Shown: piece by piece, positions 1 through 64,000 of the stretch
How the letters are laid out: every line of letters begins with the position of its first letter
Position numbering within the stretch: the stretch's first letter is position 1
Origin: Candidatus Magasanikiibacteriota bacterium
Lineage (GTDB): Bacteria; Patescibacteriota; Patescibacteriia; Magasanikbacterales; UBA922
Direction of reading: 5' to 3'
Assembly (NCBI GenBank): GCA_041674805.1
Contig: JBAYVA010000004.1
Coordinates: forward strand, 30,069 to 94,068
Length of the DNA: 64,000 nucleotides
The notes under the pieces: generated by a model
The model's input: only the letters and a program-made list of their open reading frames with translations
Databases searched by the model: none
Told to the model about the DNA's origin: nothing
Translations under genes and position numbers: made by a program

Positions 1-1
1 G

Positions 2-1288
2 TTTATCAAAGATATTGCCGATTTTGTCGGACAAAGTGTAGAAATAAAAGCGTGGGTGTATAACTTACGTTCTTCAGGTTCTCTTTCTTTTTTGGAGTTG
101 CGTGATGGTACTGGTTTTATTCAAGCTGTTGTTGCCAAAGACAATGTTTCTGCTGAAACTTGGTTAAATACTGAAAAATTGACTCAAGAGTCTTCTATTA
201 GTTTGATGGGTACTGTAAGTAAGCATCCCAAAAAAGAAGGTGTTTATGAAATTCAAGTTACTGATTTGAAAATTTTTGGTTTGTCACAAGATTATCCAAT
301 CGCTCACAAAGAACATGGTCCAGAATTTTTGTTGGAAAATCGTCATTTGTGGCTTCGCTCAAAAAGACAATGGGCAATTTTGCGTATTCGCGATACTGTA
401 GAAACTGCTATCAATGAATATTTGCATAGTATAAATTTTGTACGTACTGATTCTCCAATTTTTACACCAAATGCTTGTGAAGGAACCACTACACTTTTCC
501 CTGTGCCATATTTTGATTTAGGTGAAGCTTATTTGTCACAATCTGGACAATTGTATATAGAAGCGGCGATTGCTAGTGTTGGTCGTTGTTATGATTTTGG
601 TCCAGTATTTCGTGCTGAAAAATCGGTAACAAAAAGACATTTGACAGAATTTTGGATGATGGATGCTGAAGCTGCTTTTGTAGAGCATGAAGAAAATCTT
701 CGTATTCAAGAAGGCTTAGTCAAAGCTATTGTCAAAAAATGTTTGGACAATTGTACTCAAGAATTTGAAATTTTGGAAAGAAATACTGAACCACTAAAAA
801 AAGTTTTGGAAAAATCATTTACTCGTTATACTTATGATGATGCTATTGTAAAATTGAATGAATTAGGTAGTGATATCAAACATGGGGAAGATTTGGGAAA
901 TGATGATGAAGGCTTACTTACCAAAGATAGTGATGTGCCTGTGTTTATTGAAAAATGGCCAAAAACTATCAAGCCTTTTTATATGAAGATAGATCCTGAA
1001 AACAATTCTCGTGTATTGAATGATGATTTGATTGGTATTGAAGGTTCTGGAGAATTGATTGGTGGTTCACAGCGTGAAGATAATTTTGATTTATTATTGG
1101 AAAGAATTAGAGAAGAAAATTTGCCAGAAGCTGAATATTCTTGGTATACAGATTTACGTAAATATGGTTCTGTACCACATGCTGGTTTTGGTATTGGGGT
1201 AGAGCGTGCTGTACGTTGGATGGCTGGTATTGAACATATCCGTGAGTGTATTCCTTTCCCTAGAATGGTGAATAGACTTAAACCATAA
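2..1288 (+). CDS. asnS: asparaginyl-tRNA synthetase (5' end truncated by window edge)
   Basis: Class IIb aaRS motifs FRAEKSVTKRHLTEFWMMDAEAAF, GSGELIGGSQRE, HAGFGIGVERAV. The frame is open from nt 2 (FIKDIADFVGQSVEIKAWV...), so the true start is upstream of the window. Confidence 0.85.
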   Translation, partial: FIKDIADFVGQSVEIKAWVYNLRSSGSLSFLELRDGTGFIQAVVAKDNVSAETWLNTEKLTQESSISLMGTVSKHPKKEGVYEIQVTDLKIFGLSQDYPIAHKEHGPEFLLENRHLWLRSKRQWAILRIRDTVETAINEYLHSINFVRTDSPIFTPNACEGTTTLFPVPYFDLGEAYLSQSGQLYIEAAIASVGRCYDFGPVFRAEKSVTKRHLTEFWMMDAEAAFVEHEENLRIQEGLVKAIVKKCLDNCTQEFEILERNTEPLKKVLEKSFTRYTYDDAIVKLNELGSDIKHGEDLGNDDEGLLTKDSDVPVFIEKWPKTIKPFYMKIDPENNSRVLNDDLIGIEGSGELIGGSQREDNFDLLLERIREENLPEAEYSWYTDLRKYGSVPHAGFGIGVERAVRWMAGIEHIRECIPFPRMVNRLKP

Positions 1289-1317
1289 TTGTTTTATTTT
1301 AAATTAATTTTGTAATA

Positions 1318-1347
1318 GAAAACGTTCTTTTTGTAAAGGACGTTTTT
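1318..1347 (+). terminator. rho-independent terminator after asnS
   Basis: Hairpin aacgttc/ggacgtt followed by TTTTT; a second palindrome ccgactagtcgg follows at about 1357-1370. Confidence 0.5.
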
Positions 1348-1478
1348 AATTTAGTTCCGACTAGTCGGGATTAAATATTTGAGTTTAGAAAAATTAGTTT
1401 ATTATTTAAAATTAAAAATTCCAAAATTTCTAAATTATCTATATTAGCTATGGTGTGGATATTCTCCAGCTTTGCTAT

Positions 1479-1507
1479 TATTCTTTATTTGCAATTTGTG
1501 TTATAAT
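1479..1507 (+). promoter_or_regulatory. candidate sigma70-like promoter with extended -10 (TGtTATAAT) for the T4SS-like operon
   Basis: TGtTATAAT at 1499-1507 with a weak -35 at 17-bp spacing; about 35 nt upstream of the 1546 start. Confidence 0.3.
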
Positions 1508-1545
1508 ATTTACAAATACATTTTTAAACGGCTAACCAAAAATAC

Positions 1546-4500
1546 ATGAGTCGTTTTGTCTTAAATCAAGTTTTGAAAATAAAAAACTTGTTGTCAAAAA
1601 TATTACCAAAAAAATTATCCAAATATCATTATTTGGCATTTTTTGTTTCTTCAATTATTTTAGTTTTTATTTTTTCTAGTCATAGTGTAATTGCTGAAGG
1701 TAGTACAGATGTTTTCGGTGGTATCGGTAATTGGGTATCTGGTGCTTTGTTGACTTTTGCTAATTTAGCTATTTTGTTGAGTATTTTCTTTTTGAAATTT
1801 TTTATTCATTTAGCTAGTTACAACAATTATATTGATGTAAATGTCGTAAAAATTGGTTGGGTGATGGTACGTGATGTAGCTAATATGTTCTTTGTGGTTG
1901 CTTTGCTTATTATTGCTTTTGCTACTATTTTAGGTATTGAAAAGTATGAATGGAAAAAAGGCCTAGTCAAGTTGATTGCTATGGCTATTTTGATAAATTT
2001 TAGTAATTTGATAGCTCAAGTTATTATTGATGTAGCTCATGTTTTTACAATTACTTTTTTGAATGCTATTTCTGCTAGTGCTGGTGGTAATTTGATCAAC
2101 ATGTTTGATTTGGCTGAAATAAATACAATGGTTCATGGTAGAGAGCTTGGTTCTGATATGCAACAAGCCAATTATGCCATATTTGGTGCTGCTGTGTTGG
2201 CTCTTATTTTTTCGGTTATTACAGCGGTAACCTTGGGAGCTTATGCTATCGTGATGGCTGCTCGTGTGGTGGTATTGTGGGCTTTGATCATTTTGTCTCC
2301 ATTGGCTTATCTTTTGTCAGCTTTGCCTGATGGTGACAAATATGCTAGTAAATGGTGGTCAGAGTTCAACAGGCATGTGATAGTCGCTCCGGTAATGGTT
2401 TTTTTCTTATGGTTGGCTTTTGCTACTTTTGGTAGCGGCAATATTATGGCTGAAATAAGTAAAAGTGCGACCGTACCTTTGGATACTGGTAGTATTCCTA
2501 CTTCTATATCTTTGTTAGAAGTTTCTACTTGGGAAAATATGGCCAGTTTTATTTTGGGTATTATATTTTTGGTGATTGGTCTAAAAATGACACAGGAAAC
2601 AGGAGCAACTGCTTCTGGTATGGTAAGTGCTGCTGTAGATTGGGGTAAGAAAGTGGCTACTATTGCTAGTGGTTATGCTCTGGGTAGATGGATGGTGGGT
2701 AAGGGCAAGGATGCTGTTATAGAAAACACACCTATTGTTGGTATGCGATCTTTAAGACGTTACGGTAAACAAATAAAAGGTGTTACTACTTATCCATTCA
2801 AAAGATTTGCTATTGCACGTGATGGGCAAGTTCAAAATTTAGAAAAAAAACGAGAGGATGCAAAAAAAGAAGGTAAAACTTTTAAAAGTTTTGCTTTGGG
2901 TGCTGCTGTACTTGGAGCTACAGCTCTTTGGAGTTCTTCAAAAAGAAAAGACACTCTGGCCGATAATTGGGAGGATATTGCTGAACATATGGATAGAGAG
3001 CATGAAGCAAAAATATCTACAAGTAGAACTCCAAGTGGTGATTTAAAACAAACTGCTCGTGTGAGAGCTGATTTTGCTGTGGAAGCTAAAGATACAAAAG
3101 GTCCTCAAAAAGGTGCTGAACGTGCTTTAAAACTTATAAAAGAAAATGATAAATCAGTAGTAGATTCTTTGAAGGCTATGTCTTCATCAAAATCAAAAGG
3201 TGAGGTTGTAACTGGTTTAGTTGATGAAGTTAAACGTGAAAAATATTTGAAAGAAAGAGATAAAGATCAAATTTTAGACAAAAAAACAGATGATGATACT
3301 TATATGAAAATTTTGGCACGAAAGAAAGTTTTTAATGAAAAATTTCAAGAAACTGTTGATACTGATAGGGATTTAATGCAAGAAGATACTAGATTACATT
3401 TACATGATACAGATGATAATTATAAAAATTTAGATAATAGATCTACAGAAGCTGGAGAAAGATTGACTCAAGCAAAAAATTTATATGCTAAACGTATGGA
3501 TGAAGGCTCTGCTGTTGAAAAAGCTAAACTTATGGAAGATGATAAATTCAAGAAGAGAGAGCAGGAGTTTGGAACTCTTGAAGCTAGAACAAAAGCTATA
3601 ACAGAAGATGTTAATTCTCAAAAAGAATTATATTTATTGAAAGCTATTAAAGAGATTTTAGGAGAAATAACATTAGATACAAAAGGTAATATGACTGGTC
3701 CAGAAGATAATGTTTATAGAAGATCTTTTGTTTCTAAAGCGGCTGTAGAGAGATTGAAAGATGGTGTGGAAAGAACACAAATTTCTTCGTTGGCTTCAGC
3801 TAGAGCAGAAGGATATGAAAAAGAATCTGATGATTTACGTGCTAATTCTGTAAGAAAAAATGCTGCAGCTGAAATACAAAAAAGAGATACTGAAATGTTT
3901 GCTAATTTGAGTTATCAAGATAGACGTTTATTAGAGCAGACATTGATTGTCAAAATTCAAGAAGCTGAGGATAAAGGAGATACAGATCTTTTGAAAAAAC
4001 TTAGAATGCAAAAAAATTCTTTGACTACTTTGAATATGTTAGATGACGCTGAAACTTCTCGTGATACTCGTATTGATGCTTTAGATAAATTGGGTATTAA
4101 CGAATTAGGAGATAAAAATCGTTTAAAAGCAGAATTGCAAAGACGTCTTGGTGTTCATACAACAAAACTTGAAGCAGTTTCTATGGATGAGGGCGAACAA
4201 ATAGCATATCTTCAAAAACTTTTTGATGATTTATATGAAGGTCAAGAAGTTCAAAAACAGATTGTTTTGGAACAAATAGAAAAAGCTATGAAATCTGTTG
4301 CTATGAAAGGTGATGAATATGGTCTTGGTCTTATCAATTCAACACCAAGTAGTGATGATATAGCTTCTGGTACAATAACAAGATCTTGGAAAAGTAAAGC
4401 CGATAATGACGAGACAGATTATTTTGCTACAAGAGCTAGAGGAGTTGATAGTATTGAAGGTTATGCTAAATTAAAGAAAATTGGTGATAAATATAAAATA

Positions 4501-4800
4501 AATGGTTTTTCTAAAAGAGGGGTAAACTCAGTTTCATTTTTTTTCAAAGGTGTTGATTCTCGTTCTATGGCAGCAGAGAGTATGAAATCTGTAAGTAGTT
4601 CTGTTAATGAAGCTTCTGTTGATTCATCAAATGTAGATGAATATTTGGATTTTTTAGAGAAAACAAAAAGTTTAATGCAAAGTAGTGGTTATGAAACAGC
4701 AAAAAAACAGTGGGAACCTTTTATTGAAAAATTGGAAGCTGAGGCAGATTTTAAACAAAAGGAAAGATTAAAAGAAATTTTAAAAAAAAAGGAAGATTAA
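1546..4800 (+). CDS. VirB6/TrbL-like polytopic membrane protein with long charged coiled-coil C-terminal extension
   Basis: First roughly 420 aa hold 7-9 predicted TM helices in a TrbL/VirB6-like arrangement. The remaining roughly 650 aa are K/E/D-rich and heptad-like. It heads an operon with PrgI-like and VirB4 genes. Confidence 0.45.
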   Translation: MSRFVLNQVLKIKNLLSKILPKKLSKYHYLAFFVSSIILVFIFSSHSVIAEGSTDVFGGIGNWVSGALLTFANLAILLSIFFLKFFIHLASYNNYIDVNVVKIGWVMVRDVANMFFVVALLIIAFATILGIEKYEWKKGLVKLIAMAILINFSNLIAQVIIDVAHVFTITFLNAISASAGGNLINMFDLAEINTMVHGRELGSDMQQANYAIFGAAVLALIFSVITAVTLGAYAIVMAARVVVLWALIILSPLAYLLSALPDGDKYASKWWSEFNRHVIVAPVMVFFLWLAFATFGSGNIMAEISKSATVPLDTGSIPTSISLLEVSTWENMASFILGIIFLVIGLKMTQETGATASGMVSAAVDWGKKVATIASGYALGRWMVGKGKDAVIENTPIVGMRSLRRYGKQIKGVTTYPFKRFAIARDGQVQNLEKKREDAKKEGKTFKSFALGAAVLGATALWSSSKRKDTLADNWEDIAEHMDREHEAKISTSRTPSGDLKQTARVRADFAVEAKDTKGPQKGAERALKLIKENDKSVVDSLKAMSSSKSKGEVVTGLVDEVKREKYLKERDKDQILDKKTDDDTYMKILARKKVFNEKFQETVDTDRDLMQEDTRLHLHDTDDNYKNLDNRSTEAGERLTQAKNLYAKRMDEGSAVEKAKLMEDDKFKKREQEFGTLEARTKAITEDVNSQKELYLLKAIKEILGEITLDTKGNMTGPEDNVYRRSFVSKAAVERLKDGVERTQISSLASARAEGYEKESDDLRANSVRKNAAAEIQKRDTEMFANLSYQDRRLLEQTLIVKIQEAEDKGDTDLLKKLRMQKNSLTTLNMLDDAETSRDTRIDALDKLGINELGDKNRLKAELQRRLGVHTTKLEAVSMDEGEQIAYLQKLFDDLYEGQEVQKQIVLEQIEKAMKSVAMKGDEYGLGLINSTPSSDDIASGTITRSWKSKADNDETDYFATRARGVDSIEGYAKLKKIGDKYKINGFSKRGVNSVSFFFKGVDSRSMAAESMKSVSSSVNEASVDSSNVDEYLDFLEKTKSLMQSSGYETAKKQWEPFIEKLEAEADFKQKERLKEILKKKED

Positions 4801-4869
4801 AAGAATAAAATAGTATAATTAATTTTCATATCATATTTCCGATATCATCGGGATTGTGGAATAGTTGAT

Positions 4870-5889
4870 TTGTTTTTTATGAATAATGATTTACAAATAA
4901 AAAAAATTATTCAAAATAATAATTTTTCTGAGGTTGAAATTAAACTTAGAAAAATTATTATTGATCCTGTTGCTAAGGATGTCTTTTGGGGTATATTGGA
5001 TGAGGATTATTCTTTTGCGGATAATAAAAAAATACAAAATGATTGGTGGAAATTATATAGAATGTATGTAGAAATTTGTTGGAAAAAAATGCCAATGTTG
5101 CATATTGAATTTGTAAATAATCATTTATTTGCAAAACAATTAGTAATTGCTAGTGTACTTAAATTTGAACCTATTGAAACTTTATTAAACTATTTGGGTT
5201 CTAGATTTCTTTTGGAAGAAGAACAAATGTCTGAATATAAAAAAATAAAAGAAAGTATTTTCAATTCTAATATTGTTTTAGGTACATATAAAGGAAAAAA
5301 TGTTATTCAAAAAGAATTAATACAAGAAATTACAGAATTAAATAGTAAAAGTAACCCTACATTGGAGTTAGCTAATTTAAAAGCAAAATTAGAAGAAATA
5401 TTTTTTTCTAATTTTCCAAATGATTTGAATTTTGATAATTTTTTTGTAAATAAAAGAGAAGTTGTTGTAACATTTTTTTCTTTTGTACATTTTTTGATAG
5501 GTGTTCAACCAAAAAGTATTTCAAGATTTATTGATTTGTATTTTAATGGTAAAGAAATACTGAATAAATCAGAATTCTCTAATATCAATAATGCTTTGGA
5601 CGAAATAGTCAATTTAGATACTGACATTGTTGAAAATATAGAAAACAATGAAGATCTTTTATCTAATAGTACAAGCAATTTAGACAATAAATATTTGCAA
5701 ATCAAATCCCAACTAGAACAACAATTTTCTTATGATGAAAATGGAGAGTTGACTCCAATAGAAGAAGTTTTGAATATTTTGTCTCAAATGGCGGAAGAAC
5801 AAGGTGATGTAAATATTGAAGAGTTGTATATGTTTGATGAAAATGCTGGTAAGTTTGTCTGGAACGAAGAATTAACTAATGCTAAATAA
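4870..5889 (+). CDS. hypothetical protein (T4SS-cluster associated)
   Basis: Long ORF co-directional within the T4SS-like operon; no recognisable motifs. Confidence 0.5.
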   Translation: MFFMNNDLQIKKIIQNNNFSEVEIKLRKIIIDPVAKDVFWGILDEDYSFADNKKIQNDWWKLYRMYVEICWKKMPMLHIEFVNNHLFAKQLVIASVLKFEPIETLLNYLGSRFLLEEEQMSEYKKIKESIFNSNIVLGTYKGKNVIQKELIQEITELNSKSNPTLELANLKAKLEEIFFSNFPNDLNFDNFFVNKREVVVTFFSFVHFLIGVQPKSISRFIDLYFNGKEILNKSEFSNINNALDEIVNLDTDIVENIENNEDLLSNSTSNLDNKYLQIKSQLEQQFSYDENGELTPIEEVLNILSQMAEEQGDVNIEELYMFDENAGKFVWNEELTNAK

Positions 5890-5891
5890 GT

Positions 5892-7148
5892 ATGGCCGAT
5901 AATAAACAAGCCACAATTTTGGTAAAAAAAGCTGACGGTACAAAAGTACGCGTTACTCTTGAGGAATTCAAAAAAATGCGTGAAGGAGAAAAGGGGAATG
6001 GAGAAACATCCCAAACGTCTGGCAAGAGCGGAATGAGTGACAATGAACAGAATGTGATGAACAATGAGCTAATAACCCCGCTAGAAAATAATATTCAAGA
6101 AGAAAAAATGTTTGTCACTTCAGCTTCTGTACCTCTATCACCAGCTGTTACATTGTTAGAAAATGAACAAGTTTTAGCAAAAGAACAAAATGATGTACCT
6201 GTAGCAGAAGAAAATGAATTGGCAACAACTACACCAGTGACAGATATTTTTGTCAATGAAGCTGCTGCAAATTTTGAATGGGGTCAAAAAGACAATGAAT
6301 CACTTTTAGAAGAAGACAACAAAGAAGTAGTGGCTTTGCAAAACAAAGGTAAAGTGCATGTGGCTATGCATGATTTGAATGAACATATCAAAATGCCTAG
6401 TATGGGAATAGATGATGATATGAAAAATCGTGCTAAATCTTTGCTTATTTCTTGGCAAAAAGGTATTAGAAATGATTATCAGATTTTGGATTATGCTAAA
6501 CGAGATATCAATCACGGTGGTCTTGGTTTGGATGATGATCAAGCCAATAGATTTTTGAATCAAATAAAAAATTACAAAAATAATTTAGACAATTTGTTTG
6601 AAATAGTTTTTGAAAAAAAGAAACAACAAGTTATCTTGAATACTAATACAAAAAATGTTGTTGATGCTACATCAAAAAATGAAGTCCTAAACATAAATCC
6701 AGAAAATTTTAGAAAAGAAATTGCCAAAAATACTATTACAGATGATAATTTTTTTAGTGCTCCTTTTTCTCATACGCCACCAAAATCTGTTGTTTATGAT
6801 GTGGCTTCACCACAATCATTGAAACAAAAAACAACTGGACCAAAACAAGAAATATCCGAATTTTCATTAGTAGAATTTCGTCGTTTTGCCAAAGATCCTT
6901 ACAAATGTGCGGATATGTTATTTTCAAAATTTCAATCTTGGAAACAAGAATCTTATTTGTTGTTTTTAGATACTATGGAAGGTTGGCACTTGAGTCCTTT
7001 GTACAATATGTATGTCAGAGCAACCTTGGAAGCTTTCAACAAACATATTACTTTACAACAATTTTTTCAGACAAAAAATCCTAATGATTTTATTACTTTT
7101 GAAGAATACAAAAGTTTGATAGAGTTAAACGACAAGTTAAGTAAGTAG
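5892..7148 (+). CDS. hypothetical acidic protein (T4SS-cluster associated)
   Basis: Start sits 3 nt after the upstream stop; D/E-rich; no recognised domain. Confidence 0.5.
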   Translation: MADNKQATILVKKADGTKVRVTLEEFKKMREGEKGNGETSQTSGKSGMSDNEQNVMNNELITPLENNIQEEKMFVTSASVPLSPAVTLLENEQVLAKEQNDVPVAEENELATTTPVTDIFVNEAAANFEWGQKDNESLLEEDNKEVVALQNKGKVHVAMHDLNEHIKMPSMGIDDDMKNRAKSLLISWQKGIRNDYQILDYAKRDINHGGLGLDDDQANRFLNQIKNYKNNLDNLFEIVFEKKKQQVILNTNTKNVVDATSKNEVLNINPENFRKEIAKNTITDDNFFSAPFSHTPPKSVVYDVASPQSLKQKTTGPKQEISEFSLVEFRRFAKDPYKCADMLFSKFQSWKQESYLLFLDTMEGWHLSPLYNMYVRATLEAFNKHITLQQFFQTKNPNDFITFEEYKSLIELNDKLSK

Positions 7149-7153
7149 TTTTT

Positions 7154-7591
7154 ATGCAACAGTTTGTAGTACCACAATTTATTGAAGTAGAAGACAAAAT
7201 TTTTGGTCCAATTACAGTGAGACAGTTTCTTATATTATTAGTCACTGGTACTATTATCTTTTTTTCTTTTCGTTATGGAGATTTTTATTTGTTTCTTTTG
7301 TGCTTAGTTTTTTTTGGAGGTTTGGGTCTTATTTTCTCTTTTGTAAAAATAAATGGACAAAATTTTCATTATTTCATATTGAATGTTATACAAAGTTTAA
7401 AAAAACCAGATTTGCGTGTTTGGCACAAACATTATGACAAAGTTGAATTAAATTATTTACGTAAACGTGTTTTTGTTGTAGAGAGTGTTGACAAAAAACA
7501 AAAAAAAGTTCAAAAAAAACATATTAGAGATTTGGCTTTACTGGTGAATACTGGAGGATTTTATAAACCAGATGATGATTTTTCTTTTTAG
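7154..7591 (+). CDS. PrgI/VirB3-like small membrane protein
   Basis: N-terminus VPQFIEVEDKIFGPITVRQFLILL matches the PrgI-family pattern (P..L..V.TK..F.LT.RQ) followed by two TM helices; lies immediately upstream of VirB4. Confidence 0.5.
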   Translation: MQQFVVPQFIEVEDKIFGPITVRQFLILLVTGTIIFFSFRYGDFYLFLLCLVFFGGLGLIFSFVKINGQNFHYFILNVIQSLKKPDLRVWHKHYDKVELNYLRKRVFVVESVDKKQKKVQKKHIRDLALLVNTGGFYKPDDDFSF

Positions 7592-7652
7592 TTTATTCTT
7601 TATCAAAAAGTAATTTGATTAGAAGTAGTAGATTTGTTAAATTTTTTATATT

Positions 7653-8339
7653 ATGCAAAATAAAAAAGCTTTAAAAAAAATAAACAAAAAACCAAATACG
7701 CAGACATATTTGCCTATTGCTGAAATTAGAGATGATGTTGTGGTTTTGAAAGATGGCACTTTGCGAGCAGTACTTATTACTTCTAGTATCAATTTTTCTT
7801 TGAAATCAGAAGACGAACAAAATGCTACAATTTCTTCTTATGTAGGATTTTTGAATTCTTTGGATTTTCCTATTCAAATTAGTGTGCAATCTAGACGTTT
7901 GCAAGTCAAACCTTACTTAGAGAAATTGATGGACCAAGAAAAAAAACAAACAAACGAATTATTGCGCATCCAAACAGCTGATTATCGTTCTTTTATTGAA
8001 GAGTTAGTAGATATTGGCAAAATAATGACCAAAAAATATTATGTGATAGTTCCTTATGATCCTTTGTCTAATAATAAAAAAAGTTTTTGGTCAAGGTTCA
8101 AGGAAGTTGTCAAACCAGCAATTTCTTTACGTCTAAAAGACGAAAGATTCAAACAAAGAAAAGATGGTTTGGAAATGCGTGTTAGACAAGTATCTAGTGG
8201 TTTGGAAAATATGGGTTTATCTGTAGCGCAGTTAGATACACAATCATTGATAGAATTATATTATAATACTTACAATCCAGATATTGCTTTTGCAGAACAA
8301 TTGGGTGATATCGAAAAACAGCAAATAGAGGAGTTGTAA
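7653..8339 (+). CDS. VirB4/TrbE-like ATPase, N-terminal domain fragment (split gene)
   Basis: YLPIAEIRDDVVVLKDGTLRAVLITSSINFSLKSEDEQ...FPIQISVQSRRL resembles the VirB4 N-terminal (CagE/TrbE/VirB) domain. It stops 38 nt before the ATPase ORF. Confidence 0.5.
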   Translation: MQNKKALKKINKKPNTQTYLPIAEIRDDVVVLKDGTLRAVLITSSINFSLKSEDEQNATISSYVGFLNSLDFPIQISVQSRRLQVKPYLEKLMDQEKKQTNELLRIQTADYRSFIEELVDIGKIMTKKYYVIVPYDPLSNNKKSFWSRFKEVVKPAISLRLKDERFKQRKDGLEMRVRQVSSGLENMGLSVAQLDTQSLIELYYNTYNPDIAFAEQLGDIEKQQIEEL

Positions 8340-8377
8340 GTGTTTAGTTATTAAAAAAATAGTATATAATCATAAAT

Positions 8378-10255
8378 ATGCCTTTTAGACCTATTTCAAG
8401 CAGTAATATAAAAAACTTCAAAGATTACGAGCTTGAAGATAAAGAAAAAATAAAAATTAAAGAAGATTTAATATCTCTTGAAGAAGAGCGTGTTTATCGT
8501 GAAGGTACGGTGGCAATACGTGATCTTATTGCGCCCTCAGCTTTCAAAGTAGAACCAAATTTTTTACAATTGGGTGATACTTTTTTGCGTACTATTTTTG
8601 TAACTAGTTATCCTCGTTATATTGGAGTTGGTTGGAATGCTTCTATCCTCAATTTGAATTTGAGTATGGATGTTAGTATGTTTTTTTATCCTGTTAACTC
8701 TGCGGTAATTTTGAAACAATTAAAAAATAAAGTAGGTGCTTTGCAAGCACAATTGTCTTCAGACGCTGAAAAAGGCGCTGCCCGTGATCCTTTGAGAGAG
8801 ACAGCTTTACGTGATATAGAATCTTTGCGAGATGATTTGACTCAGGGTACTGAACATTTTTTTCAATTTGCTTTTTATATTACACTGTACTCAACAAGTA
8901 AAGAAGAATTGGACAAACAAACTGATGATTTGCACAATATTTTTGGTTCAAAATTGATTCATAGTAAACATGTTTTGTATCAATCTGAACAAGGCTTCAA
9001 TTCTACAATACCATTGGGAGTAGATGAATTAGTTATTTCTTTTAACATGAATTCATCTCCGATTGCAGCTTCATTTCCTTTTATATCCTCAGAGCTTACT
9101 AGTGATGATGGTATTTTGTATGGTATCAACAGACATAATAATAGTTTGATTTTGTTTGATAGATTTTCTTTGCAAAATGCCAATATGGTAGTATTTGCTA
9201 CTTCTGGTGCTGGTAAATCTTATGCTGTAAAATTGGAAATTTTGCGTAGTTTGATGATGGGTATTGATGTAATTGTAATTGATCCTGAAATGGAGTATGT
9301 TCATTTGTCTGAAGCTGTAAATGGTACTTATGTAAATATTTCTTTGGCTTCTGATAGTAAAGTAAATCCTTTTGATTTGCCAAGACCTGTTGGTCAACAA
9401 GTTTCAACTGAAGATGTGATTAGAAGTGCTGTCATTACTTTGAAAGGTTTGTTGCGTATTATGTTAGGTACTATAAATTCTACAGAAGATTCTATTTTGG
9501 ATAGAGCTTTGCTTGAGACTTATGCCAAAAAAGATATTACTATAAATAGTGATTTGTCTACTGTTGAAGCGCCTGTGATGCAAGATTTGCTGGATGTTTT
9601 GTCTGGTATGGATGGAGCTGAAAATTTAGTAATTAGATTAAAAAAATATACAGATGGTACTTTTGCTGGCTTATTCAATTCTCCAACCAATGTAAATACA
9701 AGTAATCAACTTGTGATATTTAGTGTGCGTGATTTGGAAGATGAATTGCGTCCAATGGCTATTTATACTTTGGTCAATTATATTTGGAATATTGTGCGTT
9801 CTGAAAAAAAGAAAAGATTACTTATGATAGATGAAGCTTGGTGGCTTATGATGCACGAAGATAGTGCCAAATTTATGTATGCTTTGGTCAAGCGTTGTCG
9901 TAAATATTTCTTGGGAGTAACAACTATCACTCAAGACGTCAATGATTTTTTGCGTTCTCCTTATGGACAAGCTATTGTGAACAACTCATCTATGCAATTG
10001 CTTTTAAAACAATCTCCTTCAGCAATTGATACTATTCAAAAGACTTTTATGTTGACAGAAGGTGAAAAATATTTGCTTTTGGATAGTCCGGTAGGACAAG
10101 GTATTTTCTTTGCTGGCAACAAACATGTGGCTATTCAAGTAGTTGCTTCTTATACTGAAGATCAATTGGTCACTACCAATCCTCAACAGCTTTTGGAAAT
10201 AGAAAGAGCCAAAAAAGATTTTCAAGATAAAATGAATAATGAGTATTTATCATAA
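8378..10255 (+). CDS. VirB4/TrbE-like conjugal-transfer ATPase, ATPase domain
   Basis: Walker A VVFATSGAGKSYAV, Walker B/DEAW motif LLMIDEAWWLM, and ITQ motif in GVTTITQD, all typical of VirB4/TraC. Confidence 0.65.
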   Translation: MPFRPISSSNIKNFKDYELEDKEKIKIKEDLISLEEERVYREGTVAIRDLIAPSAFKVEPNFLQLGDTFLRTIFVTSYPRYIGVGWNASILNLNLSMDVSMFFYPVNSAVILKQLKNKVGALQAQLSSDAEKGAARDPLRETALRDIESLRDDLTQGTEHFFQFAFYITLYSTSKEELDKQTDDLHNIFGSKLIHSKHVLYQSEQGFNSTIPLGVDELVISFNMNSSPIAASFPFISSELTSDDGILYGINRHNNSLILFDRFSLQNANMVVFATSGAGKSYAVKLEILRSLMMGIDVIVIDPEMEYVHLSEAVNGTYVNISLASDSKVNPFDLPRPVGQQVSTEDVIRSAVITLKGLLRIMLGTINSTEDSILDRALLETYAKKDITINSDLSTVEAPVMQDLLDVLSGMDGAENLVIRLKKYTDGTFAGLFNSPTNVNTSNQLVIFSVRDLEDELRPMAIYTLVNYIWNIVRSEKKKRLLMIDEAWWLMMHEDSAKFMYALVKRCRKYFLGVTTITQDVNDFLRSPYGQAIVNNSSMQLLLKQSPSAIDTIQKTFMLTEGEKYLLLDSPVGQGIFFAGNKHVAIQVVASYTEDQLVTTNPQQLLEIERAKKDFQDKMNNEYLS

Positions 10256-10877
10256 ACTAATTGCTATTTTTATGTTTACATTTAGACAAAGAATTTTTAT
10301 TTTTTCTGGTATTTTTGTGGGATTGGTTTTGGTTATTTTATTATATTTTTTTTATATAAAACCAAAAAACAATAAGCAAGAGAACACACCAGAAGTTGTG
10401 GTCAATGAAAATATTGTAGACAGCAATAATCCTAATTTAATTTTTGATAATTTAGCAAATAATAATCAAGTTATAAGTAAACCAGACGGAACACCAGAAG
10501 AACAATTTTTGAAACAGATGTCTAGATTTTTTGTAGAAAGATTTTTTACTTATTCTAATCAAAATAACAATGTTCATATTGTAGAATTACAAAGTTTGGC
10601 AACACCAAGTATGAATACTTGGATGAATACACAAATGAGAAAAAAAGAGCAAGACTATAGTGGTGTTACTACTAGAGTTTTTAGTATGTCTCTTATTAAT
10701 TTTGACAAAAATTTAGCAAAAGCTTCTGCCATGGTAGATGCTGAACATGTTATTTCTATTGAAAAAGATAATCAAGTAGAACAAAGTAAAACACAAAAAA
10801 AATACCAAGTAGATTTTGAATACGTTGATAATACTTGGAAAGTCTCAGCTGTTTGGGACAAAACTTTAAGCAATTAA
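10239..10877 (+). CDS. single-pass membrane protein, possible VirB8/PrgL-like
   Basis: N-terminal TM helix plus a roughly 160-aa extracytoplasmic domain. Its position after VirB4 mirrors Gram-positive T4SS order. No motif-level proof. Confidence 0.3.
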   Translation: MSIYHKLIAIFMFTFRQRIFIFSGIFVGLVLVILLYFFYIKPKNNKQENTPEVVVNENIVDSNNPNLIFDNLANNNQVISKPDGTPEEQFLKQMSRFFVERFFTYSNQNNNVHIVELQSLATPSMNTWMNTQMRKKEQDYSGVTTRVFSMSLINFDKNLAKASAMVDAEHVISIEKDNQVEQSKTQKKYQVDFEYVDNTWKVSAVWDKTLSN

Positions 10878-10885
10878 TTTTTTAT

Positions 10886-11578
10886 ATGATTTTGGGAGGA
10901 ATTGTCAATTCTTTAAAAGATATTTTTTTTCCAGTAAATTGTTTAAACTGTGCCAAAGAAGGTGCTTTTGTTTGTAATGAATGTTTTGAAACACTAGATT
11001 TGTCTGGTGTTTTTTGTTGTCCTATTTGTCACAAAGAAACTATTGATGGAAATTATTGTGATAATTGCCAACCTTTGTTTATAGACAAACATGTCGCTGC
11101 TATCAAATATTTAGAAACAGATTTGATAGGGGAGATAATCCATAATTTCAAATATCAGTATGTAGAAGATTTGGATAAAATAATTGAAAAAATGTTGATA
11201 AATTTTTTTGCAAACAAAAAAATAAGTGATATAGATTTAATAACTTTTGTGCCTTTGCATAGTCGTAGATATGTAGAAAGAGGATTCAATCAAGCTGAAA
11301 AAATAGCAATACTTTGTGGTAAAATTTTACATAAGCCGGTTACTAATTTACTCAAGAGAACTCGATATACACATCCACAAGCTCAGTTCAAAAGACAAGA
11401 AAGATTAGTGAATTTGCAAAATGCTTTTTCTTTAGAGAATAAAAAAGATGTGTTTGCCAAAAATATTTTGGTAGTTGACGATGTATTTACTACAGGTTCT
11501 ACTATTCAGGAGTGTGCTAAGGTCTTAAAATTGCATAAAGCTGCTAATGTATATGGTTTTAGTTTAGCTAGAGGTTGA
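10886..11578 (+). CDS. comFC: ComF family protein (ComFC-like, zinc-ribbon + phosphoribosyltransferase domain)
   Basis: CLNCAKEGAFVCNECF...CCPICHKETIDGNYCDNCQ double zinc ribbon and C-terminal PRTase motif ILVVDDVFTTGSTI. The start is set at the MILGG Met rather than the overlapping upstream TTG. Confidence 0.7.
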   Translation: MILGGIVNSLKDIFFPVNCLNCAKEGAFVCNECFETLDLSGVFCCPICHKETIDGNYCDNCQPLFIDKHVAAIKYLETDLIGEIIHNFKYQYVEDLDKIIEKMLINFFANKKISDIDLITFVPLHSRRYVERGFNQAEKIAILCGKILHKPVTNLLKRTRYTHPQAQFKRQERLVNLQNAFSLENKKDVFAKNILVVDDVFTTGSTIQECAKVLKLHKAANVYGFSLARG

Positions 11579-11599
11579 TTAATTATAAAATTAGACAAA

Positions 11600-11631
11600 A
11601 AAATATCGCTTTTTATTGCGATATTTTTTTA
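11600..11631. terminator. bidirectional rho-independent terminator (comFC / dsbB convergent)
   Basis: Hairpin aatatcgc-ttttatt-gcgatatt flanked by A-run and T-run. Confidence 0.6.
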
Positions 11632-11642
11632 TGTTTACAAAG

Positions 11643-12158
11643 TTATTTTTTTTGCATTTTTAAAAAGAAAATCATTAGTATAAAAGCAGTAAGTGACATC
11701 ATAGGTATTGTAACATAGCCAAACTCCAAAATATATAATTTGGTACAAGAGACAGCAGTATCACAAGCAATACTATTTTCAGTACCTAGGTAATAAAGTA
11801 AATTTTGATAGACACCAATGATAGCTCCTAATATTGTCAATGTTAAAGCGTATAAGTAAGAATGTTTAAATTCTTTTTTGAAGTAAGCAATACCCAAAAA
11901 TATTGCTTGAGGATAAATAAAGACTCTTTGCCACCAACATAAAGAACATGGTAAATAGCCAACTATTTCAGAATAATACAAACTAAGTAAAGCAGAAAAA
12001 AGAGCCATTAGCCAAGCTAATAGTAGACCATATTGTCCAAAAAATTTCTTGGCCAAGTTGTTTTCTTTTTTCCAAAAAATATAAATCAAAACTACAATTA
12101 AAAAAATGTGTGATAAAAGTGTGCCTGTAGCTAAAAGTTTGTTTACTATTTCGATCAT
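11643..12158 (-). CDS. disulfide bond formation protein B (DsbB/BdbC family)
   Basis: Four TM helices, with the CSLCWWQR motif and second Cys pair (CDTAVSC) characteristic of DsbB/BdbC. Confidence 0.65.
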   Translation of the reverse strand: MIEIVNKLLATGTLLSHIFLIVVLIYIFWKKENNLAKKFFGQYGLLLAWLMALFSALLSLYYSEIVGYLPCSLCWWQRVFIYPQAIFLGIAYFKKEFKHSYLYALTLTILGAIIGVYQNLLYYLGTENSIACDTAVSCTKLYILEFGYVTIPMMSLTAFILMIFFLKMQKK

Positions 12159-12168
12159 ATTTTTTATA

Positions 12169-12549
12169 TTAAGGTAATTGACAACTTGTTTTTTCTGCTA
12201 ATTCTTGCAAAGATAATTCACCAGATTGTCTACTACCATCGGCAAATATCCAAGTAGGATAGCCTTCTATTTTTTGATTAGTACAGACAGGTAATTGTCC
12301 ATTGCTATCTACAGTAGAACATTCTACATATGGTAAGTATTTGGCAGATTTTCCAAAAGTTTCTTTTTGGGCATTACAATGTGAACACCAAAAAGCGCCA
12401 TAAAAAACAGCCCCTTTGTCTTGTAAACATTTGGCAAATTCATCTAGTTTGCCAGGTTTTTGGTTGTAAGAGACTAAACTATAAATAGCAATACTTAAGA
12501 TAATAATTATGATTGAAATTATAGTAATATTTTTTGTTTTTTTATTCAT
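12169..12549 (-). CDS. membrane-anchored thioredoxin-fold thiol-disulfide oxidoreductase
   Basis: N-terminal TM helix and WCSHC active-site motif; co-transcribed with DsbB. Confidence 0.6.
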   Translation of the reverse strand: MNKKTKNITIISIIIIILSIAIYSLVSYNQKPGKLDEFAKCLQDKGAVFYGAFWCSHCNAQKETFGKSAKYLPYVECSTVDSNGQLPVCTNQKIEGYPTWIFADGSRQSGELSLQELAEKTSCQLP

Positions 12550-12620
12550 GTCATTTGATTATAATTTATATTTGGTTATTATATCAATAATCTTTTGTTG
12601 TAGTCAAATTATAACAAAAA

Positions 12621-12650
12621 ACAAACTTTAAAATAAAGTTTGTTTTTTTA
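12621..12650. terminator. bidirectional terminator hairpin downstream of tRNA array
   Basis: Perfect 9-bp stem acaaacttt/aaagtttgt with a T-run on both strands. Confidence 0.5.
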
Positions 12651-12651
12651 G

Positions 12652-12738
12652 CGGAGAGATAGGGATTCGAACCCTAGGAAGGTTTGACCCTTCAACGGTT
12701 TTCAAGACCGCCGCCATAGACCGCTCAGCCATCTCTCC
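12652..12738 (-). tRNA. tRNA-Ser (anticodon UGA)
   Basis: Acceptor GGAGAGA/TCTCTCC, G73, long variable arm, anticodon loop CUUGAAA, T-loop GTTCGAATC; no encoded CCA. Confidence 0.85.
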
Positions 12739-12740
12739 AG

Positions 12741-12774
12741 TTTAACTTTTGACAGTTAACATTTGACAATTAAC
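12741..12774. repeat. direct repeats TTGACA(G/A)TTAAC between tRNA genes
   Basis: tttgacagttaacatttgacaattaac; related copies at 12944-12978 and 12988-13023. Confidence 0.5.
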
Positions 12775-12852
12775 TTATTAAAATAAGGTTAATTTTTAAT
12801 AGTCAAATGTAAATTGTCAAGATTGGTGTATTGTTACTATGATGATCAAAAG

Positions 12853-12941
12853 CGGAGAAGGCGGGATTCGAACCCGCGGTCCGGTTTTACCCAGACAACA
12901 CATTAGCAGTGTGCCCCTTTCGGCCTCTCAGGCACCTCTCC
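12853..12941 (-). tRNA. tRNA-Ser (anticodon GCU)
   Basis: Acceptor GGAGAGG, long variable arm, anticodon loop CUGCUAA, GTTCGAATC T-loop; no encoded CCA. Confidence 0.85.
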
Positions 12942-13026
12942 TATGACAACTTTTAACAGTTGGCAATTGACTATTAACTTTTTTTAAGATGTCAACTGTC
13001 ATTTGTTAAGTGTCAAAAGTTGGTCC

Positions 13027-13116
13027 TGGCGGAGAGACAGGGATTCGAACCCTGGGTCCCCTTGCGGAGACTGCAGTTTAGTAAACTGCTGCTATCGGCC
13101 ACTCAGCCATCTCTCC
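13027..13116 (-). tRNA. Ser-type (class II) tRNA with atypical anticodon loop UUACUAA (anticodon ACU), CCA encoded
   Basis: Acceptor and D arm are identical to tRNA-Ser(UGA). Anticodon stem GCAGU/ACUGC with loop TTACTAA, long variable arm, G73 and a genomically encoded CCA. Confidence 0.6.
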
Positions 13117-13205
13117 TTTTTTAACATCTAATTCTTGTATATTCTATATCAAACAAATAATATTGTCAACTTCTAAACCTGTGGTTATTTTTGTTTTTTT
13201 GGGTG

Positions 13206-13234
13206 TTTACTATATCTAATATTTTTGTTATAAT
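13206..13234 (+). promoter_or_regulatory. candidate promoter for Hsp20 gene
   Basis: TATAAT at 13229-13234 with a TTTACT -35-like hexamer at 17-bp spacing; 12 nt before the ATG. Confidence 0.3.
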
Positions 13235-13245
13235 TTAGCTATATT

Positions 13246-13707
13246 ATGAAAAACAAAATGAACAATCATGGATTTTCTATGATTTTAGAAAATTTACAAG
13301 ATGTTTCTTCACAAGAAGCTTATGGAAAAGAAGCCTCAAAAGAATTCAAAGATTGGATAGAAGAGGGAAGTAGTGAAGGTAAATTATCTATAGATGTGGC
13401 TCAAAATGATTCACATATTTTTGTAGTATCTACTATGGCTGGTGCTAAACCAGATAAAATAGAAGTTTTTGTTCACAATGATGTTTTGACTATTAGAGGT
13501 ACAAGATATTCTCCTTTAGATATAGAAAAAAACATTGAATATTATTACAAAGAATGTTTTTGGGGAGTATTTTCTCGTACGGTTGTTTTGCCTGTTGAAG
13601 TAAAAAGTGATTTATCTTATGCCAAATTTCAAAATGGTGTTTTGTTTTTAAGTATCCCAAAAAAGAAACATGAAACCAAAATCTCGATTGAGATAGTAGA
13701 AGACTAA
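13246..13707 (+). CDS. Hsp20/alpha-crystallin family small heat shock protein
   Basis: Alpha-crystallin domain pattern with the conserved G-x-L-x-I-x-x-P-K motif (GVLFLSIPKK). Confidence 0.7.
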   Translation: MKNKMNNHGFSMILENLQDVSSQEAYGKEASKEFKDWIEEGSSEGKLSIDVAQNDSHIFVVSTMAGAKPDKIEVFVHNDVLTIRGTRYSPLDIEKNIEYYYKECFWGVFSRTVVLPVEVKSDLSYAKFQNGVLFLSIPKKKHETKISIEIVED

Positions 13708-13717
13708 TTTAAAAAAT

Positions 13718-15730
13718 ATGTTTGAAAATTTTTTCAAAAAAGAAAATGAAAAGTTGGTTAATTTTTCGTGGAAACGTGTTTGGTTGATTATTACAATATT
13801 TGTTGTAATGGTTGGTGTTTTTTTTGTGGCTAGTTTTGTTTATGTAGATAGTTACAAAGAAAAAGTTTTGCCAGGTGTTTATTTGGGTGGTATTCATATT
13901 GGAGGTATGGACAAAGAAAATTTGACTACCTATATTCAAAGCATGAATACTAAATTGTTAAATAAAGGTATTTTATTTAATTTTTCATTTGAAGGTGAAG
14001 AAAAAAAATTTACGGTTTATCCTTCAGTTCTTGCCAAAGAGGAAACACGTGATTTGATAGATTTAGACATACAAAAAGAAGTAGATAGTTTAATTTATTA
14101 TCGTAAAAATGATAATTTTTTGTCTGATATATTTTCGGCTGTTTTGGTACGTATTCAAAAACCTACTTTGAATTTAGAAACTGTAAAAATAGACAAGAAT
14201 GAACTTTTTATACAAATACAAAATTTTTTGAAAGATTATATAAAAGAACCAAAAAATGCTACTATCAAAATTACTACATTGGATCCTCTTAAATATGAAT
14301 TAGTTTCTTCGACATCAGGTTATTCTTTTGACTACGAAATGGTAGCTGGTAAGATTTTGAAATCTTGGTCAAATTTAGAAACACCTAATATTGATATTGT
14401 CTCTCATGCTAAGGATGCTGAAATAAAAGAAGAAGATGTAAAATTAATGACAGACAAATTAAGTAAAATTTTTGATGGCGGTCCTCTAAATATTTCTTAT
14501 ATAGATAAATTTACTACTAAAAAGTATAATTGGGTGATTACAACTAAGATGATTTCAGATTGGTTGGAGGTCCAAAAAAATAATGAAGGTAATTTATCTT
14601 TTGGTTTAAATTTTGCTTCTACTACAGAATTCTTTTTAAAAGAAATTGAACCTAATGTAAACATAAAAGCTCAAGATGCCAAATTTCAAATTGGTGCTAA
14701 TGGAAAAGTTAATGAGTTTGTTGGTTCTAGACCTGGTGCAACAGTAGATACTGAAGCTACTTTAGAAAAAGTCAAAGAAGCTTTTGATTCTAGAATTTTA
14801 CATTTGGATGCTGTAGTAAAAAATGTAGATTTGGTAATCAAAGAGACAAAACCAAATATCAAAACAGGAGAAGTCAATGATTTAGGTATCTCTGAAATTA
14901 TTGGTGTTGGACAATCTAGATTTAAAGGTAGTCCTACAAATCGTATCAAAAACATAAAACATGCTATTTATGATAAGTTGAATGGTTTACTTATCAAACC
15001 TAATGAAGACTTTTCTCTTGTAAACGCTTTAAGACCTTTTACTGTTGCAGATGGATATTTACCAGAGTTAGTTATCAAAGGTGATGAAATAAAACCAGAA
15101 GTTGCTGGTGGTTTATGTCAGGTAGGTACTACAATGTTTCGTGCCGCTATGAATTCTGGATTAAAAATTACTGCAAGAAGAAATCATTCTTTAGTTGTGA
15201 GTTATTATAATGATTTATCAAATGGTAATCCTGGTACAGATGCTACTATTTATGATCCAAATCCAGATTTTCGTTTTTTGAATGATACTGGTAATTATAT
15301 TTTGGTTACAACTGAAATGAATACACAAACAGGTGATCTTTTCATTTATCTTTGGGGAACAAATGATGGTCGTAAAGCTTCATATAGTCCACCAGTTGTT
15401 TCTAAATGGATACCTACAGGACCAGTCAAGAATATAGAAACAACAAATTTAGCTCCTGGCAAAAAAGAATGTCAAGAATCTCATGTTGGTGCTCAAACTT
15501 CTTTTACCTATACTCGTGTTTTGGCTGATGGTAAGAAAGAAAATGTTGTTTTTGATAGTTATTATCGACCTTTACCAAAGATTTGTTTGGTGGGTGTAGA
15601 ACCAAAAGTGGAAGCTACTATACCAAGTACTGAAGAAATACCAAATACTACAGAAGAAATTACAGCAGAGGTACCTGTTTTAGAAGAAAATCAATTACCT
15701 TTTGATCTAAATGACCCTGTTTTGAATTGA
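13718..15730 (+). CDS. VanW family protein with N-terminal TM anchor and C-terminal extension
   Basis: VanW-domain signature EVAGGLCQVGTTMFRAAMNSGLKITARRNHS; single N-terminal TM helix; TGA stop. Confidence 0.65.
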   Translation: MFENFFKKENEKLVNFSWKRVWLIITIFVVMVGVFFVASFVYVDSYKEKVLPGVYLGGIHIGGMDKENLTTYIQSMNTKLLNKGILFNFSFEGEEKKFTVYPSVLAKEETRDLIDLDIQKEVDSLIYYRKNDNFLSDIFSAVLVRIQKPTLNLETVKIDKNELFIQIQNFLKDYIKEPKNATIKITTLDPLKYELVSSTSGYSFDYEMVAGKILKSWSNLETPNIDIVSHAKDAEIKEEDVKLMTDKLSKIFDGGPLNISYIDKFTTKKYNWVITTKMISDWLEVQKNNEGNLSFGLNFASTTEFFLKEIEPNVNIKAQDAKFQIGANGKVNEFVGSRPGATVDTEATLEKVKEAFDSRILHLDAVVKNVDLVIKETKPNIKTGEVNDLGISEIIGVGQSRFKGSPTNRIKNIKHAIYDKLNGLLIKPNEDFSLVNALRPFTVADGYLPELVIKGDEIKPEVAGGLCQVGTTMFRAAMNSGLKITARRNHSLVVSYYNDLSNGNPGTDATIYDPNPDFRFLNDTGNYILVTTEMNTQTGDLFIYLWGTNDGRKASYSPPVVSKWIPTGPVKNIETTNLAPGKKECQESHVGAQTSFTYTRVLADGKKENVVFDSYYRPLPKICLVGVEPKVEATIPSTEEIPNTTEEITAEVPVLEENQLPFDLNDPVLN

Positions 15731-15752
15731 TTTGTGGACATATAATATATAA

Positions 15753-15786
15753 AATTGGCTTAAATAAGCCAATTTTTGTTTTTTAT
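15753..15786 (+). terminator. rho-independent terminator after VanW-like gene
   Basis: Hairpin ttggctt-aaat-aagccaa followed by TTTTTGTTTTTT. Confidence 0.65.
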
Positions 15787-15798
15787 CCTTATTTACTC

Positions 15799-15827
15799 TT
15801 GACAACTTTGTTATAATATGTTATTAT
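15799..15827 (+). promoter_or_regulatory. strong sigma70-like promoter (TTGACA-17-TATTAT) driving the non-coding unit
   Basis: TTGACA at 15799-15804 and TATTAT at 15822-15827 with exact 17-bp spacing. No ORF follows. Confidence 0.45.
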
Positions 15828-15833
15828 ATCAAG

Positions 15834-16159
15834 TCGTATAAAAAAAGGTTTAACAGTTTAAGAATGTAGTAAAGTATATTTTTGACACATAAGCTTAGTA
15901 AATAAAAATATACGCTCCTGTATTCACAACTATAAATAGTTAAAGCTAAACGAGGATTTAGGATAGTGCGTTTTTCTTAGTAAAGTCTATTAAAAACATA
16001 TTATCCTGTATCCACGACAAGCATGGGGGTGTGTTGTAGGCTAGGGCAGGCTACGGCTCGCAATTGACCTAGAACACACCTTCTTGGATCAGGTAAGGAC
16101 TCAATTCCTTAATCTTTTAAATATTCCTCAACACATTTGTGCTGAGGAATTTTTTTTTG
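15834..16159 (+). ncRNA. candidate structured ncRNA, RNase P RNA (rnpB)-like
   Basis: Promoter-to-terminator unit of about 325 nt with no ORF of 60 aa or more. It contains GCUAGGGCAGG (RNase P CR-II), a 13-nt exact match GGAUCAGGUAAGG (the E. coli M1 RNA J11/12 region), and AGUAAAGUCU resembling the P4 5' strand. A canonical P4 3' strand (ACAGAA..GGCUUA) was not found in the expected place. Confidence 0.4.
16124..16159 (+). terminator. rho-independent terminator ending the ncRNA unit
   Basis: Hairpin cctcaac-acatttgt-gctgagg followed by AATTTTTTTTT. Confidence 0.6.
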
Positions 16160-16237
16160 ACACTGATTACACTGATTAGAAAAGATTACACTGAAAAATA
16201 AGCTAAGATCTTTAAACCATTATTTTTGTTTATTTAA

Positions 16238-16262
16238 AAACAGACGTGTATTAGTCTGTTTT
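16238..16262 (-). terminator. terminator hairpin overlapping the stop of the HAD hydrolase gene
   Basis: aacagac-gtgtatta-gtctgtt with T-runs on both strands. Confidence 0.5.
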
Positions 16263-16844
16263 TGTTTTTAGATATTTTATAAATTTATCAAAGTCTTTGT
16301 ATAAATAAGATTCTATACCTAATTCTTTGGCAATCTCTATATTTTTTACATCATCATCTAAATAAAATATTTCTTTTGCTGGAATATTTAGATTATCTAA
16401 TATGAATTCATAAAATTCTTTAGTTGGTTTTTTGTGTCCAATATAAGCTGAAGAAAAAATTCCATCAAATAATTCTCCAAATTTCATTTTATTCTTCAAA
16501 TATTCTGTGCGGTATTTTTCTTGATTGGTGGCTAAATAGCACTTTATACCTTCTTTTTTTAATTGATTTATAAATTCTATAACTTTTTCATCGATATTAT
16601 TTTCATGTTCAAACCACTGTTTTAGAAATTCATCTACACTTTCATTCCATTGCCATTTTACTAGCCATGGTTTAATTACTTCTTTTAGGTCTGCTTTGCC
16701 TTTCATGCAGTCTTGAAACACTCCTGTAAAAAATGGTAACATTTCTTCTTTTGGAATATTATTTTTTTGACTGTAGTGATTACTAAACATTTCAGATAAA
16801 ACGACTACACCATCTGTGTCAAAAAGAAAAACTTTGTATTTCAT
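16251..16844 (-). CDS. HAD-superfamily hydrolase
   Basis: N-terminal DxD motif FLFDTDGVVV and HAD motif III/IV (YLDDD). Confidence 0.65.
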   Translation of the reverse strand: MKYKVFLFDTDGVVVLSEMFSNHYSQKNNIPKEEMLPFFTGVFQDCMKGKADLKEVIKPWLVKWQWNESVDEFLKQWFEHENNIDEKVIEFINQLKKEGIKCYLATNQEKYRTEYLKNKMKFGELFDGIFSSAYIGHKKPTKEFYEFILDNLNIPAKEIFYLDDDVKNIEIAKELGIESYLYKDFDKFIKYLKTKTD

Positions 16845-16864
16845 AATTTTCTTAATAAAACGTT

Positions 16865-16888
16865 AGGGACAGGTCTAGACCTGTCCCT
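16865..16888. terminator. perfect palindromic hairpin between clpP and HAD genes
   Basis: agggacaggtctagacctgtccct (11-bp arms) immediately downstream of the clpP stop. Confidence 0.55.
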
Positions 16889-16906
16889 ACAATTTATATA
16901 ATATTA

Positions 16907-17518
16907 TTATTTCTCAATCACTTTGTCTACCAAACCATATTTTACAGCTGCCTGAGCACTCATGAAATTGTCACGGTCTGAATCATTTTCGATAGTAGTT
17001 AATTTTTGACCAGTGTGTTTTTGTAAAATTGCGTTTAGGTTGTCTTTCATTTTTAGTATTCTTTCAGCGTGAATCTTGATATCACTAGCTTGGCCTTGAG
17101 TGCCACCCATGACTTGGTGAATCATGACTTCACTGTTTGGCAAGCAAAATCTTTTGCCTTTGGCTCCTGCGGCTAATAAAACTGAGGCCATACTAGCTGC
17201 CATACCAATACAAATAGTAGATACATCAGGTTTTACAAATTGCATAGTGTCGTAGATAGCTAAGCCAGCTGTGACTGAACCACCAGGGGAATTGATATAT
17301 ATTTTGATATCTTTTTCTGGATCTTGATTGGCCAAGAATAATAGTTGAGCTATCACAATATTAGCGACTTGGTCATTGATTTCTGTGCCCAAAAAAATTA
17401 TTCTGTCTTTGAGTAGTCTGGAATAAATATCATAAGCACGTTCACCATAACTAGTCTTTTCTATAATAGTTGGGATGAGGATTTGAGAAGTTATCTCTTG
17501 GTTGGAAGAGTTGTTCAT
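16907..17518 (-). CDS. clpP: ATP-dependent Clp protease proteolytic subunit
   Basis: ClpP signature around the catalytic Ser ([11 protein letters not shown]), His (MIHQ) and Asp; full-length, about 200 aa. Confidence 0.9.
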
Positions 17519-17589
17519 AAAGTTTATTTTTTATTTAGTTACATTCGTAATTCGAATGTTATTTTTTGTAAAACAATGCTATTTATATA

Positions 17590-18573
17590 TTACCTTATAT
17601 TCTTATTTTTTTCAATTGTGGACCAAACATTTTCTATAGCTTCTTCAATAGGACCATTTATTTCAAAACCAGCAGCTTTTTTGTGTCCACCACCACCAAA
17701 TAATCTGGCAATTTGTGAAAGATCTAAGGTATCTAAAGTAGTTCTAGTACTGACTTTTACATTGCCATTAGCTTTTTCTTTGAAAAGAAATATAGCTTGT
17801 CCTTCAGTAAGATGATTCATCATGTTTGATAATCCTCCAATTTCTTCTTCGCCCAAATTATATTTTTGTAAGTCAGCTTGTTTTATATAAGTATAAACAA
17901 TATTATTTTTTTCATTTATATTTAAACGATTGAGTACAGTACCCCATAATTGTAAAATAGCAATATTTTTGTCTAAAACGATATAATCGTGTATTTTTTT
18001 GAATTTGGCTCCTTTGTTTACTAGGTAACTAGCCATAGACAAGGCTTCTTTTGATGTGGCAGCATTAGAAAAGTTATCAGTATCTGTAATAAGACCTGTG
18101 AGTAATGCTGTAGCCATTTCACTATTTATTTTTATTTTATTTACTAAAAAGTAGTTGTATATTACTTCTACTGTGGAAGATAAAGTTTCTCTTACTAAAT
18201 TGAAGTTGCCATATTGAATATTACTAGCATGGTGATCTATGTTGATGATAAAAGGTTTTTTTTGGTTTTTTATAAATTCATCAATGCCGGCATAAGATAG
18301 GTCTCCTGAATCAAAAACCAAAATAGCTCCAAATTGTGTTTTCCAGGTATCTGGATGAGTTTGTATTTGGTCAATATTTTTTAGATATTCAAATTGTTTT
18401 GAAGCCGGTGTTTTGCAAAATAGAGTGTATTTTTTGTTTAATTGTTCCAACATTTGGGAAAATGAGGAAACAGAACTACAAGCGTCGCCATCAGGATTTT
18501 GATGTGCTACTAGCAAAAAATTGTCCTTTTGAAGGATTTCAGAGTGAATTTGTTTGGCTATTCTATGTGGCAT
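17590..18573 (-). CDS. nrnA: DHH/DHHA1 phosphoesterase (NrnA-like nanoRNase/pAp phosphatase)
   Basis: DHH motifs LVAHQNPDGDA, FDSGD and NIDHH, with a C-terminal DHHA1 motif GGGH (FGGGGHKKAAG). Confidence 0.75.
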   Translation of the reverse strand: MPHRIAKQIHSEILQKDNFLLVAHQNPDGDACSSVSSFSQMLEQLNKKYTLFCKTPASKQFEYLKNIDQIQTHPDTWKTQFGAILVFDSGDLSYAGIDEFIKNQKKPFIINIDHHASNIQYGNFNLVRETLSSTVEVIYNYFLVNKIKINSEMATALLTGLITDTDNFSNAATSKEALSMASYLVNKGAKFKKIHDYIVLDKNIAILQLWGTVLNRLNINEKNNIVYTYIKQADLQKYNLGEEEIGGLSNMMNHLTEGQAIFLFKEKANGNVKVSTRTTLDTLDLSQIARLFGGGGHKKAAGFEINGPIEEAIENVWSTIEKNKNIR

Positions 18574-18752
18574 ATTTGTCTTATTTTACAGCCAGCCATT
18601 ATATCTGATATTCATATTATTGTCAACTATCAAGAAAAAAGGTATAATAGATGTAATTTGTAGAATAACTATTACTTATTTTATAGTTTGTCTTATTTAT
18701 ACAGTTTTTAGTTAAAAGTTTGTAAAGTTCATTCCGCCCAAGGCGGACAAGA

Positions 18753-18818
18753 AAGTTTATAAAGTAATTTGATTGTATATTTATTTTAAAAAACTTTATA
18801 AACTTTTAACTTTATAAA
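18753..18818. repeat. cluster of TTTATAAA-core motifs (ACTTTATAAAC / GTTTATAAAGT) upstream of smc
   Basis: aagtttataaagt, then actttataaac twice. Same family as the motifs at 28915-29009 and 50093-50133. Confidence 0.55.
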
Positions 18819-18895
18819 CTATTTTTATAATAAAATGATATATACTTTAGAAAGTAGTATTTTGTTTAATATTTAATTTATCGTTTGAGTAGTGT

Positions 18896-21800
18896 ATGTA
18901 CGTAAAAAAACTTGAGATAAATGGTTTTAAATCTTTTGCCAGTAATACTGTAATAGATTTTCCTGCACCAAAAAATTCTGGACAATATAGTGTTACTGCT
19001 ATTGTCGGTCCAAACGGTAGTGGTAAGAGTAATGTTGTAGATGCTATTCGTTGGGTGTTGGGTGAACAAAGTATGAAGCATCTTCGTGGCAAAAAAAGTG
19101 AGGACGTTATTTTTGCAGGTTCAGAAGGTAAAGGGAAAATGGGCTTGGCTAGTGTTACAATGTTATTAGATAATAAAGATAAAAGAATAAAAATAGATTA
19201 TGATGAAGTAGAAATTTCTAGAAAAATTTATCGTTCAGGTGAAAGTGAATATTTATTAAATGGTAGTCCAACTAGATTGTTGGATTTGCAAATTCTTTTG
19301 GCACAAGCACAATTTGGTCAAGGATCTTATTCTGTAATTAGTCAGGGTACTATTGATAGACTACTTTTGCAAACACCGGCAGAAAGAAAGAATTTTTTTG
19401 ATGAAGCTGTTGGTATCAAAGAATTTCAAATCAAACGTCATCATGCTGTCTTAAAACTTAATAAAACACAAGAAAATATCAATCAAGCAGATTTGATGCT
19501 CAAAGAAATAGAACCTCATTTGAAAAATTTGAAACGTCAAGTTGGTAAATTGGAAAAAAGACAAGAAGTAGAAATATCTCTACGTGATTTGCAAGAAAAG
19601 TATTATTTTACTTTGCATGATAATTTGTCTTTGGATTTGGAAAAATTGCAATCAGAGCATGACAATGTTAGTAAAATTTATGAAGAAGTGAATGTTCGTC
19701 TTTTGTCTGTCCAAAATGAATTGTCAAAATTAGCTCAAGAAAAATCTAGACAAGAAGTTTTTACAGAGTTACAAGATGAATATCAAAAGCTTTTACAAGG
19801 AAAAAATTCTTTGGAAAGAGATCAAGCTATTGTTTCTGGAAAGTTGCAAACTGAATTTGGTAAAGTAGGTAAACAAAATATTGGTTGGCTTGAATCCAAA
19901 ATAGATGAATTTTTGCAACAAGAAAAAAATATTGAAAAAGATATTGAAGGGCAAGATAAAAGAAAAGAAGAAATTTCTAATAAAATGAAGTCTGTTTCTT
20001 TGGATATTGAAGATTTTCAAAATAAAAAAATAAAATTACAAAACAGACAGTTGGAAATAGAACACAATTTAAATGAATTAAAACAAGGCAAAGATAGTAT
20101 TCAATTTGAAGGTTTGCGTGCTGTTAATGCTATTTTGATGCAAGTTCCTGGCAAATTTGGTGGCAAAGTACACGGTTTGGTGGCGCAGTTGGCCAAAGTA
20201 GACGAAAAGTATCGTTTGGCTTTGGAAGTGGCTGCTCAGGCTCATCTGGGTGCTATTGTGGTAGAAAATGATAGTGTCGCTCAATCAGCTATTGAATTTT
20301 TGAAAAAGCAACAATTGGGATTTGCAACATTTTTGCCTTTGAACAAAATAAAAGGACGTTTTGTACCAAATGATATCAAAGAGTTAGAAAATACTACTGG
20401 TGTTTATGGTTTGGCAGTAAACTTAGTAAATTATGATCTTATTTACGATGATGTTTTTTCTTATGTTTTTGGTTCTACTTTGATTGTAGAAAATATAGAT
20501 ATTGCTCGCAAAATAGGCATTGGGCGTGTACGTATGGTAACTCTGGAAGGGGATATCATGGAAACTAGTGGTTCTATGAAAGGTGGTTTTAGACATAGTA
20601 AAAAAGGAGTTTTGTCTTTTGCTGGTGGCAATCAAGATTTTAGTGAATATGCTTATGAACAATTGAAACAAGAACTTTTGGAAAATAAAATCAAGTTGGA
20701 CAAAATGGAAATAGCTATTGAAAATCTCAAAGAAAATTTGATGGAACAACGTATGCAAGAGCAAATGCAAAGTCAAAAAATTGGACTTTTACAAAATAGT
20801 TTGAAAGATGTTTCTAAAGAATTATCACAGTTTAAACAAGAATTATCAATGCATACTTTGTCAAAAGAAGAATATAGTGAAATGATGAATACTTTTTCTA
20901 GTCAAAAAGAAGAATTGTCAACAAAAATACAAGTTTTGGAAGATAATATCTCACAAGTAAACAAAAAAATAGAACAATTGAATGCTGAAGAAGAAGCTAA
21001 AAGACAAAGAATTTTTTCTTTGCAAGATAGTATGCAAGAAGAACAAGAATCTTTGAATAAGCAAGCTGATGAAAAACATAAGTTGCAAGTAGAAATTGTA
21101 AAATTACAAACACACAGAGAAGATTTGGAACAAGAAATTTTTACAGAATTACAAGAAGGTATTGGTAATATAAAAGTAAGATTGACTGACAAATTTTTGC
21201 AAGAAGAATTGGAGTCTTGCAAAATTGAAATAGAAAAATTGAAATATCAATTGTCTTTGATTGGGGGAATTGATGAAAGTGTGATGGGTGAGTATGAAGA
21301 GATAAAAGCTCGTTATGATTCATTATCTTTTGAATTGGATGATTTGAGTAAAGCTTCTGCTGATTTGGAAAAAATGATTGAAGAGTTAGACAAGTTGATG
21401 AAGAAAAAACATAAAGAAAGTTTCAATAAAATTAAAAAAGAATTTAGTAGATATTTCAAAGTATTATTTGAAGGTGGTAGTGCTGAGTTGGTAGAAGTGT
21501 ATGGTACTGAAAAAGATGAAGATGAGATGGTATTAGAAGGTGAAGTACTTTCAAGTGAAAATTTGCAGGAAACTGATGATTTGGGAAATCCTGTAGAAAA
21601 GAAAAACAAAAGAAAAATTTTGACAGGTGTGGAAGTCTATGCTTGTCCTCCAGGGAAAAAAATAAAAAATATTTCAGCACTGTCTGGTGGTGAGAGAACT
21701 ATGACGTCTATTGCACTTCTTTGTGCTATTTTGCATACTAATCCTTCACCATTTGTAATTTTGGACGAAGTAGAAGCTGCTCTTGATGAAGCCAATACAA

Positions 21801-21958
21801 CTCGTTTTACCAAGATTTTGACAGAGTTGTCTTTACAATCACAATTCATCGTTATTACTCATAATAGAGTGACTATGCACGCTGTAGATGTACTCTACGG
21901 TGTAACAATGGGTAATGACGGTATTAGTAAATTGCTTAGTGTCAAATTGGATAATTAA
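18896..21958 (+). CDS. smc: chromosome segregation protein SMC
   Basis: N-terminal Walker A GPNGSGKSN, long coiled coils, hinge, C-terminal signature LSGGERTMTSIALL and Walker B FVILDEVEAALD. Confidence 0.85.
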   Translation: MYVKKLEINGFKSFASNTVIDFPAPKNSGQYSVTAIVGPNGSGKSNVVDAIRWVLGEQSMKHLRGKKSEDVIFAGSEGKGKMGLASVTMLLDNKDKRIKIDYDEVEISRKIYRSGESEYLLNGSPTRLLDLQILLAQAQFGQGSYSVISQGTIDRLLLQTPAERKNFFDEAVGIKEFQIKRHHAVLKLNKTQENINQADLMLKEIEPHLKNLKRQVGKLEKRQEVEISLRDLQEKYYFTLHDNLSLDLEKLQSEHDNVSKIYEEVNVRLLSVQNELSKLAQEKSRQEVFTELQDEYQKLLQGKNSLERDQAIVSGKLQTEFGKVGKQNIGWLESKIDEFLQQEKNIEKDIEGQDKRKEEISNKMKSVSLDIEDFQNKKIKLQNRQLEIEHNLNELKQGKDSIQFEGLRAVNAILMQVPGKFGGKVHGLVAQLAKVDEKYRLALEVAAQAHLGAIVVENDSVAQSAIEFLKKQQLGFATFLPLNKIKGRFVPNDIKELENTTGVYGLAVNLVNYDLIYDDVFSYVFGSTLIVENIDIARKIGIGRVRMVTLEGDIMETSGSMKGGFRHSKKGVLSFAGGNQDFSEYAYEQLKQELLENKIKLDKMEIAIENLKENLMEQRMQEQMQSQKIGLLQNSLKDVSKELSQFKQELSMHTLSKEEYSEMMNTFSSQKEELSTKIQVLEDNISQVNKKIEQLNAEEEAKRQRIFSLQDSMQEEQESLNKQADEKHKLQVEIVKLQTHREDLEQEIFTELQEGIGNIKVRLTDKFLQEELESCKIEIEKLKYQLSLIGGIDESVMGEYEEIKARYDSLSFELDDLSKASADLEKMIEELDKLMKKKHKESFNKIKKEFSRYFKVLFEGGSAELVEVYGTEKDEDEMVLEGEVLSSENLQETDDLGNPVEKKNKRKILTGVEVYACPPGKKIKNISALSGGERTMTSIALLCAILHTNPSPFVILDEVEAALDEANTTRFTKILTELSLQSQFIVITHNRVTMHAVDVLYGVTMGNDGISKLLSVKLDN

Positions 21959-21984
21959 TTTTATATTTTTAACTTTCTTATTGT

Positions 21985-22149
21985 ATGGTAAAAAACACAA
22001 AAAATTCTATTATTAATATTCTTGCTGATTTCAAAAAAAATGTGACTGTTTTGAAAGCAAAGAGAACAAAAATTGTGAAAGATTTTCAAAAAAAAATTAA
22101 AGATGTTGAAATAAAAAAGTTACAAAAAAATATAAAAAAGATAGTTTAA
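21985..22149 (+). CDS. small basic hypothetical protein (54 aa)
   Basis: ATG-initiated ORF MVKNTKNSIINILADFKKNVTVLKAKRTKIV..., K-rich, in an otherwise empty 213-bp spacer. It is not in the 60-aa-and-over track. Confidence 0.25.
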   Translation: MVKNTKNSIINILADFKKNVTVLKAKRTKIVKDFQKKIKDVEIKKLQKNIKKIV

Positions 22150-22171
22150 TTTATTTTTTTAATATAAATAT

Positions 22172-24481
22172 ATGAGTATACACGATGCAATTAAAGAAGG
22201 TGAACATACACAGGAGTTTCAGCCTAGTGTTGCTGAAGCGAAGAATGAAACTCATCAAAAAATAATAGAACTTTTGGAAAATGTACCTGCTGTCCTTAAT
22301 AGTGAAGTGGCTACTACTAAACAGCTAGTTTTTGAGATGATAGAAAGAGCAAAATCTGTTGATCTTGATGCTGAGGATATCTCCGCATTTGAGGATGCTA
22401 TGAAAAATATTGTGAAAGAACTGGAAGTGCTTGCGCAGAAAGTACAGATACAATTGAATGCTATTCAAGCTACTAATGAATTAGTTGCTAGTGGTATTCT
22501 TTCTGTAGAAGATGTACCTGAAGCAGATCCTATAAATTTGGGTGTTTTTCAACAAAGTGTTAGATCAGTGATGTCTCAGGTCAGTGGTGAATTGTCAGCT
22601 ATTGTTAATAAAAATGTACAAGAAAGGTATCGTAGAAGAGCTAGAATTAATTTTGCTGACACATTAAACAGATCTGGATTGAAAAGTTCTCATATAGAAT
22701 TATTTACCATTCCTCCACTTGAACCTTCAGATGTCTTGCAAAAACAAAGGGTAGCTTTTGAGAATGCAAAAAATTCGGCTTCTTTGTCTCAAGATGTGTT
22801 AACAAGAGCAGAAAATAATTTAAGAGCATTAGAACAAAAAGAACAAATTGCCTGGGATGCTTCACACGCTGGCAATTCTGAAGAGATTGCACTTTTGGAT
22901 AGTATTCGTACTGCTTTGGATACGGGAACCTTGGATAAATTATTTGCTAAAAAAGGATTTGATACTGAAAAAGCTGTTAAATTGATTGCTACTCAAATTC
23001 GTGAGAAAGCATTTTCTCTTGATGGTATAGGTAATGATATATTAAAAGAACTTCCAGAAGAAGTTATAAAGGCTATTGTGCAAGATATGTCTGATGAGGA
23101 AATGTGGAAGACTATTAGAGAAATGTCTATGATTGTTGCTGGGAAAAAAACAATTTCATACATATACATAAGCAAACCATACCAGGAAAGATCAAAAAAA
23201 TTAATAAGAACACAGGCAGATGCAATAAAAGTTTTTGATGATTTTTCTATTTATAATAATACATTGGGAAGATTGGTTGATGCTTTGAAAGAAAAATCGG
23301 TAGATAAAAATAATATTCGTGATAAGGCGGTAATGGAATTAAAGGATGTGGCTATAGCTATAAAGGTAATGAAAGATAGTAATGATCCTAATTTGACGTA
23401 TGTTAATTTATTTCCAGATGTACAAGATGATTTTGATAAGTTTATAGAACAAATTGAAACATCTCCAAATTTACAACCTTCTGATATCTTCCAATTTGTT
23501 ACAAAAATTAAGGAGACTTTGTTTCATCCAATAAATAGAATCAAAGAAACTTCATACATTAGTTCTTCTGCTGTAGATGGGGCCACTAGTCTGTATCAAG
23601 ACCAATTGAGGCAATCAGAAGCAAAAAACAGTAGGGAAAGAGAAATTAAGGGAGTAATTAGTGGTGTTTTGAGTGAGTTGTTATCATATAAAGTAGATGA
23701 TTATATAAGAGAAAAATTTGACCTTAATAAGTTAGAAGGTCATTTAAGTTCTATTTCTGCATCTGTTCACGATTATATTTGTGCTGTAAAACTTTGTGAA
23801 TTGCAAGAGCAAGCATATAGAGAATTTAGGAGCAAACCTTTTTTGGGTCAAAATAGAAAAATAGAATTGACTGATGCTCAAAAAGATGCTATTACAGCTA
23901 TTGCACAACTAGAAGGTCAAGAAGATCCTGGTGTTGGGGGAATTAAATTTGTTGATTATAATAAAGAAAGGAATAAAATGTCAGTAAAAAGAGGTATTAT
24001 GGAAGAAAAGAGGATGATTGTTATAAATCAAGTATCTAGATTTAGTACGCCAAATCTAGCTGTGATCAGTAACCTCATGCCCACAAGAGAACAAGTGGTA
24101 TCTTCTGTTTTAGAAAAATTAAAAAGAATTGAAGAAAAAAAATTGGGTGGAAGCTTTTATGTTGATGAATCATTGTTGAAAATAGAAGCCGAAACGTTTG
24201 TTCCTGATATAAAAGAATTACAAAGATCAATAGCAAAAAAAATACTTGCAACAGCAAAAAAATATATGGATTTGCTAGATAAAGCAATAGTATCTTATGA
24301 TACTAAAAATATAGAGGGAATGCAGATAGAATTATCTAATATGGAGACTGTTAATGAAAAAGTAGATTCTTCTTATAAAGAAGTAGTTACTTCTGGAGGA
24401 GGGGGACGTGTGTTGGGAGTATTACAATCTGTTAAGAAGGATCTTCAAGAAATGTTAGATGGTTTTTCAAAATATGAATAA
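22172..24481 (+). CDS. large hypothetical protein (769 aa, predicted all-alpha/coiled-coil, no TM)
   Basis: Long uninterrupted ORF; no recognisable catalytic motifs. Confidence 0.55.
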   Translation: MSIHDAIKEGEHTQEFQPSVAEAKNETHQKIIELLENVPAVLNSEVATTKQLVFEMIERAKSVDLDAEDISAFEDAMKNIVKELEVLAQKVQIQLNAIQATNELVASGILSVEDVPEADPINLGVFQQSVRSVMSQVSGELSAIVNKNVQERYRRRARINFADTLNRSGLKSSHIELFTIPPLEPSDVLQKQRVAFENAKNSASLSQDVLTRAENNLRALEQKEQIAWDASHAGNSEEIALLDSIRTALDTGTLDKLFAKKGFDTEKAVKLIATQIREKAFSLDGIGNDILKELPEEVIKAIVQDMSDEEMWKTIREMSMIVAGKKTISYIYISKPYQERSKKLIRTQADAIKVFDDFSIYNNTLGRLVDALKEKSVDKNNIRDKAVMELKDVAIAIKVMKDSNDPNLTYVNLFPDVQDDFDKFIEQIETSPNLQPSDIFQFVTKIKETLFHPINRIKETSYISSSAVDGATSLYQDQLRQSEAKNSREREIKGVISGVLSELLSYKVDDYIREKFDLNKLEGHLSSISASVHDYICAVKLCELQEQAYREFRSKPFLGQNRKIELTDAQKDAITAIAQLEGQEDPGVGGIKFVDYNKERNKMSVKRGIMEEKRMIVINQVSRFSTPNLAVISNLMPTREQVVSSVLEKLKRIEEKKLGGSFYVDESLLKIEAETFVPDIKELQRSIAKKILATAKKYMDLLDKAIVSYDTKNIEGMQIELSNMETVNEKVDSSYKEVVTSGGGGRVLGVLQSVKKDLQEMLDGFSKYE

Positions 24482-24510
24482 ACTATTTGAAGTTAAATTA
24501 AATAATTAAT

Positions 24511-25083
24511 ATGAGAGATAAACCATTTGATTTTAGTATACGTAGTGAAAGTGAAGGTATTATTGGTTTGAGTGATAGTATTGAAGATGTTAATAGTCAT
24601 AGTGAAAAAGAATCTTCACCTGATTTGGAAAAATGCCAAAGAATAATTTGGAAAAAAATTTTAGAAGATAAAGATTTCTTTAAAGGTTTATCTAAATTTT
24701 CTATATCTGCTAAGACAATTGCTAAAATGAATGGATTAAGATTACCTTATCAAGCTACTCGGGAGGATATTCAAAAATGTAGTTCTAAAAAAGAAATTAG
24801 AGATATTAAAAAATTGTTGTTTGATAAAATTATTGATCAGATAAATGTATATAATTTAGAAAATGGTTATTTTCCTTTCCCTACTGTTTTACCTGATATA
24901 AATTTTGAAGAATCAGAAAAATTTCAGTTTGATGTCTTTGTAAATAACGGTTTACAAAAAGTTACTTTTTTGTGTACTTTGTCTTATGAATGTGTTTATG
25001 GTTATGATTGTCCTATTTTGGAAGTTATAGATATTGTTCAATATAGTCAGTCGGTTTATGATTTTAATACTTTGAATACTTGA
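24511..25083 (+). CDS. hypothetical protein (190 aa)
   Basis: ORF 30 nt downstream of the 769-aa gene; no motifs. Confidence 0.5.
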   Translation: MRDKPFDFSIRSESEGIIGLSDSIEDVNSHSEKESSPDLEKCQRIIWKKILEDKDFFKGLSKFSISAKTIAKMNGLRLPYQATREDIQKCSSKKEIRDIKKLLFDKIIDQINVYNLENGYFPFPTVLPDINFEESEKFQFDVFVNNGLQKVTFLCTLSYECVYGYDCPILEVIDIVQYSQSVYDFNTLNT

Positions 25084-25165
25084 CAAATAAAACCTTATCT
25101 GTTAGAATAGTTTTCGTAAACCGTCACCCGCTCTAGATAGGTTTATTTATATAAAAAGAAATATT

Positions 25166-25528
25166 ATGTTGACTATTCGTCTACAAAGAATTGGTAAAAG
25201 AAAACAACCAACTTATCGTTTTATCGTTTCAGAAAAACGTCACGATACACAATACAATAGTTTGGAAATTTTAGGTCATTATTCTCCTACACAAAATCCA
25301 AAAATATTGGAATTGAATAAAGATCGTATAAAACATTGGTTGTCTGTTGGTGCTCAAACATCAAATACTGTAAATAATTTGTTTGTAAGAGAAGGTTTGG
25401 TTGAAGGTAAAAAAAGAAAATCTGTTACAATCAGTAACAAACGCCAAACAAAACTTACTACAAAAAAAGCTGAAGAAGCAACAAAAAAAGAAGCCGCAGC
25501 AGCTAAAGCAGCTGAAGCACAAGCTTAA
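25166..25528 (+). CDS. rpsP: 30S ribosomal protein S16 with Ala/Lys-rich C-terminal tail
   Basis: MLTIRLQRIGKRKQPTYRFIVSEKR... matches the bS16 N-terminus. Confidence 0.85.
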   Translation: MLTIRLQRIGKRKQPTYRFIVSEKRHDTQYNSLEILGHYSPTQNPKILELNKDRIKHWLSVGAQTSNTVNNLFVREGLVEGKKRKSVTISNKRQTKLTTKKAEEATKKEAAAAKAAEAQA

Positions 25529-25544
25529 AAAATACATATTTAAA

Positions 25545-25572
25545 AAATCTCGTTAAAAGCGAGATTTTTTGT
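25545..25572 (+). terminator. rho-independent terminator after rpsP
   Basis: Hairpin atctcg-ttaaaag-cgagat followed by TTTTTTGTTTT. Confidence 0.65.
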
Positions 25573-25654
25573 TTTATATGAGCGACTTGAAAAAAAATGT
25601 ATTAAATAGTAAACTGTAGATGATATGTATTTTTAGATTAATAACTTATTTTAT

Positions 25655-27661
25655 ATGCAAAAGATTTTAGAACGTATTTTGAAAATTCTTATTGGAACAA
25701 CTTTTTTTATTCCTTTGCTTGTTTTGCCAAAAGTTTATATATTTCCGTTTATCGTACCAAAGATTATTTATTTTCGCTCTCTTGTCTTGCTCATGCTTGG
25801 TGTATATTTGATTTTGTTGTTTGCAAATTTTGCTAAGTATCGTCCTAGATTTTCTTGGTTGCATGTCAGTGTTTTGGCATTTTTTTCCTCTTTCTTGATT
25901 TCTACTTTTTTAGGTGTGGATTGGTATAAGAGTTTTTGGGATAGTCACGAGAGAATGCTTGGAGCTTTTACTATTTTTCATTATATAATTTATTATATTA
26001 TTGTGAGTAGTGTTTTGCATAGTTGGGATGATTGGAAAAATTTGTTGCGTACATTTTTGTTGGCTGGTTCTGTAGTCATGTTTATTGGTCTTTTACAAAG
26101 ATATGCTGATCCAGAAATGCTTTTGAATAGAGGTAGCGAAAGAGTTTCGGCTACACTTGGTAATGCTATATATTTTAGTGGCTATGGTTTGTTTTTGTTT
26201 TTTGTAGGTGCTCTTTTGGCTGTCAAAGACAAATTGAAATTGGTTAAGAATCAAATGTTTTCTTTTGAAGCTTCTTGGTTTTGGTTTGAAGTATTAGCTG
26301 CTTTGCTTGGTTTTTGGGGAATATTTTTGGGTGGTACTAGAGGAGCGTTGGTTGCTTGGTTGTTAGCTATTATTATTTTAAGTTTGGTATATTTTTTTAC
26401 ATTAAAAGAACAGAAAAAATTGAAGCAAATAGTTTCTTTATTTTTCTTAAGTATGTTGACTATTTTTGGAGTATTGTTTATAAATAGAAATACTGAATTT
26501 GTTCAAAATTTGCCAACAGTTGGACGTCTGTTTTCTACAGATATATCTAATACAAATACTAGAGTTATGGCTTGGGGAGTGGCTTTGGATGCTTGGCAAG
26601 AAAAACCAATTTTTGGTTGGGGTCCAAATAATTATTATTATGCTTTCAATAAGTATTATCGTCCAGAATTTTTGCAATATGGTTTTACTGAAACTTGGTT
26701 TGACAATGCACATAGTGTAATCATGAATACTTTGGCTGTGCAAGGTGTGGTTGGTATTGTATTGTATGTGAGTATGTTTTTACTTGCTAGTTGGTTGTTG
26801 ATAAAGAAATATAGAGAAGGTAATTTGGATGTTCATATTTTGGCTTTTTCTTTGGCTTTTTTGTGGGCTCATTTTATTAGCGTTGCTACTGTTTTTGATA
26901 ATCCTACTTCATATTTATATTTCTTTTTCTTCTTGGCTATGGTAAATTTTTTGACAGAAAATAAAAGAGAAGAAAATCTAACTAAAAATTATAAACAAAT
27001 TTCAATAGGTATTTCAGTTTTAGTTTCTGTTTTTATTCTTATTTTATTATATAGTACAAATATTAATCCAGCTCGTGCTAACAAAGCGACTTTGCGTGCT
27101 ATCCAGAATTTGACGTCAGGCAAAGCTTTTGAAGCTGATTATGAATTGGCTTTGAAAACGCCTAGTCCTCATATAGATGATATTAGAAATGATATTTCTA
27201 GATTTTTTACTGAAGTGATCACTCAAATTTTTAAAGATACAAAAATAAAAGATAAATGGGCTGTGGCTGAAAATTTTTATAATTTGGCTGTAAATAATTT
27301 GGAAGAAAATTTGAAGATTCATCCTAATGATATTCGTGTAAGTTTACAATTGTCTCAGTTGAAGTTGATAGGTGCTTCAGCTACTCAAGATGTAAAATTG
27401 TTGCAAGAGTCTGAAAAGATTTTGGAAGATGCTTTGTTATTATCTCCAAAGAGACAACAAATACAATATTTATTGTCAAATGTCAAACAACAATTGCAAA
27501 AACCAGAAGAAGCTGAACAATTGTTGAGAGATAGTATTTCAAATGATCCTTTGATTGCAAATGGCTGGCAACAGCTTGAAAGTTTGTACAAAGCTATGGG
27601 TGAAAATGAAAAAGCAAAGGCGTTGCATGAAGAAGCTGTGGAAAAGGGAATATCTTTTTAA
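25655..27661 (+). CDS. O-antigen ligase/polymerase (Wzy_C)-family polytopic membrane protein with C-terminal TPR region
   Basis: About 12 TM helices with a large loop containing GGTRGALVAWLLA (Wzy_C-like); a soluble C-terminal roughly 200 aa with TPR-like repeats. Confidence 0.5.
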   Translation: MQKILERILKILIGTTFFIPLLVLPKVYIFPFIVPKIIYFRSLVLLMLGVYLILLFANFAKYRPRFSWLHVSVLAFFSSFLISTFLGVDWYKSFWDSHERMLGAFTIFHYIIYYIIVSSVLHSWDDWKNLLRTFLLAGSVVMFIGLLQRYADPEMLLNRGSERVSATLGNAIYFSGYGLFLFFVGALLAVKDKLKLVKNQMFSFEASWFWFEVLAALLGFWGIFLGGTRGALVAWLLAIIILSLVYFFTLKEQKKLKQIVSLFFLSMLTIFGVLFINRNTEFVQNLPTVGRLFSTDISNTNTRVMAWGVALDAWQEKPIFGWGPNNYYYAFNKYYRPEFLQYGFTETWFDNAHSVIMNTLAVQGVVGIVLYVSMFLLASWLLIKKYREGNLDVHILAFSLAFLWAHFISVATVFDNPTSYLYFFFFLAMVNFLTENKREENLTKNYKQISIGISVLVSVFILILLYSTNINPARANKATLRAIQNLTSGKAFEADYELALKTPSPHIDDIRNDISRFFTEVITQIFKDTKIKDKWAVAENFYNLAVNNLEENLKIHPNDIRVSLQLSQLKLIGASATQDVKLLQESEKILEDALLLSPKRQQIQYLLSNVKQQLQKPEEAEQLLRDSISNDPLIANGWQQLESLYKAMGENEKAKALHEEAVEKGISF

Positions 27662-27675
27662 TTTAGAAATTTAGG

Positions 27676-27796
27676 AATTTTAAATTTTAAATTATCTGTT
27701 TGCCTATGTGGTGCGAGCGGAAATATTTTTTAATTTATAAATGAAATTATTTTTATTCTCTTAATTTAGCAGACAAACAAGTTAAAATTTAAAATT
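27676..27796. repeat. imperfect long-range inverted repeat between the wzy-like gene and gmd
   Basis: Left arm aattttaaattttaaattatctgtttgc. Right arm gcagacaaacaagttaaaatttaaaatt (15/15 outer match). Roughly 65-bp spacer with a GC-rich core gtggtgcgagcgg. Confidence 0.4.
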
Positions 27797-27819
27797 ACTA
27801 AATTTAAAATTATATTTAT

Positions 27820-28836
27820 ATGCGTAAAGCACTAATAACCGGTATCACCGGACAAGATGGATCTTATTTAGCAGAATTATTGCTAGAAAAAGGTTATGAA
27901 GTACATGGTATTATTCGTCGTTCTAGTAGTTTTAATACGGAAAGAATAGATCATATTTATCGTGATAAACATGAAAAAGGTGTTAAATTATTTTTGCATT
28001 ATGGTGATTTGACAGATAGTAGCAATGTTAGTCGTATTTTGGAAGAAGTAAAACCTGATGAAATATACAATTTGGGAGCACAGAGTCATGTGCGTGTAAG
28101 TTTTGATTTACCAGAGTACACAGCTGATGCTGATGGTTTGGGAACATTACGTTTACTTGATGCTATTCGTGACAAAGGTATGGATGTAAAATTTTATCAA
28201 GCAGGAAGTTCAGAAATGTTTGGCAAAGTTTTGGAAATTCCACAAAAGGAAACAACAGCATTTTATCCTCGTAGTCCATATGCTTGTGCCAAAGTTTATG
28301 CTCATCATATTGCTGTTAATTATCGTGAAAGTTACAATATGTTTGTTTGTAACGGAATACTATTTAATCATGAATCTCCTCGTCGTGGTGGCACTTTTGT
28401 TACCAAAAAAATTGTGGATGCTTTCAAAAATATCAAAGAAGGAAAACAAGAAAAATTGTATTTGGGTAATCTAGAAGCCAAGCGTGATTGGGGTTATGCT
28501 TGTGATTATGTAGAAGCTATGTGGATGATGCTTCAACAAAAAGAGGCTGATGATTATGTCATTGCTACTGGCGAAACTCATAGTGTGCGTGAATTTGTGG
28601 AGGAATCTGCTCCTTATTTTGGTTTTGCTATTGAGTGGAAGGGAAGTGGTATGAAAGAAAAAGGAATTGATAAAAATAGTGGTAAAGTTTTGATTGAAAT
28701 AGATGAACAATATTTTCGTCCAGCAGAAGTAGATTTGCTATTGGGAGATGCTAGTAAGGCTAAAGAAAAATTGAATTGGGTACCAAAAACTAAGTTCAAA
28801 GAGTTGGTGAGTATTATGTGTGAGGAAGAAAAATAA
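27820..28836 (+). CDS. gmd: GDP-mannose 4,6-dehydratase
   Basis: [42 protein letters not shown] is near-identical in pattern to E. coli Gmd. Confidence 0.9.
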
Positions 28837-28889
28837 ATTTGTTGGTTTTTAGAAATTATGTTATAATATTTTCATAAAAAAATAAATGT

Positions 28890-28906
28890 GAGCAGAGGAG
28901 GGGGAG
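28890..28906. repeat. GC-rich 17-mer GAGCAGAGGAGGGGGAG (copy 1 of 2)
   Basis: A second copy, GAGCAAAGGAGGGGGTG, lies at 62992-63008. Both sit in AT-rich intergenic DNA next to long inverted repeats. Confidence 0.5.
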
Positions 28907-28914
28907 TGTATTTA

Positions 28915-28983
28915 GTCCATAAAGTTTATAAAGTCTATAAAGTAAAAAGTTGTGATTTTACGGACTTTATAAACTTTATGGAC
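28915..28983. repeat. perfect 21-bp inverted repeat (GTCCATAAAGTTTATAAAGTC ... GACTTTATAAACTTTATGGAC) between gmd and fcl
   Basis: Arms at 28915-28935 and 28964-28983 are exact reverse complements, with a 28-bp spacer. A third half-site, ggactttatgaac, lies at 28997-29009. Confidence 0.7.
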
Positions 28984-29002
28984 TTTAAATTTTAAGGACT
29001 TT

Positions 29003-29959
29003 ATGAACTATTTATCAAAAATTTATGTAGCTGGACATAATGGAATGGTAGGTTCTGCTATTTTGCGTTTACTTGAAAAACAAGGTTATACAAATATTAT
29101 TATACGTACGAGAGAAGAACTTGATCTGACAAATCAGCAATCTGTGGCAGATTTTTTTGCAACAGAAAAACCAGAATATGTGATTCTGGCAGCTGCCAAA
29201 GTGGGGGGAATTATGGCCAACAATACTTACCCAGCAGATTTTCTCTATCAAAATTTACAAATTCAAAATAATGTAATTCACAATGCCTATTTGAGTGGCG
29301 TGAAGAAGTTGTTGTTTCTTGGATCTTCTTGTATTTATCCAAAGAATTGTCCGCAACCCATGAAAGAAGAATATTTATTGACTGGACTTTTGGAAGAGAC
29401 AAACGAACCTTATGCGATTGCCAAGATTGCGGGAATAAAAATGTGTCAAAGTTACAATAGACAATATGGCACAAATTTTATTGCGGTCATGCCGACCAAT
29501 CTTTATGGGGAGAATGATAATTTTGATTTGAATAATTCTCATGTTTTACCAGCTTTACTTCGCAAGTTTCACGAAGCAAAAATAAATAATTTGTCAGAAG
29601 TAGAAGTGTGGGGTACAGGTACACAAAGACGGGAATTTTTGTATGTGGATGATATGACGAAAGCTTGTCTTTTTGTCTTACAAAATTTTAGTCCAACTAA
29701 GGACCAAAATGAAAATGGCGATATATTTTTTAATATTGGGACTGGAATGGATCTTACTATTCTAGAATTAGCAGAAATGATCAAGAAAATAGTTGGTTTT
29801 GAAGGAAATATAGTTTTTGACACTACTAAACCTGATGGAACTTTGCAAAAACTCTTGGATGTAACAAAAATAAATAACTTAGGTTGGAAAGATGAAAGTA
29901 GTCTAGAAGAGGGTATAAAACAGGTTTATGATTGGTATTTGGACCGTATTGACACCTAG
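29003..29959 (+). CDS. fcl: GDP-L-fucose synthase (GDP-4-keto-6-deoxymannose 3,5-epimerase/4-reductase); a ColC-like alternative is possible
   Basis: IYVAGHNGMVGSAI, LAAAKVGGI.ANNTYPADF and NEPYAIAKIAGIK.C.SYNRQYG collinear with E. coli Fcl. Confidence 0.85.
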   Translation: MNYLSKIYVAGHNGMVGSAILRLLEKQGYTNIIIRTREELDLTNQQSVADFFATEKPEYVILAAAKVGGIMANNTYPADFLYQNLQIQNNVIHNAYLSGVKKLLFLGSSCIYPKNCPQPMKEEYLLTGLLEETNEPYAIAKIAGIKMCQSYNRQYGTNFIAVMPTNLYGENDNFDLNNSHVLPALLRKFHEAKINNLSEVEVWGTGTQRREFLYVDDMTKACLFVLQNFSPTKDQNENGDIFFNIGTGMDLTILELAEMIKKIVGFEGNIVFDTTKPDGTLQKLLDVTKINNLGWKDESSLEEGIKQVYDWYLDRIDT

Positions 29960-30062
29960 TGATACCATATGATAAAATTGTTATAGTTGTTTAATCACTA
30001 CGTTTGTTGTAATTTATTTTTTAATTATAACATTTATAATTCTTACAAACATCTATAATATT

Positions 30063-30308
30063 ATGTCTGAAATCAAGCCCAACGAAGTATATACAACTAC
30101 AGAAGCTCAAGATTTACTAAAAATTAGTAGTAGTACCATGAAACGCCTGCTTAAACAAGGTCTTATTCGTGCTAATAAGATTGGTAAACAATACAGAATT
30201 CTTGGTCATGAACTTTTGCGTTTGCTTTCGCCTGTTGTAGACCAAAGGGTCACTGATTTATATCAAAAGGTGAAGATAAAAACAATTGAGAAAATTGATA
30301 AATGGTAG
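30063..30308 (+). CDS. small helix-turn-helix DNA-binding protein (excisionase/MerR-like HTH_17)
   Basis: YTTTEAQDLLKISSSTMKRLLKQGLIRANKIGKQYRI pattern of excisionase-family HTH domains. Confidence 0.5.
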   Translation: MSEIKPNEVYTTTEAQDLLKISSSTMKRLLKQGLIRANKIGKQYRILGHELLRLLSPVVDQRVTDLYQKVKIKTIEKIDKW

Positions 30309-30391
30309 TAGTATTTATTTTTTTATTTAAGTAGCCTTTTGTGTAATAAAAATTATTAGTTTTTAGTTGGAATGATATAATTATAAAAGTT

Positions 30392-32212
30392 ATGAAAAAA
30401 ATAATTCAAAAATTTAATTTTTTATATAAAATTAATGATCTTTTCAATAAAAAAGAAAAAATACATTTTTTATTTGTTTTGATTTTGTCGATTATTTCGT
30501 CTTTATTTCAAGCTTTGGGAATTATTTCTATACTTCCTTTTATGAGTATAATAATGAATTCAGATTTAATATACTCAAATTTTTTTTATTTTTATGTTTA
30601 TAATTTATTTAATTTTACAAGTGAAGGTTCTTATATATTTTTTGTAGGTTTATTTGTTTTATCAATTATTATACTTGGTAATTTAATTTCAGCTTTAAAT
30701 ATTTGGGTTAAAACATCTTTCATTTGGGGTAAAGAGCATAAGTTGTCAGTTTCTTTGTTGAAAAAATATTTGTCTCTCCCTTACATTTATTTTTTGGATA
30801 GAAACACTGCAGATTTGGGGAAAAATATATTGGTTGAAGTTGGAAATCTTATGAATGGTTTTCTTTTTCCATTTTTAAGAATATTATCTGATATAATAAT
30901 GATTTTGGTTATTTTGGCAACTCTTCTTTTTGTTAATTTTAAAATTACTTTAATTGCCTCTGTTGTTTTGATAACAGCTTATGTCATAATATATATTATG
31001 ATTTCTTTTAAATTAAAGAGCAAGGGTGTAGAACGTTTAGAAGAAAATAAAAGACGTTTTGAAACAGCCAATGAGGCATTGGGTGGAATAAAGGATGTAA
31101 AGCTTCTGGGTAGAGAATTATATTTTTTACATAGATTTTCTAAACATTCTCATAAATATTCTCAACTTATTATGTGGAGTGATGTAGTTGGACAAACACC
31201 TCGATATATAATGGAGATCTTTGCCTTTGGTGGAGTTATTACGTTAATTTTGTTTCTGTTTTCTTCTGGTTTTTTGATAAATGAAATTATTCCTTTGGTT
31301 AGTTTTTTTGTTTTTGCTGGTTATCGCTTAATGCCAGCATTGCAAGATGCATTTAATTCTTTTACTGTTTTTCGGTTTAATAAGGTTGTTTTGGACAGTA
31401 TACATAAAGATATGTTGGAGGATGGTATATATAAAGAAAAAAAAATTCTTAATGAAGAAAATTTAAAATCTATGATTTTTGAAAATGAAGTAGCTTTAGA
31501 AAATATTAATTTTCATTATCCTAATACACACAAAAAAGTGTTGAATGGTATAAGTTTAAATATAAAAAAGAAAACCTCTATTGCTATTGTTGGGTCTACT
31601 GGTTCAGGAAAAACAACTTTAGTTGATATTATTTTAGGACTTTTGAGTCCTCAGGAGGGACAAATTAAAATTGATGGTGTAGAAATAAATTATTCTAATA
31701 TTAGAAATTGGCAGGCTAATTTGGGCTATGTTCCACAACAAATATATCTTTCTGATGATACTTTAACTAGAAATATTGCTTTTGGAGTGCCAGATCATTT
31801 GATTGATAATGAACAAGTTAAAATGGTGGCTAAGATGGCTAGTATTGATGATTTTATTGAGAATGATCTTAAGGATTCATATAATACTATTATCGGAGAG
31901 AGGGGGATTAGGTTGAGTGGTGGACAAAGACAAAGAATAGGTATCGCAAGAGCTTTATATAATGATCCTAAAGTTCTTGTATTTGATGAGGCTACTAGTT
32001 CTTTGGATAATGTGACAGAAGACGCCGTACTAGATTCTATAGAAAGAATTTCAAAGTTTAAAACTATGATAATAGTTGCACATAGATTAACAACCATTAA
32101 AAAATGTGATATTGTATATTTATTAGATAAAGGTAAGCTTGTGGCTAGCGGAACCTATGAAGATCTAATAAAGACAAATGATCAATTTAAAATTATGGCA
32201 AAGAAATTTTAA
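30392..32212 (+). CDS. ABC exporter, fused permease/ATP-binding protein (MsbA-like)
   Basis: Six N-terminal TM helices; Walker A GSTGSGKTT, signature LSGGQRQR, Walker B VLVFDEATS. Confidence 0.8.
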   Translation: MKKIIQKFNFLYKINDLFNKKEKIHFLFVLILSIISSLFQALGIISILPFMSIIMNSDLIYSNFFYFYVYNLFNFTSEGSYIFFVGLFVLSIIILGNLISALNIWVKTSFIWGKEHKLSVSLLKKYLSLPYIYFLDRNTADLGKNILVEVGNLMNGFLFPFLRILSDIIMILVILATLLFVNFKITLIASVVLITAYVIIYIMISFKLKSKGVERLEENKRRFETANEALGGIKDVKLLGRELYFLHRFSKHSHKYSQLIMWSDVVGQTPRYIMEIFAFGGVITLILFLFSSGFLINEIIPLVSFFVFAGYRLMPALQDAFNSFTVFRFNKVVLDSIHKDMLEDGIYKEKKILNEENLKSMIFENEVALENINFHYPNTHKKVLNGISLNIKKKTSIAIVGSTGSGKTTLVDIILGLLSPQEGQIKIDGVEINYSNIRNWQANLGYVPQQIYLSDDTLTRNIAFGVPDHLIDNEQVKMVAKMASIDDFIENDLKDSYNTIIGERGIRLSGGQRQRIGIARALYNDPKVLVFDEATSSLDNVTEDAVLDSIERISKFKTMIIVAHRLTTIKKCDIVYLLDKGKLVASGTYEDLIKTNDQFKIMAKKF

Positions 32213-32233
32213 AAAATAATTAAAATTAATTTT

Positions 32234-33010
32234 ATGAAAGTAGTTATATTATGTGGTGGTTTAGGAACCCGTTTAAAAGAAGAAACTGAATTTAGACCAA
32301 AGCCGATGGTCCCTATTGGTAATAAACCTATTTTGTGGCATATTATGAAGATATATGCTCACTATGGTTTTAGTGACTTTATTTTAGCTCTTGGTTATAA
32401 AGGTGATACAATCAAGGAGTATTTTAATAACTATGAGTTAATGAATAATGATGTGACTCTTGAGTTAGGTAGACCAGAAAATCGTATAGTTTACCAGAAT
32501 CATAAAGAGATTGGTTGGAAAGTTACTTTGGCTGATACAGGTCAGTATTCTTTAAAAGGAGCTAGACTAAAAAAACTGGAAAAATATATTGAAGATGATG
32601 AATTCATGGTGACTTATGGTGATGGTGTCGCAGATATTAATATTGAAGAGCTTTTAAAATTTCATCGTAGTCATGGAAAGATGGTAACTGTAACTGGTTC
32701 TATTCCTTCATCTCAATTTGGAAAATTAACTATACAAGAAAATGATACTGTGAATTTTAATGAAAAACCAAAAGCTGATTCATATATAAATGGTGGTTTT
32801 TTTGTTTTTAATAGATCAATTTTTGAATATCTTACGACTGAAGATAGTTGTGATTTAGAATATGGGGTTTTAGAAAAACTTTCCCAATCTGGTGAAATTA
32901 AAGTTTATAAGCATAATAATTTTTGGGCGAACATGGATACCTTTAGAGATATGGAATATTTGAATAAATTATGGAATGAAGGTAATGCAAAATGGAAAAT
33001 TTGGAGTTGA
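32234..33010 (+). CDS. rfbF: glucose-1-phosphate cytidylyltransferase
   Basis: MKVVILCGGLGTRLKEETEFRPKPMVPIGNKPILWHIMKIY collinear with Salmonella RfbF/DdhA. Confidence 0.85.
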   Translation: MKVVILCGGLGTRLKEETEFRPKPMVPIGNKPILWHIMKIYAHYGFSDFILALGYKGDTIKEYFNNYELMNNDVTLELGRPENRIVYQNHKEIGWKVTLADTGQYSLKGARLKKLEKYIEDDEFMVTYGDGVADINIEELLKFHRSHGKMVTVTGSIPSSQFGKLTIQENDTVNFNEKPKADSYINGGFFVFNRSIFEYLTTEDSCDLEYGVLEKLSQSGEIKVYKHNNFWANMDTFRDMEYLNKLWNEGNAKWKIWS

Positions 33011-33038
33011 AAAATGAGAAAATTAAAATGGCAAAAAT

Positions 33039-34091
33039 ATGGAAAATATTAAAAAAAGTTTTAAAAATAAAAAAATCCTAGTCACAGGTCATACTGGTTT
33101 TAAAGGATCCTGGCTTTCTCTTTGGCTCAAAGAACTAGGGGCGGATGTTAGTGGTTATTCTTTGCCACCAAAAAATAATCCTAATCTTTATTCTATTTTA
33201 AATTTAGATTTACCTGAAACTTTAGCTGATATTAATGATAAAAATTCTTTGTCTAGACATTTACAAAAGTATAAACCAGAAATAATTTTTCATTTAGCCG
33301 CACAACCTTTGGTTAGAGAGTCTTACAATGATCCTGTTGGTACTTTTCAGACAAATATTGCTGGTGTTTGGAATTTATTAGACTTGATTAAAAAAACTCC
33401 AAGTGTTAAAGTAGTTGTCGTAGTTACTACTGACAAATGTTACAAAAATAATGAAAATGGTGTTCCCTTTGTTGAAACGGATCCTTTGGGGGGGTATGAC
33501 CCCTACTCAGCCTCTAAAGCTTGTGTTGAAATAATTTGTGAGTCATGGAAATCATCATTTTTATCGGAACAAGGTGATCCTGTATTAGCTACTGTAAGAG
33601 CCGGTAATGTTATAGGTGGAGGAGATTGGTCTACTGATAGATTAATTCCTGATTGTATTAGATCTTTTATTTCCAATGAGTTTGTTAACATTAGATATCC
33701 AAATTCTGTAAGACCTTGGCAACATGTTTTAGAAGCTTTGTATGGATATATTATTTTAGCAGAAAAACTCTATAATTTTGGTAATAAATATTCTGGTGCT
33801 TGGAATTTTGGACCAAATATGGAAAATCAAGCAACAGTTGGTGATGTTGTTTCTATTGCTTCTGAATTATGGGGTACAAAAAACGTTTTTAAAAAACAAT
33901 CAATAAATAATCTTCATGAAGTTGAATTGCTTAGGTTGGACATTACTAAAGCTACTAAGGAATTAGATTGGAGACCACGTTGGGACATTAATCAGACATT
34001 ATCTGAAACAGTAGAATGGTATAAAAAATGGCATCAAGGTGATGACATGTTAATATATACAATAAATCAAATAAAAAAATATGGAATGTAA
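33039..34091 (+). CDS. rfbG: CDP-glucose 4,6-dehydratase
   Basis: ILVTGHTGFKGSWLSLWL and YSASKAC (YxxxK) SDR motifs, with RfbG-like length. Confidence 0.8.
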   Translation: MENIKKSFKNKKILVTGHTGFKGSWLSLWLKELGADVSGYSLPPKNNPNLYSILNLDLPETLADINDKNSLSRHLQKYKPEIIFHLAAQPLVRESYNDPVGTFQTNIAGVWNLLDLIKKTPSVKVVVVVTTDKCYKNNENGVPFVETDPLGGYDPYSASKACVEIICESWKSSFLSEQGDPVLATVRAGNVIGGGDWSTDRLIPDCIRSFISNEFVNIRYPNSVRPWQHVLEALYGYIILAEKLYNFGNKYSGAWNFGPNMENQATVGDVVSIASELWGTKNVFKKQSINNLHEVELLRLDITKATKELDWRPRWDINQTLSETVEWYKKWHQGDDMLIYTINQIKKYGM

Positions 34092-35292
34092 ATCTTGCAA
34101 GTCATTAATAATTGAATTTTTTTCTTTAGGCCAAATGCCTTTAGTTAATTCTTTTTTGAAAAAAGATGAGTTGTCTACAGAAGAAAAATTTGATTTGAGA
34201 GTTGGCTTTTGTACAAAGTGTTATCTTGTTCAATTAATTACGGTAGTACCTCCTGAAAGGTTGTTTAGAGATTATGTTTATTTTTCTTCTACGTCTAAGT
34301 CTTTTTTAGAACATTGTCAAGAAACTTCTGAATATTTAACAAAAAGATTGGGTTTGAATTCTAAAAGTTTAGTAATGGAGATAGCTAGTAATGATGGATC
34401 TCAATTAAAGTTTTTTAAAAATTTAGGTATTTCAATATTAGGAGTTGATCCTGCTATTAATATCTCAGAGATAGCAAATAAAAATGGGATCCCTACAATT
34501 CCAGAATTTTTTAATTATAATTTTGCTAAAAAATTAAAAGAAAATGATGGGATAGAAGCGGATCTAATTCTTGGAGCAAATGTTTTGGCACATGTACCTG
34601 AAATAGTTGATTTTGTTAAAGGTGTTAAGATTATTTTGAAACAAAATGGTACAGCTGTATTTGAGTTTCCTTATTTAAAGGGTTTGATAGAAAAAAAATT
34701 TGATACTATTTATCATGAACATGTTTATTATTATTCTCTAATAGCTTTAATAAATCTTTTTAATCAAGCTGATTTGGAAATTTATGATGTAGAAATAACC
34801 TCTATGCAAGGAGGATCCCTAGAAATTTTTGTTTCACATCCTGGTAGTTATAAAATAAGTAGTAATATTAAGAATTTAGTTGATAAAGAATTTGAATTTG
34901 GATTTGATAAAATTGAAACATATCAAAAAATAAACAGTGATGTTAAAAGTTTAAAAAAAGATCTTGTTTCTTTTCTTGATAAATTAAAAAAAGAAGGTCA
35001 TAAAATAGCTGCTTATAGTGCTCCAGCTAAAGGTAATATTCTTTTGAATTATTTTGGTATCAATAATAATTATATTGATTTCATAGTAGATAAATCGATA
35101 GCTAAACAGGGTTTATTCACACCTGGTACTCATTTAATGGTTTACTCACCTGAAAAAATTTATCAAGATAAACCAGATTATCTTTTAATTTTGTGTTGGA
35201 ACATAGCTGATGAAGTAATAGAACAATTAAATGAATATCAAAAAACTGGAGGTAAATTTATTATTCCAATACCAGATATAAAAGTAATATGA
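34081..35292 (+). CDS. NDP-hexose C-methyltransferase-like (zinc-ribbon + SAM MTase + C-methyltransferase C-domain)
   Basis: N-terminal CKSC...CTKC zinc ribbon, SAM motif I MEIASNDGS, and a TylC3/C-methyltransferase-like architecture. Confidence 0.55.
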   Translation: MECKSCKSLIIEFFSLGQMPLVNSFLKKDELSTEEKFDLRVGFCTKCYLVQLITVVPPERLFRDYVYFSSTSKSFLEHCQETSEYLTKRLGLNSKSLVMEIASNDGSQLKFFKNLGISILGVDPAINISEIANKNGIPTIPEFFNYNFAKKLKENDGIEADLILGANVLAHVPEIVDFVKGVKIILKQNGTAVFEFPYLKGLIEKKFDTIYHEHVYYYSLIALINLFNQADLEIYDVEITSMQGGSLEIFVSHPGSYKISSNIKNLVDKEFEFGFDKIETYQKINSDVKSLKKDLVSFLDKLKKEGHKIAAYSAPAKGNILLNYFGINNNYIDFIVDKSIAKQGLFTPGTHLMVYSPEKIYQDKPDYLLILCWNIADEVIEQLNEYQKTGGKFIIPIPDIKVI

Positions 35293-35822
35293 AGTTCAAA
35301 GAGACTAAATTAAAAGGTCTTTATATTATTGAGCCTGAACTTAAAATTGATGAAAGGGGCTATTTTATGAGGACTTTCTGTATAGAAGAATTAAAGAAAA
35401 ATGATCTACAATTTACAGTTACACAAGTAAATCAAACCTTAACAAAAAAAAAGGGGACTATTCGTGGAATGCATTTTCAAAAATCATCAAAAGCGGAAGA
35501 TAAAATTGTTCAATGTTTGCGAGGTGCTATATATGATGTTGCTATTGATTTGCGTGAAGATTCAATAACTTATGGTCAGTGGGTTGCTGAAGAATTAACA
35601 GAAAATAATAAAAAATTGTTTTTAATACCTAAAGGTTTTGCTCATGGTTTCCAAACATTAACTGATAATTGTGAACTTCAATATTTTATGTCGGAATACT
35701 ACTCACCGGAGTATGCATCTGGTGTACTTTGGAACGACCCACTTTTTGATATATCATGGCCAATAAAAAAAATATTTCTTTCAGAAAAAGATAAAAAGTG
35801 GAATTTATTAAAAAAAGTATGA
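35289..35822 (+). CDS. NDP-4-keto-6-deoxy-sugar 3,5-epimerase (RmlC-like cupin)
   Basis: RmlC-family pattern ...RGMHFQ... with His/Tyr catalytic context; ATGA overlap with the next gene. Confidence 0.7.
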   Translation: MKFKETKLKGLYIIEPELKIDERGYFMRTFCIEELKKNDLQFTVTQVNQTLTKKKGTIRGMHFQKSSKAEDKIVQCLRGAIYDVAIDLREDSITYGQWVAEELTENNKKLFLIPKGFAHGFQTLTDNCELQYFMSEYYSPEYASGVLWNDPLFDISWPIKKIFLSEKDKKWNLLKKV

Positions 35823-36691
35823 AAAGAATTTTATTGATAGGAAAATTTGGACAATTAGCTACTGAAATTATAAAACATTCTGTTTATTTTGATTTTGATG
35901 TTGTGAGTTTTAGTAAAGAGGAACTAGATGTCAGTGACATAATTCAAGTTGAAAAAAAAATAATTGAAATTAAACCAGATATATTAATTAACACTTCTGC
36001 CTATCATGTGGTAACAAATTGTGAAGAAAATCCAGCAGTTGCCATGGAAATTAATTTTATTGCTGTGAGAAATTTAGCTAAAATTTGTTTAGATCAAAAT
36101 ATTACCTTTGTTACTTATAGTACGGATTATGTTTTTGATGGCAAAAAAAAAGTACCTTATGAAGAAAATGATAGAACAAACCCACTTCAAACATATGGAT
36201 TTTCTAAACTTGCAGGGGAATATGCTGCTTTAAAAACTCATCCTGATAAAACATTTGTTATTAGAACTAGTGGTGTTTATGGAGGAAAAAATGGTAGTCA
36301 TGAAAAAAAAGGTAATTTTGTTTTAAATATTATTAAAGAGTTACAAGATAAAAATATTATTGAAGTTAGTTCTGAACAATTTGTTAGTCCTACTTATGCT
36401 GTTGATTTGAGTATTTCTACTTTAAAATTATTAAATAGTAATGCTGAAGCTGGTATATACCATTTGGTTAATGAAGGATTGTGTAGTTGGTATGAGTTTG
36501 CACAAGAAATTATTAAATTGTCTAAAATAAATAAAAAAATAAAACCTGTTGATAGAGGTGGCTTAACTAAAAAAATGAAACGTCCTAAATTTTCAGCTTT
36601 AAAAAATAGTAAAGCTAAGTCATTAGGTATAGAATTACCTCCTTGGCAGGAAGGTTTAAAAAAATATTTATATGATTTGTCCAATTTGTAA
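35819..36691 (+). CDS. NDP-4-keto-6-deoxy-sugar 4-reductase (RmlD-like)
   Basis: RmlD substrate-binding-domain pattern (LLIGKFGQLATEI; YSTDYVFDG; YGFSKLAGE). The start is taken at MKRIL, overlapping the upstream stop. Confidence 0.65.
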   Translation: MKRILLIGKFGQLATEIIKHSVYFDFDVVSFSKEELDVSDIIQVEKKIIEIKPDILINTSAYHVVTNCEENPAVAMEINFIAVRNLAKICLDQNITFVTYSTDYVFDGKKKVPYEENDRTNPLQTYGFSKLAGEYAALKTHPDKTFVIRTSGVYGGKNGSHEKKGNFVLNIIKELQDKNIIEVSSEQFVSPTYAVDLSISTLKLLNSNAEAGIYHLVNEGLCSWYEFAQEIIKLSKINKKIKPVDRGGLTKKMKRPKFSALKNSKAKSLGIELPPWQEGLKKYLYDLSNL

Positions 36692-37793
36692 AGATACTAA
36701 TCCACAATTTATTTTTAATTTTTTTGATAGTCCTGCAATGCAAAATAAATTGCACGTTACTCTTGAGAGTGCTTTGATGGAAGAAAAAGTTTCTGTTAAT
36801 CTTTATGGGTGTAATGAATGTGGTTTTGTTTTTAATGCGGATTTTATTGATAAAAAAACGGAATATTCTTCAATTTATGATAATACACAAGATGATTCTA
36901 TTTATTTTCAATCTTATTTGATTAAACTTGCAGAAAGACTTGATAAAAAATATCAGTTATTTGATAAAAAAGTGGTTGAAGTAGGATGCGGAAAGGGGCA
37001 TTTTATCAAAATTATTTATGATTTGGGTGTAAAAAATATTAGAGGCTATGACCCTTCATATATTGATTATAATAAAAATATTGATAGATTAGTAATAAAA
37101 AAATTTTTTGATGATAAAAATGTCGATGAAAAAGTTGATTTTATTATTTGTAGGCATGTTTTAGAACATATTAAAAATCCAGATTTGTTTGTATTCTCTA
37201 TTGAAAAATGTTTGAATGTTGGAGGTTCTATGTATTTTGAATTTCCTTCTTTAGAGTGGATTGTTAAAAATGAAGTTTTTTTTGATTTTTTTTATGAACA
37301 TTGTAATTATTTTTCAAAGAGATCATTATCTTTTTTGTTTAATAAAATAGGATTGGGTAATATAGTTTTTAACTATGGGCTTGATGGACAATATTTTCAA
37401 CTTGATATTAGCCGTGGAAAATGTAGTGACTTAAAATTATTAGATTTGATTAATTTTGATGATATTTCTAATTTTTTATCTAATAAGATAAATGAATATA
37501 AAAAAATGGTTGAAGAAATGGGTACTTTTATTGTATGGGGTGCTGGGGCAAAAGGGGTTACATTTCTTAATAGGCTAAATATTTCTGTTGAAAAATGTCA
37601 GTATGTTATAGATATTAATTTAAATAAACAGAATAAGTTTATTCCTATAACAGGTCAAGAAATAGTTTCACCTAAGATTCTTAAAAAAATAGATGTTAAT
37701 ACTATTATTGTTATGAATCCTGTATATGAAGAGGAAATTAAAAAAATGGCATCTTCTTTTGGTTATAATGGAAAATTTATTTTATTGCATTAG
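36672..37793 (+). CDS. second C-methyltransferase-like protein (zinc ribbon + SAM MTase)
   Basis: CPICK...CNECGF zinc ribbon; SAM motif VVEVGCGKGHF. Confidence 0.5.
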   Translation: MICPICKDTNPQFIFNFFDSPAMQNKLHVTLESALMEEKVSVNLYGCNECGFVFNADFIDKKTEYSSIYDNTQDDSIYFQSYLIKLAERLDKKYQLFDKKVVEVGCGKGHFIKIIYDLGVKNIRGYDPSYIDYNKNIDRLVIKKFFDDKNVDEKVDFIICRHVLEHIKNPDLFVFSIEKCLNVGGSMYFEFPSLEWIVKNEVFFDFFYEHCNYFSKRSLSFLFNKIGLGNIVFNYGLDGQYFQLDISRGKCSDLKLLDLINFDDISNFLSNKINEYKKMVEEMGTFIVWGAGAKGVTFLNRLNISVEKCQYVIDINLNKQNKFIPITGQEIVSPKILKKIDVNTIIVMNPVYEEEIKKMASSFGYNGKFILLH

Positions 37794-37847
37794 TTAATAT
37801 TTTTTTTATATTAAATAAGTTGAATTATTAATAATAATTTTTAAATT

Positions 37848-38603
37848 ATGAATAACGATCAGTTGGAAAAATTTAAAGATGAATCATCTAAAAGGATTTT
37901 ATCTTATGAAAATAATCATAGTTTACAAGAGTCTCGTAAAATATTGTTTGAAGAGATGAATAAAGTAAAATATTTTTATAATTTTTTTTGGCTAGGTGTT
38001 CCAATTATTCAATCACCTCAAGATATGCAAGCTTGGCAAGAAATTGTTTGGGAAGTTAAACCTGATTTAATTATAGAAACAGGGATTGCTTGGGGTGGTT
38101 CAATTCTTTTTAGTGCTTCTTTATTAAAATTGTTAGAAGTTTGTGGTGAAATAGAGAATGGTGAAGTTATTGGAATTGACATTGATATTCGTTCTCACAC
38201 TAAAGATATTATTAATAATCACCCAATGAGTAAATGTATTACTATGTTTGAGGGATCAAGTGTAGATAATAAAATTCTAGAAAAAATTAAACATATTGCT
38301 GGCAGCAAAAAGAGAATTTTAATTATGTTGGATAGTAATCATACACATGAACATGTTTTGGCAGAACTTAAAACTTATGCACCTTTAGTTAGTTTAGGAA
38401 GTTATATCATAGCTCAGGATACTATAGTTGAAGATTTGTCAGATGATTGTGTGGTTGATCGCCCTTGGTGTAAAGGTAATAATCCTAAAACTGCAGTTTT
38501 TGAATTTTTAAAGAATAATAGTGATTTTGAAATAGATAAAAATATTGAATCAAAAATTATGTTAACAAATTCTCCTGATGGGTTTTTAAAGAGAATAAAG
38601 TAA
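37848..38603 (+). CDS. CmcI/cephalosporin-hydroxylase-family sugar O-methyltransferase-like
   Basis: FWLGVPIIQSPQDMQAWQEIVWEVKPDLIIETGIAWGGS matches the CmcI-family rhamnosyl O-methyltransferase pattern. Confidence 0.6.
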   Translation: MNNDQLEKFKDESSKRILSYENNHSLQESRKILFEEMNKVKYFYNFFWLGVPIIQSPQDMQAWQEIVWEVKPDLIIETGIAWGGSILFSASLLKLLEVCGEIENGEVIGIDIDIRSHTKDIINNHPMSKCITMFEGSSVDNKILEKIKHIAGSKKRILIMLDSNHTHEHVLAELKTYAPLVSLGSYIIAQDTIVEDLSDDCVVDRPWCKGNNPKTAVFEFLKNNSDFEIDKNIESKIMLTNSPDGFLKRIK

Positions 38604-38604
38604 T

Positions 38605-39468
38605 ATGGAAGAAAAAAGTCAAAAGTTAGTTAGTGTAGGAATTCCAACTTATAATAGACCTGAAGGGTTGAAAAGAGTATTGGAATGTATAACTAATCAG
38701 TCTTACAAAAATTTAGAAATTATTGTTTCTGATAATTGTTCTTCTTACTCGGAAGTTGTAGAAGTTCTTCTTGAATTTTCTGCAAAAGATAAAAGAATTA
38801 AATACTTTATTCAAAAAGAAAATAAAGGTGTTTCTTTTAATTTTGATTTTGTTCTTAAAAAAGCAACTGGTGAATATTTTATGTGGGCATCAGATGATGA
38901 TGAATGGGAAAATAATTTTATTGAAGTATGCGTTAATTTGTTGGAAGAAAATAAAAATGCAGGAGTAGCTTTTTCTAACATTGTTAATATAGATTCTTTT
39001 AACCATATTGTAAGAACATATCCGTCTTTTAAAAAGTTTACTATTAAAAATAATTTTTTTAGAATAATAAAATACGTATTGGATCCAGAAATATTAGGAA
39101 AGGCCAATATTATTTATGGTCTTTACAGAATAGATGTATGTAAAATGGCATGGAATATTTGCCCTTTAAATGAAAAATGGGGGTCTGATATGGCGTTTGT
39201 ATTAGCCACACTTAGCCGCTTTCATATGTGTATTGATGATAGAATTCTTTTTAAGAAAAGAATAGTAAAAGATTCTGAAGATAAAAACTATGCTTCTAAG
39301 ATTAATATTTTGCATCCATGGCGAAGTATTTTCCCTTTTGATAAGTTTATTGAATATACAGTAGAAATGAAAAAAGGCGTTAGTGGAACCAAGTACTCGT
39401 TTTTAGTTGTTTTTTTATTATTAATTCGTTTGCCTCAATCATTTTTAAACAAGTATTTGGGGAGTTAA
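38605..39468 (+). CDS. family 2 glycosyltransferase
   Basis: VSVGIPTYNRPEGL...IIVSDNCS GT2 DxD context. Confidence 0.7.
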   Translation: MEEKSQKLVSVGIPTYNRPEGLKRVLECITNQSYKNLEIIVSDNCSSYSEVVEVLLEFSAKDKRIKYFIQKENKGVSFNFDFVLKKATGEYFMWASDDDEWENNFIEVCVNLLEENKNAGVAFSNIVNIDSFNHIVRTYPSFKKFTIKNNFFRIIKYVLDPEILGKANIIYGLYRIDVCKMAWNICPLNEKWGSDMAFVLATLSRFHMCIDDRILFKKRIVKDSEDKNYASKINILHPWRSIFPFDKFIEYTVEMKKGVSGTKYSFLVVFLLLIRLPQSFLNKYLGS

Positions 39469-39480
39469 TTTATAGAAAAT

Positions 39481-40656
39481 ATGATACCATTAATGAAATA
39501 TGCTTTTTTGAATGAGTTTGAAACTAAAAAAGCATTAGCAGATTTTATTTTAAAGACAGACCGTTTGAGTATGGACGTACAATGTTCAGAATTTGAAAAA
39601 AAATTTGCTTCTTTCCAAGGAAGTAACGATTCTATTCTTTTTAATAGTGGTGGAAGTGCAAATTTGGCAATTATACAGTCTTTAAAAAACTTAGGAATAC
39701 TAAAAGAAGGAGATAAAGTGGGATTTTCTGCGCTGACTTGGTCAACCAATATAATGCCTATAATCCAGCTTGGTCTTATTCCTGTACCTATAGATTGCAA
39801 TATTAATACTCTTAATGTTATGTCGTCTGATTTGGAAGATAGAATTAGAGAAACTTCTTTGAAGGTTTTGTTTTTGACTAACGTTTTAGGATTCGTCGGG
39901 GATATCTCCAAAATAAAAGAAGTATGTAATAAAAATGATATTATTTTATTGGAAGATAACTGTGAAGCATTAGGGACTGAATTGCCAGAAGGGAAAACTG
40001 GAACTTTTGGGTTGTGTGCTAGTTTTTCTTTTTTTGTTGCTCACCATATGTCTTCTATAGAAGGTGGTATGGTGTGTACTAATAATGAAGAATTGGCTGA
40101 AATGTTAAGAATAGTGCGTGCTAATGGTTGGGATAGAAATTTAACAGCTCAACAACAATATAAATGGAGAAAAAAATTTAATATAAATTCAGAATTTGAA
40201 GCAAAATACACTTTTTATGATTTGGGATTCAATATGAGACCTACTGAAATAACAGGTTTTCTAGGTTCATATCAGCTTCAATTTTTAGAAGATAATATAA
40301 AAGCTAGAGAAAAAAATTATTTGTTAATTGAAAAAATCGTAAAAGATAACGATGATCTTGTTACATTAACACATGATCATATAAAATGTCTTTCAACTTT
40401 TGCTTTGCCTGTGGTCTGTAAGAGTCATGAGCTAAGAGAACACTATTTGGCTAGATTTGCCGGAGCTGGTATAGAAGTGAGGCCAATGATAGCAGGGAAT
40501 ATGCAGCGTCAGCCTTTTTATTATAAGTATGTAAAAGAAAAATACAATGTACCAAATACAGATTTTATTCATGATAATGGATTTTATTGTGGTAATTATC
40601 CAGAACTTACAGAAACAGATTTACAAACAATTTCAAGTTGTTTGTTAAAATATTAA
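39481..40656 (+). CDS. colD: ColD-like NDP-4-keto-6-deoxyhexose 3-dehydratase (DegT/AHBA-synthase fold with active-site His)
   Basis: Collinear with E. coli ColD: SWSTN, NTLN, EDNCEALGT, GTFGLCASFSFFVAHHMSSIEGGMVCT (His in place of the aminotransferase Lys), RANGWDRNL. Its 391 aa is about the same as ColD (388 aa). It lacks the Cys cluster of RfbH/E1. Confidence 0.6.
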   Translation: MIPLMKYAFLNEFETKKALADFILKTDRLSMDVQCSEFEKKFASFQGSNDSILFNSGGSANLAIIQSLKNLGILKEGDKVGFSALTWSTNIMPIIQLGLIPVPIDCNINTLNVMSSDLEDRIRETSLKVLFLTNVLGFVGDISKIKEVCNKNDIILLEDNCEALGTELPEGKTGTFGLCASFSFFVAHHMSSIEGGMVCTNNEELAEMLRIVRANGWDRNLTAQQQYKWRKKFNINSEFEAKYTFYDLGFNMRPTEITGFLGSYQLQFLEDNIKAREKNYLLIEKIVKDNDDLVTLTHDHIKCLSTFALPVVCKSHELREHYLARFAGAGIEVRPMIAGNMQRQPFYYKYVKEKYNVPNTDFIHDNGFYCGNYPELTETDLQTISSCLLKY

Positions 40657-40659
40657 ATT

Positions 40660-41532
40660 ATGATTGTTGTAAGATTAATAGGTGGATTAGGAAATCAACT
40701 TTTTCAATATGCTCTGGCAAGAAAACTTTCTGTTCATTTAGATACCAAAGTTGTTTTGGATATAACTCCTTATAAAAAATATAAATTACACAAATACGGA
40801 CTTGATAATTTCAATATTTGTTCTAAAATAATATCTGGCAGAGAGAAAATTTTTTGGTATTTTAAAAAAATAATATTATTTGATAAAATATTTTGCATAA
40901 TATCAAAAAAATTTCGTAATGCCATATATATTACTGAACAGCAATTTAATTTTGATAAAAAAATATTTTTAGATTCAAAAAAAGATACCTATTTGGATGG
41001 TTATTGGCAGAGTGAAAAATATTTTTTAGATATTAGAAAAAATCTTTTAGGTGATTTAATTGTTTCTAAACAAATAGAAGGTAAAAATTTGGAATTGTCA
41101 AAACAGATTAATAGTGTAAATTCAATATCTTTACATGTGCGTAGAGGTGATTATGTTTCTAATATTAAAACAGCGCAAGTGCATGGTGTTTGTTATTTAA
41201 ATTATTATTATAATGCGATTGATTTTTTATCAAAAAGAATTGAAAATCCTGTATTATTTATTTTTTCTGATGATATAGAATGGGTTAAAGAAAATTTAGA
41301 AACAACTTTAAAATGTATTTACGTTGAAAATAATAGTGCTAATTTTAATTATGAAGATTTAAGATTGATGAGTTTGTGTAAACATAATATTATTGCTAAT
41401 AGTTCTTTTAGCTGGTGGGGTGCTTGGCTTAACAATAATCCAGACAAAATAGTTGTTGCTCCTAAAAAGTGGTTTAATGATTCTTCAATTAATACAAAAG
41501 ACTTATTACCAGACGATTGGGTAAAAATATAA
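40660..41532 (+). CDS. GT11 alpha-1,2-fucosyl(colitosyl)transferase
   Basis: GT11 motif I IGGLGNQLFQYALARKL and C-terminal motifs. Confidence 0.7.
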   Translation: MIVVRLIGGLGNQLFQYALARKLSVHLDTKVVLDITPYKKYKLHKYGLDNFNICSKIISGREKIFWYFKKIILFDKIFCIISKKFRNAIYITEQQFNFDKKIFLDSKKDTYLDGYWQSEKYFLDIRKNLLGDLIVSKQIEGKNLELSKQINSVNSISLHVRRGDYVSNIKTAQVHGVCYLNYYYNAIDFLSKRIENPVLFIFSDDIEWVKENLETTLKCIYVENNSANFNYEDLRLMSLCKHNIIANSSFSWWGAWLNNNPDKIVVAPKKWFNDSSINTKDLLPDDWVKI

Positions 41533-41535
41533 AAT

Positions 41536-42339
41536 ATGAAAAAACCTGAATTTTCAATTTTAATGGCAAATTATAACAATGCTAAATATTTGAAGCAAGC
41601 CATAGAATCGGTTTTGAATCAGACATATATTAATTGGGAACTTATTATAGTAGATGATTGTTCTGTTGATAATTCAGTTGATATTATAAAAAAATATTTA
41701 AAGGATTCACGAATTATTTTTTTAAAACATAAAAAAAATATTGGGTATGTTGGTGTTTTGAAAAAGATGATCTCTTTGGCTAGTTCAGATTTAATTGGTA
41801 TTTTGGATAGTGATGATGCTTTAAAAAAAAAAGCTGTAGAAGAAGTAGTATCTTGTTATCTAAAAATGCCCGAAATTGGTATGGTATATACACAGTTTCA
41901 ATATTGTGATAAAGATCTAAATCCAGTTAAAAATGGTTATTGTCAAGAGGTTTCAATTTCAAAGAGTACACTGGACTGTGATGTTGTGAGTCATTTTAAG
42001 ACTTTTAAAAAAAGTGTTTATTTAAAAACTGAAGGTTATAATGAATTTATAATATATGCTGAAGATAAAGATTTAGTTTTCAAATTAGAAGAGGTAACAA
42101 AAATGTTTTTTTTAGATAAAATTTTGTATGATTATAGAGTATTAGAAAATTCTCAAGGTAATGATAAAAAGAAATCTTTTAGAAGGTTGATTTCTTTAAT
42201 AAAGGCTAGGAAACAAGCTTATAAAAGAAGAAAAAATACAAATAAAAGATCTAGTTTTTTAAGTTTTTGGTTAACAAATGTAAAATTAATTTATAATAAT
42301 TTTGTTAGATTAAAAATTAGCTACCTATGGAAAAAATAA
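41536..42339 (+). CDS. family 2 glycosyltransferase
   Basis: FSILMANYNNAKYL...IIVDDCSVD. Confidence 0.7.
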   Translation: MKKPEFSILMANYNNAKYLKQAIESVLNQTYINWELIIVDDCSVDNSVDIIKKYLKDSRIIFLKHKKNIGYVGVLKKMISLASSDLIGILDSDDALKKKAVEEVVSCYLKMPEIGMVYTQFQYCDKDLNPVKNGYCQEVSISKSTLDCDVVSHFKTFKKSVYLKTEGYNEFIIYAEDKDLVFKLEEVTKMFFLDKILYDYRVLENSQGNDKKKSFRRLISLIKARKQAYKRRKNTNKRSSFLSFWLTNVKLIYNNFVRLKISYLWKK

Positions 42340-43235
42340 CTGTTGCAATTTGTACTTACAATAGATCTTATTTATTAAAAAAGGTATTAGAAAGTTTAGT
42401 AAATCAAACTGTTAAAAAAGATTTTTTTGAAGTTTTAGTTGTAGATAATAATTCTAGTGATAATACTAGAGAGGTTGTTAAAATTTTTGAATCTTTACTT
42501 TCTTTAAAATATGTTTTTGAAAATAAACAAGGTTTAAGCTATGCTAGAAATCGTGCAATAAAAAACTGTCAAACTGAATATATTTCTTTTATTGATGATG
42601 ATTCTATCGCTGAGAATAATTGGTTAGAGATTGCGTATGATTTGATTAAAAATGGCCAGTATGATATTTTTGGTGGTAGTATTTATCCTTATTATATAGA
42701 TAAAAAAATTTGGTTTTTGGATAAATATGAAATTAGAGAACCTGCAGTTGTTAGTAGCTTTTTACATAATAATCAGTTTTTGTCTGGTTCAAATATTTTT
42801 TTTAGAAGAAGTATTTTTATTAAAATTGGTAATTTTGATCAAAAATTAGGCATGAAAGGTAATAAAATAGGTGTTGGTGAAGAAACTTTATTACAAATTT
42901 GTGCTGACAAAAAAGAAATAAAAAGATACTTTTCTAGTAAATTGATTGTATATACATTAGTGCCTATTAAAAAAATGGAATTAAAATATTTGATAAAAAG
43001 GACTTTTATTACAGGATATGTGAGCAAACAAGTTTTTATTAGTAAAAGAGGATTGTTCGTGGATGGAGTAAGATTTTTTATGTCTATTTTATTAATTATT
43101 TTTTCTTCTATAACTATGATTTTTAGGAATAGAAAAAAATATAGGTATTGGCAAAATTATTTTGTTGAAAAAATTTGTAATTATTTTTATGTAATAGGAG
43201 TATTTTTTTCATATTTTAGATTAATTAAATTTTAA
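42327..43235 (+). CDS. family 2 glycosyltransferase
   Basis: ITVAICTYNRSYLL...LVVDNNSSD and a C-terminal TM helix. Confidence 0.7.
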   Translation: MEKITVAICTYNRSYLLKKVLESLVNQTVKKDFFEVLVVDNNSSDNTREVVKIFESLLSLKYVFENKQGLSYARNRAIKNCQTEYISFIDDDSIAENNWLEIAYDLIKNGQYDIFGGSIYPYYIDKKIWFLDKYEIREPAVVSSFLHNNQFLSGSNIFFRRSIFIKIGNFDQKLGMKGNKIGVGEETLLQICADKKEIKRYFSSKLIVYTLVPIKKMELKYLIKRTFITGYVSKQVFISKRGLFVDGVRFFMSILLIIFSSITMIFRNRKKYRYWQNYFVEKICNYFYVIGVFFSYFRLIKF

Positions 43236-43263
43236 AATAATATAGTTTATAATATAGTTAAAT

Positions 43264-43989
43264 ATGCAAAACAAAAAAATAGGTATTTTAGGTTATGGAG
43301 AAATTGGTCATGCTATGGCTAAATTTTACAAAAAACCATTGATTAGGGATATAGAAATAAATACTTTTCAAGAAAATTTGGACATCCTTCATGTTTGTTT
43401 GCCATATTTAAAAAATTTTGAAGAGGTTGTTTCATATAATATTGTTACTTATAAACCAAAAATAGTTATTATCCATTCTACAATTGGGCTTGGAAGTACT
43501 TTGAATTTATACAAAAAATTTGGCAATGTGGTACATTCTCCTGTCCGTGGGGTACATCCTTATTTGTATGAAGGTATAAAAACTTTTGTTAAATATATTG
43601 GAGCTGATGATAGAAAATTAGGTATGAAAGTAGCACGACATTTTAGGTCTATTGGTATAAATAATCTAAAAGTTTTAGGAAGTTCAAAATCTAGTGAACT
43701 TGGGAAATTATTAGACACAACTTATTACGGACTTTGTATTGCTTATCATGATTATGCTAATAAGATTTGTGTTGAAGAAAAAGTTGACTTTGAAGAAGTT
43801 ATGTCAGATTTTAATACAACTTATAATGATGGTTATAAAAAATTAAAAAAAGAAAATGTTATTAGACCAGTTTTGTTTCCACCCAAAGATGGTAAAATAG
43901 GTGGACATTGTATAATGCCTAATGCTCAAATATTAAAAAAAATATTTGGCGACGATGCTATTTTGAAAGCCATACTTAGACACGAATAA
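43264..43989 (+). CDS. Rossmann-fold NAD(P)-binding protein of unknown function
   Basis: N-terminal IGILGYGEIGHAMA dinucleotide-binding motif. Confidence 0.4.
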   Translation: MQNKKIGILGYGEIGHAMAKFYKKPLIRDIEINTFQENLDILHVCLPYLKNFEEVVSYNIVTYKPKIVIIHSTIGLGSTLNLYKKFGNVVHSPVRGVHPYLYEGIKTFVKYIGADDRKLGMKVARHFRSIGINNLKVLGSSKSSELGKLLDTTYYGLCIAYHDYANKICVEEKVDFEEVMSDFNTTYNDGYKKLKKENVIRPVLFPPKDGKIGGHCIMPNAQILKKIFGDDAILKAILRHE

Positions 43990-43995
43990 GAATTT

Positions 43996-45120
43996 ATGAA
44001 ATTTGTTATTTTGAATTCAGATTATCCAGTTTTTATAGAAAGTGTAGCCAAACAAGACACCTCTTTTTTGTCAGTTACATATGATGAACAGACAAAAATA
44101 TATTTTGATAAATTTTTTGGTACGGCTAATTTTTATTCAAAAAATCTTTGTTTATTGGGACATGAAGCTCAAGATTTTGTAATTAATAATCAATATTTAC
44201 AAAAAAAATGGTTAGTAGATCATGATTTATCTTATAATAAGATATTAGAACTGTTTGATAAAAATAGAATTTTGAGGACTCTTAAGAGGAAGTTTTATTT
44301 TTCTAGTGATTGGTATTATAAGGCTATTCTTGCCCAAATAAAAGAATATCGTCCAGATGTGATATATATACAGTTGATGGCCCACATTTCCCCTGTTTTT
44401 TTGAAAAAAATAAAAAAATATTGTAAATTATTAGTTGGACAGATAGCTTGTCCTATGCCTAGTTTAAATTATTTTAAAGACTATGATCTTATTCTTTCAT
44501 CTTTACCAAATTATGTTGAAAAGTTTAAAAAAGCAGGTATTAAGAGTGAATATTTCAAATTAGGTTTTGAAAAAGAAGTACTCAATAATCTATCAAAAAA
44601 AGATAATTTTTTTGATGTGGTTCATATTGGTGGTTATGGGCCTGTACATAATGAAAGAAATGCTTTGTTAGAAAAAGTAAGTAAAATTGTGCCAATTGAC
44701 TTTTGGGGGTATGGCGTTAACAATTTGTCATCTGAAAGTCCAATTAGAAAAAAAATTCATGGTGAATCTTGGGGAGTAAATATGTTTGAAACGCTTTATA
44801 ATTCTAAAATAACTATGACTAAACATATAGACTCTGTGGCTGGGGAATATGCGAATAATATGACACTCTTTGAGGCAACTGGAGTTGGTACTTTGTTAAT
44901 TACTGACGAAAAAAAGAATTTATCAGAACTTTTTAAAATTGGTGAAGAAGTTGTGACCTATAAGAATGCTGAAGATCTTGCTGATAAAATAAAATATTAT
45001 TTAGATCATGAAGAAGAACGAAAAAAAATTGCTCTTGCAGGACAGAGGAGAACTTTGACTGAGCATACTTACACAAATCGAATGCAAGAATTGATTAAAA
45101 TTATTGAAAATTATTTATGA
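43996..45120 (+). CDS. glycosyltransferase (GT1/CgeB-like)
   Basis: C-terminal GT1-like region with the E..EAT.VGTLLIT pattern. Confidence 0.5.
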   Translation: MKFVILNSDYPVFIESVAKQDTSFLSVTYDEQTKIYFDKFFGTANFYSKNLCLLGHEAQDFVINNQYLQKKWLVDHDLSYNKILELFDKNRILRTLKRKFYFSSDWYYKAILAQIKEYRPDVIYIQLMAHISPVFLKKIKKYCKLLVGQIACPMPSLNYFKDYDLILSSLPNYVEKFKKAGIKSEYFKLGFEKEVLNNLSKKDNFFDVVHIGGYGPVHNERNALLEKVSKIVPIDFWGYGVNNLSSESPIRKKIHGESWGVNMFETLYNSKITMTKHIDSVAGEYANNMTLFEATGVGTLLITDEKKNLSELFKIGEEVVTYKNAEDLADKIKYYLDHEEERKKIALAGQRRTLTEHTYTNRMQELIKIIENYL

Positions 45121-45920
45121 AAAAATTATTAAAAAATCTATTGTCTCCAATTCATAACTTTATTTATTCTAAAAATATACGTACTTTTTTAAAATTGTAT
45201 TTACGTTTCTCAAATGCTAAACGTTTTAAAGAAACAAAAATTAATTTTTTGAATTATTTTTTTATAGTTCCTGATAGCCTCAGTTTTGTTTATCAGTTTA
45301 AAGAAATATTTGTTGATCAAATATATAAATTTAAAAATGTTTCAGATGAACCTATTATTTATGATTGCGGTGCAAATGTAGGAACGAGTATTTTGTATTT
45401 TAAAAAAAATTACCCTAATGCGATTATTAAGGCATTTGAACCGGATAAAAAAATATTTTCTTATTTAAAAAATAATTTAATAGATAACGGAATAAATAAT
45501 GTCTTACTTGAAAATAATGCTGTCTGGATAAACAATGATGGTATAAGTTTTAGTTCTGATGGTGCTGATGGTGGTTCTATGTTTGGTGCTGATAATGTTA
45601 CTTTAGTATCTTCTGTAAGATTACGAGATTTGTTATCTAAAGAAAAATTAGTGGATATGTTGAAAATGGATATTGAAGGATCTGAAGTTGAAGTAATAAT
45701 GGACTGTGTTGATGTCTTGGACAAAGTAAATAATCTATTTGTGGAGTATCATTCTTGGAGTAAACAACCACAAAAACTGGATGAATTATTACAGGTATTA
45801 TCAAAAGCTGGCTTTAGGTATTATTTACAGACTATCAAGATACAAAGTGAACCTTTTGTAAATAAAGGGAGTGGTATGTTGATGGATTTACAACTTAACA
45901 TATCTGCTTATCGAATATGA
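45117..45920 (+). CDS. FkbM-family methyltransferase
   Basis: IIYDCGANVGTSILYF FkbM motif; ATGA overlap with the upstream gene. Confidence 0.65.
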   Translation: MKKLLKNLLSPIHNFIYSKNIRTFLKLYLRFSNAKRFKETKINFLNYFFIVPDSLSFVYQFKEIFVDQIYKFKNVSDEPIIYDCGANVGTSILYFKKNYPNAIIKAFEPDKKIFSYLKNNLIDNGINNVLLENNAVWINNDGISFSSDGADGGSMFGADNVTLVSSVRLRDLLSKEKLVDMLKMDIEGSEVEVIMDCVDVLDKVNNLFVEYHSWSKQPQKLDELLQVLSKAGFRYYLQTIKIQSEPFVNKGSGMLMDLQLNISAYRI

Positions 45921-46699
45921 ACAAGCAATTAATAAAAAGAATTATAGCAAAATGTTATCCATTTATTTATCGGGATGGTATTTTGATTTTGAATTACCAT
46001 TCTGTTGGTTCAAATAATCCTTTTTCTTTGTCTTTAAAAAACTTTGATGAACAAATGAATTATATTACTAAAAATTATAATATAGTGAAACTTGGTGATT
46101 TTTCAAATTTGGCTGGTGGAATAAGTTTAGTGGTGACTTTTGATGATGGTTATGAAGATAATTATTTGGAGGTTTTCCCAATTTTAAAAAAATATAATAT
46201 TCCTGCGACGATATTTCTTACTAGTGAATTTATATTGGGTAAACTTGATATTACAAAAGATTGGCTAGATTATAAAGGTTTAAAACCTCTTAAAATAGAT
46301 CAGATAGAAGAGATGAATAATTCAGGACTTGTTTCTTTTGGTTCACATAGTAAGACACACAGAAAAATGAGTAATTTATCTAAAGAAAATATAACTACAG
46401 AAGTAGTTGATTCAAAAAAAGAACTTGAATTTATTTTGGGCACTTCAATATCAGATTTCGCTTTTCCTTTTGGTCAAAAAAAAGATATTGGAGTATTTCA
46501 AGATGAGTTATTTAAGAATAGTGGTTATAAAACTGTTTGTACTACCAATTGGGGAATAAATTTATTTAAAAGTATTGATTTTTATAGACTAAAAAGAATT
46601 AGAATTGATCATTTGGACAGCTTAAATGATTTTGTAAATAAAATAAAAGGCCACTGGGATTTTGTTAGATTTTTTCAAAGTATAAAAAATTTTTTATGA
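45917..46699 (+). CDS. polysaccharide deacetylase (NodB/CE4)
   Basis: VVTFDDGYEDNYLEVFPILKKYNIPATIFL NodB motifs 1-2; HSKTH. Confidence 0.7.
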   Translation: MNKQLIKRIIAKCYPFIYRDGILILNYHSVGSNNPFSLSLKNFDEQMNYITKNYNIVKLGDFSNLAGGISLVVTFDDGYEDNYLEVFPILKKYNIPATIFLTSEFILGKLDITKDWLDYKGLKPLKIDQIEEMNNSGLVSFGSHSKTHRKMSNLSKENITTEVVDSKKELEFILGTSISDFAFPFGQKKDIGVFQDELFKNSGYKTVCTTNWGINLFKSIDFYRLKRIRIDHLDSLNDFVNKIKGHWDFVRFFQSIKNFL

Positions 46700-47871
46700 A
46701 AAAAGTTTTATTTATAAATACAGTATTTGATGGTGGTGGTGCTGCAAAAATTGTTCGTACTTTGTTTGATTACACAGATAAACAGCCGGATGTGGAAGCT
46801 TATTTTGCTTATGGTCGTGGTAAAAATGTTTATAAAAACAGAGTTTATAAATTTGGTATTTTTTTTGAGGTACTTTTCCATATTTTTATAGTAAGAATTT
46901 TGGGTATAGATGGTTGTGGTACTTATTTTTCTACTAAACGTCTTATAAATTATATTAAAAAAAATAAATTTGATTTAGTTCATTTGCATAATCTACATGG
47001 TTATTATTTAAATTATAAATTATTATTAAATTTTTTAAATAAATTAAATATACCAATAATTTGGACTTTGCATGATGAATGGGCTTTGACTTGGCTTCCT
47101 GCGCATAGTATGGGATGTCAGCATTGTATTTCAGCTGAAGGTAAATGTATAAATAGATATTTATATCCAAAGACGTATAACAAAATTTTCGCAAATTGGT
47201 CTTTAAAAAGAAAAATAAATTTGATTAGTTCTATTTCTAATTTAACTTTTGTTTCTCCTGCCAAATGGCTTGCTAAAAAAGTTAATTTGGTTTATCCAAA
47301 ACTCACTGTAAAAATTATTGTAAATAGTGTCAGTTTTTCAATTATAAACATTGATAAAAAATTGTTAAGAGAAAAATATAATTTAGGTCAAAATAAAAAA
47401 ATAGTTTTATTTTCTTCTGGAAATTTGAATGATCCAAACAAGGGTTTGAAGTATATTATAAAAATAGCTAGCAATCTGATAAAAGAAAAAGATATAGTTT
47501 TTGTTTTAGTAGGACAAGGTAAAAAGAAAAAATTATCTAATATTGTCTACTTGGGATATCTTAATGAAAAACAAATGGAAGAGGTTTATGCGCTTTCTGA
47601 TATGTATTGTTTTTTTTCAGAGGCTGAAACGATGCCATTATCTCTTTTGGAAGCAAAATCTGCTGGATTATATATTTTTTCTATGGACATATCTGCAAGT
47701 AAAGAAGTTCTAGAGGATTATGAAAGATGCTTTTTTGTTAATAATAATTCAATTTTTTTGTTGAAAGATAAAATTTTGAATTTAGACATAAATTTTCAAA
47801 AGAGGAAAAATGTTAGATACTATAATACTATTGATTTTTGTCAAGAATATTTTAAAATATATTTATCATAA
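46696..47871 (+). CDS. GT4/GT1 glycosyltransferase
   Basis: C-terminal E-x7-E-like region (FSEAETMPLSLLEAKSAGL). Confidence 0.6.
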   Translation: MKKVLFINTVFDGGGAAKIVRTLFDYTDKQPDVEAYFAYGRGKNVYKNRVYKFGIFFEVLFHIFIVRILGIDGCGTYFSTKRLINYIKKNKFDLVHLHNLHGYYLNYKLLLNFLNKLNIPIIWTLHDEWALTWLPAHSMGCQHCISAEGKCINRYLYPKTYNKIFANWSLKRKINLISSISNLTFVSPAKWLAKKVNLVYPKLTVKIIVNSVSFSIINIDKKLLREKYNLGQNKKIVLFSSGNLNDPNKGLKYIIKIASNLIKEKDIVFVLVGQGKKKKLSNIVYLGYLNEKQMEEVYALSDMYCFFSEAETMPLSLLEAKSAGLYIFSMDISASKEVLEDYERCFFVNNNSIFLLKDKILNLDINFQKRKNVRYYNTIDFCQEYFKIYLS

Positions 47872-47880
47872 TATTTTAAA

Positions 47881-48621
47881 ATGAAAATCTCCCTCATCAC
47901 AATTTCCTACAATAGTGCCAAAACGATTGAAAAAACTATTCAATCTGTTTTGTCGCAGACTTATACAGATATTGAATATATTATTATTGATGGAGCTTCG
48001 ACAGATGGAACTTTGAAAATATTTAATAAATATAAAGATAAAATTAGTAAAATAATTTCTGAAAAAGATAAAGGTATTTATGATGCCATGAACAAAGGTA
48101 TCTCTTTGGCTACTGGAGATGTTGTTGGAATTATTAATTCTGATGATTTTTATATTGATGAATTTTCTATAGCCAAAGTTATGGATTGTTTTGAAAATAA
48201 TAAAGTGGATGCTTGTTATGCTAATTTGGAATATTTGAATAGAGAAAATATTGATAAAAAAGTAAGAAGTTGGAGAGCAGGTGAGTATGATCAAAAGAAA
48301 TTATCAAGTGGTTGGGCTCCTCCACATCCTACTTTTTTTGTTAAAAAAGAAATTTATGAAAAGTATGGTAAATTTAACTTGGATTTCAAAATAGCTGCAG
48401 ACTATGAGCTAATGTTGCGTTTTTTGATCAAAGGTATTAATATTGTTTATATTAATGAAAACTTGGTTTGTATGAGGGAAGGTGGTCATAGTGCTAAGAG
48501 TGTTGCTCAGAGAATTAAAGGTTGGCAGGAGATTAGAAAATCTTGGCAAGTGAATAATAGACAAGTTCCTAAATGTTTGATTTTTAGAAGAATTTTGTCA
48601 AAATTATCACAGTATATATAA
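47881..48621 (+). CDS. family 2 glycosyltransferase
   Basis: ISLITISYNSAKTI...YIIIDGAST...INSDD. Confidence 0.75.
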   Translation: MKISLITISYNSAKTIEKTIQSVLSQTYTDIEYIIIDGASTDGTLKIFNKYKDKISKIISEKDKGIYDAMNKGISLATGDVVGIINSDDFYIDEFSIAKVMDCFENNKVDACYANLEYLNRENIDKKVRSWRAGEYDQKKLSSGWAPPHPTFFVKKEIYEKYGKFNLDFKIAADYELMLRFLIKGINIVYINENLVCMREGGHSAKSVAQRIKGWQEIRKSWQVNNRQVPKCLIFRRILSKLSQYI

Positions 48622-48685
48622 CTTAGAAGTTTGTAAAGTTAATAAAGTAACTGTTTTTGATATTTCAACTTATTATACAGCTTTT

Positions 48686-48724
48686 CAGGCCTTTTTAGCC
48701 TTTCAAGCATTTTAAGCCTTTTTA
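48686..48724. repeat. phased (A)GCCTTTT-type 9-10-bp repeats upstream of ugd
   Basis: caggccttttt agcctttca agcatttta agccttttt; same family as 57495-57539, 60861-60953 and (reverse orientation) 57319-57362. Confidence 0.55.
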
Positions 48725-48725
48725 T

Positions 48726-50090
48726 ATGAAACTACTCTACATCGGCGCCGGTTTTGTCGGCACATGCTCAGCTGCCGTTTCCGCTTCTAGTGGACACGAA
48801 GTTTTGGTTTATGATATTGATGAAAAGAAAATAAATATGTTATCATCTGGCGACCGTGATCAAATTGAGGCTTGTCTTTTTGAAGAAGGCTTGAGTGATT
48901 TGCTTACACGCAATAAAGAAAGAATAGAATTTACTATTGATTATAATAAAGTCAGTGAATTTTTGGAAAATTGTGATGCTATTTTCATGTGTTTGCCAAC
49001 TCCAGAAATTGGTGAAACAGGGGAGAGTGATCTCAAATATTATAATTTGGCTGCAGAAAAATTGGCTGAAAATTTGCTTAAAAGAAATAATAGTGAGCAA
49101 AATAAATATGTAGTTATTATCAACAAAAGTACTGTACCAATCGACATGGTAGATAAGACTGCTGAAATTTTGGAAAGTAAGGGCGTCAAAAATTTTGGGG
49201 TAGTTTCTAATCCAGAATTTTTGGTGGAAGGCAAAGCTATTCAAGGTTCAATCAAACCAGACAGAATTGTTGTTGGTGCTTGGAACGAAAAAGATTTTGC
49301 GATTATGAAAAAAGTTTACGAACGTTTTTGCAATTCTCCACAAACTAAATATATTGAAGTCAATCCTAAGGAAGCTGCAGCTGCAAAATTATTGGCAAAT
49401 TATATGCTTTTCAACAAGTTGGCTGTTTGTTTCGATGTCGTCGGTCGTACTTGTGAAAGTTTTGAAGATTTGGGATTTGAAAATGTTCGCAATGCTTTGG
49501 TTACAGATCCACGTATTGGAAGTTGGGGATTGTATGACAGCCTTTATGCTGGAGGAAGTTGTTTTATCAAAGATGCGCGTTCATTATCTCATCAACTCAA
49601 ACAAAAAAATCAAAATACAGTTTTGGTAGACGAAGTTTATTTGTCCAACAAAAGACAGCTCAAAAATTTCTTGGAAAGAATAGAATCTGTAAGTGGATTT
49701 GAAAACAAAAAAATCAGTATTTTAGGAACTGCTTTCAAACGCGATACCAATGATATTCGTAATTCAGCTAGTATCGAAATAATGAATTATTTGCAAGACA
49801 AAAATTTTGCTGAAATAAATATTTACGATCCGGCTGCCATGGACAATTTCAAAAAAATGTTTCCTGAATCAGTAAATATCAAATATCACAGCCATGAGTT
49901 TGAAGCAATTAGAAATTCTGATATAATAATCATAGCGACAGACTGGCCACAATTTCGTGGTTTGGCAGATATAATTATGTCAGAGATGTCTAACAAAGTA
50001 ATTATTGCTGACGGTCGTCGTATGCTCGCACATCGTTATGAAGATTTGAAGAATTCTGGGTTTAAGGTTGTGGCGGTGGGAAGTAAATAA
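48726..50090 (+). CDS. ugd: UDP-glucose 6-dehydrogenase / nucleotide-sugar dehydrogenase
   Basis: N-terminal GAGFVGTCSAAV Rossmann motif, catalytic Cys region GGSCFIKD, and a UDPG_MGDP_dh C-domain. Confidence 0.8.
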   Translation: MKLLYIGAGFVGTCSAAVSASSGHEVLVYDIDEKKINMLSSGDRDQIEACLFEEGLSDLLTRNKERIEFTIDYNKVSEFLENCDAIFMCLPTPEIGETGESDLKYYNLAAEKLAENLLKRNNSEQNKYVVIINKSTVPIDMVDKTAEILESKGVKNFGVVSNPEFLVEGKAIQGSIKPDRIVVGAWNEKDFAIMKKVYERFCNSPQTKYIEVNPKEAAAAKLLANYMLFNKLAVCFDVVGRTCESFEDLGFENVRNALVTDPRIGSWGLYDSLYAGGSCFIKDARSLSHQLKQKNQNTVLVDEVYLSNKRQLKNFLERIESVSGFENKKISILGTAFKRDTNDIRNSASIEIMNYLQDKNFAEINIYDPAAMDNFKKMFPESVNIKYHSHEFEAIRNSDIIIIATDWPQFRGLADIIMSEMSNKVIIADGRRMLAHRYEDLKNSGFKVVAVGSK

Positions 50091-50092
50091 AA

Positions 50093-50133
50093 AGTTTACA
50101 AACTTTATGAACTTTATAACTTTACAAACTATA
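50093..50133. repeat. tandem ACTTTAT(A/G)AAC / TTTACAAAC motifs immediately upstream of galE
   Basis: agtttacaaactttatgaactttataactttacaaactat runs straight into the ATG. Confidence 0.55.
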
Positions 50134-51140
50134 TGAAATATTTAATCACCGGCGGTGCTGGCTACATTGGTAGTCATGTCGTCAAACAATTGATTGACAA
50201 AAAAAACGATATTGTAATTGTAGATAATTTGTCTACTGGTTTACAAAAAACTATCAATACTTTGAAAAAATACGCTGACACCAAAAAAGTAAAATTAAGT
50301 TTTTATAAACTTGATTTGGCTGATAGCAAAAAATTGGAAACTGTTTTTGCCAAAGAAAAAGTTGCAGGTGTAATACATTTTGCTGCGAGTATTGTCGTGC
50401 CAGAATCAGTGATTGACCCTTTGAAATATTATGCTAATAATACGAGTAATACAATTAATTTGATCAAAGCTTGTTTGAAATATAAAGTAAACAAATTTAT
50501 TTTTAGTTCTACTGCTGCTGTCTATGGCGAGCTTGATGCAAAATATATTCCAGCCAAAGAAGATGGACCTGTTTCTCCTATCAATCCTTATGGACAAAGC
50601 AAACTTTTCAATGAAAAGATTATTCAAGATGTAGCTTTTGCTAATTCAAAATTTAAATATGTTATCTTGCGTTATTTCAATGTAGCTGGCGCCTGTCTAG
50701 ATGGCAGTATCGGACAGTCAAGTGAGAAAGCTACTTTACTAGTAAAAGTTTGTGCTGAAGTGGCACTTGGTAAACGCAAAAAATTAACATTATTTGGTAC
50801 TGATTACAAAACACCAGATGGTACTGCTATTCGTGATTATATTCACGTGGATGATTTGGCTTCTGCTCATATCAAAGCTTTGTCTTATTTGAACAAAAAT
50901 AAAAGTGATATTTTCAATTGTGGTTATGGCAAAGGTTTTTCTGTGCAAGAGGTCATAGATATGATGAAAAAAGTCAGTGGAGTTGATTTCAAAGTAGAAA
51001 AAGCAGGAAGACGTCCGGGTGATCCTGCTGTTCTTATTTCTGATAATAGTAAGATAAAAAATAAGATGGACTGGCAACCTAAGTATGATGATTTAGAAAT
51101 TATTTGTCGCACAGCGCTTGAGTGGGAGAAGAAAATTTAG
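50133..51140 (+). CDS. galE: UDP-glucose 4-epimerase
   Basis: ITGGAGYIGSHV, the YGQSKLFNE (YxxxK) motif and GalE length. Confidence 0.85.
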   Translation: MKYLITGGAGYIGSHVVKQLIDKKNDIVIVDNLSTGLQKTINTLKKYADTKKVKLSFYKLDLADSKKLETVFAKEKVAGVIHFAASIVVPESVIDPLKYYANNTSNTINLIKACLKYKVNKFIFSSTAAVYGELDAKYIPAKEDGPVSPINPYGQSKLFNEKIIQDVAFANSKFKYVILRYFNVAGACLDGSIGQSSEKATLLVKVCAEVALGKRKKLTLFGTDYKTPDGTAIRDYIHVDDLASAHIKALSYLNKNKSDIFNCGYGKGFSVQEVIDMMKKVSGVDFKVEKAGRRPGDPAVLISDNSKIKNKMDWQPKYDDLEIICRTALEWEKKI

Positions 51141-51148
51141 TTATCAAA

Positions 51149-51178
51149 AGAGGTGTGTAAAAACACCTCTTTTTTTAT
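51149..51178 (+). terminator. rho-independent terminator after galE (end of glycan locus)
   Basis: Hairpin gaggtgt-gtaaaa-acacctc followed by TTTTTTT. Confidence 0.7.
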
Positions 51179-51226
51179 AAATAATAATTTGTTATAATGG
51201 AAATATAATTTATATAAATAAAATAT

Positions 51227-51844
51227 ATGGAGGAAAACAAAAAAAGATTTTTTAAATTAGACATATTTTTTTGGTTATTTTTGCTAGCTGTGGCTGGTTA
51301 TTTTTTTTTGAAGAGTGCACCGCAGGCGACAGCACCAGATGATGAAAGTATGGTGACAAGTACTAGTGAGGTGAGTGCTGATTTACCAGAGGGTGTGACA
51401 GTGGAAAATTTGGGAGATGGTAATAAGTTGGTTAAGAATGAAAAGAATGATTATACTTTAAAAGTTAATGATGATATTTATTTGTATAAAGATTTTGAAG
51501 GAGATTTGAGAGTGCAAAATTATGAACAACCAAAAGAAGCTTATGGTGGTTCCCCTGGTTGTAGTGTTTCTATAACTCTTTTTCCTATAAAAACACAAGA
51601 AGAACTTAGAATTGAAGAAGAAAATAATTGTAAAAATATAATAGGTTTTGATTGTAAATCAGTACATGTAGAACAATTAAAATATAATAATATTGATTGG
51701 ATTAAAATTTATTCCCATGGTACTTATGTAGGTACAGATAATCCTTTAATTGTTACTAATAGAGAAGATAGTATGATAGGTCTATATTTTTCTTGTTCTA
51801 ATAAAAATTTTGTAGATAATATATTAAATAATTTTTCATTTTAA
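51227..51844 (+). CDS. hypothetical secreted/membrane-anchored protein
   Basis: N-terminal hydrophobic segment FFWLFLLAVAGYFFL; no known domain. Confidence 0.5.
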   Translation: MEENKKRFFKLDIFFWLFLLAVAGYFFLKSAPQATAPDDESMVTSTSEVSADLPEGVTVENLGDGNKLVKNEKNDYTLKVNDDIYLYKDFEGDLRVQNYEQPKEAYGGSPGCSVSITLFPIKTQEELRIEEENNCKNIIGFDCKSVHVEQLKYNNIDWIKIYSHGTYVGTDNPLIVTNREDSMIGLYFSCSNKNFVDNILNNFSF

Positions 51845-51854
51845 ATACAAAAAT

Positions 51855-54800
51855 ATGGAGGGGAAAAAGAAAAGTCTATTTTTTTTGTCAATAATAATAT
51901 TTTCTTTTTTATTTTTTAATTTAGTTAGTGCAGAAAATATTTTGAATGTGCCATTTATTTCACAGTACCCGCCAGGTACAAGTTGGAATTTTACTTTGAA
52001 TTGTGGTCCGACATCTTATTTAATGTTAGAATCATACTATACTAATAAAAAATTAGAAATACAATCTATAAAAGATATAGATGATTGGTTATATACAAAT
52101 TATAATAGACCAATTAATAATTACAATGGTTATTATACAGATACTGCTGATTTAAAAATATTAGCAACTGAATATGGTGATTTTACAGATGAAGATGTTA
52201 TAAAAACACGTTCGCTTGATGATATTAAGGAAGCTGTAAATAATAATTTTCCAGTTATTGTTGCAGTATATACAAATATGATGGCCTATAAAAATAGGAG
52301 TAATGGTCACTTCATGGTCCTCACTGGTATTACAGACGATACTGTTTATGTAAACGATCCTGGAAAAACTTATGGCAAGAACATGAGTTATAGTTTGGAA
52401 CAATTTCTTTATGCTTGGTCGCTGCAAAATAATGCGGCTCTTATTTTTTATCCACCAAATTCTGCTAATACAAAAAAATTAGATCAATTAGCACCTTATC
52501 TTTTGTTAAATAATAATTATAGTTATAATTCAGTTTTTAGTGAGATTTTTTCTAATTATACTAATATTTTTGATTTGAATAATTTAAAAGATCTAGAAGT
52601 AAAAGATAAAAAATTAGAAGAAAAACCATTGGAAGAAGATGTTAAGGTTTTTTATAATTCTGTTATAGAAGACAAAAATCTTAATTTACAGGCAAATGCA
52701 AATGAAGAATTGAATATTAAGTTGAAAGTAAAAAATACTTCTAATGTTTCTTGGGAAAGAAAAAATTTTTCTGTAAATGTTGTGGGAGGTGAAGTTCAAA
52801 ACAAAATTTTTTATCATAATTCTTGGATTACAAAATTACGACCAGCTTTGCAAAAAGAAAATATAGTTGAGTCAAATAATTTAGCTACTTTTGATTTTGT
52901 TATTCAAGCTCCTGACAAACCTGGTGATTATGTTTTTAAGTTGACGGTTGTTAGGCAATCTGGTAATAGTTTTAGTAATGTTGGTACAGATGTTTTTGTA
53001 TTGAATTTAGAAGTTTTAGAAGAAAAAAAAGTTGATGAAAAAATTGAAGCAGAACCTGAAAAAATAGTGATAGAAGAAAAAAAAGAAGAAATTGTTACCA
53101 AAGAAGAAGTTATTAAAAAAGAAGAGATAATTCAAAATAATTTTATTTCAAGTCCAAGCTATTCCTCTGGTTCTTCTTCTGGCTCTTCTTCAAATGGTTC
53201 AAATCAAAACAATGATGATGTTGTAAAATCATTTTTCTTTAATTTTGCTAGTTCTACACCAGTTATTACTAATCAATCAAAAGTTGTTTTTAATGGTGAA
53301 AAAACAAAAGAACTAACCAGATTAAAAATAAATAATTTGGATAGTTTGTTTTTTGATCAAGGTAATATTTGGTCTGTAGATTTTTCGTTACAAGAAGGAG
53401 ATAATAATATTTTGATGTCTTTTTTTGATGATACTTATGAAAATAGTGTAAGCGGCACTACGTATATTGCTCTTGATAGTACAGCCCCTGACAAACCTAT
53501 TTTGCAAGCTGTGGTAGTAGGTGATAATCAAAAACAAATCAATTTAACTTGGCAAAGTAATGATGTCGGTAGTGGAATTGATTATTATGTTTTGGAGTTC
53601 AAACAAAATAGTGTAGATGATTGGCAGTCTTTGGTGAGTAGTACTTTTGAAAATAGTTTTGTTTTTCCAGCAGAAATAGCGAAAGAATATTCTTTTAGAG
53701 TAAAAGCTTATGATAAATTAGGAAATGAGTCTTTGTGGAGTAATGATGGACAAGAAGAAATTATTTCTGTAGATTGGTCAAAAGAAGTAGTGATAAATGA
53801 GATAGCTTATGCTCCCACATATTCAAACAATTGTGGTGGTGAATGGATAGAATTGTATAATCCAGGATCAACAGATATTGATTTGTCTGGTTGGAAGTTG
53901 GAAATTTTGGATAGTAGTTCTTCTAGTACTGTAGATCTTACGGGTTTTGTGAGTAGTACTTCTTACAAAGTTATTCCAATTTCTAATATGTCAGATATTG
54001 GAGCCAAAATTACCTTAAAAAATTCTTTAGGTAATATTGTAGATGAGACTGATCAAAGTTTGGGTTGGTTTCCTACGTTGAATACTAATCATTCTCGTTC
54101 TTTGGAAAGAATTAATTTTGAAAGATCAGGTAATTTTCATAGTAATTGGCGAGAAAATAATTCACTTAAATTTTCTTTTTCAAATAGTAGTTGTGGTGAA
54201 AATTATTCTAGTCAAGGTTTTGATAATAATAGTTTTTATTTTTTATCAAAAAATTTAGATAGAGATTATGTTTTTTCAAATTCTTCTACTGATAATTTTG
54301 TTTTGACTTTGACCAAAGATCATAATCCTTATATTTTGTCGCAAGAAGTAGTATTACCATCTAATTACACTCTTATTTTAGAACCGGGTGTCGTCGTCGT
54401 TGGTATTGATAAAGATTCTGTTTTGAAAGTAAGTGGCAAATTGCAAATAAATGGTACAGAAGATGATCCTGTTTATTTTACTTCAGCACGTGATAAAACA
54501 GTGGCTGATTGGTATGCTTTGGGTAATCCAAGCAATAAATTAGCTGCCGGTGATCCTGCTCCTGGTGATTGGAGTGCCATTGTGGTAAAAGGTGGTGTTG
54601 TTGAAGCAAATTATGCCAATTTTTGGTATGGAGGAAGTACTTATAGAGATGGTAGTTGTTATGTGTGTTATAGTCAAGTTGTGATTCGTAATGAATCTGG
54701 AACTGTAAAAGTAACTAATTCAAATTTTGATAACATTTTTTTGAAAGATGATTATTCCGATCATCAAGATGCTTATATTTGGGATGGTGGAGGTAATATT

Positions 54801-55694
54801 GAAGTGGATAATACTATTTTTAATAATGGTTATTATTCTTTAGTTAGTTCCTATGGTTCTAATATAAATTTTACCAATAATGTAATTAGCAATTTTACAT
54901 TTCAGCCAGTTTCACCGGTAGTTTTGACTAGTAATGGTACTAATATTGTAAAGTGGTCAAATAATAGTTTGATAGATAATAATAACAATTTTGTGACATT
55001 ACCAGCTTTGGAGGTAAATGAAGATTATACTTTGACTACAGATGTAAATAATGTATATTTTATGGGAATAAATGTGACTTCTACAGCGACTTTAAATGTT
55101 TTACCTGGTGTTCATATAAATTTATTTGATAAACGTTTTTTGAAAGTAGAAGGAAATTTGCAAGCTTTGGGTACATCTGAAAATCCAATAGAGGTTTGTC
55201 CTTATGCTGTTTGTGGTGGTATTTGGTTACAAGATTCTCAAGGTAGTAAATTGTCTTTTGTTAATTTGAAAAATGGTGGTTATCATGATAATAGAGAGTA
55301 TCCTTATGATTATCTTTCAAAATATTATTCACCTTTTTGGTTAGTGAATTCAAAAGTAGAAATGGATAATGTAAATATTTTTGATAGCCGTTTTCCAAAT
55401 GCTTATAGTATTTGTAGTTTGAATAGTGATTTGCAAATCAAAGATTCTAATTTAGGTTGGACTGTAAAAAGAGATTATACTATTATTGGTGGAATTTATT
55501 TTTATGGTGGAAATTTATTTTTAGATAATACAAATTTTCATTTTAATAAATATGCTATTGATGCAAGTAAAGGAGATGGTGTTGTAACTTATGAAAATAT
55601 GAGTCCTGCTAATTTTATCAATAGTTTGCCGGCTAATGGATTCAAAAATTGGTTACCAGCAAGTTTGTTTCCTTTTGTTATTGAATATTGGTAG
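51855..55694 (+). CDS. large surface protein: C39-like peptidase domain + lamin-tail domain + right-handed beta-helix repeats
   Basis: Signal/TM helix; NVPFISQYPPGTSWNFTLNCGPTSYLM resembles the C39-like papain-fold domain; INEIAYAPTYSNNCGGEWIELYNPGSTDIDLSGWKL is an LTD signature; the C-terminal N/G/S-rich repeats are typical of pectate-lyase-like beta-helix. Confidence 0.6.
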   Translation: MEGKKKSLFFLSIIIFSFLFFNLVSAENILNVPFISQYPPGTSWNFTLNCGPTSYLMLESYYTNKKLEIQSIKDIDDWLYTNYNRPINNYNGYYTDTADLKILATEYGDFTDEDVIKTRSLDDIKEAVNNNFPVIVAVYTNMMAYKNRSNGHFMVLTGITDDTVYVNDPGKTYGKNMSYSLEQFLYAWSLQNNAALIFYPPNSANTKKLDQLAPYLLLNNNYSYNSVFSEIFSNYTNIFDLNNLKDLEVKDKKLEEKPLEEDVKVFYNSVIEDKNLNLQANANEELNIKLKVKNTSNVSWERKNFSVNVVGGEVQNKIFYHNSWITKLRPALQKENIVESNNLATFDFVIQAPDKPGDYVFKLTVVRQSGNSFSNVGTDVFVLNLEVLEEKKVDEKIEAEPEKIVIEEKKEEIVTKEEVIKKEEIIQNNFISSPSYSSGSSSGSSSNGSNQNNDDVVKSFFFNFASSTPVITNQSKVVFNGEKTKELTRLKINNLDSLFFDQGNIWSVDFSLQEGDNNILMSFFDDTYENSVSGTTYIALDSTAPDKPILQAVVVGDNQKQINLTWQSNDVGSGIDYYVLEFKQNSVDDWQSLVSSTFENSFVFPAEIAKEYSFRVKAYDKLGNESLWSNDGQEEIISVDWSKEVVINEIAYAPTYSNNCGGEWIELYNPGSTDIDLSGWKLEILDSSSSSTVDLTGFVSSTSYKVIPISNMSDIGAKITLKNSLGNIVDETDQSLGWFPTLNTNHSRSLERINFERSGNFHSNWRENNSLKFSFSNSSCGENYSSQGFDNNSFYFLSKNLDRDYVFSNSSTDNFVLTLTKDHNPYILSQEVVLPSNYTLILEPGVVVVGIDKDSVLKVSGKLQINGTEDDPVYFTSARDKTVADWYALGNPSNKLAAGDPAPGDWSAIVVKGGVVEANYANFWYGGSTYRDGSCYVCYSQVVIRNESGTVKVTNSNFDNIFLKDDYSDHQDAYIWDGGGNIEVDNTIFNNGYYSLVSSYGSNINFTNNVISNFTFQPVSPVVLTSNGTNIVKWSNNSLIDNNNNFVTLPALEVNEDYTLTTDVNNVYFMGINVTSTATLNVLPGVHINLFDKRFLKVEGNLQALGTSENPIEVCPYAVCGGIWLQDSQGSKLSFVNLKNGGYHDNREYPYDYLSKYYSPFWLVNSKVEMDNVNIFDSRFPNAYSICSLNSDLQIKDSNLGWTVKRDYTIIGGIYFYGGNLFLDNTNFHFNKYAIDASKGDGVVTYENMSPANFINSLPANGFKNWLPASLFPFVIEYW

Positions 55695-55825
55695 ATATAT
55701 TAGTGAAATTTTTATGTATATTTAAGCTCCAAAATTCAGCTTGAAGCGATTTTGTTTTTAGAGTATAATTACTATCGTAAAATTTAAGATCATAAATCCT
55801 AAATTAAAAATCAGATTTTTGATTA

Positions 55826-55875
55826 AACCTATTTTTACCTAGTACCTAACACCTAATATCTAAAACCTAAAAAAA
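55826..55875. repeat. ACCTAA-type roughly 7-bp tandem repeats immediately upstream of pyk
   Basis: aaacctatttttacctagtacctaacacctaatatctaaaacctaaaaaaat runs into the ATG. Confidence 0.45.
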
Positions 55876-55876
55876 T

Positions 55877-57313
55877 ATGGAAAAACAAACCAAAATTGTC
55901 TGTACTATTGGACCTTCTTGTGAAGATGTAGAAACTCTTGAAAAGATGGTAAGGGCGGGGATGAATGTAGCTAGACTCAATTTTTCACACGGCACTTATG
56001 AAAATCATGCAATGCTTATAAAAAATATTCGTGAAGTAGCTGAGAAGACTGGTGAACCTGTTGCGATTTTGCAAGATTTGTCAGGACCAAAAATTAGAAT
56101 AGAAAAAGTTGCCGAAGAAGGTGTGAATTTGGTAGAAGGGGCTGAAGTAATTTTTTCTACAGATCCTTCTGACAAAGATGCTATTCAAGTTGGTTACAAA
56201 GAGTTGCATAAGTTTATCAAAAAAGGTGAAGCCATGTTTCTCGATGATGGTAAAATAGAAGTCGTAGTAAAAGAAGTTCAAGACAAAAAAATTATTACAA
56301 AAGTTGTCGTTGCTGGAGTTTTGTTTTCCAACAAAGGTATCAATATTCCTAAGACTGATTTGACAGGATTAGAAGTTTTGACAGAAAAAGATAAAGCTGA
56401 TGCAAAATTTGGTGTAGAACAAGGAGTAGATATGATTGCTTTGTCTTTTGTAATGCGTCCAGATGATATTCTTGATTTACGTTATCATATCAAACAGATG
56501 GAATTAGAATTGGGTATAGAGCCTCATGATCCTATAAAGATTATCGCCAAAATAGAAAAAGCTGAAGCTGTAAAACATATCAAAGATATTATTCAAGTGA
56601 CTGATGGTATCATGGTAGCTCGTGGAGATTTGGGAGTTGAAATTCCTGCGGAAGAAGTGCCAATTGTGCAGAAAAAATTGATAGATATTGCTCTTGAAAA
56701 TGCCAAACCGGTGATTGTTGCTACTCAAATGCTTGATTCGATGCAAAATAATCCTCGTCCTACTCGTGCGGAAGTTTCTGATGTTGCCAATGCTGTGATT
56801 GATCACACAGACGCTGTAATGCTTTCTAATGAAACTGCAACTGGAAAATATCCAGTTGAAACTGTTTCGATGATGAGTAAAATTATCAAAGAAACAGAAA
56901 AATCAGAATATACCAAATTGTTTATTCGTGAACCAAAAGAAAAGACAAACAAAATAGACGACGTTATAAGTGGATTGTCCCGTCTTGTTGCTGAAGATGT
57001 GGGGGCTGATCTTATTTTGGCAGCTTCTTTATCTGGAGAAACTGGTCGTTTGATTTCTCGTTATCGTCCAAAATTTCCGATTGCAGTAGCAACCAATAGT
57101 AAGTTGGTTTCACATCAATTGAATTTATCTTGGGGTGTCTTGCCTTTTGAAGTGATTGAATGTAAAAGTATTGAAGAATTAGTTGAGCGTTCTATGACTC
57201 ATTTACGTGAGAAAAAAATAATCAAATCAGGTGATAGAATTATTGTGGTAGCTGGTGAACCTGTTGGTCATGCTGGTTTTGTTAATTTGCTTGAAGTGAG
57301 GGAAGTGAAGTAA
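55877..57313 (+). CDS. pyk: pyruvate kinase
   Basis: KIVCTIGPS, ARLNFSHG, MVARGDLGVEIP motifs. Confidence 0.9.
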   Translation: MEKQTKIVCTIGPSCEDVETLEKMVRAGMNVARLNFSHGTYENHAMLIKNIREVAEKTGEPVAILQDLSGPKIRIEKVAEEGVNLVEGAEVIFSTDPSDKDAIQVGYKELHKFIKKGEAMFLDDGKIEVVVKEVQDKKIITKVVVAGVLFSNKGINIPKTDLTGLEVLTEKDKADAKFGVEQGVDMIALSFVMRPDDILDLRYHIKQMELELGIEPHDPIKIIAKIEKAEAVKHIKDIIQVTDGIMVARGDLGVEIPAEEVPIVQKKLIDIALENAKPVIVATQMLDSMQNNPRPTRAEVSDVANAVIDHTDAVMLSNETATGKYPVETVSMMSKIIKETEKSEYTKLFIREPKEKTNKIDDVISGLSRLVAEDVGADLILAASLSGETGRLISRYRPKFPIAVATNSKLVSHQLNLSWGVLPFEVIECKSIEELVERSMTHLREKKIIKSGDRIIVVAGEPVGHAGFVNLLEVREVK

Positions 57314-57318
57314 AGTAA

Positions 57319-57362
57319 AGGCATAAAATGCCCGAAAGGCAAGAAAGGCTAGTAACCTACAT
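57319..57362. repeat. AAAGGC-type phased repeats after pyk (reverse orientation of the GCCTTT family)
   Basis: aaaggcataaaatgcccgaaaggcaagaaaggctag. Confidence 0.45.
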
Positions 57363-57494
57363 ATAAATAAAAGAATTAGATTTTATAAATAATAATCAGT
57401 TTAAATATATAAAAAATAAACGTGGTGAAATCGTTTTTCTATTTTTTAAATTAATCAAGTCCTTGGAAATCCAAAAGGATTAGTCAAACTCGTA

Positions 57495-57539
57495 AAAGCC
57501 TTTTAGGCCTTTTGGGCATTTTAAGCATTTCAAGCCTTA
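57495..57539. repeat. phased GCCTTTT-type 9-bp repeats upstream of ppsA
   Basis: aaagcctttt aggcctttt gggcatttt aagcatttc aagcctta; closely related to 48686-48724. Confidence 0.55.
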
Positions 57540-57547
57540 TTACTATT

Positions 57548-57576
57548 TTGTAAATTTTCATTTTTTGTGCTATAAT
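57548..57576 (+). promoter_or_regulatory. candidate promoter for ppsA: TTGTAA-17-TGcTATAAT (extended -10)
   Basis: TGCTATAAT at 57568-57576 with a -35-like TTGTAA at 57548-57553; about 30 nt before the ATG. Confidence 0.45.
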
Positions 57577-57604
57577 AAAAACATCTAATTTTTAACTATT
57601 TTTT

Positions 57605-60600
57605 ATGTTAAAAAACCGCGAAAAAAAATTGCAGATCGCGGAACAAAATACTAATAAAAATAACGTGGCTAGAGATAGCAAACGTGTTTTGTGGTTTGAT
57701 GAAATTGGTATCAAAGATATACCACTTGTTGGTGGTAAAAATGCTAGTCTTGGTGAAATGTACAACAATTTGAGTAAAAAAGGTATTAGTGTTCCAAATG
57801 GTTTTGCTGTAACATCTTTTAGTTACTGGGAATTTTTGGACAAAACTGGTTTGAAACAAAAAATAAAAAATGTTGTCAAAGATTTGAATATAAATGACAT
57901 AAAAAATTTATCTCAAGTTGGTGCAAAAATTAGAAAAATGATTTTGGCTGAAAAACTTCCAAAAGAATTAGCCAAAGAAATTGATACTGCTTATACACAA
58001 TTATCCAAAGAACAAAAAATAAATAATATTGCTGTGGCAGTACGTTCTTCTGCTACTGCTGAAGATTTGCCTGATGCTAGTTTTGCTGGTCAACAAGAAA
58101 CTTATTTAAATATTGTTGGTAAAAATGATTTACAGTTGGCTGTCAAAAAATGTATTGCTTCACTTTTTACTGATAGAGCTATTTCTTATCGTGAAACCAA
58201 AGGTTTTGATCATCTTGATGTGGCTTTGTCTGTGACTGTACAAATTATGGTCGGTTCTGAATCTGGTGCTAGTGGTGTGATGTTTACGCTAGATACAGAG
58301 TCTGGTTTTCCTGGAGTTGTACTTATCAATGCCTCTTATGGTCTTGGTGAATATGTAGTAAAGGGTAGAGTTACTCCTGATCAATTTTATGTTTTCAAAG
58401 AAGGTCTGAAAAATGGCAAAAAATCTGTTATTAGTAAAATTCTGGGTACCAAAGAAGTAAAGCTTGTTTATGGTAAGACAGGAACAAAGCAAATGACAGT
58501 ACCAAAATTACAACAAAATAAATTTTCTATTACCGAAGACGAAGTTTTACAATTGGCCAAATGGGGTGTAGAAATTGAAGAATATTACAAAAAACATCAA
58601 GATATTGAATGGGCCAAAGATGGTAAAACTGGCAAATTGTATATTGTCCAAGCTCGTCCTGAAACAGTGAAAGCTAATGTAGACAAAGCTTTTATTGAGA
58701 CATATATTTTAAACAAAAAAGGTAAAGTATTACTTACAGGTACTTCTGTCGGTCAAAAGATTGGTGCTGGCAAAGTGCGTGTAATAGACAATCCAAAACA
58801 AATGAAACTTTTCAAAAAAGGTGAAGTTTTGGTGACTAGAATTACTGATCCAGATTGGGAGCCAATTATGCGTATTGCTTCAGCTATTGTGACTGAACAA
58901 GGTGGCAAGACTTCTCATGCGGCTATCGTTTCTCGTGAACTTGGCGTACCTTGTGTGGTTGGTGCCAAAAATGCTCGTAAAATTTTGAAAACAGGTGAAA
59001 AAGTAACTGTTAGTTGTACTGGCGGGGATGAAGGAACTATTTACAAAGAAATGTTGCCATTTGAAGTACAAAAAACTGAAATTAAACAAGTAGACAAAAC
59101 TAATACCAAAATCATGATGAATGTTGGTGATCCTGATAATGCTTTTTCTTTGTCATTTTTACCAAATGATGGTGTAGGCCTTGCTCGTGAAGAATTTATT
59201 TTTAGTAATTTTATTCGTATTCATCCTTTGGCTCTTGTTAATTATGATAAATTGAAAGATAAAAAAGCCAAAGAACAAATAGCTGAAATTACTCGTGGCT
59301 ATGACAAAAAGACAGATTATGCTGTAGACAAATTAGCTGAAGGTATTGCTCGTATTTCAGCGGCTTTTTATCCAAAAGATGTGATTGTCCGTTTGTCAGA
59401 TTTCAAAACAAATGAATATGCTACTCTTATTGGTGGCAAAGAATTTGAACCAAAAGAAGAAAATCCAATGCTTGGTTGGCGTGGAGCTAGTAGATATTAT
59501 TCCAAAGAATACAAACCAGGTTTCAAATTAGAATGTGAAGCTATCAAAAAAGTTCGTGAAGAATGGGGATTAAAAAATCTTATTGTCATGATTCCATTTT
59601 GTCGTACACCAGAAGAAGGACAAAAAGTATTAGATACCATGAAAGAATTTGGTCTTGAGCGTGGCCGCGAAGATTTGCAAGTTTATGTGATGTGTGAAAT
59701 TCCATCGAACGTTATTTTGGCAGATGATTTTGCTCAAATGTTTGATGGTTTTAGTATTGGTTCCAATGATTTGACACAGCTTACTTTGGGTGTAGATAGA
59801 GATTCTGCTTTGGTTAGTCATGTTTATAATGAAAGAAATCAAGCAGTAACAAAACTTATCAAAGATGTTATTAGAACTGCTCACAAACACAAACGTAAAG
59901 TTGGTATTTGTGGACAAGCTCCAAGTGATTATCCAGAGTTTGCTGAAATGCTCGTGCGTGAAGGTATTGATAGTATTTCTCTCAACCCAGATACCGTGAT
60001 TTCTACACGTGAACGTATTTCTTTTACTGAAAAAACTTTAGGTAAAAAAGGTCATAAAACACATAAAACTTATTTAGGTTTGGTGACTTTGCTTGGTATT
60101 ATTTCTGCTTTTACTATGACTTTGGGTGCTGGTTGTAATTTGTCACAAGATGTAAGTCAAAACAACAAAGCTGTAATTCAAGAAATCACACCTTCTCAAA
60201 TTCGTGAAAATGCTGAAAAAAGAATGCAAGAAAAAAAATCTCAAGAAAAATTGCAATTGACTCAGACTATTAGTATGGCAGATTTTGCTAATTTCAATTT
60301 TAAATATCCTCAAGAGTGGACTGTGAATTATTGGAATGGGGGAGTAACAGTATTTAATTCTAGTTCTAGTGAATATGTGAGTGTTTTCAAACAATTAGTA
60401 GCTCATCCTATTGCTCTTGAACAAAAAGAAAAAATAACTATAGCTGGTCGTGAAGCTTTCAAATATACTCAAGCTATTGTCAGTAGTACCAAATCTTTTA
60501 CTGTAGTTGAAGTAAATATGGGTGATTATATTTTGGAAATGAATAGTGATGCTCCAAATTTTGTAGAAATGCTCAATACTTTCCAGTTTACTAGTTCTAG

Positions 60601-60763
60601 CAATCCTGATAGACCTCTTACTCATTGGGACGTCCTAGAAAAGAGAATTTGTGTGCAAATGATTACTTATGCCAAACAAGGTGAAGCAGGTAGTTGTCAG
60701 GCTTTTCCTACGCCTTGTGATGTGCCATCTGGTTGGCAAGTATGTAATTCTTCTTCACAATAA
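57605..60763 (+). CDS. ppsA: phosphoenolpyruvate synthase (pyruvate, water dikinase) fused in-frame to a roughly 250-aa C-terminal signal-peptide/lipoprotein-like domain
   Basis: N-terminal LVGGKNASLGEMY, phosphohistidine region GGKTSHAAIVSRELGVPCVVG, and a PEP-utilising TIM barrel ending near GIDSISLNPDTV (about aa 795). It is then followed, with no stop, by KKGHKTHKTY-LGLVTLLGIISAFTMTLGAGC and a soluble Cys-containing domain. Confidence 0.75.
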   Translation: MLKNREKKLQIAEQNTNKNNVARDSKRVLWFDEIGIKDIPLVGGKNASLGEMYNNLSKKGISVPNGFAVTSFSYWEFLDKTGLKQKIKNVVKDLNINDIKNLSQVGAKIRKMILAEKLPKELAKEIDTAYTQLSKEQKINNIAVAVRSSATAEDLPDASFAGQQETYLNIVGKNDLQLAVKKCIASLFTDRAISYRETKGFDHLDVALSVTVQIMVGSESGASGVMFTLDTESGFPGVVLINASYGLGEYVVKGRVTPDQFYVFKEGLKNGKKSVISKILGTKEVKLVYGKTGTKQMTVPKLQQNKFSITEDEVLQLAKWGVEIEEYYKKHQDIEWAKDGKTGKLYIVQARPETVKANVDKAFIETYILNKKGKVLLTGTSVGQKIGAGKVRVIDNPKQMKLFKKGEVLVTRITDPDWEPIMRIASAIVTEQGGKTSHAAIVSRELGVPCVVGAKNARKILKTGEKVTVSCTGGDEGTIYKEMLPFEVQKTEIKQVDKTNTKIMMNVGDPDNAFSLSFLPNDGVGLAREEFIFSNFIRIHPLALVNYDKLKDKKAKEQIAEITRGYDKKTDYAVDKLAEGIARISAAFYPKDVIVRLSDFKTNEYATLIGGKEFEPKEENPMLGWRGASRYYSKEYKPGFKLECEAIKKVREEWGLKNLIVMIPFCRTPEEGQKVLDTMKEFGLERGREDLQVYVMCEIPSNVILADDFAQMFDGFSIGSNDLTQLTLGVDRDSALVSHVYNERNQAVTKLIKDVIRTAHKHKRKVGICGQAPSDYPEFAEMLVREGIDSISLNPDTVISTRERISFTEKTLGKKGHKTHKTYLGLVTLLGIISAFTMTLGAGCNLSQDVSQNNKAVIQEITPSQIRENAEKRMQEKKSQEKLQLTQTISMADFANFNFKYPQEWTVNYWNGGVTVFNSSSSEYVSVFKQLVAHPIALEQKEKITIAGREAFKYTQAIVSSTKSFTVVEVNMGDYILEMNSDAPNFVEMLNTFQFTSSSNPDRPLTHWDVLEKRICVQMITYAKQGEAGSCQAFPTPCDVPSGWQVCNSSSQ

Positions 60764-60781
60764 TGTTTATTTTATATAATT

Positions 60782-60822
60782 AAAAACGGTTTCTTGTTCT
60801 AAGAGACCGTTTTTTTTGTTTT
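60782..60822 (+). terminator. rho-independent terminator after ppsA
   Basis: Hairpin aacggtttc-ttgttctaa-gagaccgtt followed by TTTTTTTGTTTTT. Confidence 0.65.
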
Positions 60823-60860
60823 TGATATTTTGGATAATAAAAATGATTGTATTAGCAGAG

Positions 60861-60953
60861 TAAGCAAAATAAGCAAATTTAAGTGTAAACCTAGTAAGCT
60901 TTGTAAGCCTTGTAGGCGCCTTGTGAGCCTTGTAATCTTACGTCTTGCAAATC
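60861..60953. repeat. about six degenerate tandem roughly 9-bp repeats (TAAGCCTTG family) upstream of trhO
   Basis: agtaagctttg taagccttg taggcgccttg tgagccttg taatcttacg tcttgcaaatc. Confidence 0.5.
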
Positions 60954-60998
60954 ATACCATTTTGGTATATAATAGGAGTGTTTTTTATTAATAATAAT

Positions 60999-62015
60999 AT
61001 GAGTTTATACAATAAAGTAAATAATAATACACTTAGAAAATGGATCAAAGAAGATACAACACCACGTACTACTTTGTCTTTTTATCGTTATGTCAAAATT
61101 TTAGAACCAGATAAAATGAGAGATGAGTTATATCGCGCTTGGGGTGCTATGGGAGTTTTGGGTAGAATTTATTTAGCAAAAGAAGGTATTAATAGTCAAT
61201 TGTCTGTGCCAACAGCTAATTTTGAAATGTTTAGAAAATATATAGATAGTTTTTTGGAATTCAAAAATGTACCTTTCAAAATTGCTGTGGAAGATGATGG
61301 TAAATCTTTTTATAAATTAACTATAAAAGTAAGAAGTAAAATTGTAGCTGACGGTCTAGATGATGATGCCTTTGACACTAGTAATGTTGGTAAGCATCTT
61401 ACTGCCGAAGAGTGGAATGAATATTTAGAAAAAGAAAATACTGTAGTAGTGGATATGCGCAATTCTTATGAGTCTAAAATAGGACATTTTGAAGGAGCTA
61501 TTTTGCCAGATGTGGATACTTTTCGTGAAGAATTGCAAGTAGTCAAAAAAGAATTGCAAAACAAAAAAAATAAAAAGATTTTGTTGTATTGTACTGGTGG
61601 TATACGTTGTGAAAAAGCTTCAGCTTTTCTTAAGTCAGAAGGTTTTGATGATGTTAACCAATTGTATGGTGGTATTATTGATTATGCTCGTCAGTGTAAA
61701 CAAGAAAATTTACCAATGAAGTTCAAAGGAAAAAACTTTGTTTTTGATGAAAGATTGTCAGAAACAATTTCTGATGAAATTTTGACTAAATGTGAACAGT
61801 GTGGAGAGAGCTGTGATGATTATCGTGATTGTAGCAATACTTTGTGTCATGTGTTATTTATTCAATGTGACAAATGTAAAGAAAAATTTGAAGGAACTTG
61901 TAGTGAAAAATGTCAATCAATTTTACATTTGTCAAAAGAAGAAAAATTAAAATTAATTCCTATTTGGGCTAAACAAAAAAAGAATAGAAGATTGAAATCA
62001 GCTTGTAGTATATAA
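60999..62015 (+). CDS. trhO: rhodanese-domain tRNA U34 hydroxylase TrhO (UPF0176/YceA) with Cys-rich C-terminal extension
   Basis: [29 protein letters not shown] and the rhodanese active-site loop [12 protein letters not shown]. The start is taken at MSLYNK rather than the upstream in-frame Met. Confidence 0.7.
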
Positions 62016-62051
62016 AAAATAAATTTGCTTGAATTTTTAATTTATATATAA

Positions 62052-62083
62052 AAAAACTCCACTAATTTTAGTGGAGTTTTTTC
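62052..62083. terminator. bidirectional terminator (trhO / tRNA-Asp convergent)
   Basis: Hairpin aactccact-aatttt-agtggagtt with A/T runs on both sides. Confidence 0.65.
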
Positions 62084-62087
62084 AAAG

Positions 62088-62161
62088 CGGACCGGACGAG
62101 GCTCGAACTCGCAACTTCTGCCGTGACAGGGCAGTGCTCTAACCAGTTGAACTACCGGTCC
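62088..62161 (-). tRNA. tRNA-Asp (anticodon GUC)
   Basis: Acceptor GGACCGG/CCGGTCC, D arm TAGTTCAACTGGTTAGAGC, anticodon loop CUGUCAC, T-loop GTTCGAGCC. Confidence 0.85.
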
Positions 62162-62226
62162 GTATATTCAATTATTTTTGATAATTGAATTGAAAAATTA
62201 CAATAATTCTAAACCAAAATTACAAA

Positions 62227-62343
62227 CTATTTTGTAGCAGCTGTTGCTTTGGCAAGACGTTTTTGTTTTTTCTTGTCTCTTCTTATTTTTGCTTTTTCAC
62301 GCTCAATTTTAAATTTTGCGTTGATTTTTTTTCTCATTCCCAT
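62227..62343 (-). CDS. very small basic protein (38 aa), possible ribosome-associated protein
   Basis: MGMRKKINAKFKIEREKAKIRRDKKKQKRLAKATAATK; below the 60-aa track threshold; lies between tRNA-Asp and a minus-strand gene. Confidence 0.25.
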   Translation of the reverse strand: MGMRKKINAKFKIEREKAKIRRDKKKQKRLAKATAATK

Positions 62344-62413
62344 AATTTTGGATTAGTTTGAGTACGGTTAATATAATACCTTTTTTTTGAAAAGTTGTCA
62401 ATATCTATAACTG

Positions 62414-62896
62414 TTAGTAAGAGAAGTATCCTAATTTTTCTTTCAAATCTTTGAGACGGGCATAAAAGCCTGAAGTATGAATAGAATTGATTTTTAATTT
62501 TTTATAATCATAATGATGGAGCCATTCATGTAGTAGAGTATCTACAAAGCTTTTTGGGGCCAAAATTTGGCCTCTAACAGCTGTTTTGTTGCTAATATGT
62601 ATATATTGACTAAGTGGTTTGTAATAGCCATAACGTCGTAAAGCTACTTTGCCTTTATGTTTTTTATGGTATTGTTTCTCGTCAGATATTTTTAGATGAA
62701 CTATGTCTATCTCAGCTAAGTCAGCCAATTCGTCTAAAAGTTGATCTCCGATGTTTTGTCTTTCTATTTCGTCTTTACTTTTGAGAAGTAAGGCAGTTAG
62801 GTGTCTAGCTTCATCAGAAATAGGGAAGTTTGTTTTTGTGATATAATTACTTATGGCATAATTGGCTTTGGAAAACAAAGCTTTTAAAATTCGCAT
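62414..62896 (-). CDS. hypothetical protein with C-terminal HExxH motif (putative small zinc metallopeptidase, SprT/YgjP-like)
   Basis: LLHEWLHHYD near the C-terminus; 160 aa. Confidence 0.4.
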   Translation of the reverse strand: MRILKALFSKANYAISNYITKTNFPISDEARHLTALLLKSKDEIERQNIGDQLLDELADLAEIDIVHLKISDEKQYHKKHKGKVALRRYGYYKPLSQYIHISNKTAVRGQILAPKSFVDTLLHEWLHHYDYKKLKINSIHTSGFYARLKDLKEKLGYFSY

Positions 62897-62968
62897 AGTC
62901 TAACTAATGATTTTTAAAAATGTTAAAGTATTATAGCATGAAAATTTTTTTAAAACAAAAAAGACCTG

Positions 62969-63031
62969 CTTAATGTTTGGCGTGACATGATGAGCAAAGG
63001 AGGGGGTGCTCCAGTCAACACCAAACATTAA
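62969..63031. repeat. 17-18-bp imperfect inverted repeat enclosing the GC-rich 17-mer (copy 2)
   Basis: Arms cttaatgtttggcgtgac / tcaacaccaaacattaa. The 28-nt loop atgatgagcaaaggagggggtgctccag contains GAGCAAAGGAGGGGGTG. Confidence 0.6.
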
Positions 63032-63145
63032 AAAGATCTTTTATATTATAAAATATTAGCATATTTTGACTTTGGTGTCAAGAGGATATTGTTTGTTTTT
63101 TTAAGAAATAATAAGAAATAAATTGTCTTATATTTTCTATAAAAA

Positions 63146-63176
63146 TAAAAAACTCACTAGATTAGTGAGTTTTTGT
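63146..63176. terminator. bidirectional terminator downstream of rplT
   Basis: Hairpin aactcactag-att-agtgagtt with flanking A/T runs. Confidence 0.6.
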
Positions 63177-63185
63177 TTATTGTAT

Positions 63186-63530
63186 TTATTTTACAGATTC
63201 GTAAATTTTTGTAAATACTTGAGGATGTTTTTCAGCTATTTCTGCTAAAATCTTTCTATCAACTGCTATTTCATGTTTCTTTATAGAAGCCATAAATACA
63301 CTATATGATGTACCTAAGGCACGAACAGCTGCATTGATTTTTACTTGCCATAAACGGCGATTTTCTCTTTTTTTGTTTTTTCTATCACGATAAGCGTATG
63401 CACCAGCTTTTGTTTCAGCAGTTTGAGCTAGTTTGATAAGATTTTTTCTACCAGCTTCAAAACCTTTGGTTCTTTTCATGATGGCCTTACGGCGTTTGAC
63501 GTGTTGTACACCTCTTTTTACTCTAGGCAT
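63186..63530 (-). CDS. rplT: 50S ribosomal protein L20
   Basis: MPRVKRGVQHVKRRKAIMKRTKGF... bL20 N-terminus and length. Confidence 0.9.
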   Translation of the reverse strand: MPRVKRGVQHVKRRKAIMKRTKGFEAGRKNLIKLAQTAETKAGAYAYRDRKNKKRENRRLWQVKINAAVRALGTSYSVFMASIKKHEIAVDRKILAEIAEKHPQVFTKIYESVK

Positions 63531-63549
63531 ATTGGTTATTTGTTACATT

Positions 63550-63756
63550 TTATGAATATGGTAGGGCTTTTACTACAGTTTTTTGTAGTGGTAAAGCTAC
63601 TGTATTGTCTGAACGTTTGTTACGTTTGGTCTTACCAGATTCACGTGAGTTGAAATGGTCTTGACCGTCAGTTCTTTTTAAAACTTTGGTACCTTTTTTA
63701 GACTTTTTTACCATGAATCTTTTGGCAGTACCTTTGTGAGTCTTCATTTTTGGCAT
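63550..63756 (-). CDS. rpmI: 50S ribosomal protein L35
   Basis: MPKMKTHKGTAKRF... bL35 N-terminus; sits immediately upstream of rplT. Confidence 0.85.
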   Translation of the reverse strand: MPKMKTHKGTAKRFMVKKSKKGTKVLKRTDGQDHFNSRESGKTKRNKRSDNTVALPLQKTVVKALPYS

Positions 63757-63900
63757 ATTTTTGATAAATTTATATATCTTGAAGCTCGGTGATTATATAC
63801 TATTTTTGAGCTTGAGTCAAGACGTGTGGTGTGTATAGATTAGGTTTTTTCTAACAAATAAGAAATACGAAATTTGTGTACTATCCGTATTTGATTAATT

Positions 63901-64000
63901 TTATTTTTTTACTATGACAGCTACAATACTTTTTCCTTGTCTTAGGATTTCTTGTTCAAATTTTATTTCTATTTTTGTTTGAATATTTTGCATCAATTTT
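63901..64000 (-). CDS. infC: translation initiation factor IF-3, C-terminal end (truncated by window edge)
   Basis: Minus-strand frame ends ...GKSIVAVIVKK*, resembling the IF3 C-terminus (GRNMFLVLAPK). Its position upstream of rpmI-rplT matches the conserved infC-rpmI-rplT operon. Confidence 0.45.
   Translation of the reverse strand, partial: KLMQNIQTKIEIKFEQEILRQGKSIVAVIVKK

Follow-up and report, generated by a model that had tools for sequence, protein, structure and literature searches.

What does a type IV secretion system (T4SS)-like gene cluster on the chromosome of an ultra-small bacterium transport, and in which direction, if the cluster ends in a competence gene and has no conjugation genes around it? 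The question is raised by positions 1546 to 11578 (plus strand) of a 64-kb stretch of DNA, here called the window, from a chromosome-scale 744-kb contig of Candidatus Magasanikbacteria. The original prediction, made from the sequence alone, described a chromosomal, non-conjugative, Gram-positive-type (MPF-FATA) T4SS module in a CPR bacterium, and that description agrees with the VirB4 and PrgI matches and with the lack of conjugation genes within about 72 kb reported below. We conclude, with a probability of roughly 0.8, that the block is a chromosomal T4SS of the Patescibacteria clade, derived from MPF-FATA systems, in which a single operon specifies a minimal translocon of the cytoplasmic membrane and carries comFC as its last gene.

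A conserved, tightly packed operon

The eight genes, all on the same strand and with intergenic gaps of -17 to 69 nt, form a single operon in the order VirB6-like, U339, U418, PrgI/VirB3, TrsD-like, VirB4, VirB8-like, and comFC (Table 1). Every ORF named in the original prediction is present, on the plus strand and with the size and order given, as are the motifs it quoted, FGPITVRQ (residue 17 of PrgI) and the GAGKS and DEAW motifs of VirB4. Two details were revised. The start given, position 1479, is 67 nt 5' of the first in-frame start codon; and the inventory, although its ORFs are real, had overlooked the TrsD-like ORF in the interval between PrgI and VirB4.

Terminator-like hairpins flank the operon on both sides, and a weak promoter-like site is found upstream; all of these are consensus matches only. 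Upstream on the contig are SecY-Adk-Map, RecO, and an Asn/Asp-tRNA synthetase gene (the 8.5 kb ahead of the window encode SecY, Adk, Map, RuvX, and RecO), and downstream are ClpP, SMC, and ribosomal proteins. The nearest wall-related gene, 2 kb downstream, encodes a VanW/PG_binding_4 protein and is not kept as a neighbor in relatives. The placement of RecO and RuvX upstream of the operon is likewise not conserved.

A comparison of synteny across relatives had been proposed, and was made with a set of 80 related species-level genomes. The block was found in all 80. Its eight genes were the top eight ORF clusters, each occurring in 50 to 80 loci, with the next cluster reaching 19 loci; they are the only block conserved in these genomes, and the flanks vary from locus to locus.

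TABLE 1 Features of the operon and its immediate surroundings
Feature	Position	Strand	Description and basis
Two terminator-like hairpins	1318..1376	+	Upstream operon boundary, 3' of the Asn/Asp-tRNA synthetase gene; stems 1318-1347 and 1349-1376; consensus match only
Promoter-like site	1384..1412		Weak; consensus match only
VirB6/TrbL-like polytopic membrane protein	1546..4800	+	1084 aa; TM pattern, position, PF04610 matches of orthologues
U339, orphan soluble acidic protein	4870..5889	+	339 aa from TTG (ATG three codons on); no TM segment, pI 4.6
U418, orphan soluble protein	5892..7148	+	418 aa; N-terminal beta-hairpin motif TILVKKxDGT (conserved), disordered linker, two helical domains
PrgI/VirB3-like small membrane protein	7154..7591	+	145 aa; two TM helices, basic C-terminal tail; PF12666 PrgI
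TrsD-like protein	7653..8339	+	228 aa, soluble, basic; NCBIfam matches, all under curated cutoffs
VirB4-family ATPase	8378..10255	+	625 aa; Walker A GAGKS at residue 277, Walker B DEAW at residue 485
VirB8-like bitopic protein	10239..10877	+	212 aa from first ATG; N-terminal TM helix, disordered linker, NTF2-like domain
comFC	10886..11578	+	230 aa from ATG 10886 (mechanical ORF from TTG 10835); double zinc ribbon and phosphoribosyltransferase domain
Bidirectional terminator-like hairpin	11595..11632		Downstream operon boundary, between comFC and convergent dsbB; 15-pair stem, T-runs on both sides; consensus match only
DsbB	11643..12158	-	PF02600; BdbC-like PRK03113 at 1e-30
Thioredoxin	12169..12549	-	CxxC is CSHC; convergent to the operon

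A probable VirB4 motor in two pieces

The 625-aa ATPase scores as a VirB4, as originally proposed, and not as an FtsK or HerA. It exceeds the cutoff of the NCBIfam VirB4-like CD1110 family (354 bits against 325), covering positions 175 to 734 of the 752-position model, and matches P-loop_TraG (PF19044; 1.6e-29) and the PDB VirB4 structure 4ag5 (4.6e-45). Its best characterized relatives, by NCBIfam and PDB matches, are of the MPF-FATA type; a match to NCBIfam CedB is weak (1.2e-12, 47 bits against a cutoff of 700). Identity to VirB4 of relatives is 70 to 91%, and among the best 120 of 8000 VirB4 matches, all those with a named source come from Magasanikbacteria or Patescibacteria (CPR), at 77 to 91% identity. 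These best matches would place the protein inside the published Patescibacteria clade of VirB4.

Compared with models of full-length VirB4, the ATPase lacks the initial ~170 positions. The TrsD-like protein, by matches that are all below cutoff, aligns with positions 90 to 284 of the VirB4_plasma model (1.5e-9), with TrsD/TraD NF041427 (3e-6), with positions 5 to 118 of CD1110 VirB4, and with positions 11 to 120 of VirB4 PRK13853; a precomputed match to PF26593 (TraC-like) is also on record. Its coverage of the CD1110 model is thus complementary to that of the ATPase. In about 75 loci it is always a separate ORF, 1 to 287 nt 5' of virB4. On this pattern of matches, the TrsD-like protein is best regarded as the counterpart of the detached N-terminal domain of full-length VirB4, and the motor would be a VirB4 divided between a TrsD-like N-terminal part and an ATPase part, comparable to the TrsD-TrsE pair of pGO1/pIP501. 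The TrsD-like protein is not a paralogue of the ATPase.

Membrane components and orphan proteins

The assignment of the small membrane protein as PrgI/VirB3 held: it matches PF12666 above the gathering score (3.6e-7; 31.1 bits against 27), it has two TM segments, its gene adjoins the VirB4 region, and it was found in 74 of the 80 related loci.

The VirB6-like protein has about seven to nine hydrophobic segments between residues 24 and 344 and a charged hydrophilic tail of ~740 aa, in which K, R, D, and E account for 38% of residues 421 to 1084. The protein itself gave no match in Pfam, and none in a profile search against the PDB; N-terminal regions of its orthologues match PF04610 (TrbL/VirB6) in 13 of 45 cases, with a best E value of 6e-6. 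The gene occupies the same position in 64 of the 80 related loci and encodes 487 to 1832 aa, the charged tail being hypervariable among loci (150 to 1500 aa).

By sequence, the VirB8-like protein (201 aa from 10272 in the NCBI annotation) has a weak, sub-gathering match to TraE PF05309 (1.3e-3). Structure prediction had been suggested as a check on this protein. The AF2 model, with pLDDT values of 80 to 95 in the domain, has an NTF2-like fold, and the top PDB matches in Foldseek are VirB8 relatives, namely, the VirB8-like OrfG 8s7l (2e-5), TcpC 3ub1, PrgL 7aed, and CagV 6iqt, with E values of 2e-5 to 1e-4; the same search shows that other families, ARC6 and the CaMKII hub among them, use the fold as well. 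From the model, the 212-aa protein is predicted to be VirB8-like. By homology with other T4SSs, the VirB6-like polytopic protein would form the channel, and PrgI/VirB3 together with the bitopic VirB8-like NTF2 protein would form the membrane scaffold.

No family in Pfam or NCBIfam was found for U339. Its slot is occupied in 50 of the 56 loci with enough upstream sequence, and an alternative occupant, cluster c10, is homologous to it (hhalign probability 96.5%, E value 7.6e-10). Both U339 and U418 are lineage-specific and soluble, and probably act in the cytoplasm, as accessory factors or in recruiting substrates.

comFC belongs to the operon

ComFC matches TIGR00201 comF at 9e-32, with 110 bits against an equivalog-style cutoff of 233, and also matches DZR_2 and Pribosyltran. 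Numbered from TTG 10835, four CxxC motifs (CLNC, CNEC, CPIC, and CDNC) lie within residues 36 to 78, and the PRPP loop VVDDVFTTGST is at residue 213. The gene had been described as following the T4SS genes directly, and its ATG is indeed 8 nt past the stop codon of the VirB8-like gene. Of the 67 related loci with enough space for the gene, 61 keep this linkage, with comFC on the same strand, 400 to 1300 nt past the virB4 stop; the other six have the T4SS with no adjoining comFC. Because of the 8-nt gap and the recurrence of the arrangement in 61 of 67 loci, we conclude that comFC is genuinely part of the conserved operon. ComFC is the ssDNA-binding competence protein.

Neither a conjugative element nor a Dsb-dependent module

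Pfam scans took in every ORF of the window of at least 190 aa and most shorter ORFs of at least 90 aa; elsewhere in the window, they found housekeeping and polysaccharide genes only, plus a few ORFs without a family. VirD4, relaxase, VirB11, pilin, and integrase all went undetected across the window and the 8.5 kb before it (about 72 kb), so that the local absence of the first four, originally noted, holds over this whole distance, and the description as coupling-protein-less applies to these 72 kb; VirD4 with a relaxase would have pointed to an ordinary conjugative element, and neither is there. A cell-wall hydrolase of the VirB1/CwlT/TcpG type was also sought in the operon, where lytic transglycosylase, NlpC/P60-CHAP, and M23 domains were all absent.

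T4SS genes descend from conjugation machinery, and three tRNA-Ser genes lie 1 kb downstream of the block, with tRNA-Ser near it in 28 of 36 related loci; one could therefore read the block as the remnant of an integrated conjugative element beside a tRNA-Ser cluster. We regard this as highly improbable and effectively refuted already: within 72 kb there is no integrase, relaxase, or T4CP; no tRNA-derived direct repeat is present on the far side, and the only flanking repeat is a 19-nt A-rich near-match within two coding genes; the GC content is uniform with that of the surroundings; and the block is present in 80 of 80 species-level relatives, with VirB4 70 to 90% identical. According to a recent survey, about 80% of 3,035 CPR genomes have a VirB4 homologue, and VirD4-like genes occur in 2,918 Patescibacteria genomes of the same dataset, mostly distant from virB4 (PMC12102498). 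The block follows the species tree and is not a conjugative element.

The convergent pair of DsbB and a CxxC thioredoxin is present on the minus strand, as described, but its proposed role in maturing the T4SS did not survive comparison. BdbCD is required for competence proteins in B. subtilis, the DsbB found here is BdbC-like, and the pair adjoins the block both here and in the closest relative, as might be expected of a module dedicated to maturing the T4SS or competence proteins linked to ComFC. That relative is the only one of the 80 with such a neighbor, however, and the pair is transcribed convergently, with a terminator-like hairpin in between. The VirB6-like, VirB8-like, and TrsD-like proteins have no cysteine (orthologue medians are 1.5 for VirB6-like and 0 for VirB8-like), the single cysteine of PrgI is inside a predicted TM segment, and those of ComFC are cytoplasmic zinc-ribbon ligands. 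Since the extracytoplasmic T4SS parts lack cysteines, a link between Dsb and the T4SS was rejected; such a module is contradicted by the sequence and has next to no probability, and the pair is an unrelated insertion.

Relationship to known systems

We take Magasanikbacteria to be members of GTDB class ABY1. Both of the ABY1-flavor features, a VirB8-like gene and comF, are present at the locus. As described in Quinonero-Coronel et al. 2025 (PMC12102498), T4SSs of the Patescibacteria clade have TrsD, PrgI, and VirB6, with VirB8 almost only in ABY1, linkage to comF, recG, and radA in ABY1, and no relaxase; they are chromosomal, have no T4CP beside virB4, occur almost throughout the phylum, and are inherited within classes. 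The block resembles them: the TrsD-like gene adjoins virB4, PrgI and VirB6-like genes are nearby, comF is co-localized, and the setting is chromosomal, with no relaxase within about 72 kb. It differs in that it is not beside dnaA/dnaN and has no adjacent recG or radA; the two conserved orphan proteins and the long hypervariable VirB6 tail are not described in the sections of that survey consulted. Unlike the T4SS of Southlakia (S. epibionticum SEML1_0006-0019; Wang et al. 2023, PMC10633639), the locus has neither a VirB2-like pilin array nor a VirB1-like hydrolase in cis.

With MPF-FATA T4SSs the locus shares its best VirB4 families, its best PDB VirB4 match (4ag5), a PrgI member, the two-gene layout of TrsD and VirB4, a VirB8-like NTF2 protein nearest to OrfG, TcpC, and PrgL, and the lack of an outer-membrane core complex. 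It departs from them in that relaxase, T4CP, VirB1-type hydrolase, and adhesin are all missing from its neighborhood, in being a core chromosomal operon rather than part of a plasmid or ICE, and in including comFC.

Two DNA-uptake systems offer further parallels. H. pylori ComB is also a T4SS without VirD4, VirB11, or relaxase and with VirB4 as sole ATPase (PMC12857230), and H. pylori likewise depends on ComFC for the entry and handling of DNA (PMC9005727). ComB differs in being a diderm MPF-T type with VirB2, VirB7, VirB9, and VirB10, and in delivering dsDNA only to the periplasm, the membrane step being carried out by ComEC. The comB operon is not known to include comFC. The archaeal Ced and Ted systems are likewise reduced, VirB4-family-driven machines that import DNA without a relaxase or T4CP (cited in PMC12102498), but their channel proteins (CedA) are unrelated, they have no ComFC, and the CedB match at our locus is far below the cutoff.

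Cargo and direction of transport

Gene identities, operon layout, conservation, and the local lack of conjugation genes are shown by the results above; the cargo and its direction are proposals. DNA import in concert with ComFC is a published idea, shared by the original prediction, and is plausible. It is weakened by Tn-seq in Southlakia, the only genetically tested CPR bacterium, where epibiotic growth requires the homologous T4SS while comEC, comF, and dprA are not fitness genes; deletion of comEC abolishes transformation (PMC10633639). These results also count against the strong form of the idea, also found in published speculation, that the T4SS itself is a ComEC-independent importer of host or environmental DNA, comparable to Ced, on which ComFC docks and from which it takes ssDNA for recombination or nucleotide salvage. 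The conserved place of comFC at the end of the operon is in keeping with such an importer, as are the frequency of comF, recG, and radA in ABY1 T4SS loci (PMC12102498), the precedent of uptake T4SSs without VirD4 in ComB and Ced, and the weak CedB match. Yet the experimentally supported partner of ComFC is ComEC, which it binds strongly in Firmicutes (PMC12663950); recG and radA do not adjoin the block in the window or in the Magasanikbacteria loci examined, the upstream RecO and RuvX are not conserved, and no case of ComFC fused with a T4SS component turned up. We consider a ComEC-independent importer unlikely.

The Southlakia authors, because coupling protein and relaxase are missing, suggested protein export or an alternative role (PMC10633639). 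The apparatus may be a translocon for protein or another macromolecule, or a host-contact organelle, exporting effectors or building a surface structure at the episymbiont-host interface, with comFC merely co-transcribed and sharing regulation, not machinery. The hypervariable VirB6-like tail fits a fast-evolving interaction surface, and VirB2-like pilins go with most CPR T4SSs elsewhere (PMC12102498). Pilin, adhesin, VirB1-like hydrolase, and candidate effector genes are all missing from the conserved block, however; its sole non-structural conserved gene is the DNA-handling comFC, and the MPF-FATA machines from which the system descends transport DNA. An export apparatus for protein, or one for host contact, is a serious but still doubtful candidate, just behind nucleic-acid uptake, with the cargo passed to ComFC, which we tentatively infer to be, of all cargo models, the likeliest for this lineage.

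The arrangement itself was already known, having been published in 2025 as a relaxase-less T4SS with TrsD, PrgI, and VirB6, and, in ABY1, with VirB8 and linkage to comF (PMC12102498). Most ultra-small CPR bacteria carry such a chromosomal T4SS cluster.

A conserved eight-gene operon encodes T4SS components and ComFC

Eight plus-strand ORFs are found between an Asn/Asp-tRNA synthetase gene and a convergent dsbB gene, separated by intergenic gaps of -17 to 69 nt, with a terminator-like hairpin on each side of the block. They encode a membrane machine of the type IV secretion (T4SS) kind, comprising VirB6, VirB3, VirB8, and a split VirB4, together with ComFC; the operon is chromosomal and conserved, and conjugation genes are absent nearby. 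The ORFs listed in the original prediction were correct, except that the 228-aa ORF had been left out and the start had been placed at 1479, 67 nt ahead of the earliest usable start codon. The window, which has a GC content of about 30% and a steadily positive GC skew, exactly matches part of a 743,922-nt ENA metagenome contig (ERZ27247358 k141_1563332), and proteins of the window are identical to two NCBI entries, WC070_04825 and WC070_04845, that come from a MAG of Candidatus Magasanikbacteria.

Features of the T4SS locus and other regions of the window
Feature	Position	Strand	Product or note
19-nt direct repeat	220-238 and 13649-13667		A-rich
Asn/Asp-tRNA synthetase gene	56-1288		5' neighbor of operon
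Terminator-like hairpin	1318-1376		upstream of block
VirB6-like	1546-4800	+	1084 aa
Orphan U339	4870-5889	+	339 aa
Orphan U418	5892-7148	+	418 aa
PrgI/VirB3	7154-7591	+	145 aa
TrsD-like	7653-8339	+	228 aa
VirB4	8378-10255	+	625 aa
VirB8-like	10239-10877	+	212 aa
comFC	10886-11578	+	230 aa
Terminator-like hairpin	11595-11632		downstream of block
Dsb pair	11643-12549	-	DsbB and thioredoxin
tRNA-Ser cluster	12651-13116	-	
tRNA-Ser(ACU)	13027-13116	-	within cluster
Consecutive ORFs after SMC	22172-24481 and 24511-25083	+	769 aa and 190 aa
Wzy_C/TPR protein	25655-27661		
Sugar modification cluster	27820-51140	+	about 23 kb
ORF with hydrophobic N terminus	51227-51844		contains Cys
ORF with hydrophobic N terminus	51855-55694	+	1279 aa; contains Cys

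The locus was compared with those of 80 species-level relatives (VirB4 identity, 70 to 90%). When all ORFs were clustered, the eight operon genes proved to be the eight commonest families, each present in 50 to 80 loci and in the same order; the ninth-ranked family occurred in only 19 loci, and the flanks of the block differed widely. Median identity to the window proteins was 75% for VirB4, 64% for the TrsD-like protein, 55% for PrgI, 40% for the VirB6-like protein, 36% for ComFC, 30% for the VirB8-like protein, and about 25% for U418 and U339, two orphan proteins named by their length. A Cys-rich family of about 560 aa (ORF cluster c11), which is not in the window, is found repeatedly in the position immediately before the VirB6-like gene, in 16 related loci (L016, L022, L023, L036, L038, L041 to L043, L045, L048, L050, L053, L054, L056, L066, and L078).

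VirB4 is divided between two ORFs

The 625-aa protein was identified as VirB4 by a match to PF19044 (1.6e-29) and by a score of 354 bits against the NCBIfam VirB4-like CD1110 family, whose curated cutoff is 325; Walker A and Walker B motifs lie at residues 277 and 485. It matched the Thermoanaerobacter VirB4 structure (4ag5) at 4.6e-45, compared with 3.6e-3 for the MPF-T VirB4 TrwK. HerA/DUF87 scores were much weaker (8e-9), so assignment to FtsK/HerA fails and the T4SS identity first proposed for this ATPase stands. The 145-aa protein exceeded the Pfam gathering score for PrgI.

The 228-aa protein matched the N-terminal 100 to 200 positions of several VirB4 models as well as the NCBIfam TrsD/TraD model, and a precomputed match to TraC-like PF26593 is recorded for it. 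It covers positions 5 to 118 of the CD1110 model, and the 625-aa protein covers positions 175 to 734; an hhalign probability of 0.2%, with this complementary coverage, rules out that the two are paralogues. We therefore infer that together they amount to a VirB4 divided into two genes, the same arrangement as in TrsD-TrsE of pGO1. In about 75 related loci the two remain distinct ORFs, 1 to 287 nt apart, so the split is not the result of a frameshift.

Membrane components, ComFC, and two orphan families

Within the first 345 residues of the VirB6-like protein lie about seven to nine hydrophobic segments. A tail of about 740 aa comes next, and residues 421 to 1084 are 38% charged. A family search with the window's own sequence gave no direct match, and a PDB profile search with the N-terminal region found nothing; TrbL/VirB6 was matched by 13 of 45 orthologous N-terminal regions. 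Across the related loci the hydrophilic C-terminal tail is highly charged and hypervariable in length, the whole protein ranging from 487 to 1832 aa. By sequence, the VirB8-like protein gave sub-threshold matches. Its predicted structure shows a transmembrane helix, a disordered linker, and an NTF2-like domain (pLDDT 80 to 95), for which the nearest PDB structures are the Gram-positive VirB8-like proteins OrfG, TcpC, and PrgL and CagV from H. pylori; on this model, the ABY1 form of the operon includes a VirB8 fold. Apparent fusions of the VirB8-like and ComFC genes in L010, L017, and L028 were artefacts of ORF extension across stop codons.

ComFC contains four CxxC motifs and a PRPP loop and matched TIGR00201 at 9e-32. 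Its proposed linkage to the T4SS was borne out: of the 67 loci that extend far enough to contain it, 61 have comFC on the strand of virB4, starting 400 to 1300 nt past the virB4 stop.

Both orphans, U339 and U418, are soluble, acidic proteins, and family searches matched neither to anything known; a sub-threshold match of U339 to SseB was judged meaningless. U339 is homologous to an alternative occupant of the same slot in other genomes. U418 consists of a conserved N-terminal β-hairpin motif (TILVKKxDGT, nearly invariant), tethered by a long disordered linker to two helical domains. Clustered at 50% identity, its family comprises 2,486 clusters with E ≤ 1e-3, of which 1,257 have E ≤ 1e-30; all those checked were unnamed, and neither a Pfam model nor a structural neighbor was found for the family.

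The Dsb pair is not part of the module

The neighboring dsbB and thioredoxin genes were proposed to mature the T4SS parts. The pair is real, consisting of a BdbC-like DsbB (CSLC) and a thioredoxin (CSHC) that is anchored in the membrane and has six Cys, and lies between comFC and the tRNA-Ser cluster. Among 80 related genomes, only one, the closest relative (L001), also has the pair beside the block, and the pair is convergent to the operon behind a terminator-like hairpin. Cysteine is missing from the VirB6-like, VirB8-like, and TrsD-like proteins, the single cysteine of PrgI is in a predicted transmembrane segment, and orthologues of the T4SS parts have a median of 0 to 1.5. The sequence itself therefore contradicts the maturation link; membership of the module is ruled out, and we regard functional coupling as highly improbable. 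The real substrates are likely encoded elsewhere, for example by the two Cys-containing ORFs that follow the sugar cluster.

The second of these, the 1279-aa protein, combines an N-terminal hydrophobic segment with Peptidase_C39-like and lamin-tail domains and is possibly a large protease, either secreted or at the cell surface.

Genomic context

A Pfam scan of every window ORF of at least 190 aa, and of most shorter ones of at least 90 aa, gave housekeeping genes (including ClpP, SMC, S16, L20, pyruvate kinase, and PPDK), a rhamnose and glycosyltransferase cluster, and a few ORFs without a family match. SecY, Adk, Map, RuvX, and RecO are encoded in the 8.5 kb that precede the window on the source contig. 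VirD4, relaxase, VirB11, integrase, pilin-like small ORFs, and comEC were absent from both the window and these 8.5 kb; the local lack of the first three and of pilin, as originally predicted, thus extends to this whole region. An ICE at tRNA-Ser was ruled out. The 19-nt direct repeat considered as a boundary is A-rich and lies within two conserved coding genes, so it was judged a chance match; we consider it most improbable that the locus is an ICE remnant.

RuvX and RecO (7269-8382 of L081, the source-contig stretch reaching upstream of the window) directly precede the tRNA synthetase gene and the operon. The same neighborhood occurs in 1 of 80 related loci (L017), which rules out a conserved linkage to recombination genes; neither recG nor radA was seen near the block.

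The tRNA-Ser cluster often adjoins the block just downstream, on either strand (28 of 36 related loci). It contains tRNA-Ser(UGA), tRNA-Ser(GCU), and a third tRNA-Ser whose anticodon, ACU (A34; loop sequence UUACUAA), is unusual; this third tRNA is kept in at least seven related genomes (L003, L004, L005, L006, L021, L032, and L056). In bacteria, tRNA-Arg(ACG) aside, A34 tRNAs are rare. The two consecutive ORFs after SMC have no Pfam family and both look soluble. A Wzy_C/TPR gene just precedes the co-oriented GDP/dTDP-sugar modification cluster, which encodes a rhamnose pathway, C- and O-methyltransferases, an aminotransferase, about eight glycosyltransferases, and an ABC exporter; for a small genome, this cluster commits much coding capacity to surface glycans.

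Cargo and relation to known systems

In a survey of 3,035 Patescibacteria genomes (Quinonero-Coronel et al. 2025; PMC12102498), 2,417 genomes carried 2,474 VirB4 homologues, 2,425 of them in one clade nested in MPF-FATA, with virB4 adjoined by TrsD, PrgI/VirB3, and VirB6. VirB8 homologues were nearly confined to class ABY1, where the T4SS co-localizes with comF, recG, and radA; relaxases were almost missing, and T4CP homologues were common but far from virB4. The authors propose that the T4SS imports DNA or other macromolecules. The T4SS is essential for epibiotic growth of Southlakia (Wang et al. 2023; PMC10633639), a finding repeated in a 2025 review (PMC12857230), which also describes H. 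pylori ComB as a DNA-uptake T4SS without VirD4. The window locus closely fits the survey findings and is therefore an instance of a system already described, its interpretation repeating a published hypothesis.

Structures of the R388 and Gram-positive T4SSs provide the general background for a mechanism; in R388, the N-terminal domain of VirB4 shares an interface with VirB3 and VirB8. By analogy with these homologous systems, the TrsD-like piece and PrgI would tether a VirB4 hexamer to the membrane, VirB6 would form the conduit, VirB8 would be the scaffold, and U339 and U418 would serve as cytoplasmic accessories.

As to cargo, we tentatively favor uptake of DNA that is passed on to ComFC, with a probability of roughly 0.35 to 0.4. 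Export of protein or contact with a host is almost as probable. An importer strictly independent of ComEC is conceivable, though unlikely. In a specific form for Magasanikbacteria/ABY1, to which we give poor odds, the split VirB4 motor would use the VirB6-like channel to draw in host DNA; ComFC, made by co-translation from the T4SS mRNA, would sit on the cytoplasmic face, possibly docked through U339/U418 or the TrsD-like piece, and would take ssDNA for recombination or nucleotide salvage. If true, ComFC would have a new partner, and the archaeal Ced system would have a counterpart in bacteria.

The locus brings no new kind of system. It shows the ABY1 form cleanly and with clear boundaries, delimits the conserved unit as exactly eight genes, comFC among them, and includes as integral members two large unannotated families of soluble proteins, one with thousands of clusters. 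Given this unit, the consistent VirB4 split, the predicted VirB8 fold, and the orphan families, both the hypothesis that ComFC is coupled to the T4SS and the role of the orphans become directly testable, in a T4SS that is near-universal in Patescibacteria and essential for epibiotic growth in one tested species, yet lacks the parts that define conjugation.

What the first reader, a model, noticed from the sequence alone, without database searches (positions are those of the whole stretch)
1546..4800. VirB6-like protein carries a roughly 650-aa highly charged coiled-coil C-terminal extension
Residues 1 to about 420 are polytopic, consistent with a VirB6/TrbL channel subunit. Residues from about 430 to 1084 are devoid of TM segments and dominated by K/E/D/R heptad-like repeats such as KLEAEADFKQKERLKEILKKKED. 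This rod-like appendage fused to a channel subunit could be a stalk, spike or adhesin reaching a host cell. It is unusually large for VirB6.
Basis: partly seen in the sequence, partly recalled or inferred. Interest (0 to 1): 0.5.

Follow-up and report, generated by a model that had tools for sequence, protein, structure and literature searches.

The report
Extended VirB6 with novel folded tail
This gene encodes the membrane-channel subunit (VirB6) of the chromosomal type IV secretion system of a Magasanikbacteria (CPR) genome; its long charged tail is not a coiled-coil spike but a flexible linker carrying a compact, clade-specific domain of unknown fold that most likely sits inside the cell.

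Summary
The 1084-aa ORF (1546-4800, +) is real and 100% identical to a hypothetical protein of a Ca. Magasanikbacteria MAG. Its hydrophobic N-terminal third is VirB6-like. The only convincing PDB fold matches are R388 TrwI/VirB6. Some homologs weakly hit Pfam TrbL. The gene heads a conserved operon: virB6 - X - Y - prgI/virB3 - trsD - virB4 - virB8-like - comF.

The tail is TM-free and 38% charged, as reported, but it is not a heptad coiled coil. A heptad test gives z=0.8, against 6.7 and 8.4 for the SMC arms in the same window. There are no internal repeats.

Charge distribution across 120 homologs, together with the canonical VirB6 topology, places the tail in the cytoplasm. I therefore read it as a tethered docking or adaptor module, not an adhesin.

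Every complete ORF of this family but one is 927-2164 aa, so the size is normal for its clade. It is a new variant of the known "extended-VirB6" class.

The parts
1546..4800 (+). Complete ORF, 1084 aa: extended VirB6-like subunit. Identical to NCBI MAG protein WC070_04815 of Ca. Magasanikbacteria.
1546..1695 (+). Residues 1-50. Lys-rich N-terminus (7 K/R, no acidic residue) followed by hydrophobic helix 27-49 and the sequence 'SVIA/EG'. This is a signal-anchor or cleavable signal-peptide-like segment.
   Evidence: (N-terminus net +4.6 in 92% of homologs); the cleavage site is an inference
1723..2601 (+). Residues ~60-352: highly conserved hydrophobic helical core with a VirB6/TrbL-like fold. 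Invariant residues in the 120-sequence alignment include F116, T127, G130, N151, D162, R240, W245, P252, P282, W289 and W329.
2602..2928 (+). Residues 353-461: conserved amphipathic helix (G353, G356, K368, G376, R381) and basic juxtamembrane region. It contains the non-conserved semi-hydrophobic stretch 447-462.
2929..3135 (+). Residues 462-530: conserved ~70-aa motif (R..K...DW..AE....E..(Y)STS...GG..K). It has low pLDDT in the monomer model. It co-occurs with the class-A C-terminal domain (21/24 loci) and is absent from the long class (1/36).
3136..3459 (+). Residues 531-638: poorly conserved, highly charged linker. Helices are predicted, but at pLDDT 40-60.
3460..4737 (+). Residues 639-1064: compact C-terminal domain, mostly alpha-helical with two small beta-hairpins (AF2 pLDDT 91, pTM 0.83). 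It is family-specific and has no known sequence or fold relative.
4738..4797 (+). It extends beyond the C-terminal end of all 13 homolog tails in alignment A5.
4870..5889 (+). Gene X, 339 aa: acidic (net -21), no TM or signal peptide, no known family. Found immediately downstream of virB6 in 51/70 related loci.
5892..7148 (+). Gene Y, 418 aa: soluble, acidic, no known family. Conserved in 64/70 related loci.
7154..7591 (+). PrgI-family (VirB3-like) membrane protein, 145 aa.
   Evidence: (PF12666, E=3.6e-7)
7653..8339 (+). TrsD/TraC-like protein, 228 aa, corresponding to the N-terminal part of VirB4.
   Evidence: NF045975, NF041427; PF26593 in the orthologous locus
8378..10255 (+). VirB4 ATPase, CD1110 family (MPF_FATA type), 625 aa.
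   Evidence: NF045971, 354 bits against a cutoff of 325
10239..10877 (+). Bitopic 212-aa protein with one N-terminal TM and a weak TraE (VirB8-like) hit. Conserved in related loci.
10835..11578 (+). ComF-family protein, always directly downstream of the cassette in the loci examined. A terminator-like hairpin follows at 11595-11632.

Best explanation
The ORF encodes the VirB6-type platform/channel subunit of the chromosomal, relaxase-less, MPF_FATA-related type IV secretion system typical of Patescibacteria, here in a Magasanikbacteria genome. It is an 'extended-VirB6'. A conserved hydrophobic VirB6-fold core (residues ~60-352) is followed by a ~730-aa hydrophilic module. That module comprises a basic juxtamembrane segment, a conserved 70-aa motif, a flexible charged linker, and a compact ~425-aa mostly helical domain found only in this protein family. 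The module is not a coiled coil.

It most likely lies in the cytoplasm, tethered beneath the presumed pentameric VirB6 platform (pentamer by analogy with R388). There it would act as a docking or adaptor module. Candidate roles are recruiting or positioning the VirB4/TrsD ATPase, binding the two conserved soluble proteins X and Y, or receiving substrates. The last role would partly substitute for a coupling protein, since none is encoded in the locus.

Shown: the architecture, the conservation, the absence of heptads, the VirB6-like fold, and the operon context. Inferred: the cytoplasmic location and the adaptor role.
For: VirB6 identity:
- Foldseek top hits are the R388 TrwI/VirB6-containing stalk entries 7o3v_J/G/F and 8rtd_L (prob 0.99-1.0, TMt 0.43-0.54).
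- PF04610 hits in 3/21 homologs (best E=2.3e-5).
- Precomputed PF19590/PF04610 annotations on about 30 of 120 homologs.
- Operon with PrgI, TrsD and a CD1110-type VirB4, syntenic in L001 and L005-L007.
- The literature describes VirB6 homologs next to virB4 in Patescibacteria (PMC12102498).

Not a coiled coil: heptad z=0.8 against 6.7 and 8.4 for SMC; no repeats.

Folded domain:
- AF2 pLDDT 91, pTM 0.83.
- Conserved motifs across divergent homologs.
- Present at the C-terminal end of 57/120 homologs.
- Only 74 hits among 1.84e9 representative proteins. Nearly all are 900-1300 aa with the match at the C-terminal end.

Cytoplasmic placement:
- No conserved TM after residue 351.
- The tail start carries K+R 21 against D+E 13, with K+R greater than D+E in 96% of homologs. 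The N-terminus is also basic, and loops 50-61, 176-206 and 299-328 are acidic.
- Best C-in K+R score 27.9 against best C-out 7.1.
- Canonical VirB6 (Agrobacterium, Brucella, ComB6) has a cytoplasmic C-terminus (PMC7648143).
- Neighbours X and Y lack signal peptides and TMs and are conserved.

No relaxase or T4CP was found among the 20 ORFs scanned against Pfam or NCBIfam between 56 and 27661.
Against: - Topology is inferred from charge bias only; no dedicated predictor or experiment was available.
- VirB6 topology is itself contested. In R388 most hydrophobic helices sit in the periplasmic stalk (PMC12857230).
- Other extended-VirB6 tails are extracytoplasmic: the F TraG C-domain, and Anaplasma VirB6-3/-4, which are surface-exposed.
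- The tail evolves much faster than the core (identity 0.09-0.2 against 0.4-0.75), and at least two non-homologous tail classes exist. That pattern also suits a host-contact surface.
- Direct profile comparisons with PrgH and TrwI were not significant.
- The protein itself passes no Pfam or NCBIfam threshold.
- No interaction with X, Y or VirB4 was tested.
- The X-versus-tail-class association (Fisher p=0.003) is confounded by phylogeny.
Confidence: 0.55

Rival explanations
1. Extracellular host-contact module. The tail is exported, and its ~250-aa flexible linker lets the globular domain cross the thin cell wall to bind the host cell. It would stabilise the epibiont-host junction, like the F TraG C-domain in mating-pair stabilisation or the surface-exposed tails of Rickettsiales VirB6 paralogs. 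Different tail classes would reflect host specificity.
For: - Analogous extended-VirB6 tails are extracytoplasmic (PMC7648143; F TraG, PMC4027160).
- The tail diverges fast and comes in at least two non-homologous classes of 927-2164 aa.
- The epibiotic lifestyle of Patescibacteria and the essentiality of their T4SS (PMC12857230).
- In R388 most of VirB6 lies outside the membrane.
Against: - The region following the last TM is strongly basic in 96% of homologs. The best C-out topology scores 7.1 against 27.9 for C-in.
- No extra conserved TM is available to flip the tail.
- 38% charged, K/E-rich, no Cys, no cell-wall-binding, adhesin or repeat domains.
- The adjacent conserved partners X and Y are signal-less soluble proteins.
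Confidence: 0.22
2. Cis-tethered translocated cargo. The tail starts in the cytoplasm, but the C-terminal domain is cleaved off or threaded through the channel and delivered into the host cell. This has been proposed for some extended-VirB6 proteins.
For: - The proposal exists in the literature for Rickettsiales VirB6 and F TraG.
- The long, low-confidence linker could serve as a leader.
- The locus has no T4CP, so an unconventional substrate route is conceivable.
Against: - The domain is confidently folded and large, so it would need unfolding.
- No protease site or secretion signal was identified.
- It would be stoichiometrically wasteful for a structural subunit.
- There is no evidence here beyond compatibility.
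Confidence: 0.08
3. One reading: a rod-like coiled-coil stalk or spike fused to the channel.
For: High K/E/D/R content and predominantly helical secondary structure.
Against: - The heptad score is indistinguishable from shuffles (z=0.8), while SMC arms in the same window give 6.7 and 8.4.
- The longest predicted helix in the tail is ~42 residues.
- Residues 639-1064 fold into a compact domain with pTM 0.83.
- No repeats.
Confidence: 0.03

Closest known systems
Extended-VirB6 subfamily (Alvarez-Martinez & Christie concept; e.g. F-plasmid TraG, SXT TraG, Rickettsiales VirB6 paralogs, and MPF_FA Orf15/TcpH/ConG of 700-900 aa)
   Same: A polytopic VirB6/TrbL-like hydrophobic region with five or more hydrophobic helices, plus a large C-proximal hydrophilic domain, encoded in a T4SS locus with VirB3 and VirB4.
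   Different: - The hydrophilic module has no detectable sequence or fold relative among the solved structures or Pfam families searched. No direct comparison with other extended-VirB6 tails was made.
- It is attached to an MPF_FATA-type system, whose VirB6 proteins are normally ~300 aa (PMC12857230; PrgH 266 aa).
- It has no tandem repeats, unlike Anaplasma VirB6-3/-4.
- It is predicted to be cytoplasmic, unlike F TraG and the Anaplasma tails.
Patescibacteria chromosomal T4SS (Quinonero-Coronel et al. 2025, PMC12102498; Southlakia epibionticum T4SS, Wang et al. 2023 as reviewed in PMC12857230)
   Same: The same gene set (VirB6, PrgI/VirB3, TrsD, VirB4 of the MPF_FATA-related clade), a chromosomal housekeeping context, and no relaxase nearby.
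   Different: Text searches of the 2025 paper found no mention of the VirB6 C-terminus, an extension or a coiled coil (only 6 of the 8 T4CP/relaxase and VirB6 passages were read in full). No VirB2-like pilin array was recognised next to this locus, though this was not specifically searched.
R388 TrwI / Agrobacterium VirB6 (minimal VirB6, ~300-340 aa)
   Same: Best structural match of the N-terminal core. Canonical N-out/C-in topology is compatible with the charge pattern.
   Different: No significant sequence-profile similarity. About 730 extra residues. Monoderm context with no VirB5, B7, B9 or B10.

Membership tests
VirB6/TrbL superfamily | Sequence match to TrbL/VirB6 profiles (PF04610, PF19590) | tested here: inconclusive
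   - The window protein has no Pfam or NCBIfam hit at E<=0.1.
- 3 of 21 close homologs hit PF04610 (best E=2.3e-5).
- P0113 scores 16.4 bits against a cutoff of 25.9.
- About 28 of 120 homologs carry precomputed PF19590, but the local Pfam copy did not reproduce this.
- hhalign against TrwI and PrgH single sequences was not significant.
VirB6/TrbL superfamily | VirB6 fold (bundle of long hydrophobic helices as in R388 TrwI) | tested here: met
   The AF2 core has pLDDT 80-93. The top five Foldseek PDB hits are all from R388 TrwJ/TrwI stalk entries, at prob 0.96-1.0, TM 0.43-0.54 per target and 288-314 aligned columns. E-values are only 0.05-0.2.
VirB6/TrbL superfamily | Polytopic membrane protein with at least 3-5 hydrophobic helices | tested here: met
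   Seven or eight hydrophobic segments between residues 27 and 351, conserved across 120 homologs.
VirB6/TrbL superfamily | Encoded with VirB3 and VirB4 in a T4SS locus | tested here: met
   PrgI, TrsD and a CD1110-type VirB4 lie within 3-5 kb downstream. The order is conserved in L001 and L005-L007 and in most of 70 loci.
VirB6/TrbL superfamily | Pentameric assembly at the centre of the machine | not testable with these tools
   No multimer prediction or experimental data were available.
Extended-VirB6 subfamily | Five or more hydrophobic helices plus one or more large central or C-proximal hydrophilic domains (definition in PMC12857230) | tested here: met
   The hydrophobic core ends at residue 351. 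About 730 hydrophilic residues follow, including a folded ~425-aa domain.
   z=0.8 against shuffles, compared with 6.7 and 8.4 for the SMC arms in the window. Low 3.5-residue Fourier power. AF2 predicts a globular domain. Dedicated predictors (Marcoil, DeepCoil) were not available.
Surface adhesin / extracellular appendage | Extracytoplasmic location of the tail | tested here: not met
   The positive-inside analysis on 120 homologs favours C-in. This is a computational inference only; it was not tested experimentally.
Patescibacteria MPF_FATA-related T4SS | VirB4 of the CD1110/PrgJ type, plus PrgI and TrsD, chromosomal, without a relaxase | tested here: met
   - NF045971 scores 354 bits against a cutoff of 325.
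- PF12666 hit for PrgI.
- TrsD hit NF041427.
- The neighbours are housekeeping genes: AsnRS, ComF, DsbB, Trx, Hsp20, ClpP, SMC.
- Only ~28 kb of the window was scanned for a relaxase or T4CP.

The most novel reading that the evidence does not exclude
The C-terminal ~425-aa domain is a previously undescribed fold that, together with the conserved 70-aa motif and the neighbouring proteins X and Y, forms a VirB6-tethered cytoplasmic substrate-receptor or energising platform. This platform would replace the type IV coupling protein in the T4SS of this clade. Alternatively, the domain is an exported host-recognition head whose alternative classes set host range.
Probability: 0.25. Interest if true: 0.7.

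Novelty: new variant of a known kind. Interest (0 to 1): 0.42.

Why it matters
The T4SS is essential for epibiotic growth in Southlakia epibionticum, the only Patescibacterium tested so far. What it transports, and how substrates are recruited without a dedicated relaxase or locus-encoded coupling protein, is unknown. In at least 533 species-level genomes, mostly titled Magasanikbacteria, the VirB6 subunit belongs to this family. In every complete ORF examined but one it carries 600-1800 extra residues. In about half of the homologs examined, that extension includes a well-folded domain found nowhere else. This gives a concrete, clonable handle for pull-downs, structures and topology mapping on how these minimal cells couple their T4SS to cargo or to the host. 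It also corrects the general statement that MPF_FATA-type VirB6 proteins are ~300 aa.

Tried and rejected
1. Coiled-coil rod: rejected by the heptad test with internal SMC controls, Fourier periodicity, the repeat search and AF2.
2. Hidden extra TM at 447-462 that would flip the tail outward: rejected. It is not conserved, and close homologs have an Arg within the equivalent segment.
4. Direct profile link to PrgH or TrwI by hhalign: not significant.
5. tblastn of the core against 72,556 plasmids: no match.
6. Co-variation of neighbour X with tail class as evidence of interaction. The initial BLAST suggested X only in class-A loci. Iterated HMMs then found X in many non-A loci. The residual association (p=0.003) is confounded by phylogeny, so it is not used as evidence.
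7. Known families for X and Y: none in Pfam, NCBIfam or PDB sequences.
8. The afdb50 fold library was unavailable.
9. The promoter scan was uninformative: 65 hits against 55.7 expected.
10. The Teng et al. 2008 TcpH topology paper is not held. The TcpH comparison therefore rests on my memory and is not used as evidence.
Full report
**1. The observation**

The ORF at 1546-4800 (+) is real and encodes 1084 aa. It is 100% identical to the hypothetical protein WC070_04815 of a Candidatus Magasanikbacteria MAG, on a 743,922-bp contig.

Kyte-Doolittle analysis finds strongly hydrophobic segments only between residues 27 and 351. From residue 401 onward each 100-aa block has 30-45% K/R/D/E. Residues 430-1084 are 38% charged, net -6, and contain no Cys. 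So 'polytopic N-terminus plus long TM-free charged tail' is confirmed.

The 'heptad-like repeats' are not confirmed.
- A register-optimised a/d occupancy score for residues 430-1084 is indistinguishable from shuffled sequence (mean 0.12 against -0.01, z=0.8).
- The two coiled-coil arms of the SMC protein encoded in the same window (18896-21958) give z=6.7 and 8.4. GCN4 and tropomyosin behave as expected.
- Fourier power at period 3.5 is low everywhere.
- Self-BLAST and TRF detect no internal repeats.
It lies beyond the conserved region and is absent from the 13 homolog tails aligned with it.

**2. The N-terminal domain**

The protein itself has no Pfam or NCBIfam hit. Family-level evidence still makes it VirB6-like.
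- (a) A database search finds 427 homologs, essentially all from Patescibacteria MAGs. About 30 of the best 120 carry precomputed PF19590 (TrbL_3) or PF04610 (TrbL). Three of 21 close homologs hit PF04610 locally, with best E=2.3e-5.
- (b) An AlphaFold2 model built on 67 sequences gives pLDDT 80-93 for residues ~60-380. Its top five Foldseek matches in the PDB are all chains of the R388 TrwJ/TrwI (VirB5/VirB6) stalk entries. These score prob 0.96-1.0, TM 0.43-0.54 normalised to the target, and 288-314 aligned columns. Further chains of the same entries and DotA rank lower.
- (c) The gene context is that of a T4SS (section 3).

Direct hhalign comparisons with single PrgH (pCF10) and TrwI (R388) sequences were not significant. 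tblastn against PLSDB plasmids found nothing. Membership therefore rests on fold and context, with only weak sequence support.

**3. Genomic context**

Downstream of the ORF lie:
- two soluble acidic proteins without known families (X, 4870-5889; Y, 5892-7148);
- a PrgI-family/VirB3-like protein (7154-7591);
- a TrsD/TraC-like protein equivalent to the VirB4 N-terminus (7653-8339);
- a CD1110-type VirB4 (8378-10255; 354 bits against a cutoff of 325);
- a bitopic 212-aa protein with a weak TraE/VirB8-like hit (10239-10877);
- ComF (10835-11578).

Terminator-like hairpins bracket this block, at 1318-1347 and 11595-11632. The surroundings are housekeeping genes: AsnRS, DsbB, thioredoxin, Hsp20, ClpP and SMC. 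No relaxase or coupling protein appeared among the 20 ORFs scanned.

The same order (VirB6-X-Y-PrgI-TrsD-VirB4-B8-like-ComF) is found in four independently fetched loci. A scan of one genome per GTDB species found 533 genomes with a relative. The named records among the 80 loci kept are mostly Magasanikbacteria. In 70 loci with a complete VirB6 ORF, Y is present in 64 and X in 51.

This matches the chromosomal, relaxase-less, MPF_FATA-related T4SS described for Patescibacteria (PMC12102498). That system is essential for epibiotic growth in Southlakia epibionticum (PMC12857230).

**4. Anatomy of the extension**

Across homologs the core (residues 81-400) is 50-75% identical to the query. The tail is only 9-20% identical.

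AF2 gives low confidence (pLDDT 30-60) for residues 385-660, where it predicts helices of no more than 42 residues. It gives very high confidence (88-98) for residues ~730-1080. Modelled alone with 57 sequences, residues 638-1084 reach mean pLDDT 91 and pTM 0.83. The result is a compact, mostly alpha-helical domain with two small hairpins.

An iterated local HMM shows this ~430-aa domain at the extreme C-terminus of 57 of 120 homologs, nearly all of them in the 900-1270-aa range. Nearly all of the 1300-1870-aa homologs have different tails. Alignment of divergent members shows genuine conserved motifs, for example AE.RA..Y...GD..RA, NLSY, EINDxNRL, K.AA.KGD..G.GLI, YFA.R, GFS and GKD.RA.

A conserved 70-aa motif (residues 462-530; DW..AE...E..YSTS..GG.K) accompanies this domain in 21/24 loci. 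It is absent from the long class (1/36).

The domain has no known relative.
- No Pfam family.
- No PDB sequence relative.
- No significant Foldseek PDB hit: best E 0.14, TM<0.25, with weak alpha-solenoid-like matches only.

A profile search of 1.84 billion representative proteins returns only 74 hits. Nearly all are 900-1300 aa with the match at the C-terminal end. The short ones appear to be fragments. The domain is therefore specific to this VirB6 family.

**5. Which side of the membrane?**

No conserved hydrophobic segment follows residue 351. The semi-hydrophobic 447-462 stretch is not conserved, and only 12.5% of homologs have any 17-aa window with KD>=1.4 after residue 360.

Across 120 homologs the charge pattern is as follows.
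- The N-terminus is net +4.6 (92% have K+R greater than D+E).
- The ~95-124 residues after the last TM carry 21 K+R against 13 D+E (96% have K+R greater than D+E).
- Loops 50-61, 176-206 and 299-328 are acidic.

Enumerating topologies by K+R bias gives 27.9 for the best C-in model against 7.1 for the best C-out model. Two self-consistent models both place the tail inside. One has eight TMs with N-in. The other has a cleaved signal peptide plus five or seven TMs, which is the canonical VirB6 N-out/C-in arrangement. Agrobacterium, Brucella and H. pylori VirB6 homologs have cytoplasmic C-termini (PMC7648143).

X and Y have no signal peptide or TM and are acidic. This fits cytoplasmic partners of a basic tail, but that remains an inference.

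There are caveats. VirB6 topology is contested after the R388 structure. The F TraG and Anaplasma extended tails are extracytoplasmic. Fast divergence of the tail would also suit a host-facing role.

**6. Mechanism proposed**

Shown: this is an extended-VirB6 whose extension is a tethered globular domain on a flexible charged linker, not a rod.

Inferred, with roughly 55% confidence in the whole statement: the module hangs into the cytoplasm from the VirB6 platform, next to the VirB4/TrsD ATPase. It serves as a docking or adaptor element, for X and Y, for the ATPase, or for substrates. It may compensate for the absence of a locus-encoded coupling protein.

Rivals:
- an exported host-contact head (~22%);
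- a cis-tethered translocated or cleaved cargo (~8%);
- the coiled-coil spike (~3%).

**7. Comparison with what is known, and novelty**

'Extended-VirB6' proteins are a recognised subfamily whose extra domains have unknown function (PMC12857230). Known examples include MPF_FA proteins of 700-900 aa, F TraG, and Rickettsiales paralogs of up to 9,935 aa. MPF_FATA VirB6 proteins are said to be ~300 aa; PrgH is 266 aa.

Here an MPF_FATA-related Patescibacteria system carries a VirB6 of 1084 aa. In its clade all but one of the complete ORFs are 927-2164 aa. Text searches of the Patescibacteria T4SS survey found no comment on VirB6 length or tails.

I classify this as a new variant of a known kind. 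It is ordinary within its clade and already present in databases as 'hypothetical protein'. It nevertheless carries an uncharacterised, apparently novel-fold domain.

**8. Verdict**

- Observation: partly confirmed.
- Interpretation: partly supported. The VirB6 assignment holds; the coiled-coil spike or adhesin does not.
- Interest: moderate (0.42).

Noticed in passing
window 10835-11578; L001 19461-20168; L005 20503-21285; L006 20306-21043; L007 18261-18971: A ComF-family (competence) gene lies directly downstream of the T4SS cassette in the window and in all four orthologous loci inspected. This conserved T4SS-ComF linkage recalls DNA-uptake T4SSs such as ComB. Its meaning is unknown.
   Followed up: partly
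window 4870-5889 and 5892-7148: Two conserved soluble acidic proteins, X (339 aa) and Y (418 aa), sit between virB6 and prgI. Neither has a Pfam, NCBIfam or PDB-sequence relative. Y is present in 64/70 related loci and X in 51/70. They are candidate partners or substrates of the system.
   Followed up: partly
window 7653-8339 and 8378-10255: VirB4 is split. A 228-aa TrsD/TraC-like protein corresponding to the VirB4 N-terminal region precedes a 625-aa CD1110-type ATPase.
   Followed up: partly
window 10239-10877: A bitopic 212-aa protein with one N-terminal TM and a weak Pfam TraE hit (E=0.0013) is conserved in related loci. It is probably the VirB8-like component. Its ORF overlaps the end of virB4 and the listed start of comF.
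   Followed up: partly
L013, L019, L021, L029-L032, L072, L074 and others: A second class of family members, 1300-2164 aa, shares the VirB6 core but has a different, unrecognised C-terminal region. It lacks both the class-A domain and the 70-aa motif. No Pfam domains were found in five of these proteins.
   Followed up: partly
L008, L010, L020, L022, L023 and many others: Many GTDB genome records that carry this Patescibacteria-type locus are titled 'uncultured Gammaproteobacteria bacterium'. These titles look like mislabels from an automated binning submission.
   Followed up: no
window 1-64000: GC skew is positive across almost the whole window (cumulative 7.2), and nearly all long ORFs are on the + strand. 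The window appears to lie within one replichore with strong leading-strand gene bias. G+C is about 24-35%.
   Followed up: no
window 22172-24481, 24511-25083: ORFs of 769 aa and 190 aa have no Pfam family at E<=0.001. They were not examined further.
   Followed up: no
P0017, P0113: Precomputed annotations list PF19590 (TrbL_3) for several homologs. The local Pfam-A copy returns no such hit at E<=0.01, which may be a Pfam version difference.
   Followed up: no

Follow-up and report, generated by a model that had tools for sequence, protein, structure and literature searches.

Gene content of the locus and the junction between ORF1 and ORF2

The analysed window, a stretch of 64,000 nucleotides from a contig of a Candidatus Magasanikiibacteriota bacterium (JBAYVA010000004.1), contains a tightly packed run of same-strand genes in which a VirB4-type ATPase is distributed over two neighbouring open reading frames, here called ORF1 and ORF2. 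The locus is chromosomal and set among housekeeping genes, and the genes scanned up to about 18 kb away from it include neither a relaxase nor a coupling protein. The run comprises the following features:

1546..4800, + strand: polytopic membrane protein, 1084 aa; candidate VirB6-like channel component (position and topology)
4870..7148, + strand: two soluble proteins of 339 aa and 418 aa, encoded downstream of the polytopic protein and upstream of the PrgI-like gene
7154..7591, + strand: small membrane protein of the PrgI family (VirB3-like), 145 aa (Pfam PrgI, 31.1 bits, cut-off 27)
7653..8339, + strand: ORF1 (TrsD-like), 228 aa; ATG at 7653, TAA at 8337-8339
8340..8377, no strand: A+T-rich intergenic gap, 38 nt, with stops in both relevant frames
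8378..10255, + strand: ORF2 (shortened VirB4 ATPase), 625 aa; ATG at 8378
10239..10877, + strand: 212-aa protein with one N-terminal membrane segment; possibly VirB8-like (hydrophobic segment, sub-threshold TraE match)

The protein heading the run has nine hydrophobic segments, placed within its first ~350 residues, and matched no Pfam family; it is its position and topology that make it a candidate VirB6-like component. Neither of the two soluble proteins that follow has a hydrophobic segment or a Pfam match, and the 418-aa protein, which alone of the pair was scanned against NCBIfam, had no match there; both were taken in solely for their position inside the run. The PrgI-like protein has two hydrophobic segments, and a homologue of it precedes the ORF1 homologue in all of the 76 related loci that were compared (each from a distinct species and reaching far enough to hold both ORF1 and ORF2). 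At the other end, ORF2 and the start of the 212-aa gene share 17 nt, and a homologue of the 212-aa protein is found downstream of virB4 in 64 of the 76 loci. The match of this protein to Pfam TraE remained below threshold (E 0.0013, 18.6 bits against a cut-off of 24.8), which is a weak hint that it may be a VirB8-like component.

The coordinates of the junction, as given in the original prediction, were confirmed. ORF1 ends with TAA at 8339 after 228 aa, and the ATG of ORF2 follows 38 nt later in another frame ((8378-7653) mod 3 = 2), preceded by an in-frame TAG at 8360-8362, while a second stop in the frame of ORF1 (TAA) is located at 8352-8354. With these stops in the gap, in the frames of ORF1 and ORF2 alike, no single indel can merge the two into one reading frame, which argues against an artificial break made by an assembly or sequencing error; the change of frame, and nothing more, speaks for such an error. 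In addition, 228-aa proteins that are 84-94% identical to ORF1 occur on other contigs from other sources (ENA, JGI, Logan and NCBI), and finished plasmid sequences from cultured bacteria show this layout as well, leaving this explanation with a negligible probability.

No terminator-like hairpin was found within the gap (8340-8377), and promoter-like matches in the junction region were at chance level. The promoter scan gave 42 sigma-70-like sites against 37.6 +/- 6.3 expected, a result that is uninformative in a sequence of 29.7% G+C. A TATAAT hexamer at 8365-8370, 7 nt before the ATG of ORF2, was considered as a sign of a leaderless transcript and rejected, as this hexamer is expected by chance. 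A Shine-Dalgarno motif is absent upstream of ORF2; since none of the 18 window genes examined carries one, its absence was discounted and rejected as an argument against independent initiation of ORF2. Finally, the long hairpin-forming spacers of related loci were set aside as a junction-specific regulatory element, because similar long palindromes sit between other genes of the window and the gap studied here has none.

Assignment of the two products to parts of VirB4

ORF2 reached the cut-off of the NCBIfam model for CD1110-type VirB4-like conjugal transfer ATPases (NF045971; 354 bits, cut-off 325), covering positions 175-734 of 752, and its alignment to the VirB4_plasma model starts at position 258 of 894. 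Its scores against the remaining VirB4 models were below their cut-offs. It also matched Pfam P-loop_TraG (103 bits, cut-off 25.8), AAA_10 and DUF87, its translation displays a Walker A (ATSGAGKS) and a Walker B (LLMIDEAW) motif, and residues 240-599 align to the VirB4 C-terminal domain of PDB entry 4AG5 with an E value of 4.6e-45. The best 120 homologues are of similar size (584-642 aa). Judged by these matches, ORF2 is a VirB4-family ATPase without its first ~175 residues, made up of the rest of the N-terminal domain and the P-loop C-terminal domain; the same chain does not contain a complete N-terminal domain, and the absent segment is encoded by ORF1. The original prediction had instead taken ORF2 for the ATPase domain alone and had placed the break between an N-domain and the ATPase. 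Since the N-terminal domain of R388 VirB4 (TrwK) spans residues 15-400 (PMC9259494), and the first ~240 residues of ORF2 precede the region matching 4AG5, the split lies inside the N-terminal domain, at about canonical residue 175-200.

ORF1 aligns to the beginning of several VirB4 models, namely positions 90-284 of 894 in VirB4_plasma (E 1.5e-9), 5-118 of 752 in the CD1110 model and 11-120 of 789 in PRK13853, and the two ORFs occupy non-overlapping N-terminal and C-terminal positions of VirB4 models. Its match to the NCBIfam TrsD/TraD model NF041427 (27.2 bits, E 3e-6) did not reach the cut-off of 200, so that ORF1 is a remote relative and, by NCBI's criterion, not a family member. Alignment of the ORF1 family to TrsD of pGO1 by hhalign was likewise weak (E 2.8e-4, probability 41%, 120 columns). 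The layout is nevertheless that of TrsD, a stand-alone protein of ~200-230 aa between a VirB3-like gene and an N-terminally shortened VirB4. A Pfam search returned nothing even at E <= 1, the copy used being one without PF26593, the precomputed family to which ORF1 homologues are assigned. A search of the ORF1 sequence against PDB chains was also empty (E <= 10), and the structural link to TrwK comes from fold comparison only: in a Foldseek search with a moderately confident structure model of ORF1 (mean pLDDT 65), the top 14 PDB matches were all R388 TrwK/VirB4, with modest E values of 3e-3 to 8e-2.

In total, 7231 homologues of ORF1 were found, the best 120 of which are 211-258 aa long, and a record with the identical protein exists for a Candidatus Magasanikbacteria MAG. 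Profile matches and modelled fold together identify ORF1 as a TrsD-like protein that corresponds, as a chain of its own, to the initial ~200 residues of VirB4 and so to the first part of its N-terminal domain. The N-terminal piece belongs to a known stand-alone TrsD-like family and is no peculiarity of this genome.

A single plasmid-encoded protein of Rubrobacter marinus (1344 aa) is collinear with ORF1 followed by ORF2. ORF1 aligns to its residues 118-313 (BLASTP, E 1e-11) and ORF2 to residues 357-973 (E 4e-59), and residues 32-93 show a weak PrgI-like match.

An alternative for ORF1 is that it derives from the VirB4 N-terminus but now has a different role as an accessory protein (for instance in regulation or as a substrate adaptor), without completing the VirB4 fold. 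Many relatives indeed have C-terminal extensions (up to 443 aa), the plasmid-borne ones measure 318-349 aa, and the similarity to canonical VirB4 is remote. However, the segment missing from ORF2 is precisely what ORF1 provides, the Rubrobacter protein is collinear with PrgI-TrsD-VirB4, and homologues of ORF1 and ORF2 are adjacent in all 76 loci. Furthermore, TrsD is essential in Ca. Southlakia epibionticum along with the other T4SS genes, according to PMC12102498. An accessory role is thus regarded as unlikely.

The two-gene state is conserved and under selection

Separate homologues of ORF1, each terminated by a stop, and of ORF2 are present in 76 of 76 related loci, in which the ORF1 homologues are 56-87% identical. 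The gap between the two genes ranges from 1 to 472 nt (median 15), and the frame relations 0, 1 and 2 occur in 23, 31 and 22 loci, respectively. In 34 loci the gap is 10 nt or shorter, the distance from stop to ATG often being one base. The ORF2 homologues always have their own ATG, and the codon after it encodes Pro or Ala in almost every locus. With dN/dS values of 0.05-0.16 for ORF1 and 0.06-0.11 for ORF2, both genes are under strong purifying selection. An exhaustive search with ORF1 yielded 2325 cluster representatives, of which the best 150 are 132-443 aa long and include no fusion to the ATPase, and stand-alone homologues of each part number in the thousands. The comparison shows an ancient and conserved two-gene state that is under selection, with two parts that complement each other.

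These results bear directly on the possibility that a recent frameshift or nonsense mutation split a single virB4 and left a pseudogene. The bare pattern in the window, with adjacent ORFs in different frames whose summed length equals that of a canonical VirB4, would fit such an event. It does not fit a split shared by all 76 loci, down to 56% ORF1 identity and across gaps of 1-472 nt in all frames, nor a dN/dS of about 0.1 for both parts, a conserved ORF2 start and the lack of a fused form among the best 150 of 2325 representatives. At the level of sequence comparison the pseudogene reading is refuted, and we give it practically no chance. The original prediction had offered a natural two-polypeptide VirB4, a pseudogene and an assembly error side by side; conservation in 76 of 76 loci and purifying selection uphold the first and discard the other two. 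Orthologues with one continuous ORF, which had been named as the finding that would overturn the split, were looked for, and close relatives do not have them.

The variability of the junction also bears on programmed recoding, in which frameshifting or stop read-through would yield one VirB4 polypeptide. The 34 loci with gaps of at most 10 nt are compatible with some coupling, but termination and re-initiation (translational coupling) would be a simpler account of these very short gaps. Gap length and frame relation vary freely, the long gaps are full of stops and unrelated hairpins, and every ORF2 has an ATG of its own. A conserved slippery site is impossible because the junctions are so different between loci, and recoding is considered very improbable.

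Proposed role of TrsD and comparison with known systems

The reading we favour, at a probability of roughly 0.88, is that ORF1 and ORF2 are genes of the chromosomal T4SS of a Candidatus Magasanikbacteria (Patescibacteria/CPR) genome, each translated on its own, in which the TrsD-like ORF1 carries the N-terminal ~200 residues of VirB4, exactly those that ORF2 is without, and TrsD would complete the fold. Gene spacing and the missing terminator suggest that one transcript would cover both of them and the PrgI/VirB3-like gene upstream. TrsD would then bind the shortened VirB4 non-covalently, completing its N-terminal domain. In R388 the N-terminal domain of VirB4 is wrapped by VirB3, bound by the VirB8 tails and forms the VirB4 dimer interface (PMC9259494), and because of these contacts PrgI, TrsD and VirB4 may jointly do the job of VirB3 and VirB4, i.e. 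docking the ATPase onto the membrane channel.

More speculatively, the detachment of TrsD may have consequences and not be neutral: it could allow the cell to adjust the number of TrsD copies per VirB4 independently, a step of assembly or regulation with no counterpart in single-chain VirB4 systems; this idea is tentative and we would not bet on it. Capping by TrsD might, for instance, be confined to the 'central' or to the 'outer' VirB4 subunits of the inner-membrane complex, or alternative TrsD variants that carry a C-terminal extension might take its place. If true, independent dosing of TrsD would be an extra T4SS step in monoderms, Patescibacteria and haloarchaea.

For annotation, the pair should neither be flagged as a pseudogene nor merged as a 'fix', and ORF1, whose homologues are mostly named 'hypothetical protein' in public records, would be better called a TrsD-like or VirB4 N-terminal-piece protein. 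The T4SS is essential for epibiotic life in the sole Patescibacteria species tested, the requirement being known only from Tn-seq of Ca. Southlakia epibionticum (Wang et al. 2023, PMC10633639; PMC12102498).

Canonical VirB4 and VirB3-VirB4 fusions are single polypeptides, whereas the same parts are here spread over two or three. R388 TrwK (823 aa; PDB 7O43 and 8RTD) shares with the window pair both the fold of the ORF1 part and the P-loop C-terminal domain, and in the Rubrobacter marinus protein a PrgI-like, a TrsD-like and a VirB4 part follow one another within one chain, as the genes do in the window. The closest gene order is that of pGO1 from Staphylococcus aureus, where a 135-aa VirB3-like gene is followed by trsD (227 aa), a 14-nt gap and trsE (672 aa). 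ORF1 is remotely similar to pGO1 TrsD, and trsE, like ORF2, encodes a VirB4 ATPase without its N-terminus, the alignment of the two beginning at residue 49 of ORF2 and residue 36 of TrsE (E 5e-48). The trsD-trsE pair of pGO1, with its counterparts traD-traE of pSK41 and pIP501, is the prototype of one MPF-FATA subclass, and the same trsD-virB4 layout exists on Geobacillus, Planococcus and haloarchaeal plasmids. Unlike the window locus, which is chromosomal, the pGO1 genes sit on a conjugative plasmid that also encodes a relaxase and a coupling protein.

Within the same phylum, a survey of Patescibacteria T4SSs (Quinonero-Coronel et al. 2025, PMC12102498) reports that TrsD is the most abundant T4SS component with 2272 homologues, that 1664 of these adjoin virB4, and that TrsD is a remote homologue of the VirB4 N-terminus, to which no function is given; the passages used here do not state that the Patescibacteria VirB4 is without that segment. 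The homology of TrsD and VirB4 is cited through this source because the word TrsD does not appear in the main text of Guglielmini 2014. With PrgI/VirB3, TrsD and VirB4 all present, the window locus is one more instance of the surveyed systems, and the present analysis modestly clarifies what had been published and is not a discovery.

A VirB4 encoded by two adjacent genes

The gene pair comprises the following features:

7653-8339, + strand: ORF1, ATG at 7653 to TAA at 8337-8339, 228 aa
Between the two: 38-nt A+T-rich gap with stops in both relevant frames
8378-10255, + strand: ORF2, ATG at 8378, 625 aa

The sequence description in the original prediction (coordinates, 38-nt gap, different frames and in-frame TAG) was borne out. 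Within the gap, the ORF1 frame is closed by TAA at 8352-8354 and the ORF2 frame by TAG at 8360-8362. ORF2 is offset from the ORF1 frame by two bases, and joining the two would take more than one indel.

Against NCBIfam's CD1110-type VirB4 model, ORF2 scored above the curated threshold (354 bits, cut-off 325), though covering only model positions 175-734 of 752, and matched P-loop_TraG, AAA_10 and DUF87 in Pfam. Its residues 240-599 match the solved VirB4 C-terminal domain 4AG5 (E 4.6e-45), with readable Walker A (ATSGAGKS) and Walker B (LLMIDEAW) motifs. ORF1 gave no match in a Pfam search and scored far under the cut-off of the stand-alone TrsD/TraD model (201 positions; E 3e-6), but it matched the N-terminal part of each of three models of full-length VirB4: VirB4_plasma (90-284 of 894, E 1.5e-9), CD1110 (5-118 of 752) and PRK13853 (11-120 of 789). 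Judging by the model positions that each one covers, ORF1 and ORF2 represent complementary portions of VirB4 without overlap. The structure predicted for ORF1 from 38 homologues (mean pLDDT 65, core 70-90) had R388 TrwK/VirB4 as all of its top 14 PDB matches (probability 0.90-1.00, ~190 aligned columns, E 3e-3 to 8e-2).

The break had been placed between an "N-domain" and the ATPase, which does not hold. R388 VirB4 has its N-terminal domain at residues 15-400, followed by the C-terminal domain at 400-823 (PMC9259494). Since ORF1 ends and ORF2 starts at approximately canonical residue 175-200 by VirB4 model coordinates, and ~240 ORF2 residues precede the C-terminal domain, the split falls inside the N-terminal domain.

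The genes from 1546 to 10877 lie on a single strand with short gaps or overlaps. No terminator-like hairpin was found in the 38-nt gap, and promoter-like sites were at chance level (42 observed, 37.6 +/- 6.3 expected). ORF1 and ORF2 are probably co-transcribed and independently initiated. None of 18 window genes (starts between 56 and 29003) had a Shine-Dalgarno-like motif in the 25 nt preceding it, so the absence of one ahead of ORF2 is uninformative; these upstream regions are almost pure A+T (window G+C 29.7%), which suggests Shine-Dalgarno-independent initiation in this organism.

Conservation of the split

The split had been read as a natural two-polypeptide VirB4, a frameshift/nonsense pseudogene or an assembly error, and comparison with VirB4 orthologues in related genomes settled on the first. 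Eighty loci from distinct GTDB species (ORF1 identity 56-87%) were analysed by script, four of which were left out as the contig ends ahead of ORF2. In all 76 informative loci, a stop codon closes the ORF1 homologue and the ORF2 homologue comes next as a separate gene. All 76 have a PrgI-like gene upstream, and 64/76 a homologue of the downstream gene at 10239-10877. In pairwise comparison with the closest loci, dN/dS was 0.05-0.16 for ORF1 and 0.06-0.11 for ORF2.

Homologue lengths were 211-258 aa for the best 120 of 7231 ORF1 homologues (E <= 1e-3) and 584-642 aa for the best 120 of ORF2. When 1.84 billion cluster representatives were scanned exhaustively with HMMER, 2325 ORF1 relatives emerged; the best 150 of these were only 132-443 aa long, and hence all lack the ATPase, with 35-73% identity over the matched stretch (35-59% for near-full-length ones). 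Together with the conserved split and low dN/dS, these lengths rule out a recent pseudogene. An assembly error is likewise refuted, as the split recurs in every informative locus and 228-aa proteins 84-94% identical to ORF1 occur on other contigs from other sources; an identical protein is recorded from a Candidatus Magasanikbacteria MAG (743,922-bp contig).

Programmed recoding, which would produce one chain from both frames, is ruled out by the same comparison. The gap ranges over 1-472 nt (median 15), all three frame relations occur (23/31/22), and ORF2 homologues have their own start codon, followed in nearly all loci by a Pro or Ala codon. In 34 of the 76 loci the gap is <= 10 nt, often with one base from stop to ATG; translational coupling is likely in relatives with 1-10-nt gaps.

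Two side observations concern the relatives. Many public MAG records (L011, L012, L013, L017, L025-L027 and about 30 further loci) bear the title "uncultured Gammaproteobacteria bacterium" and encode homologues of ORF1 and ORF2 57-83% identical to those of Magasanikbacteria, with gene order preserved; they look like Patescibacteria genomes filed under the wrong taxon. Moreover, many more distant ORF1 relatives (P0254, P0275, P0298, P0300, P0305 and others) are 300-443 aa long, the homologous part being N-terminal and followed by an extra C-terminal extension of 100-200 residues.

Hairpin spacers and downstream genes

Long trsD-virB4 spacers (60-470 nt) in related loci are usually long near-perfect palindromes of lineage-specific sequence (L002, L006, L011, L012, L016, L020, L021, L032, L053, L055 and L062, at ~6650-6900 in each). 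Against mononucleotide shuffles, 12/18 long spacers fold with z <= -4.8, that of L016 reaching -61 kcal/mol (z -16). These spacers resemble inserted hairpin/MITE-like elements, or very long terminator/stabiliser stems, within an operon. Three intergenic inverted repeats of the window (arms 34-38 nt, 0-1 nt apart) could be elements of this same type, the latter two sharing the repeated motif CTTTATAAAC/GTTTATAAAG:

16843-16910: inverted repeat
18749-18825: inverted repeat
28914-28984: inverted repeat

Downstream, the gene at 10239-10877 overlaps the end of virB4 by 17 nt (10239-10255) and is followed by:

10835-11578: ComF-like phosphoribosyltransferase with double zinc ribbon, listed from TTG
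11643-12549, - strand: DsbB-like membrane protein and thioredoxin-fold protein, directly beside the T4SS gene run

As listed, the ComF-like ORF overlaps the preceding gene by 43 nt (10835-10877), and its true start is therefore probably further downstream. The DsbB-like and thioredoxin-fold pair is a hint that this organism, with its small genome, forms disulfide bonds outside the cytoplasm.

Split and fused relatives in known systems

A tblastn search of plasmids with ORF1 gave 42 records. Geobacillus pGspE55-1 encodes, in order, PrgI (102 aa), a 318-aa "hypothetical protein" and a 636-aa DUF87/VirB4 (29% identity to ORF2, E 1e-80), and a Planococcus plasmid a "TrsD" (344 aa) followed by a DUF87 protein (624 aa). 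The two-gene form crosses the boundary between bacteria and archaea, since haloarchaeal plasmids carry the same split: in Haloprofundus halobius (NZ_CP083668.1; L084 3650-6603), a 349-aa ORF1-like protein precedes a VirB4-like protein of 633 aa, annotated as "transfer complex protein", which matches ORF2 with E 3e-46.

In contrast, a Rubrobacter marinus plasmid (NZ_CP045122.1; L083 3638-7672) encodes one 1344-aa protein instead of separate genes. ORF1 aligns with its residues 118-313 (E 1e-11) and ORF2, from its own residue 33, with 357-973 (E 4e-59); a weak PrgI/VirB3-like match lies at 32-93, and ~370 extra C-terminal residues accompany the full VirB4 core. By these alignments the protein is a three-part fusion matching the window order PrgI-ORF1-ORF2. 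No other result points as directly to ORF1 and ORF2 being two pieces of one VirB4.

The VirB4 N-terminal domain of the R388 machine is enveloped by VirB3 and, on outer subunits, bound by VirB8 tails, and such domains alone form the VirB4 dimer interface (PMC9259494). Most economically, the TrsD-like protein would bind the shortened VirB4 non-covalently, complete its N-terminal domain and link the ATPase to PrgI/VirB3 and to the channel in the membrane.

In the prototype pGO1, a 135-aa gene is followed by trsD (227 aa) and, after 14 nt, trsE (672 aa). ORF2, beginning at its residue 49, aligns to TrsE beginning at residue 36 (E 5e-48), and the ORF1 family is collinear with TrsD but weakly so (hhalign, E 2.8e-4, probability 41%). 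In Patescibacteria, the T4SS of Ca. Southlakia epibionticum is described as essential for epibiotic growth (Wang et al. 2023, PMC10633639). The Patescibacteria survey of Quinonero-Coronel et al. (2025), in its passages on TrsD, describes this protein as the most abundant T4SS component, with 2272 homologues in 2221 assemblies (1664 associated with VirB4), and states that in Ca. Southlakia epibionticum ML1 the homologue adjoining VirB4 is listed as essential (PMC12102498). Relative to those passages, the ORF1-ORF2 pair is a further instance of an already known TrsD-VirB4 arrangement, to which the present work contributes explicit evidence that the part missing from Patescibacteria VirB4 is precisely the one supplied by TrsD, along with the collinear fused relative from Rubrobacter marinus.
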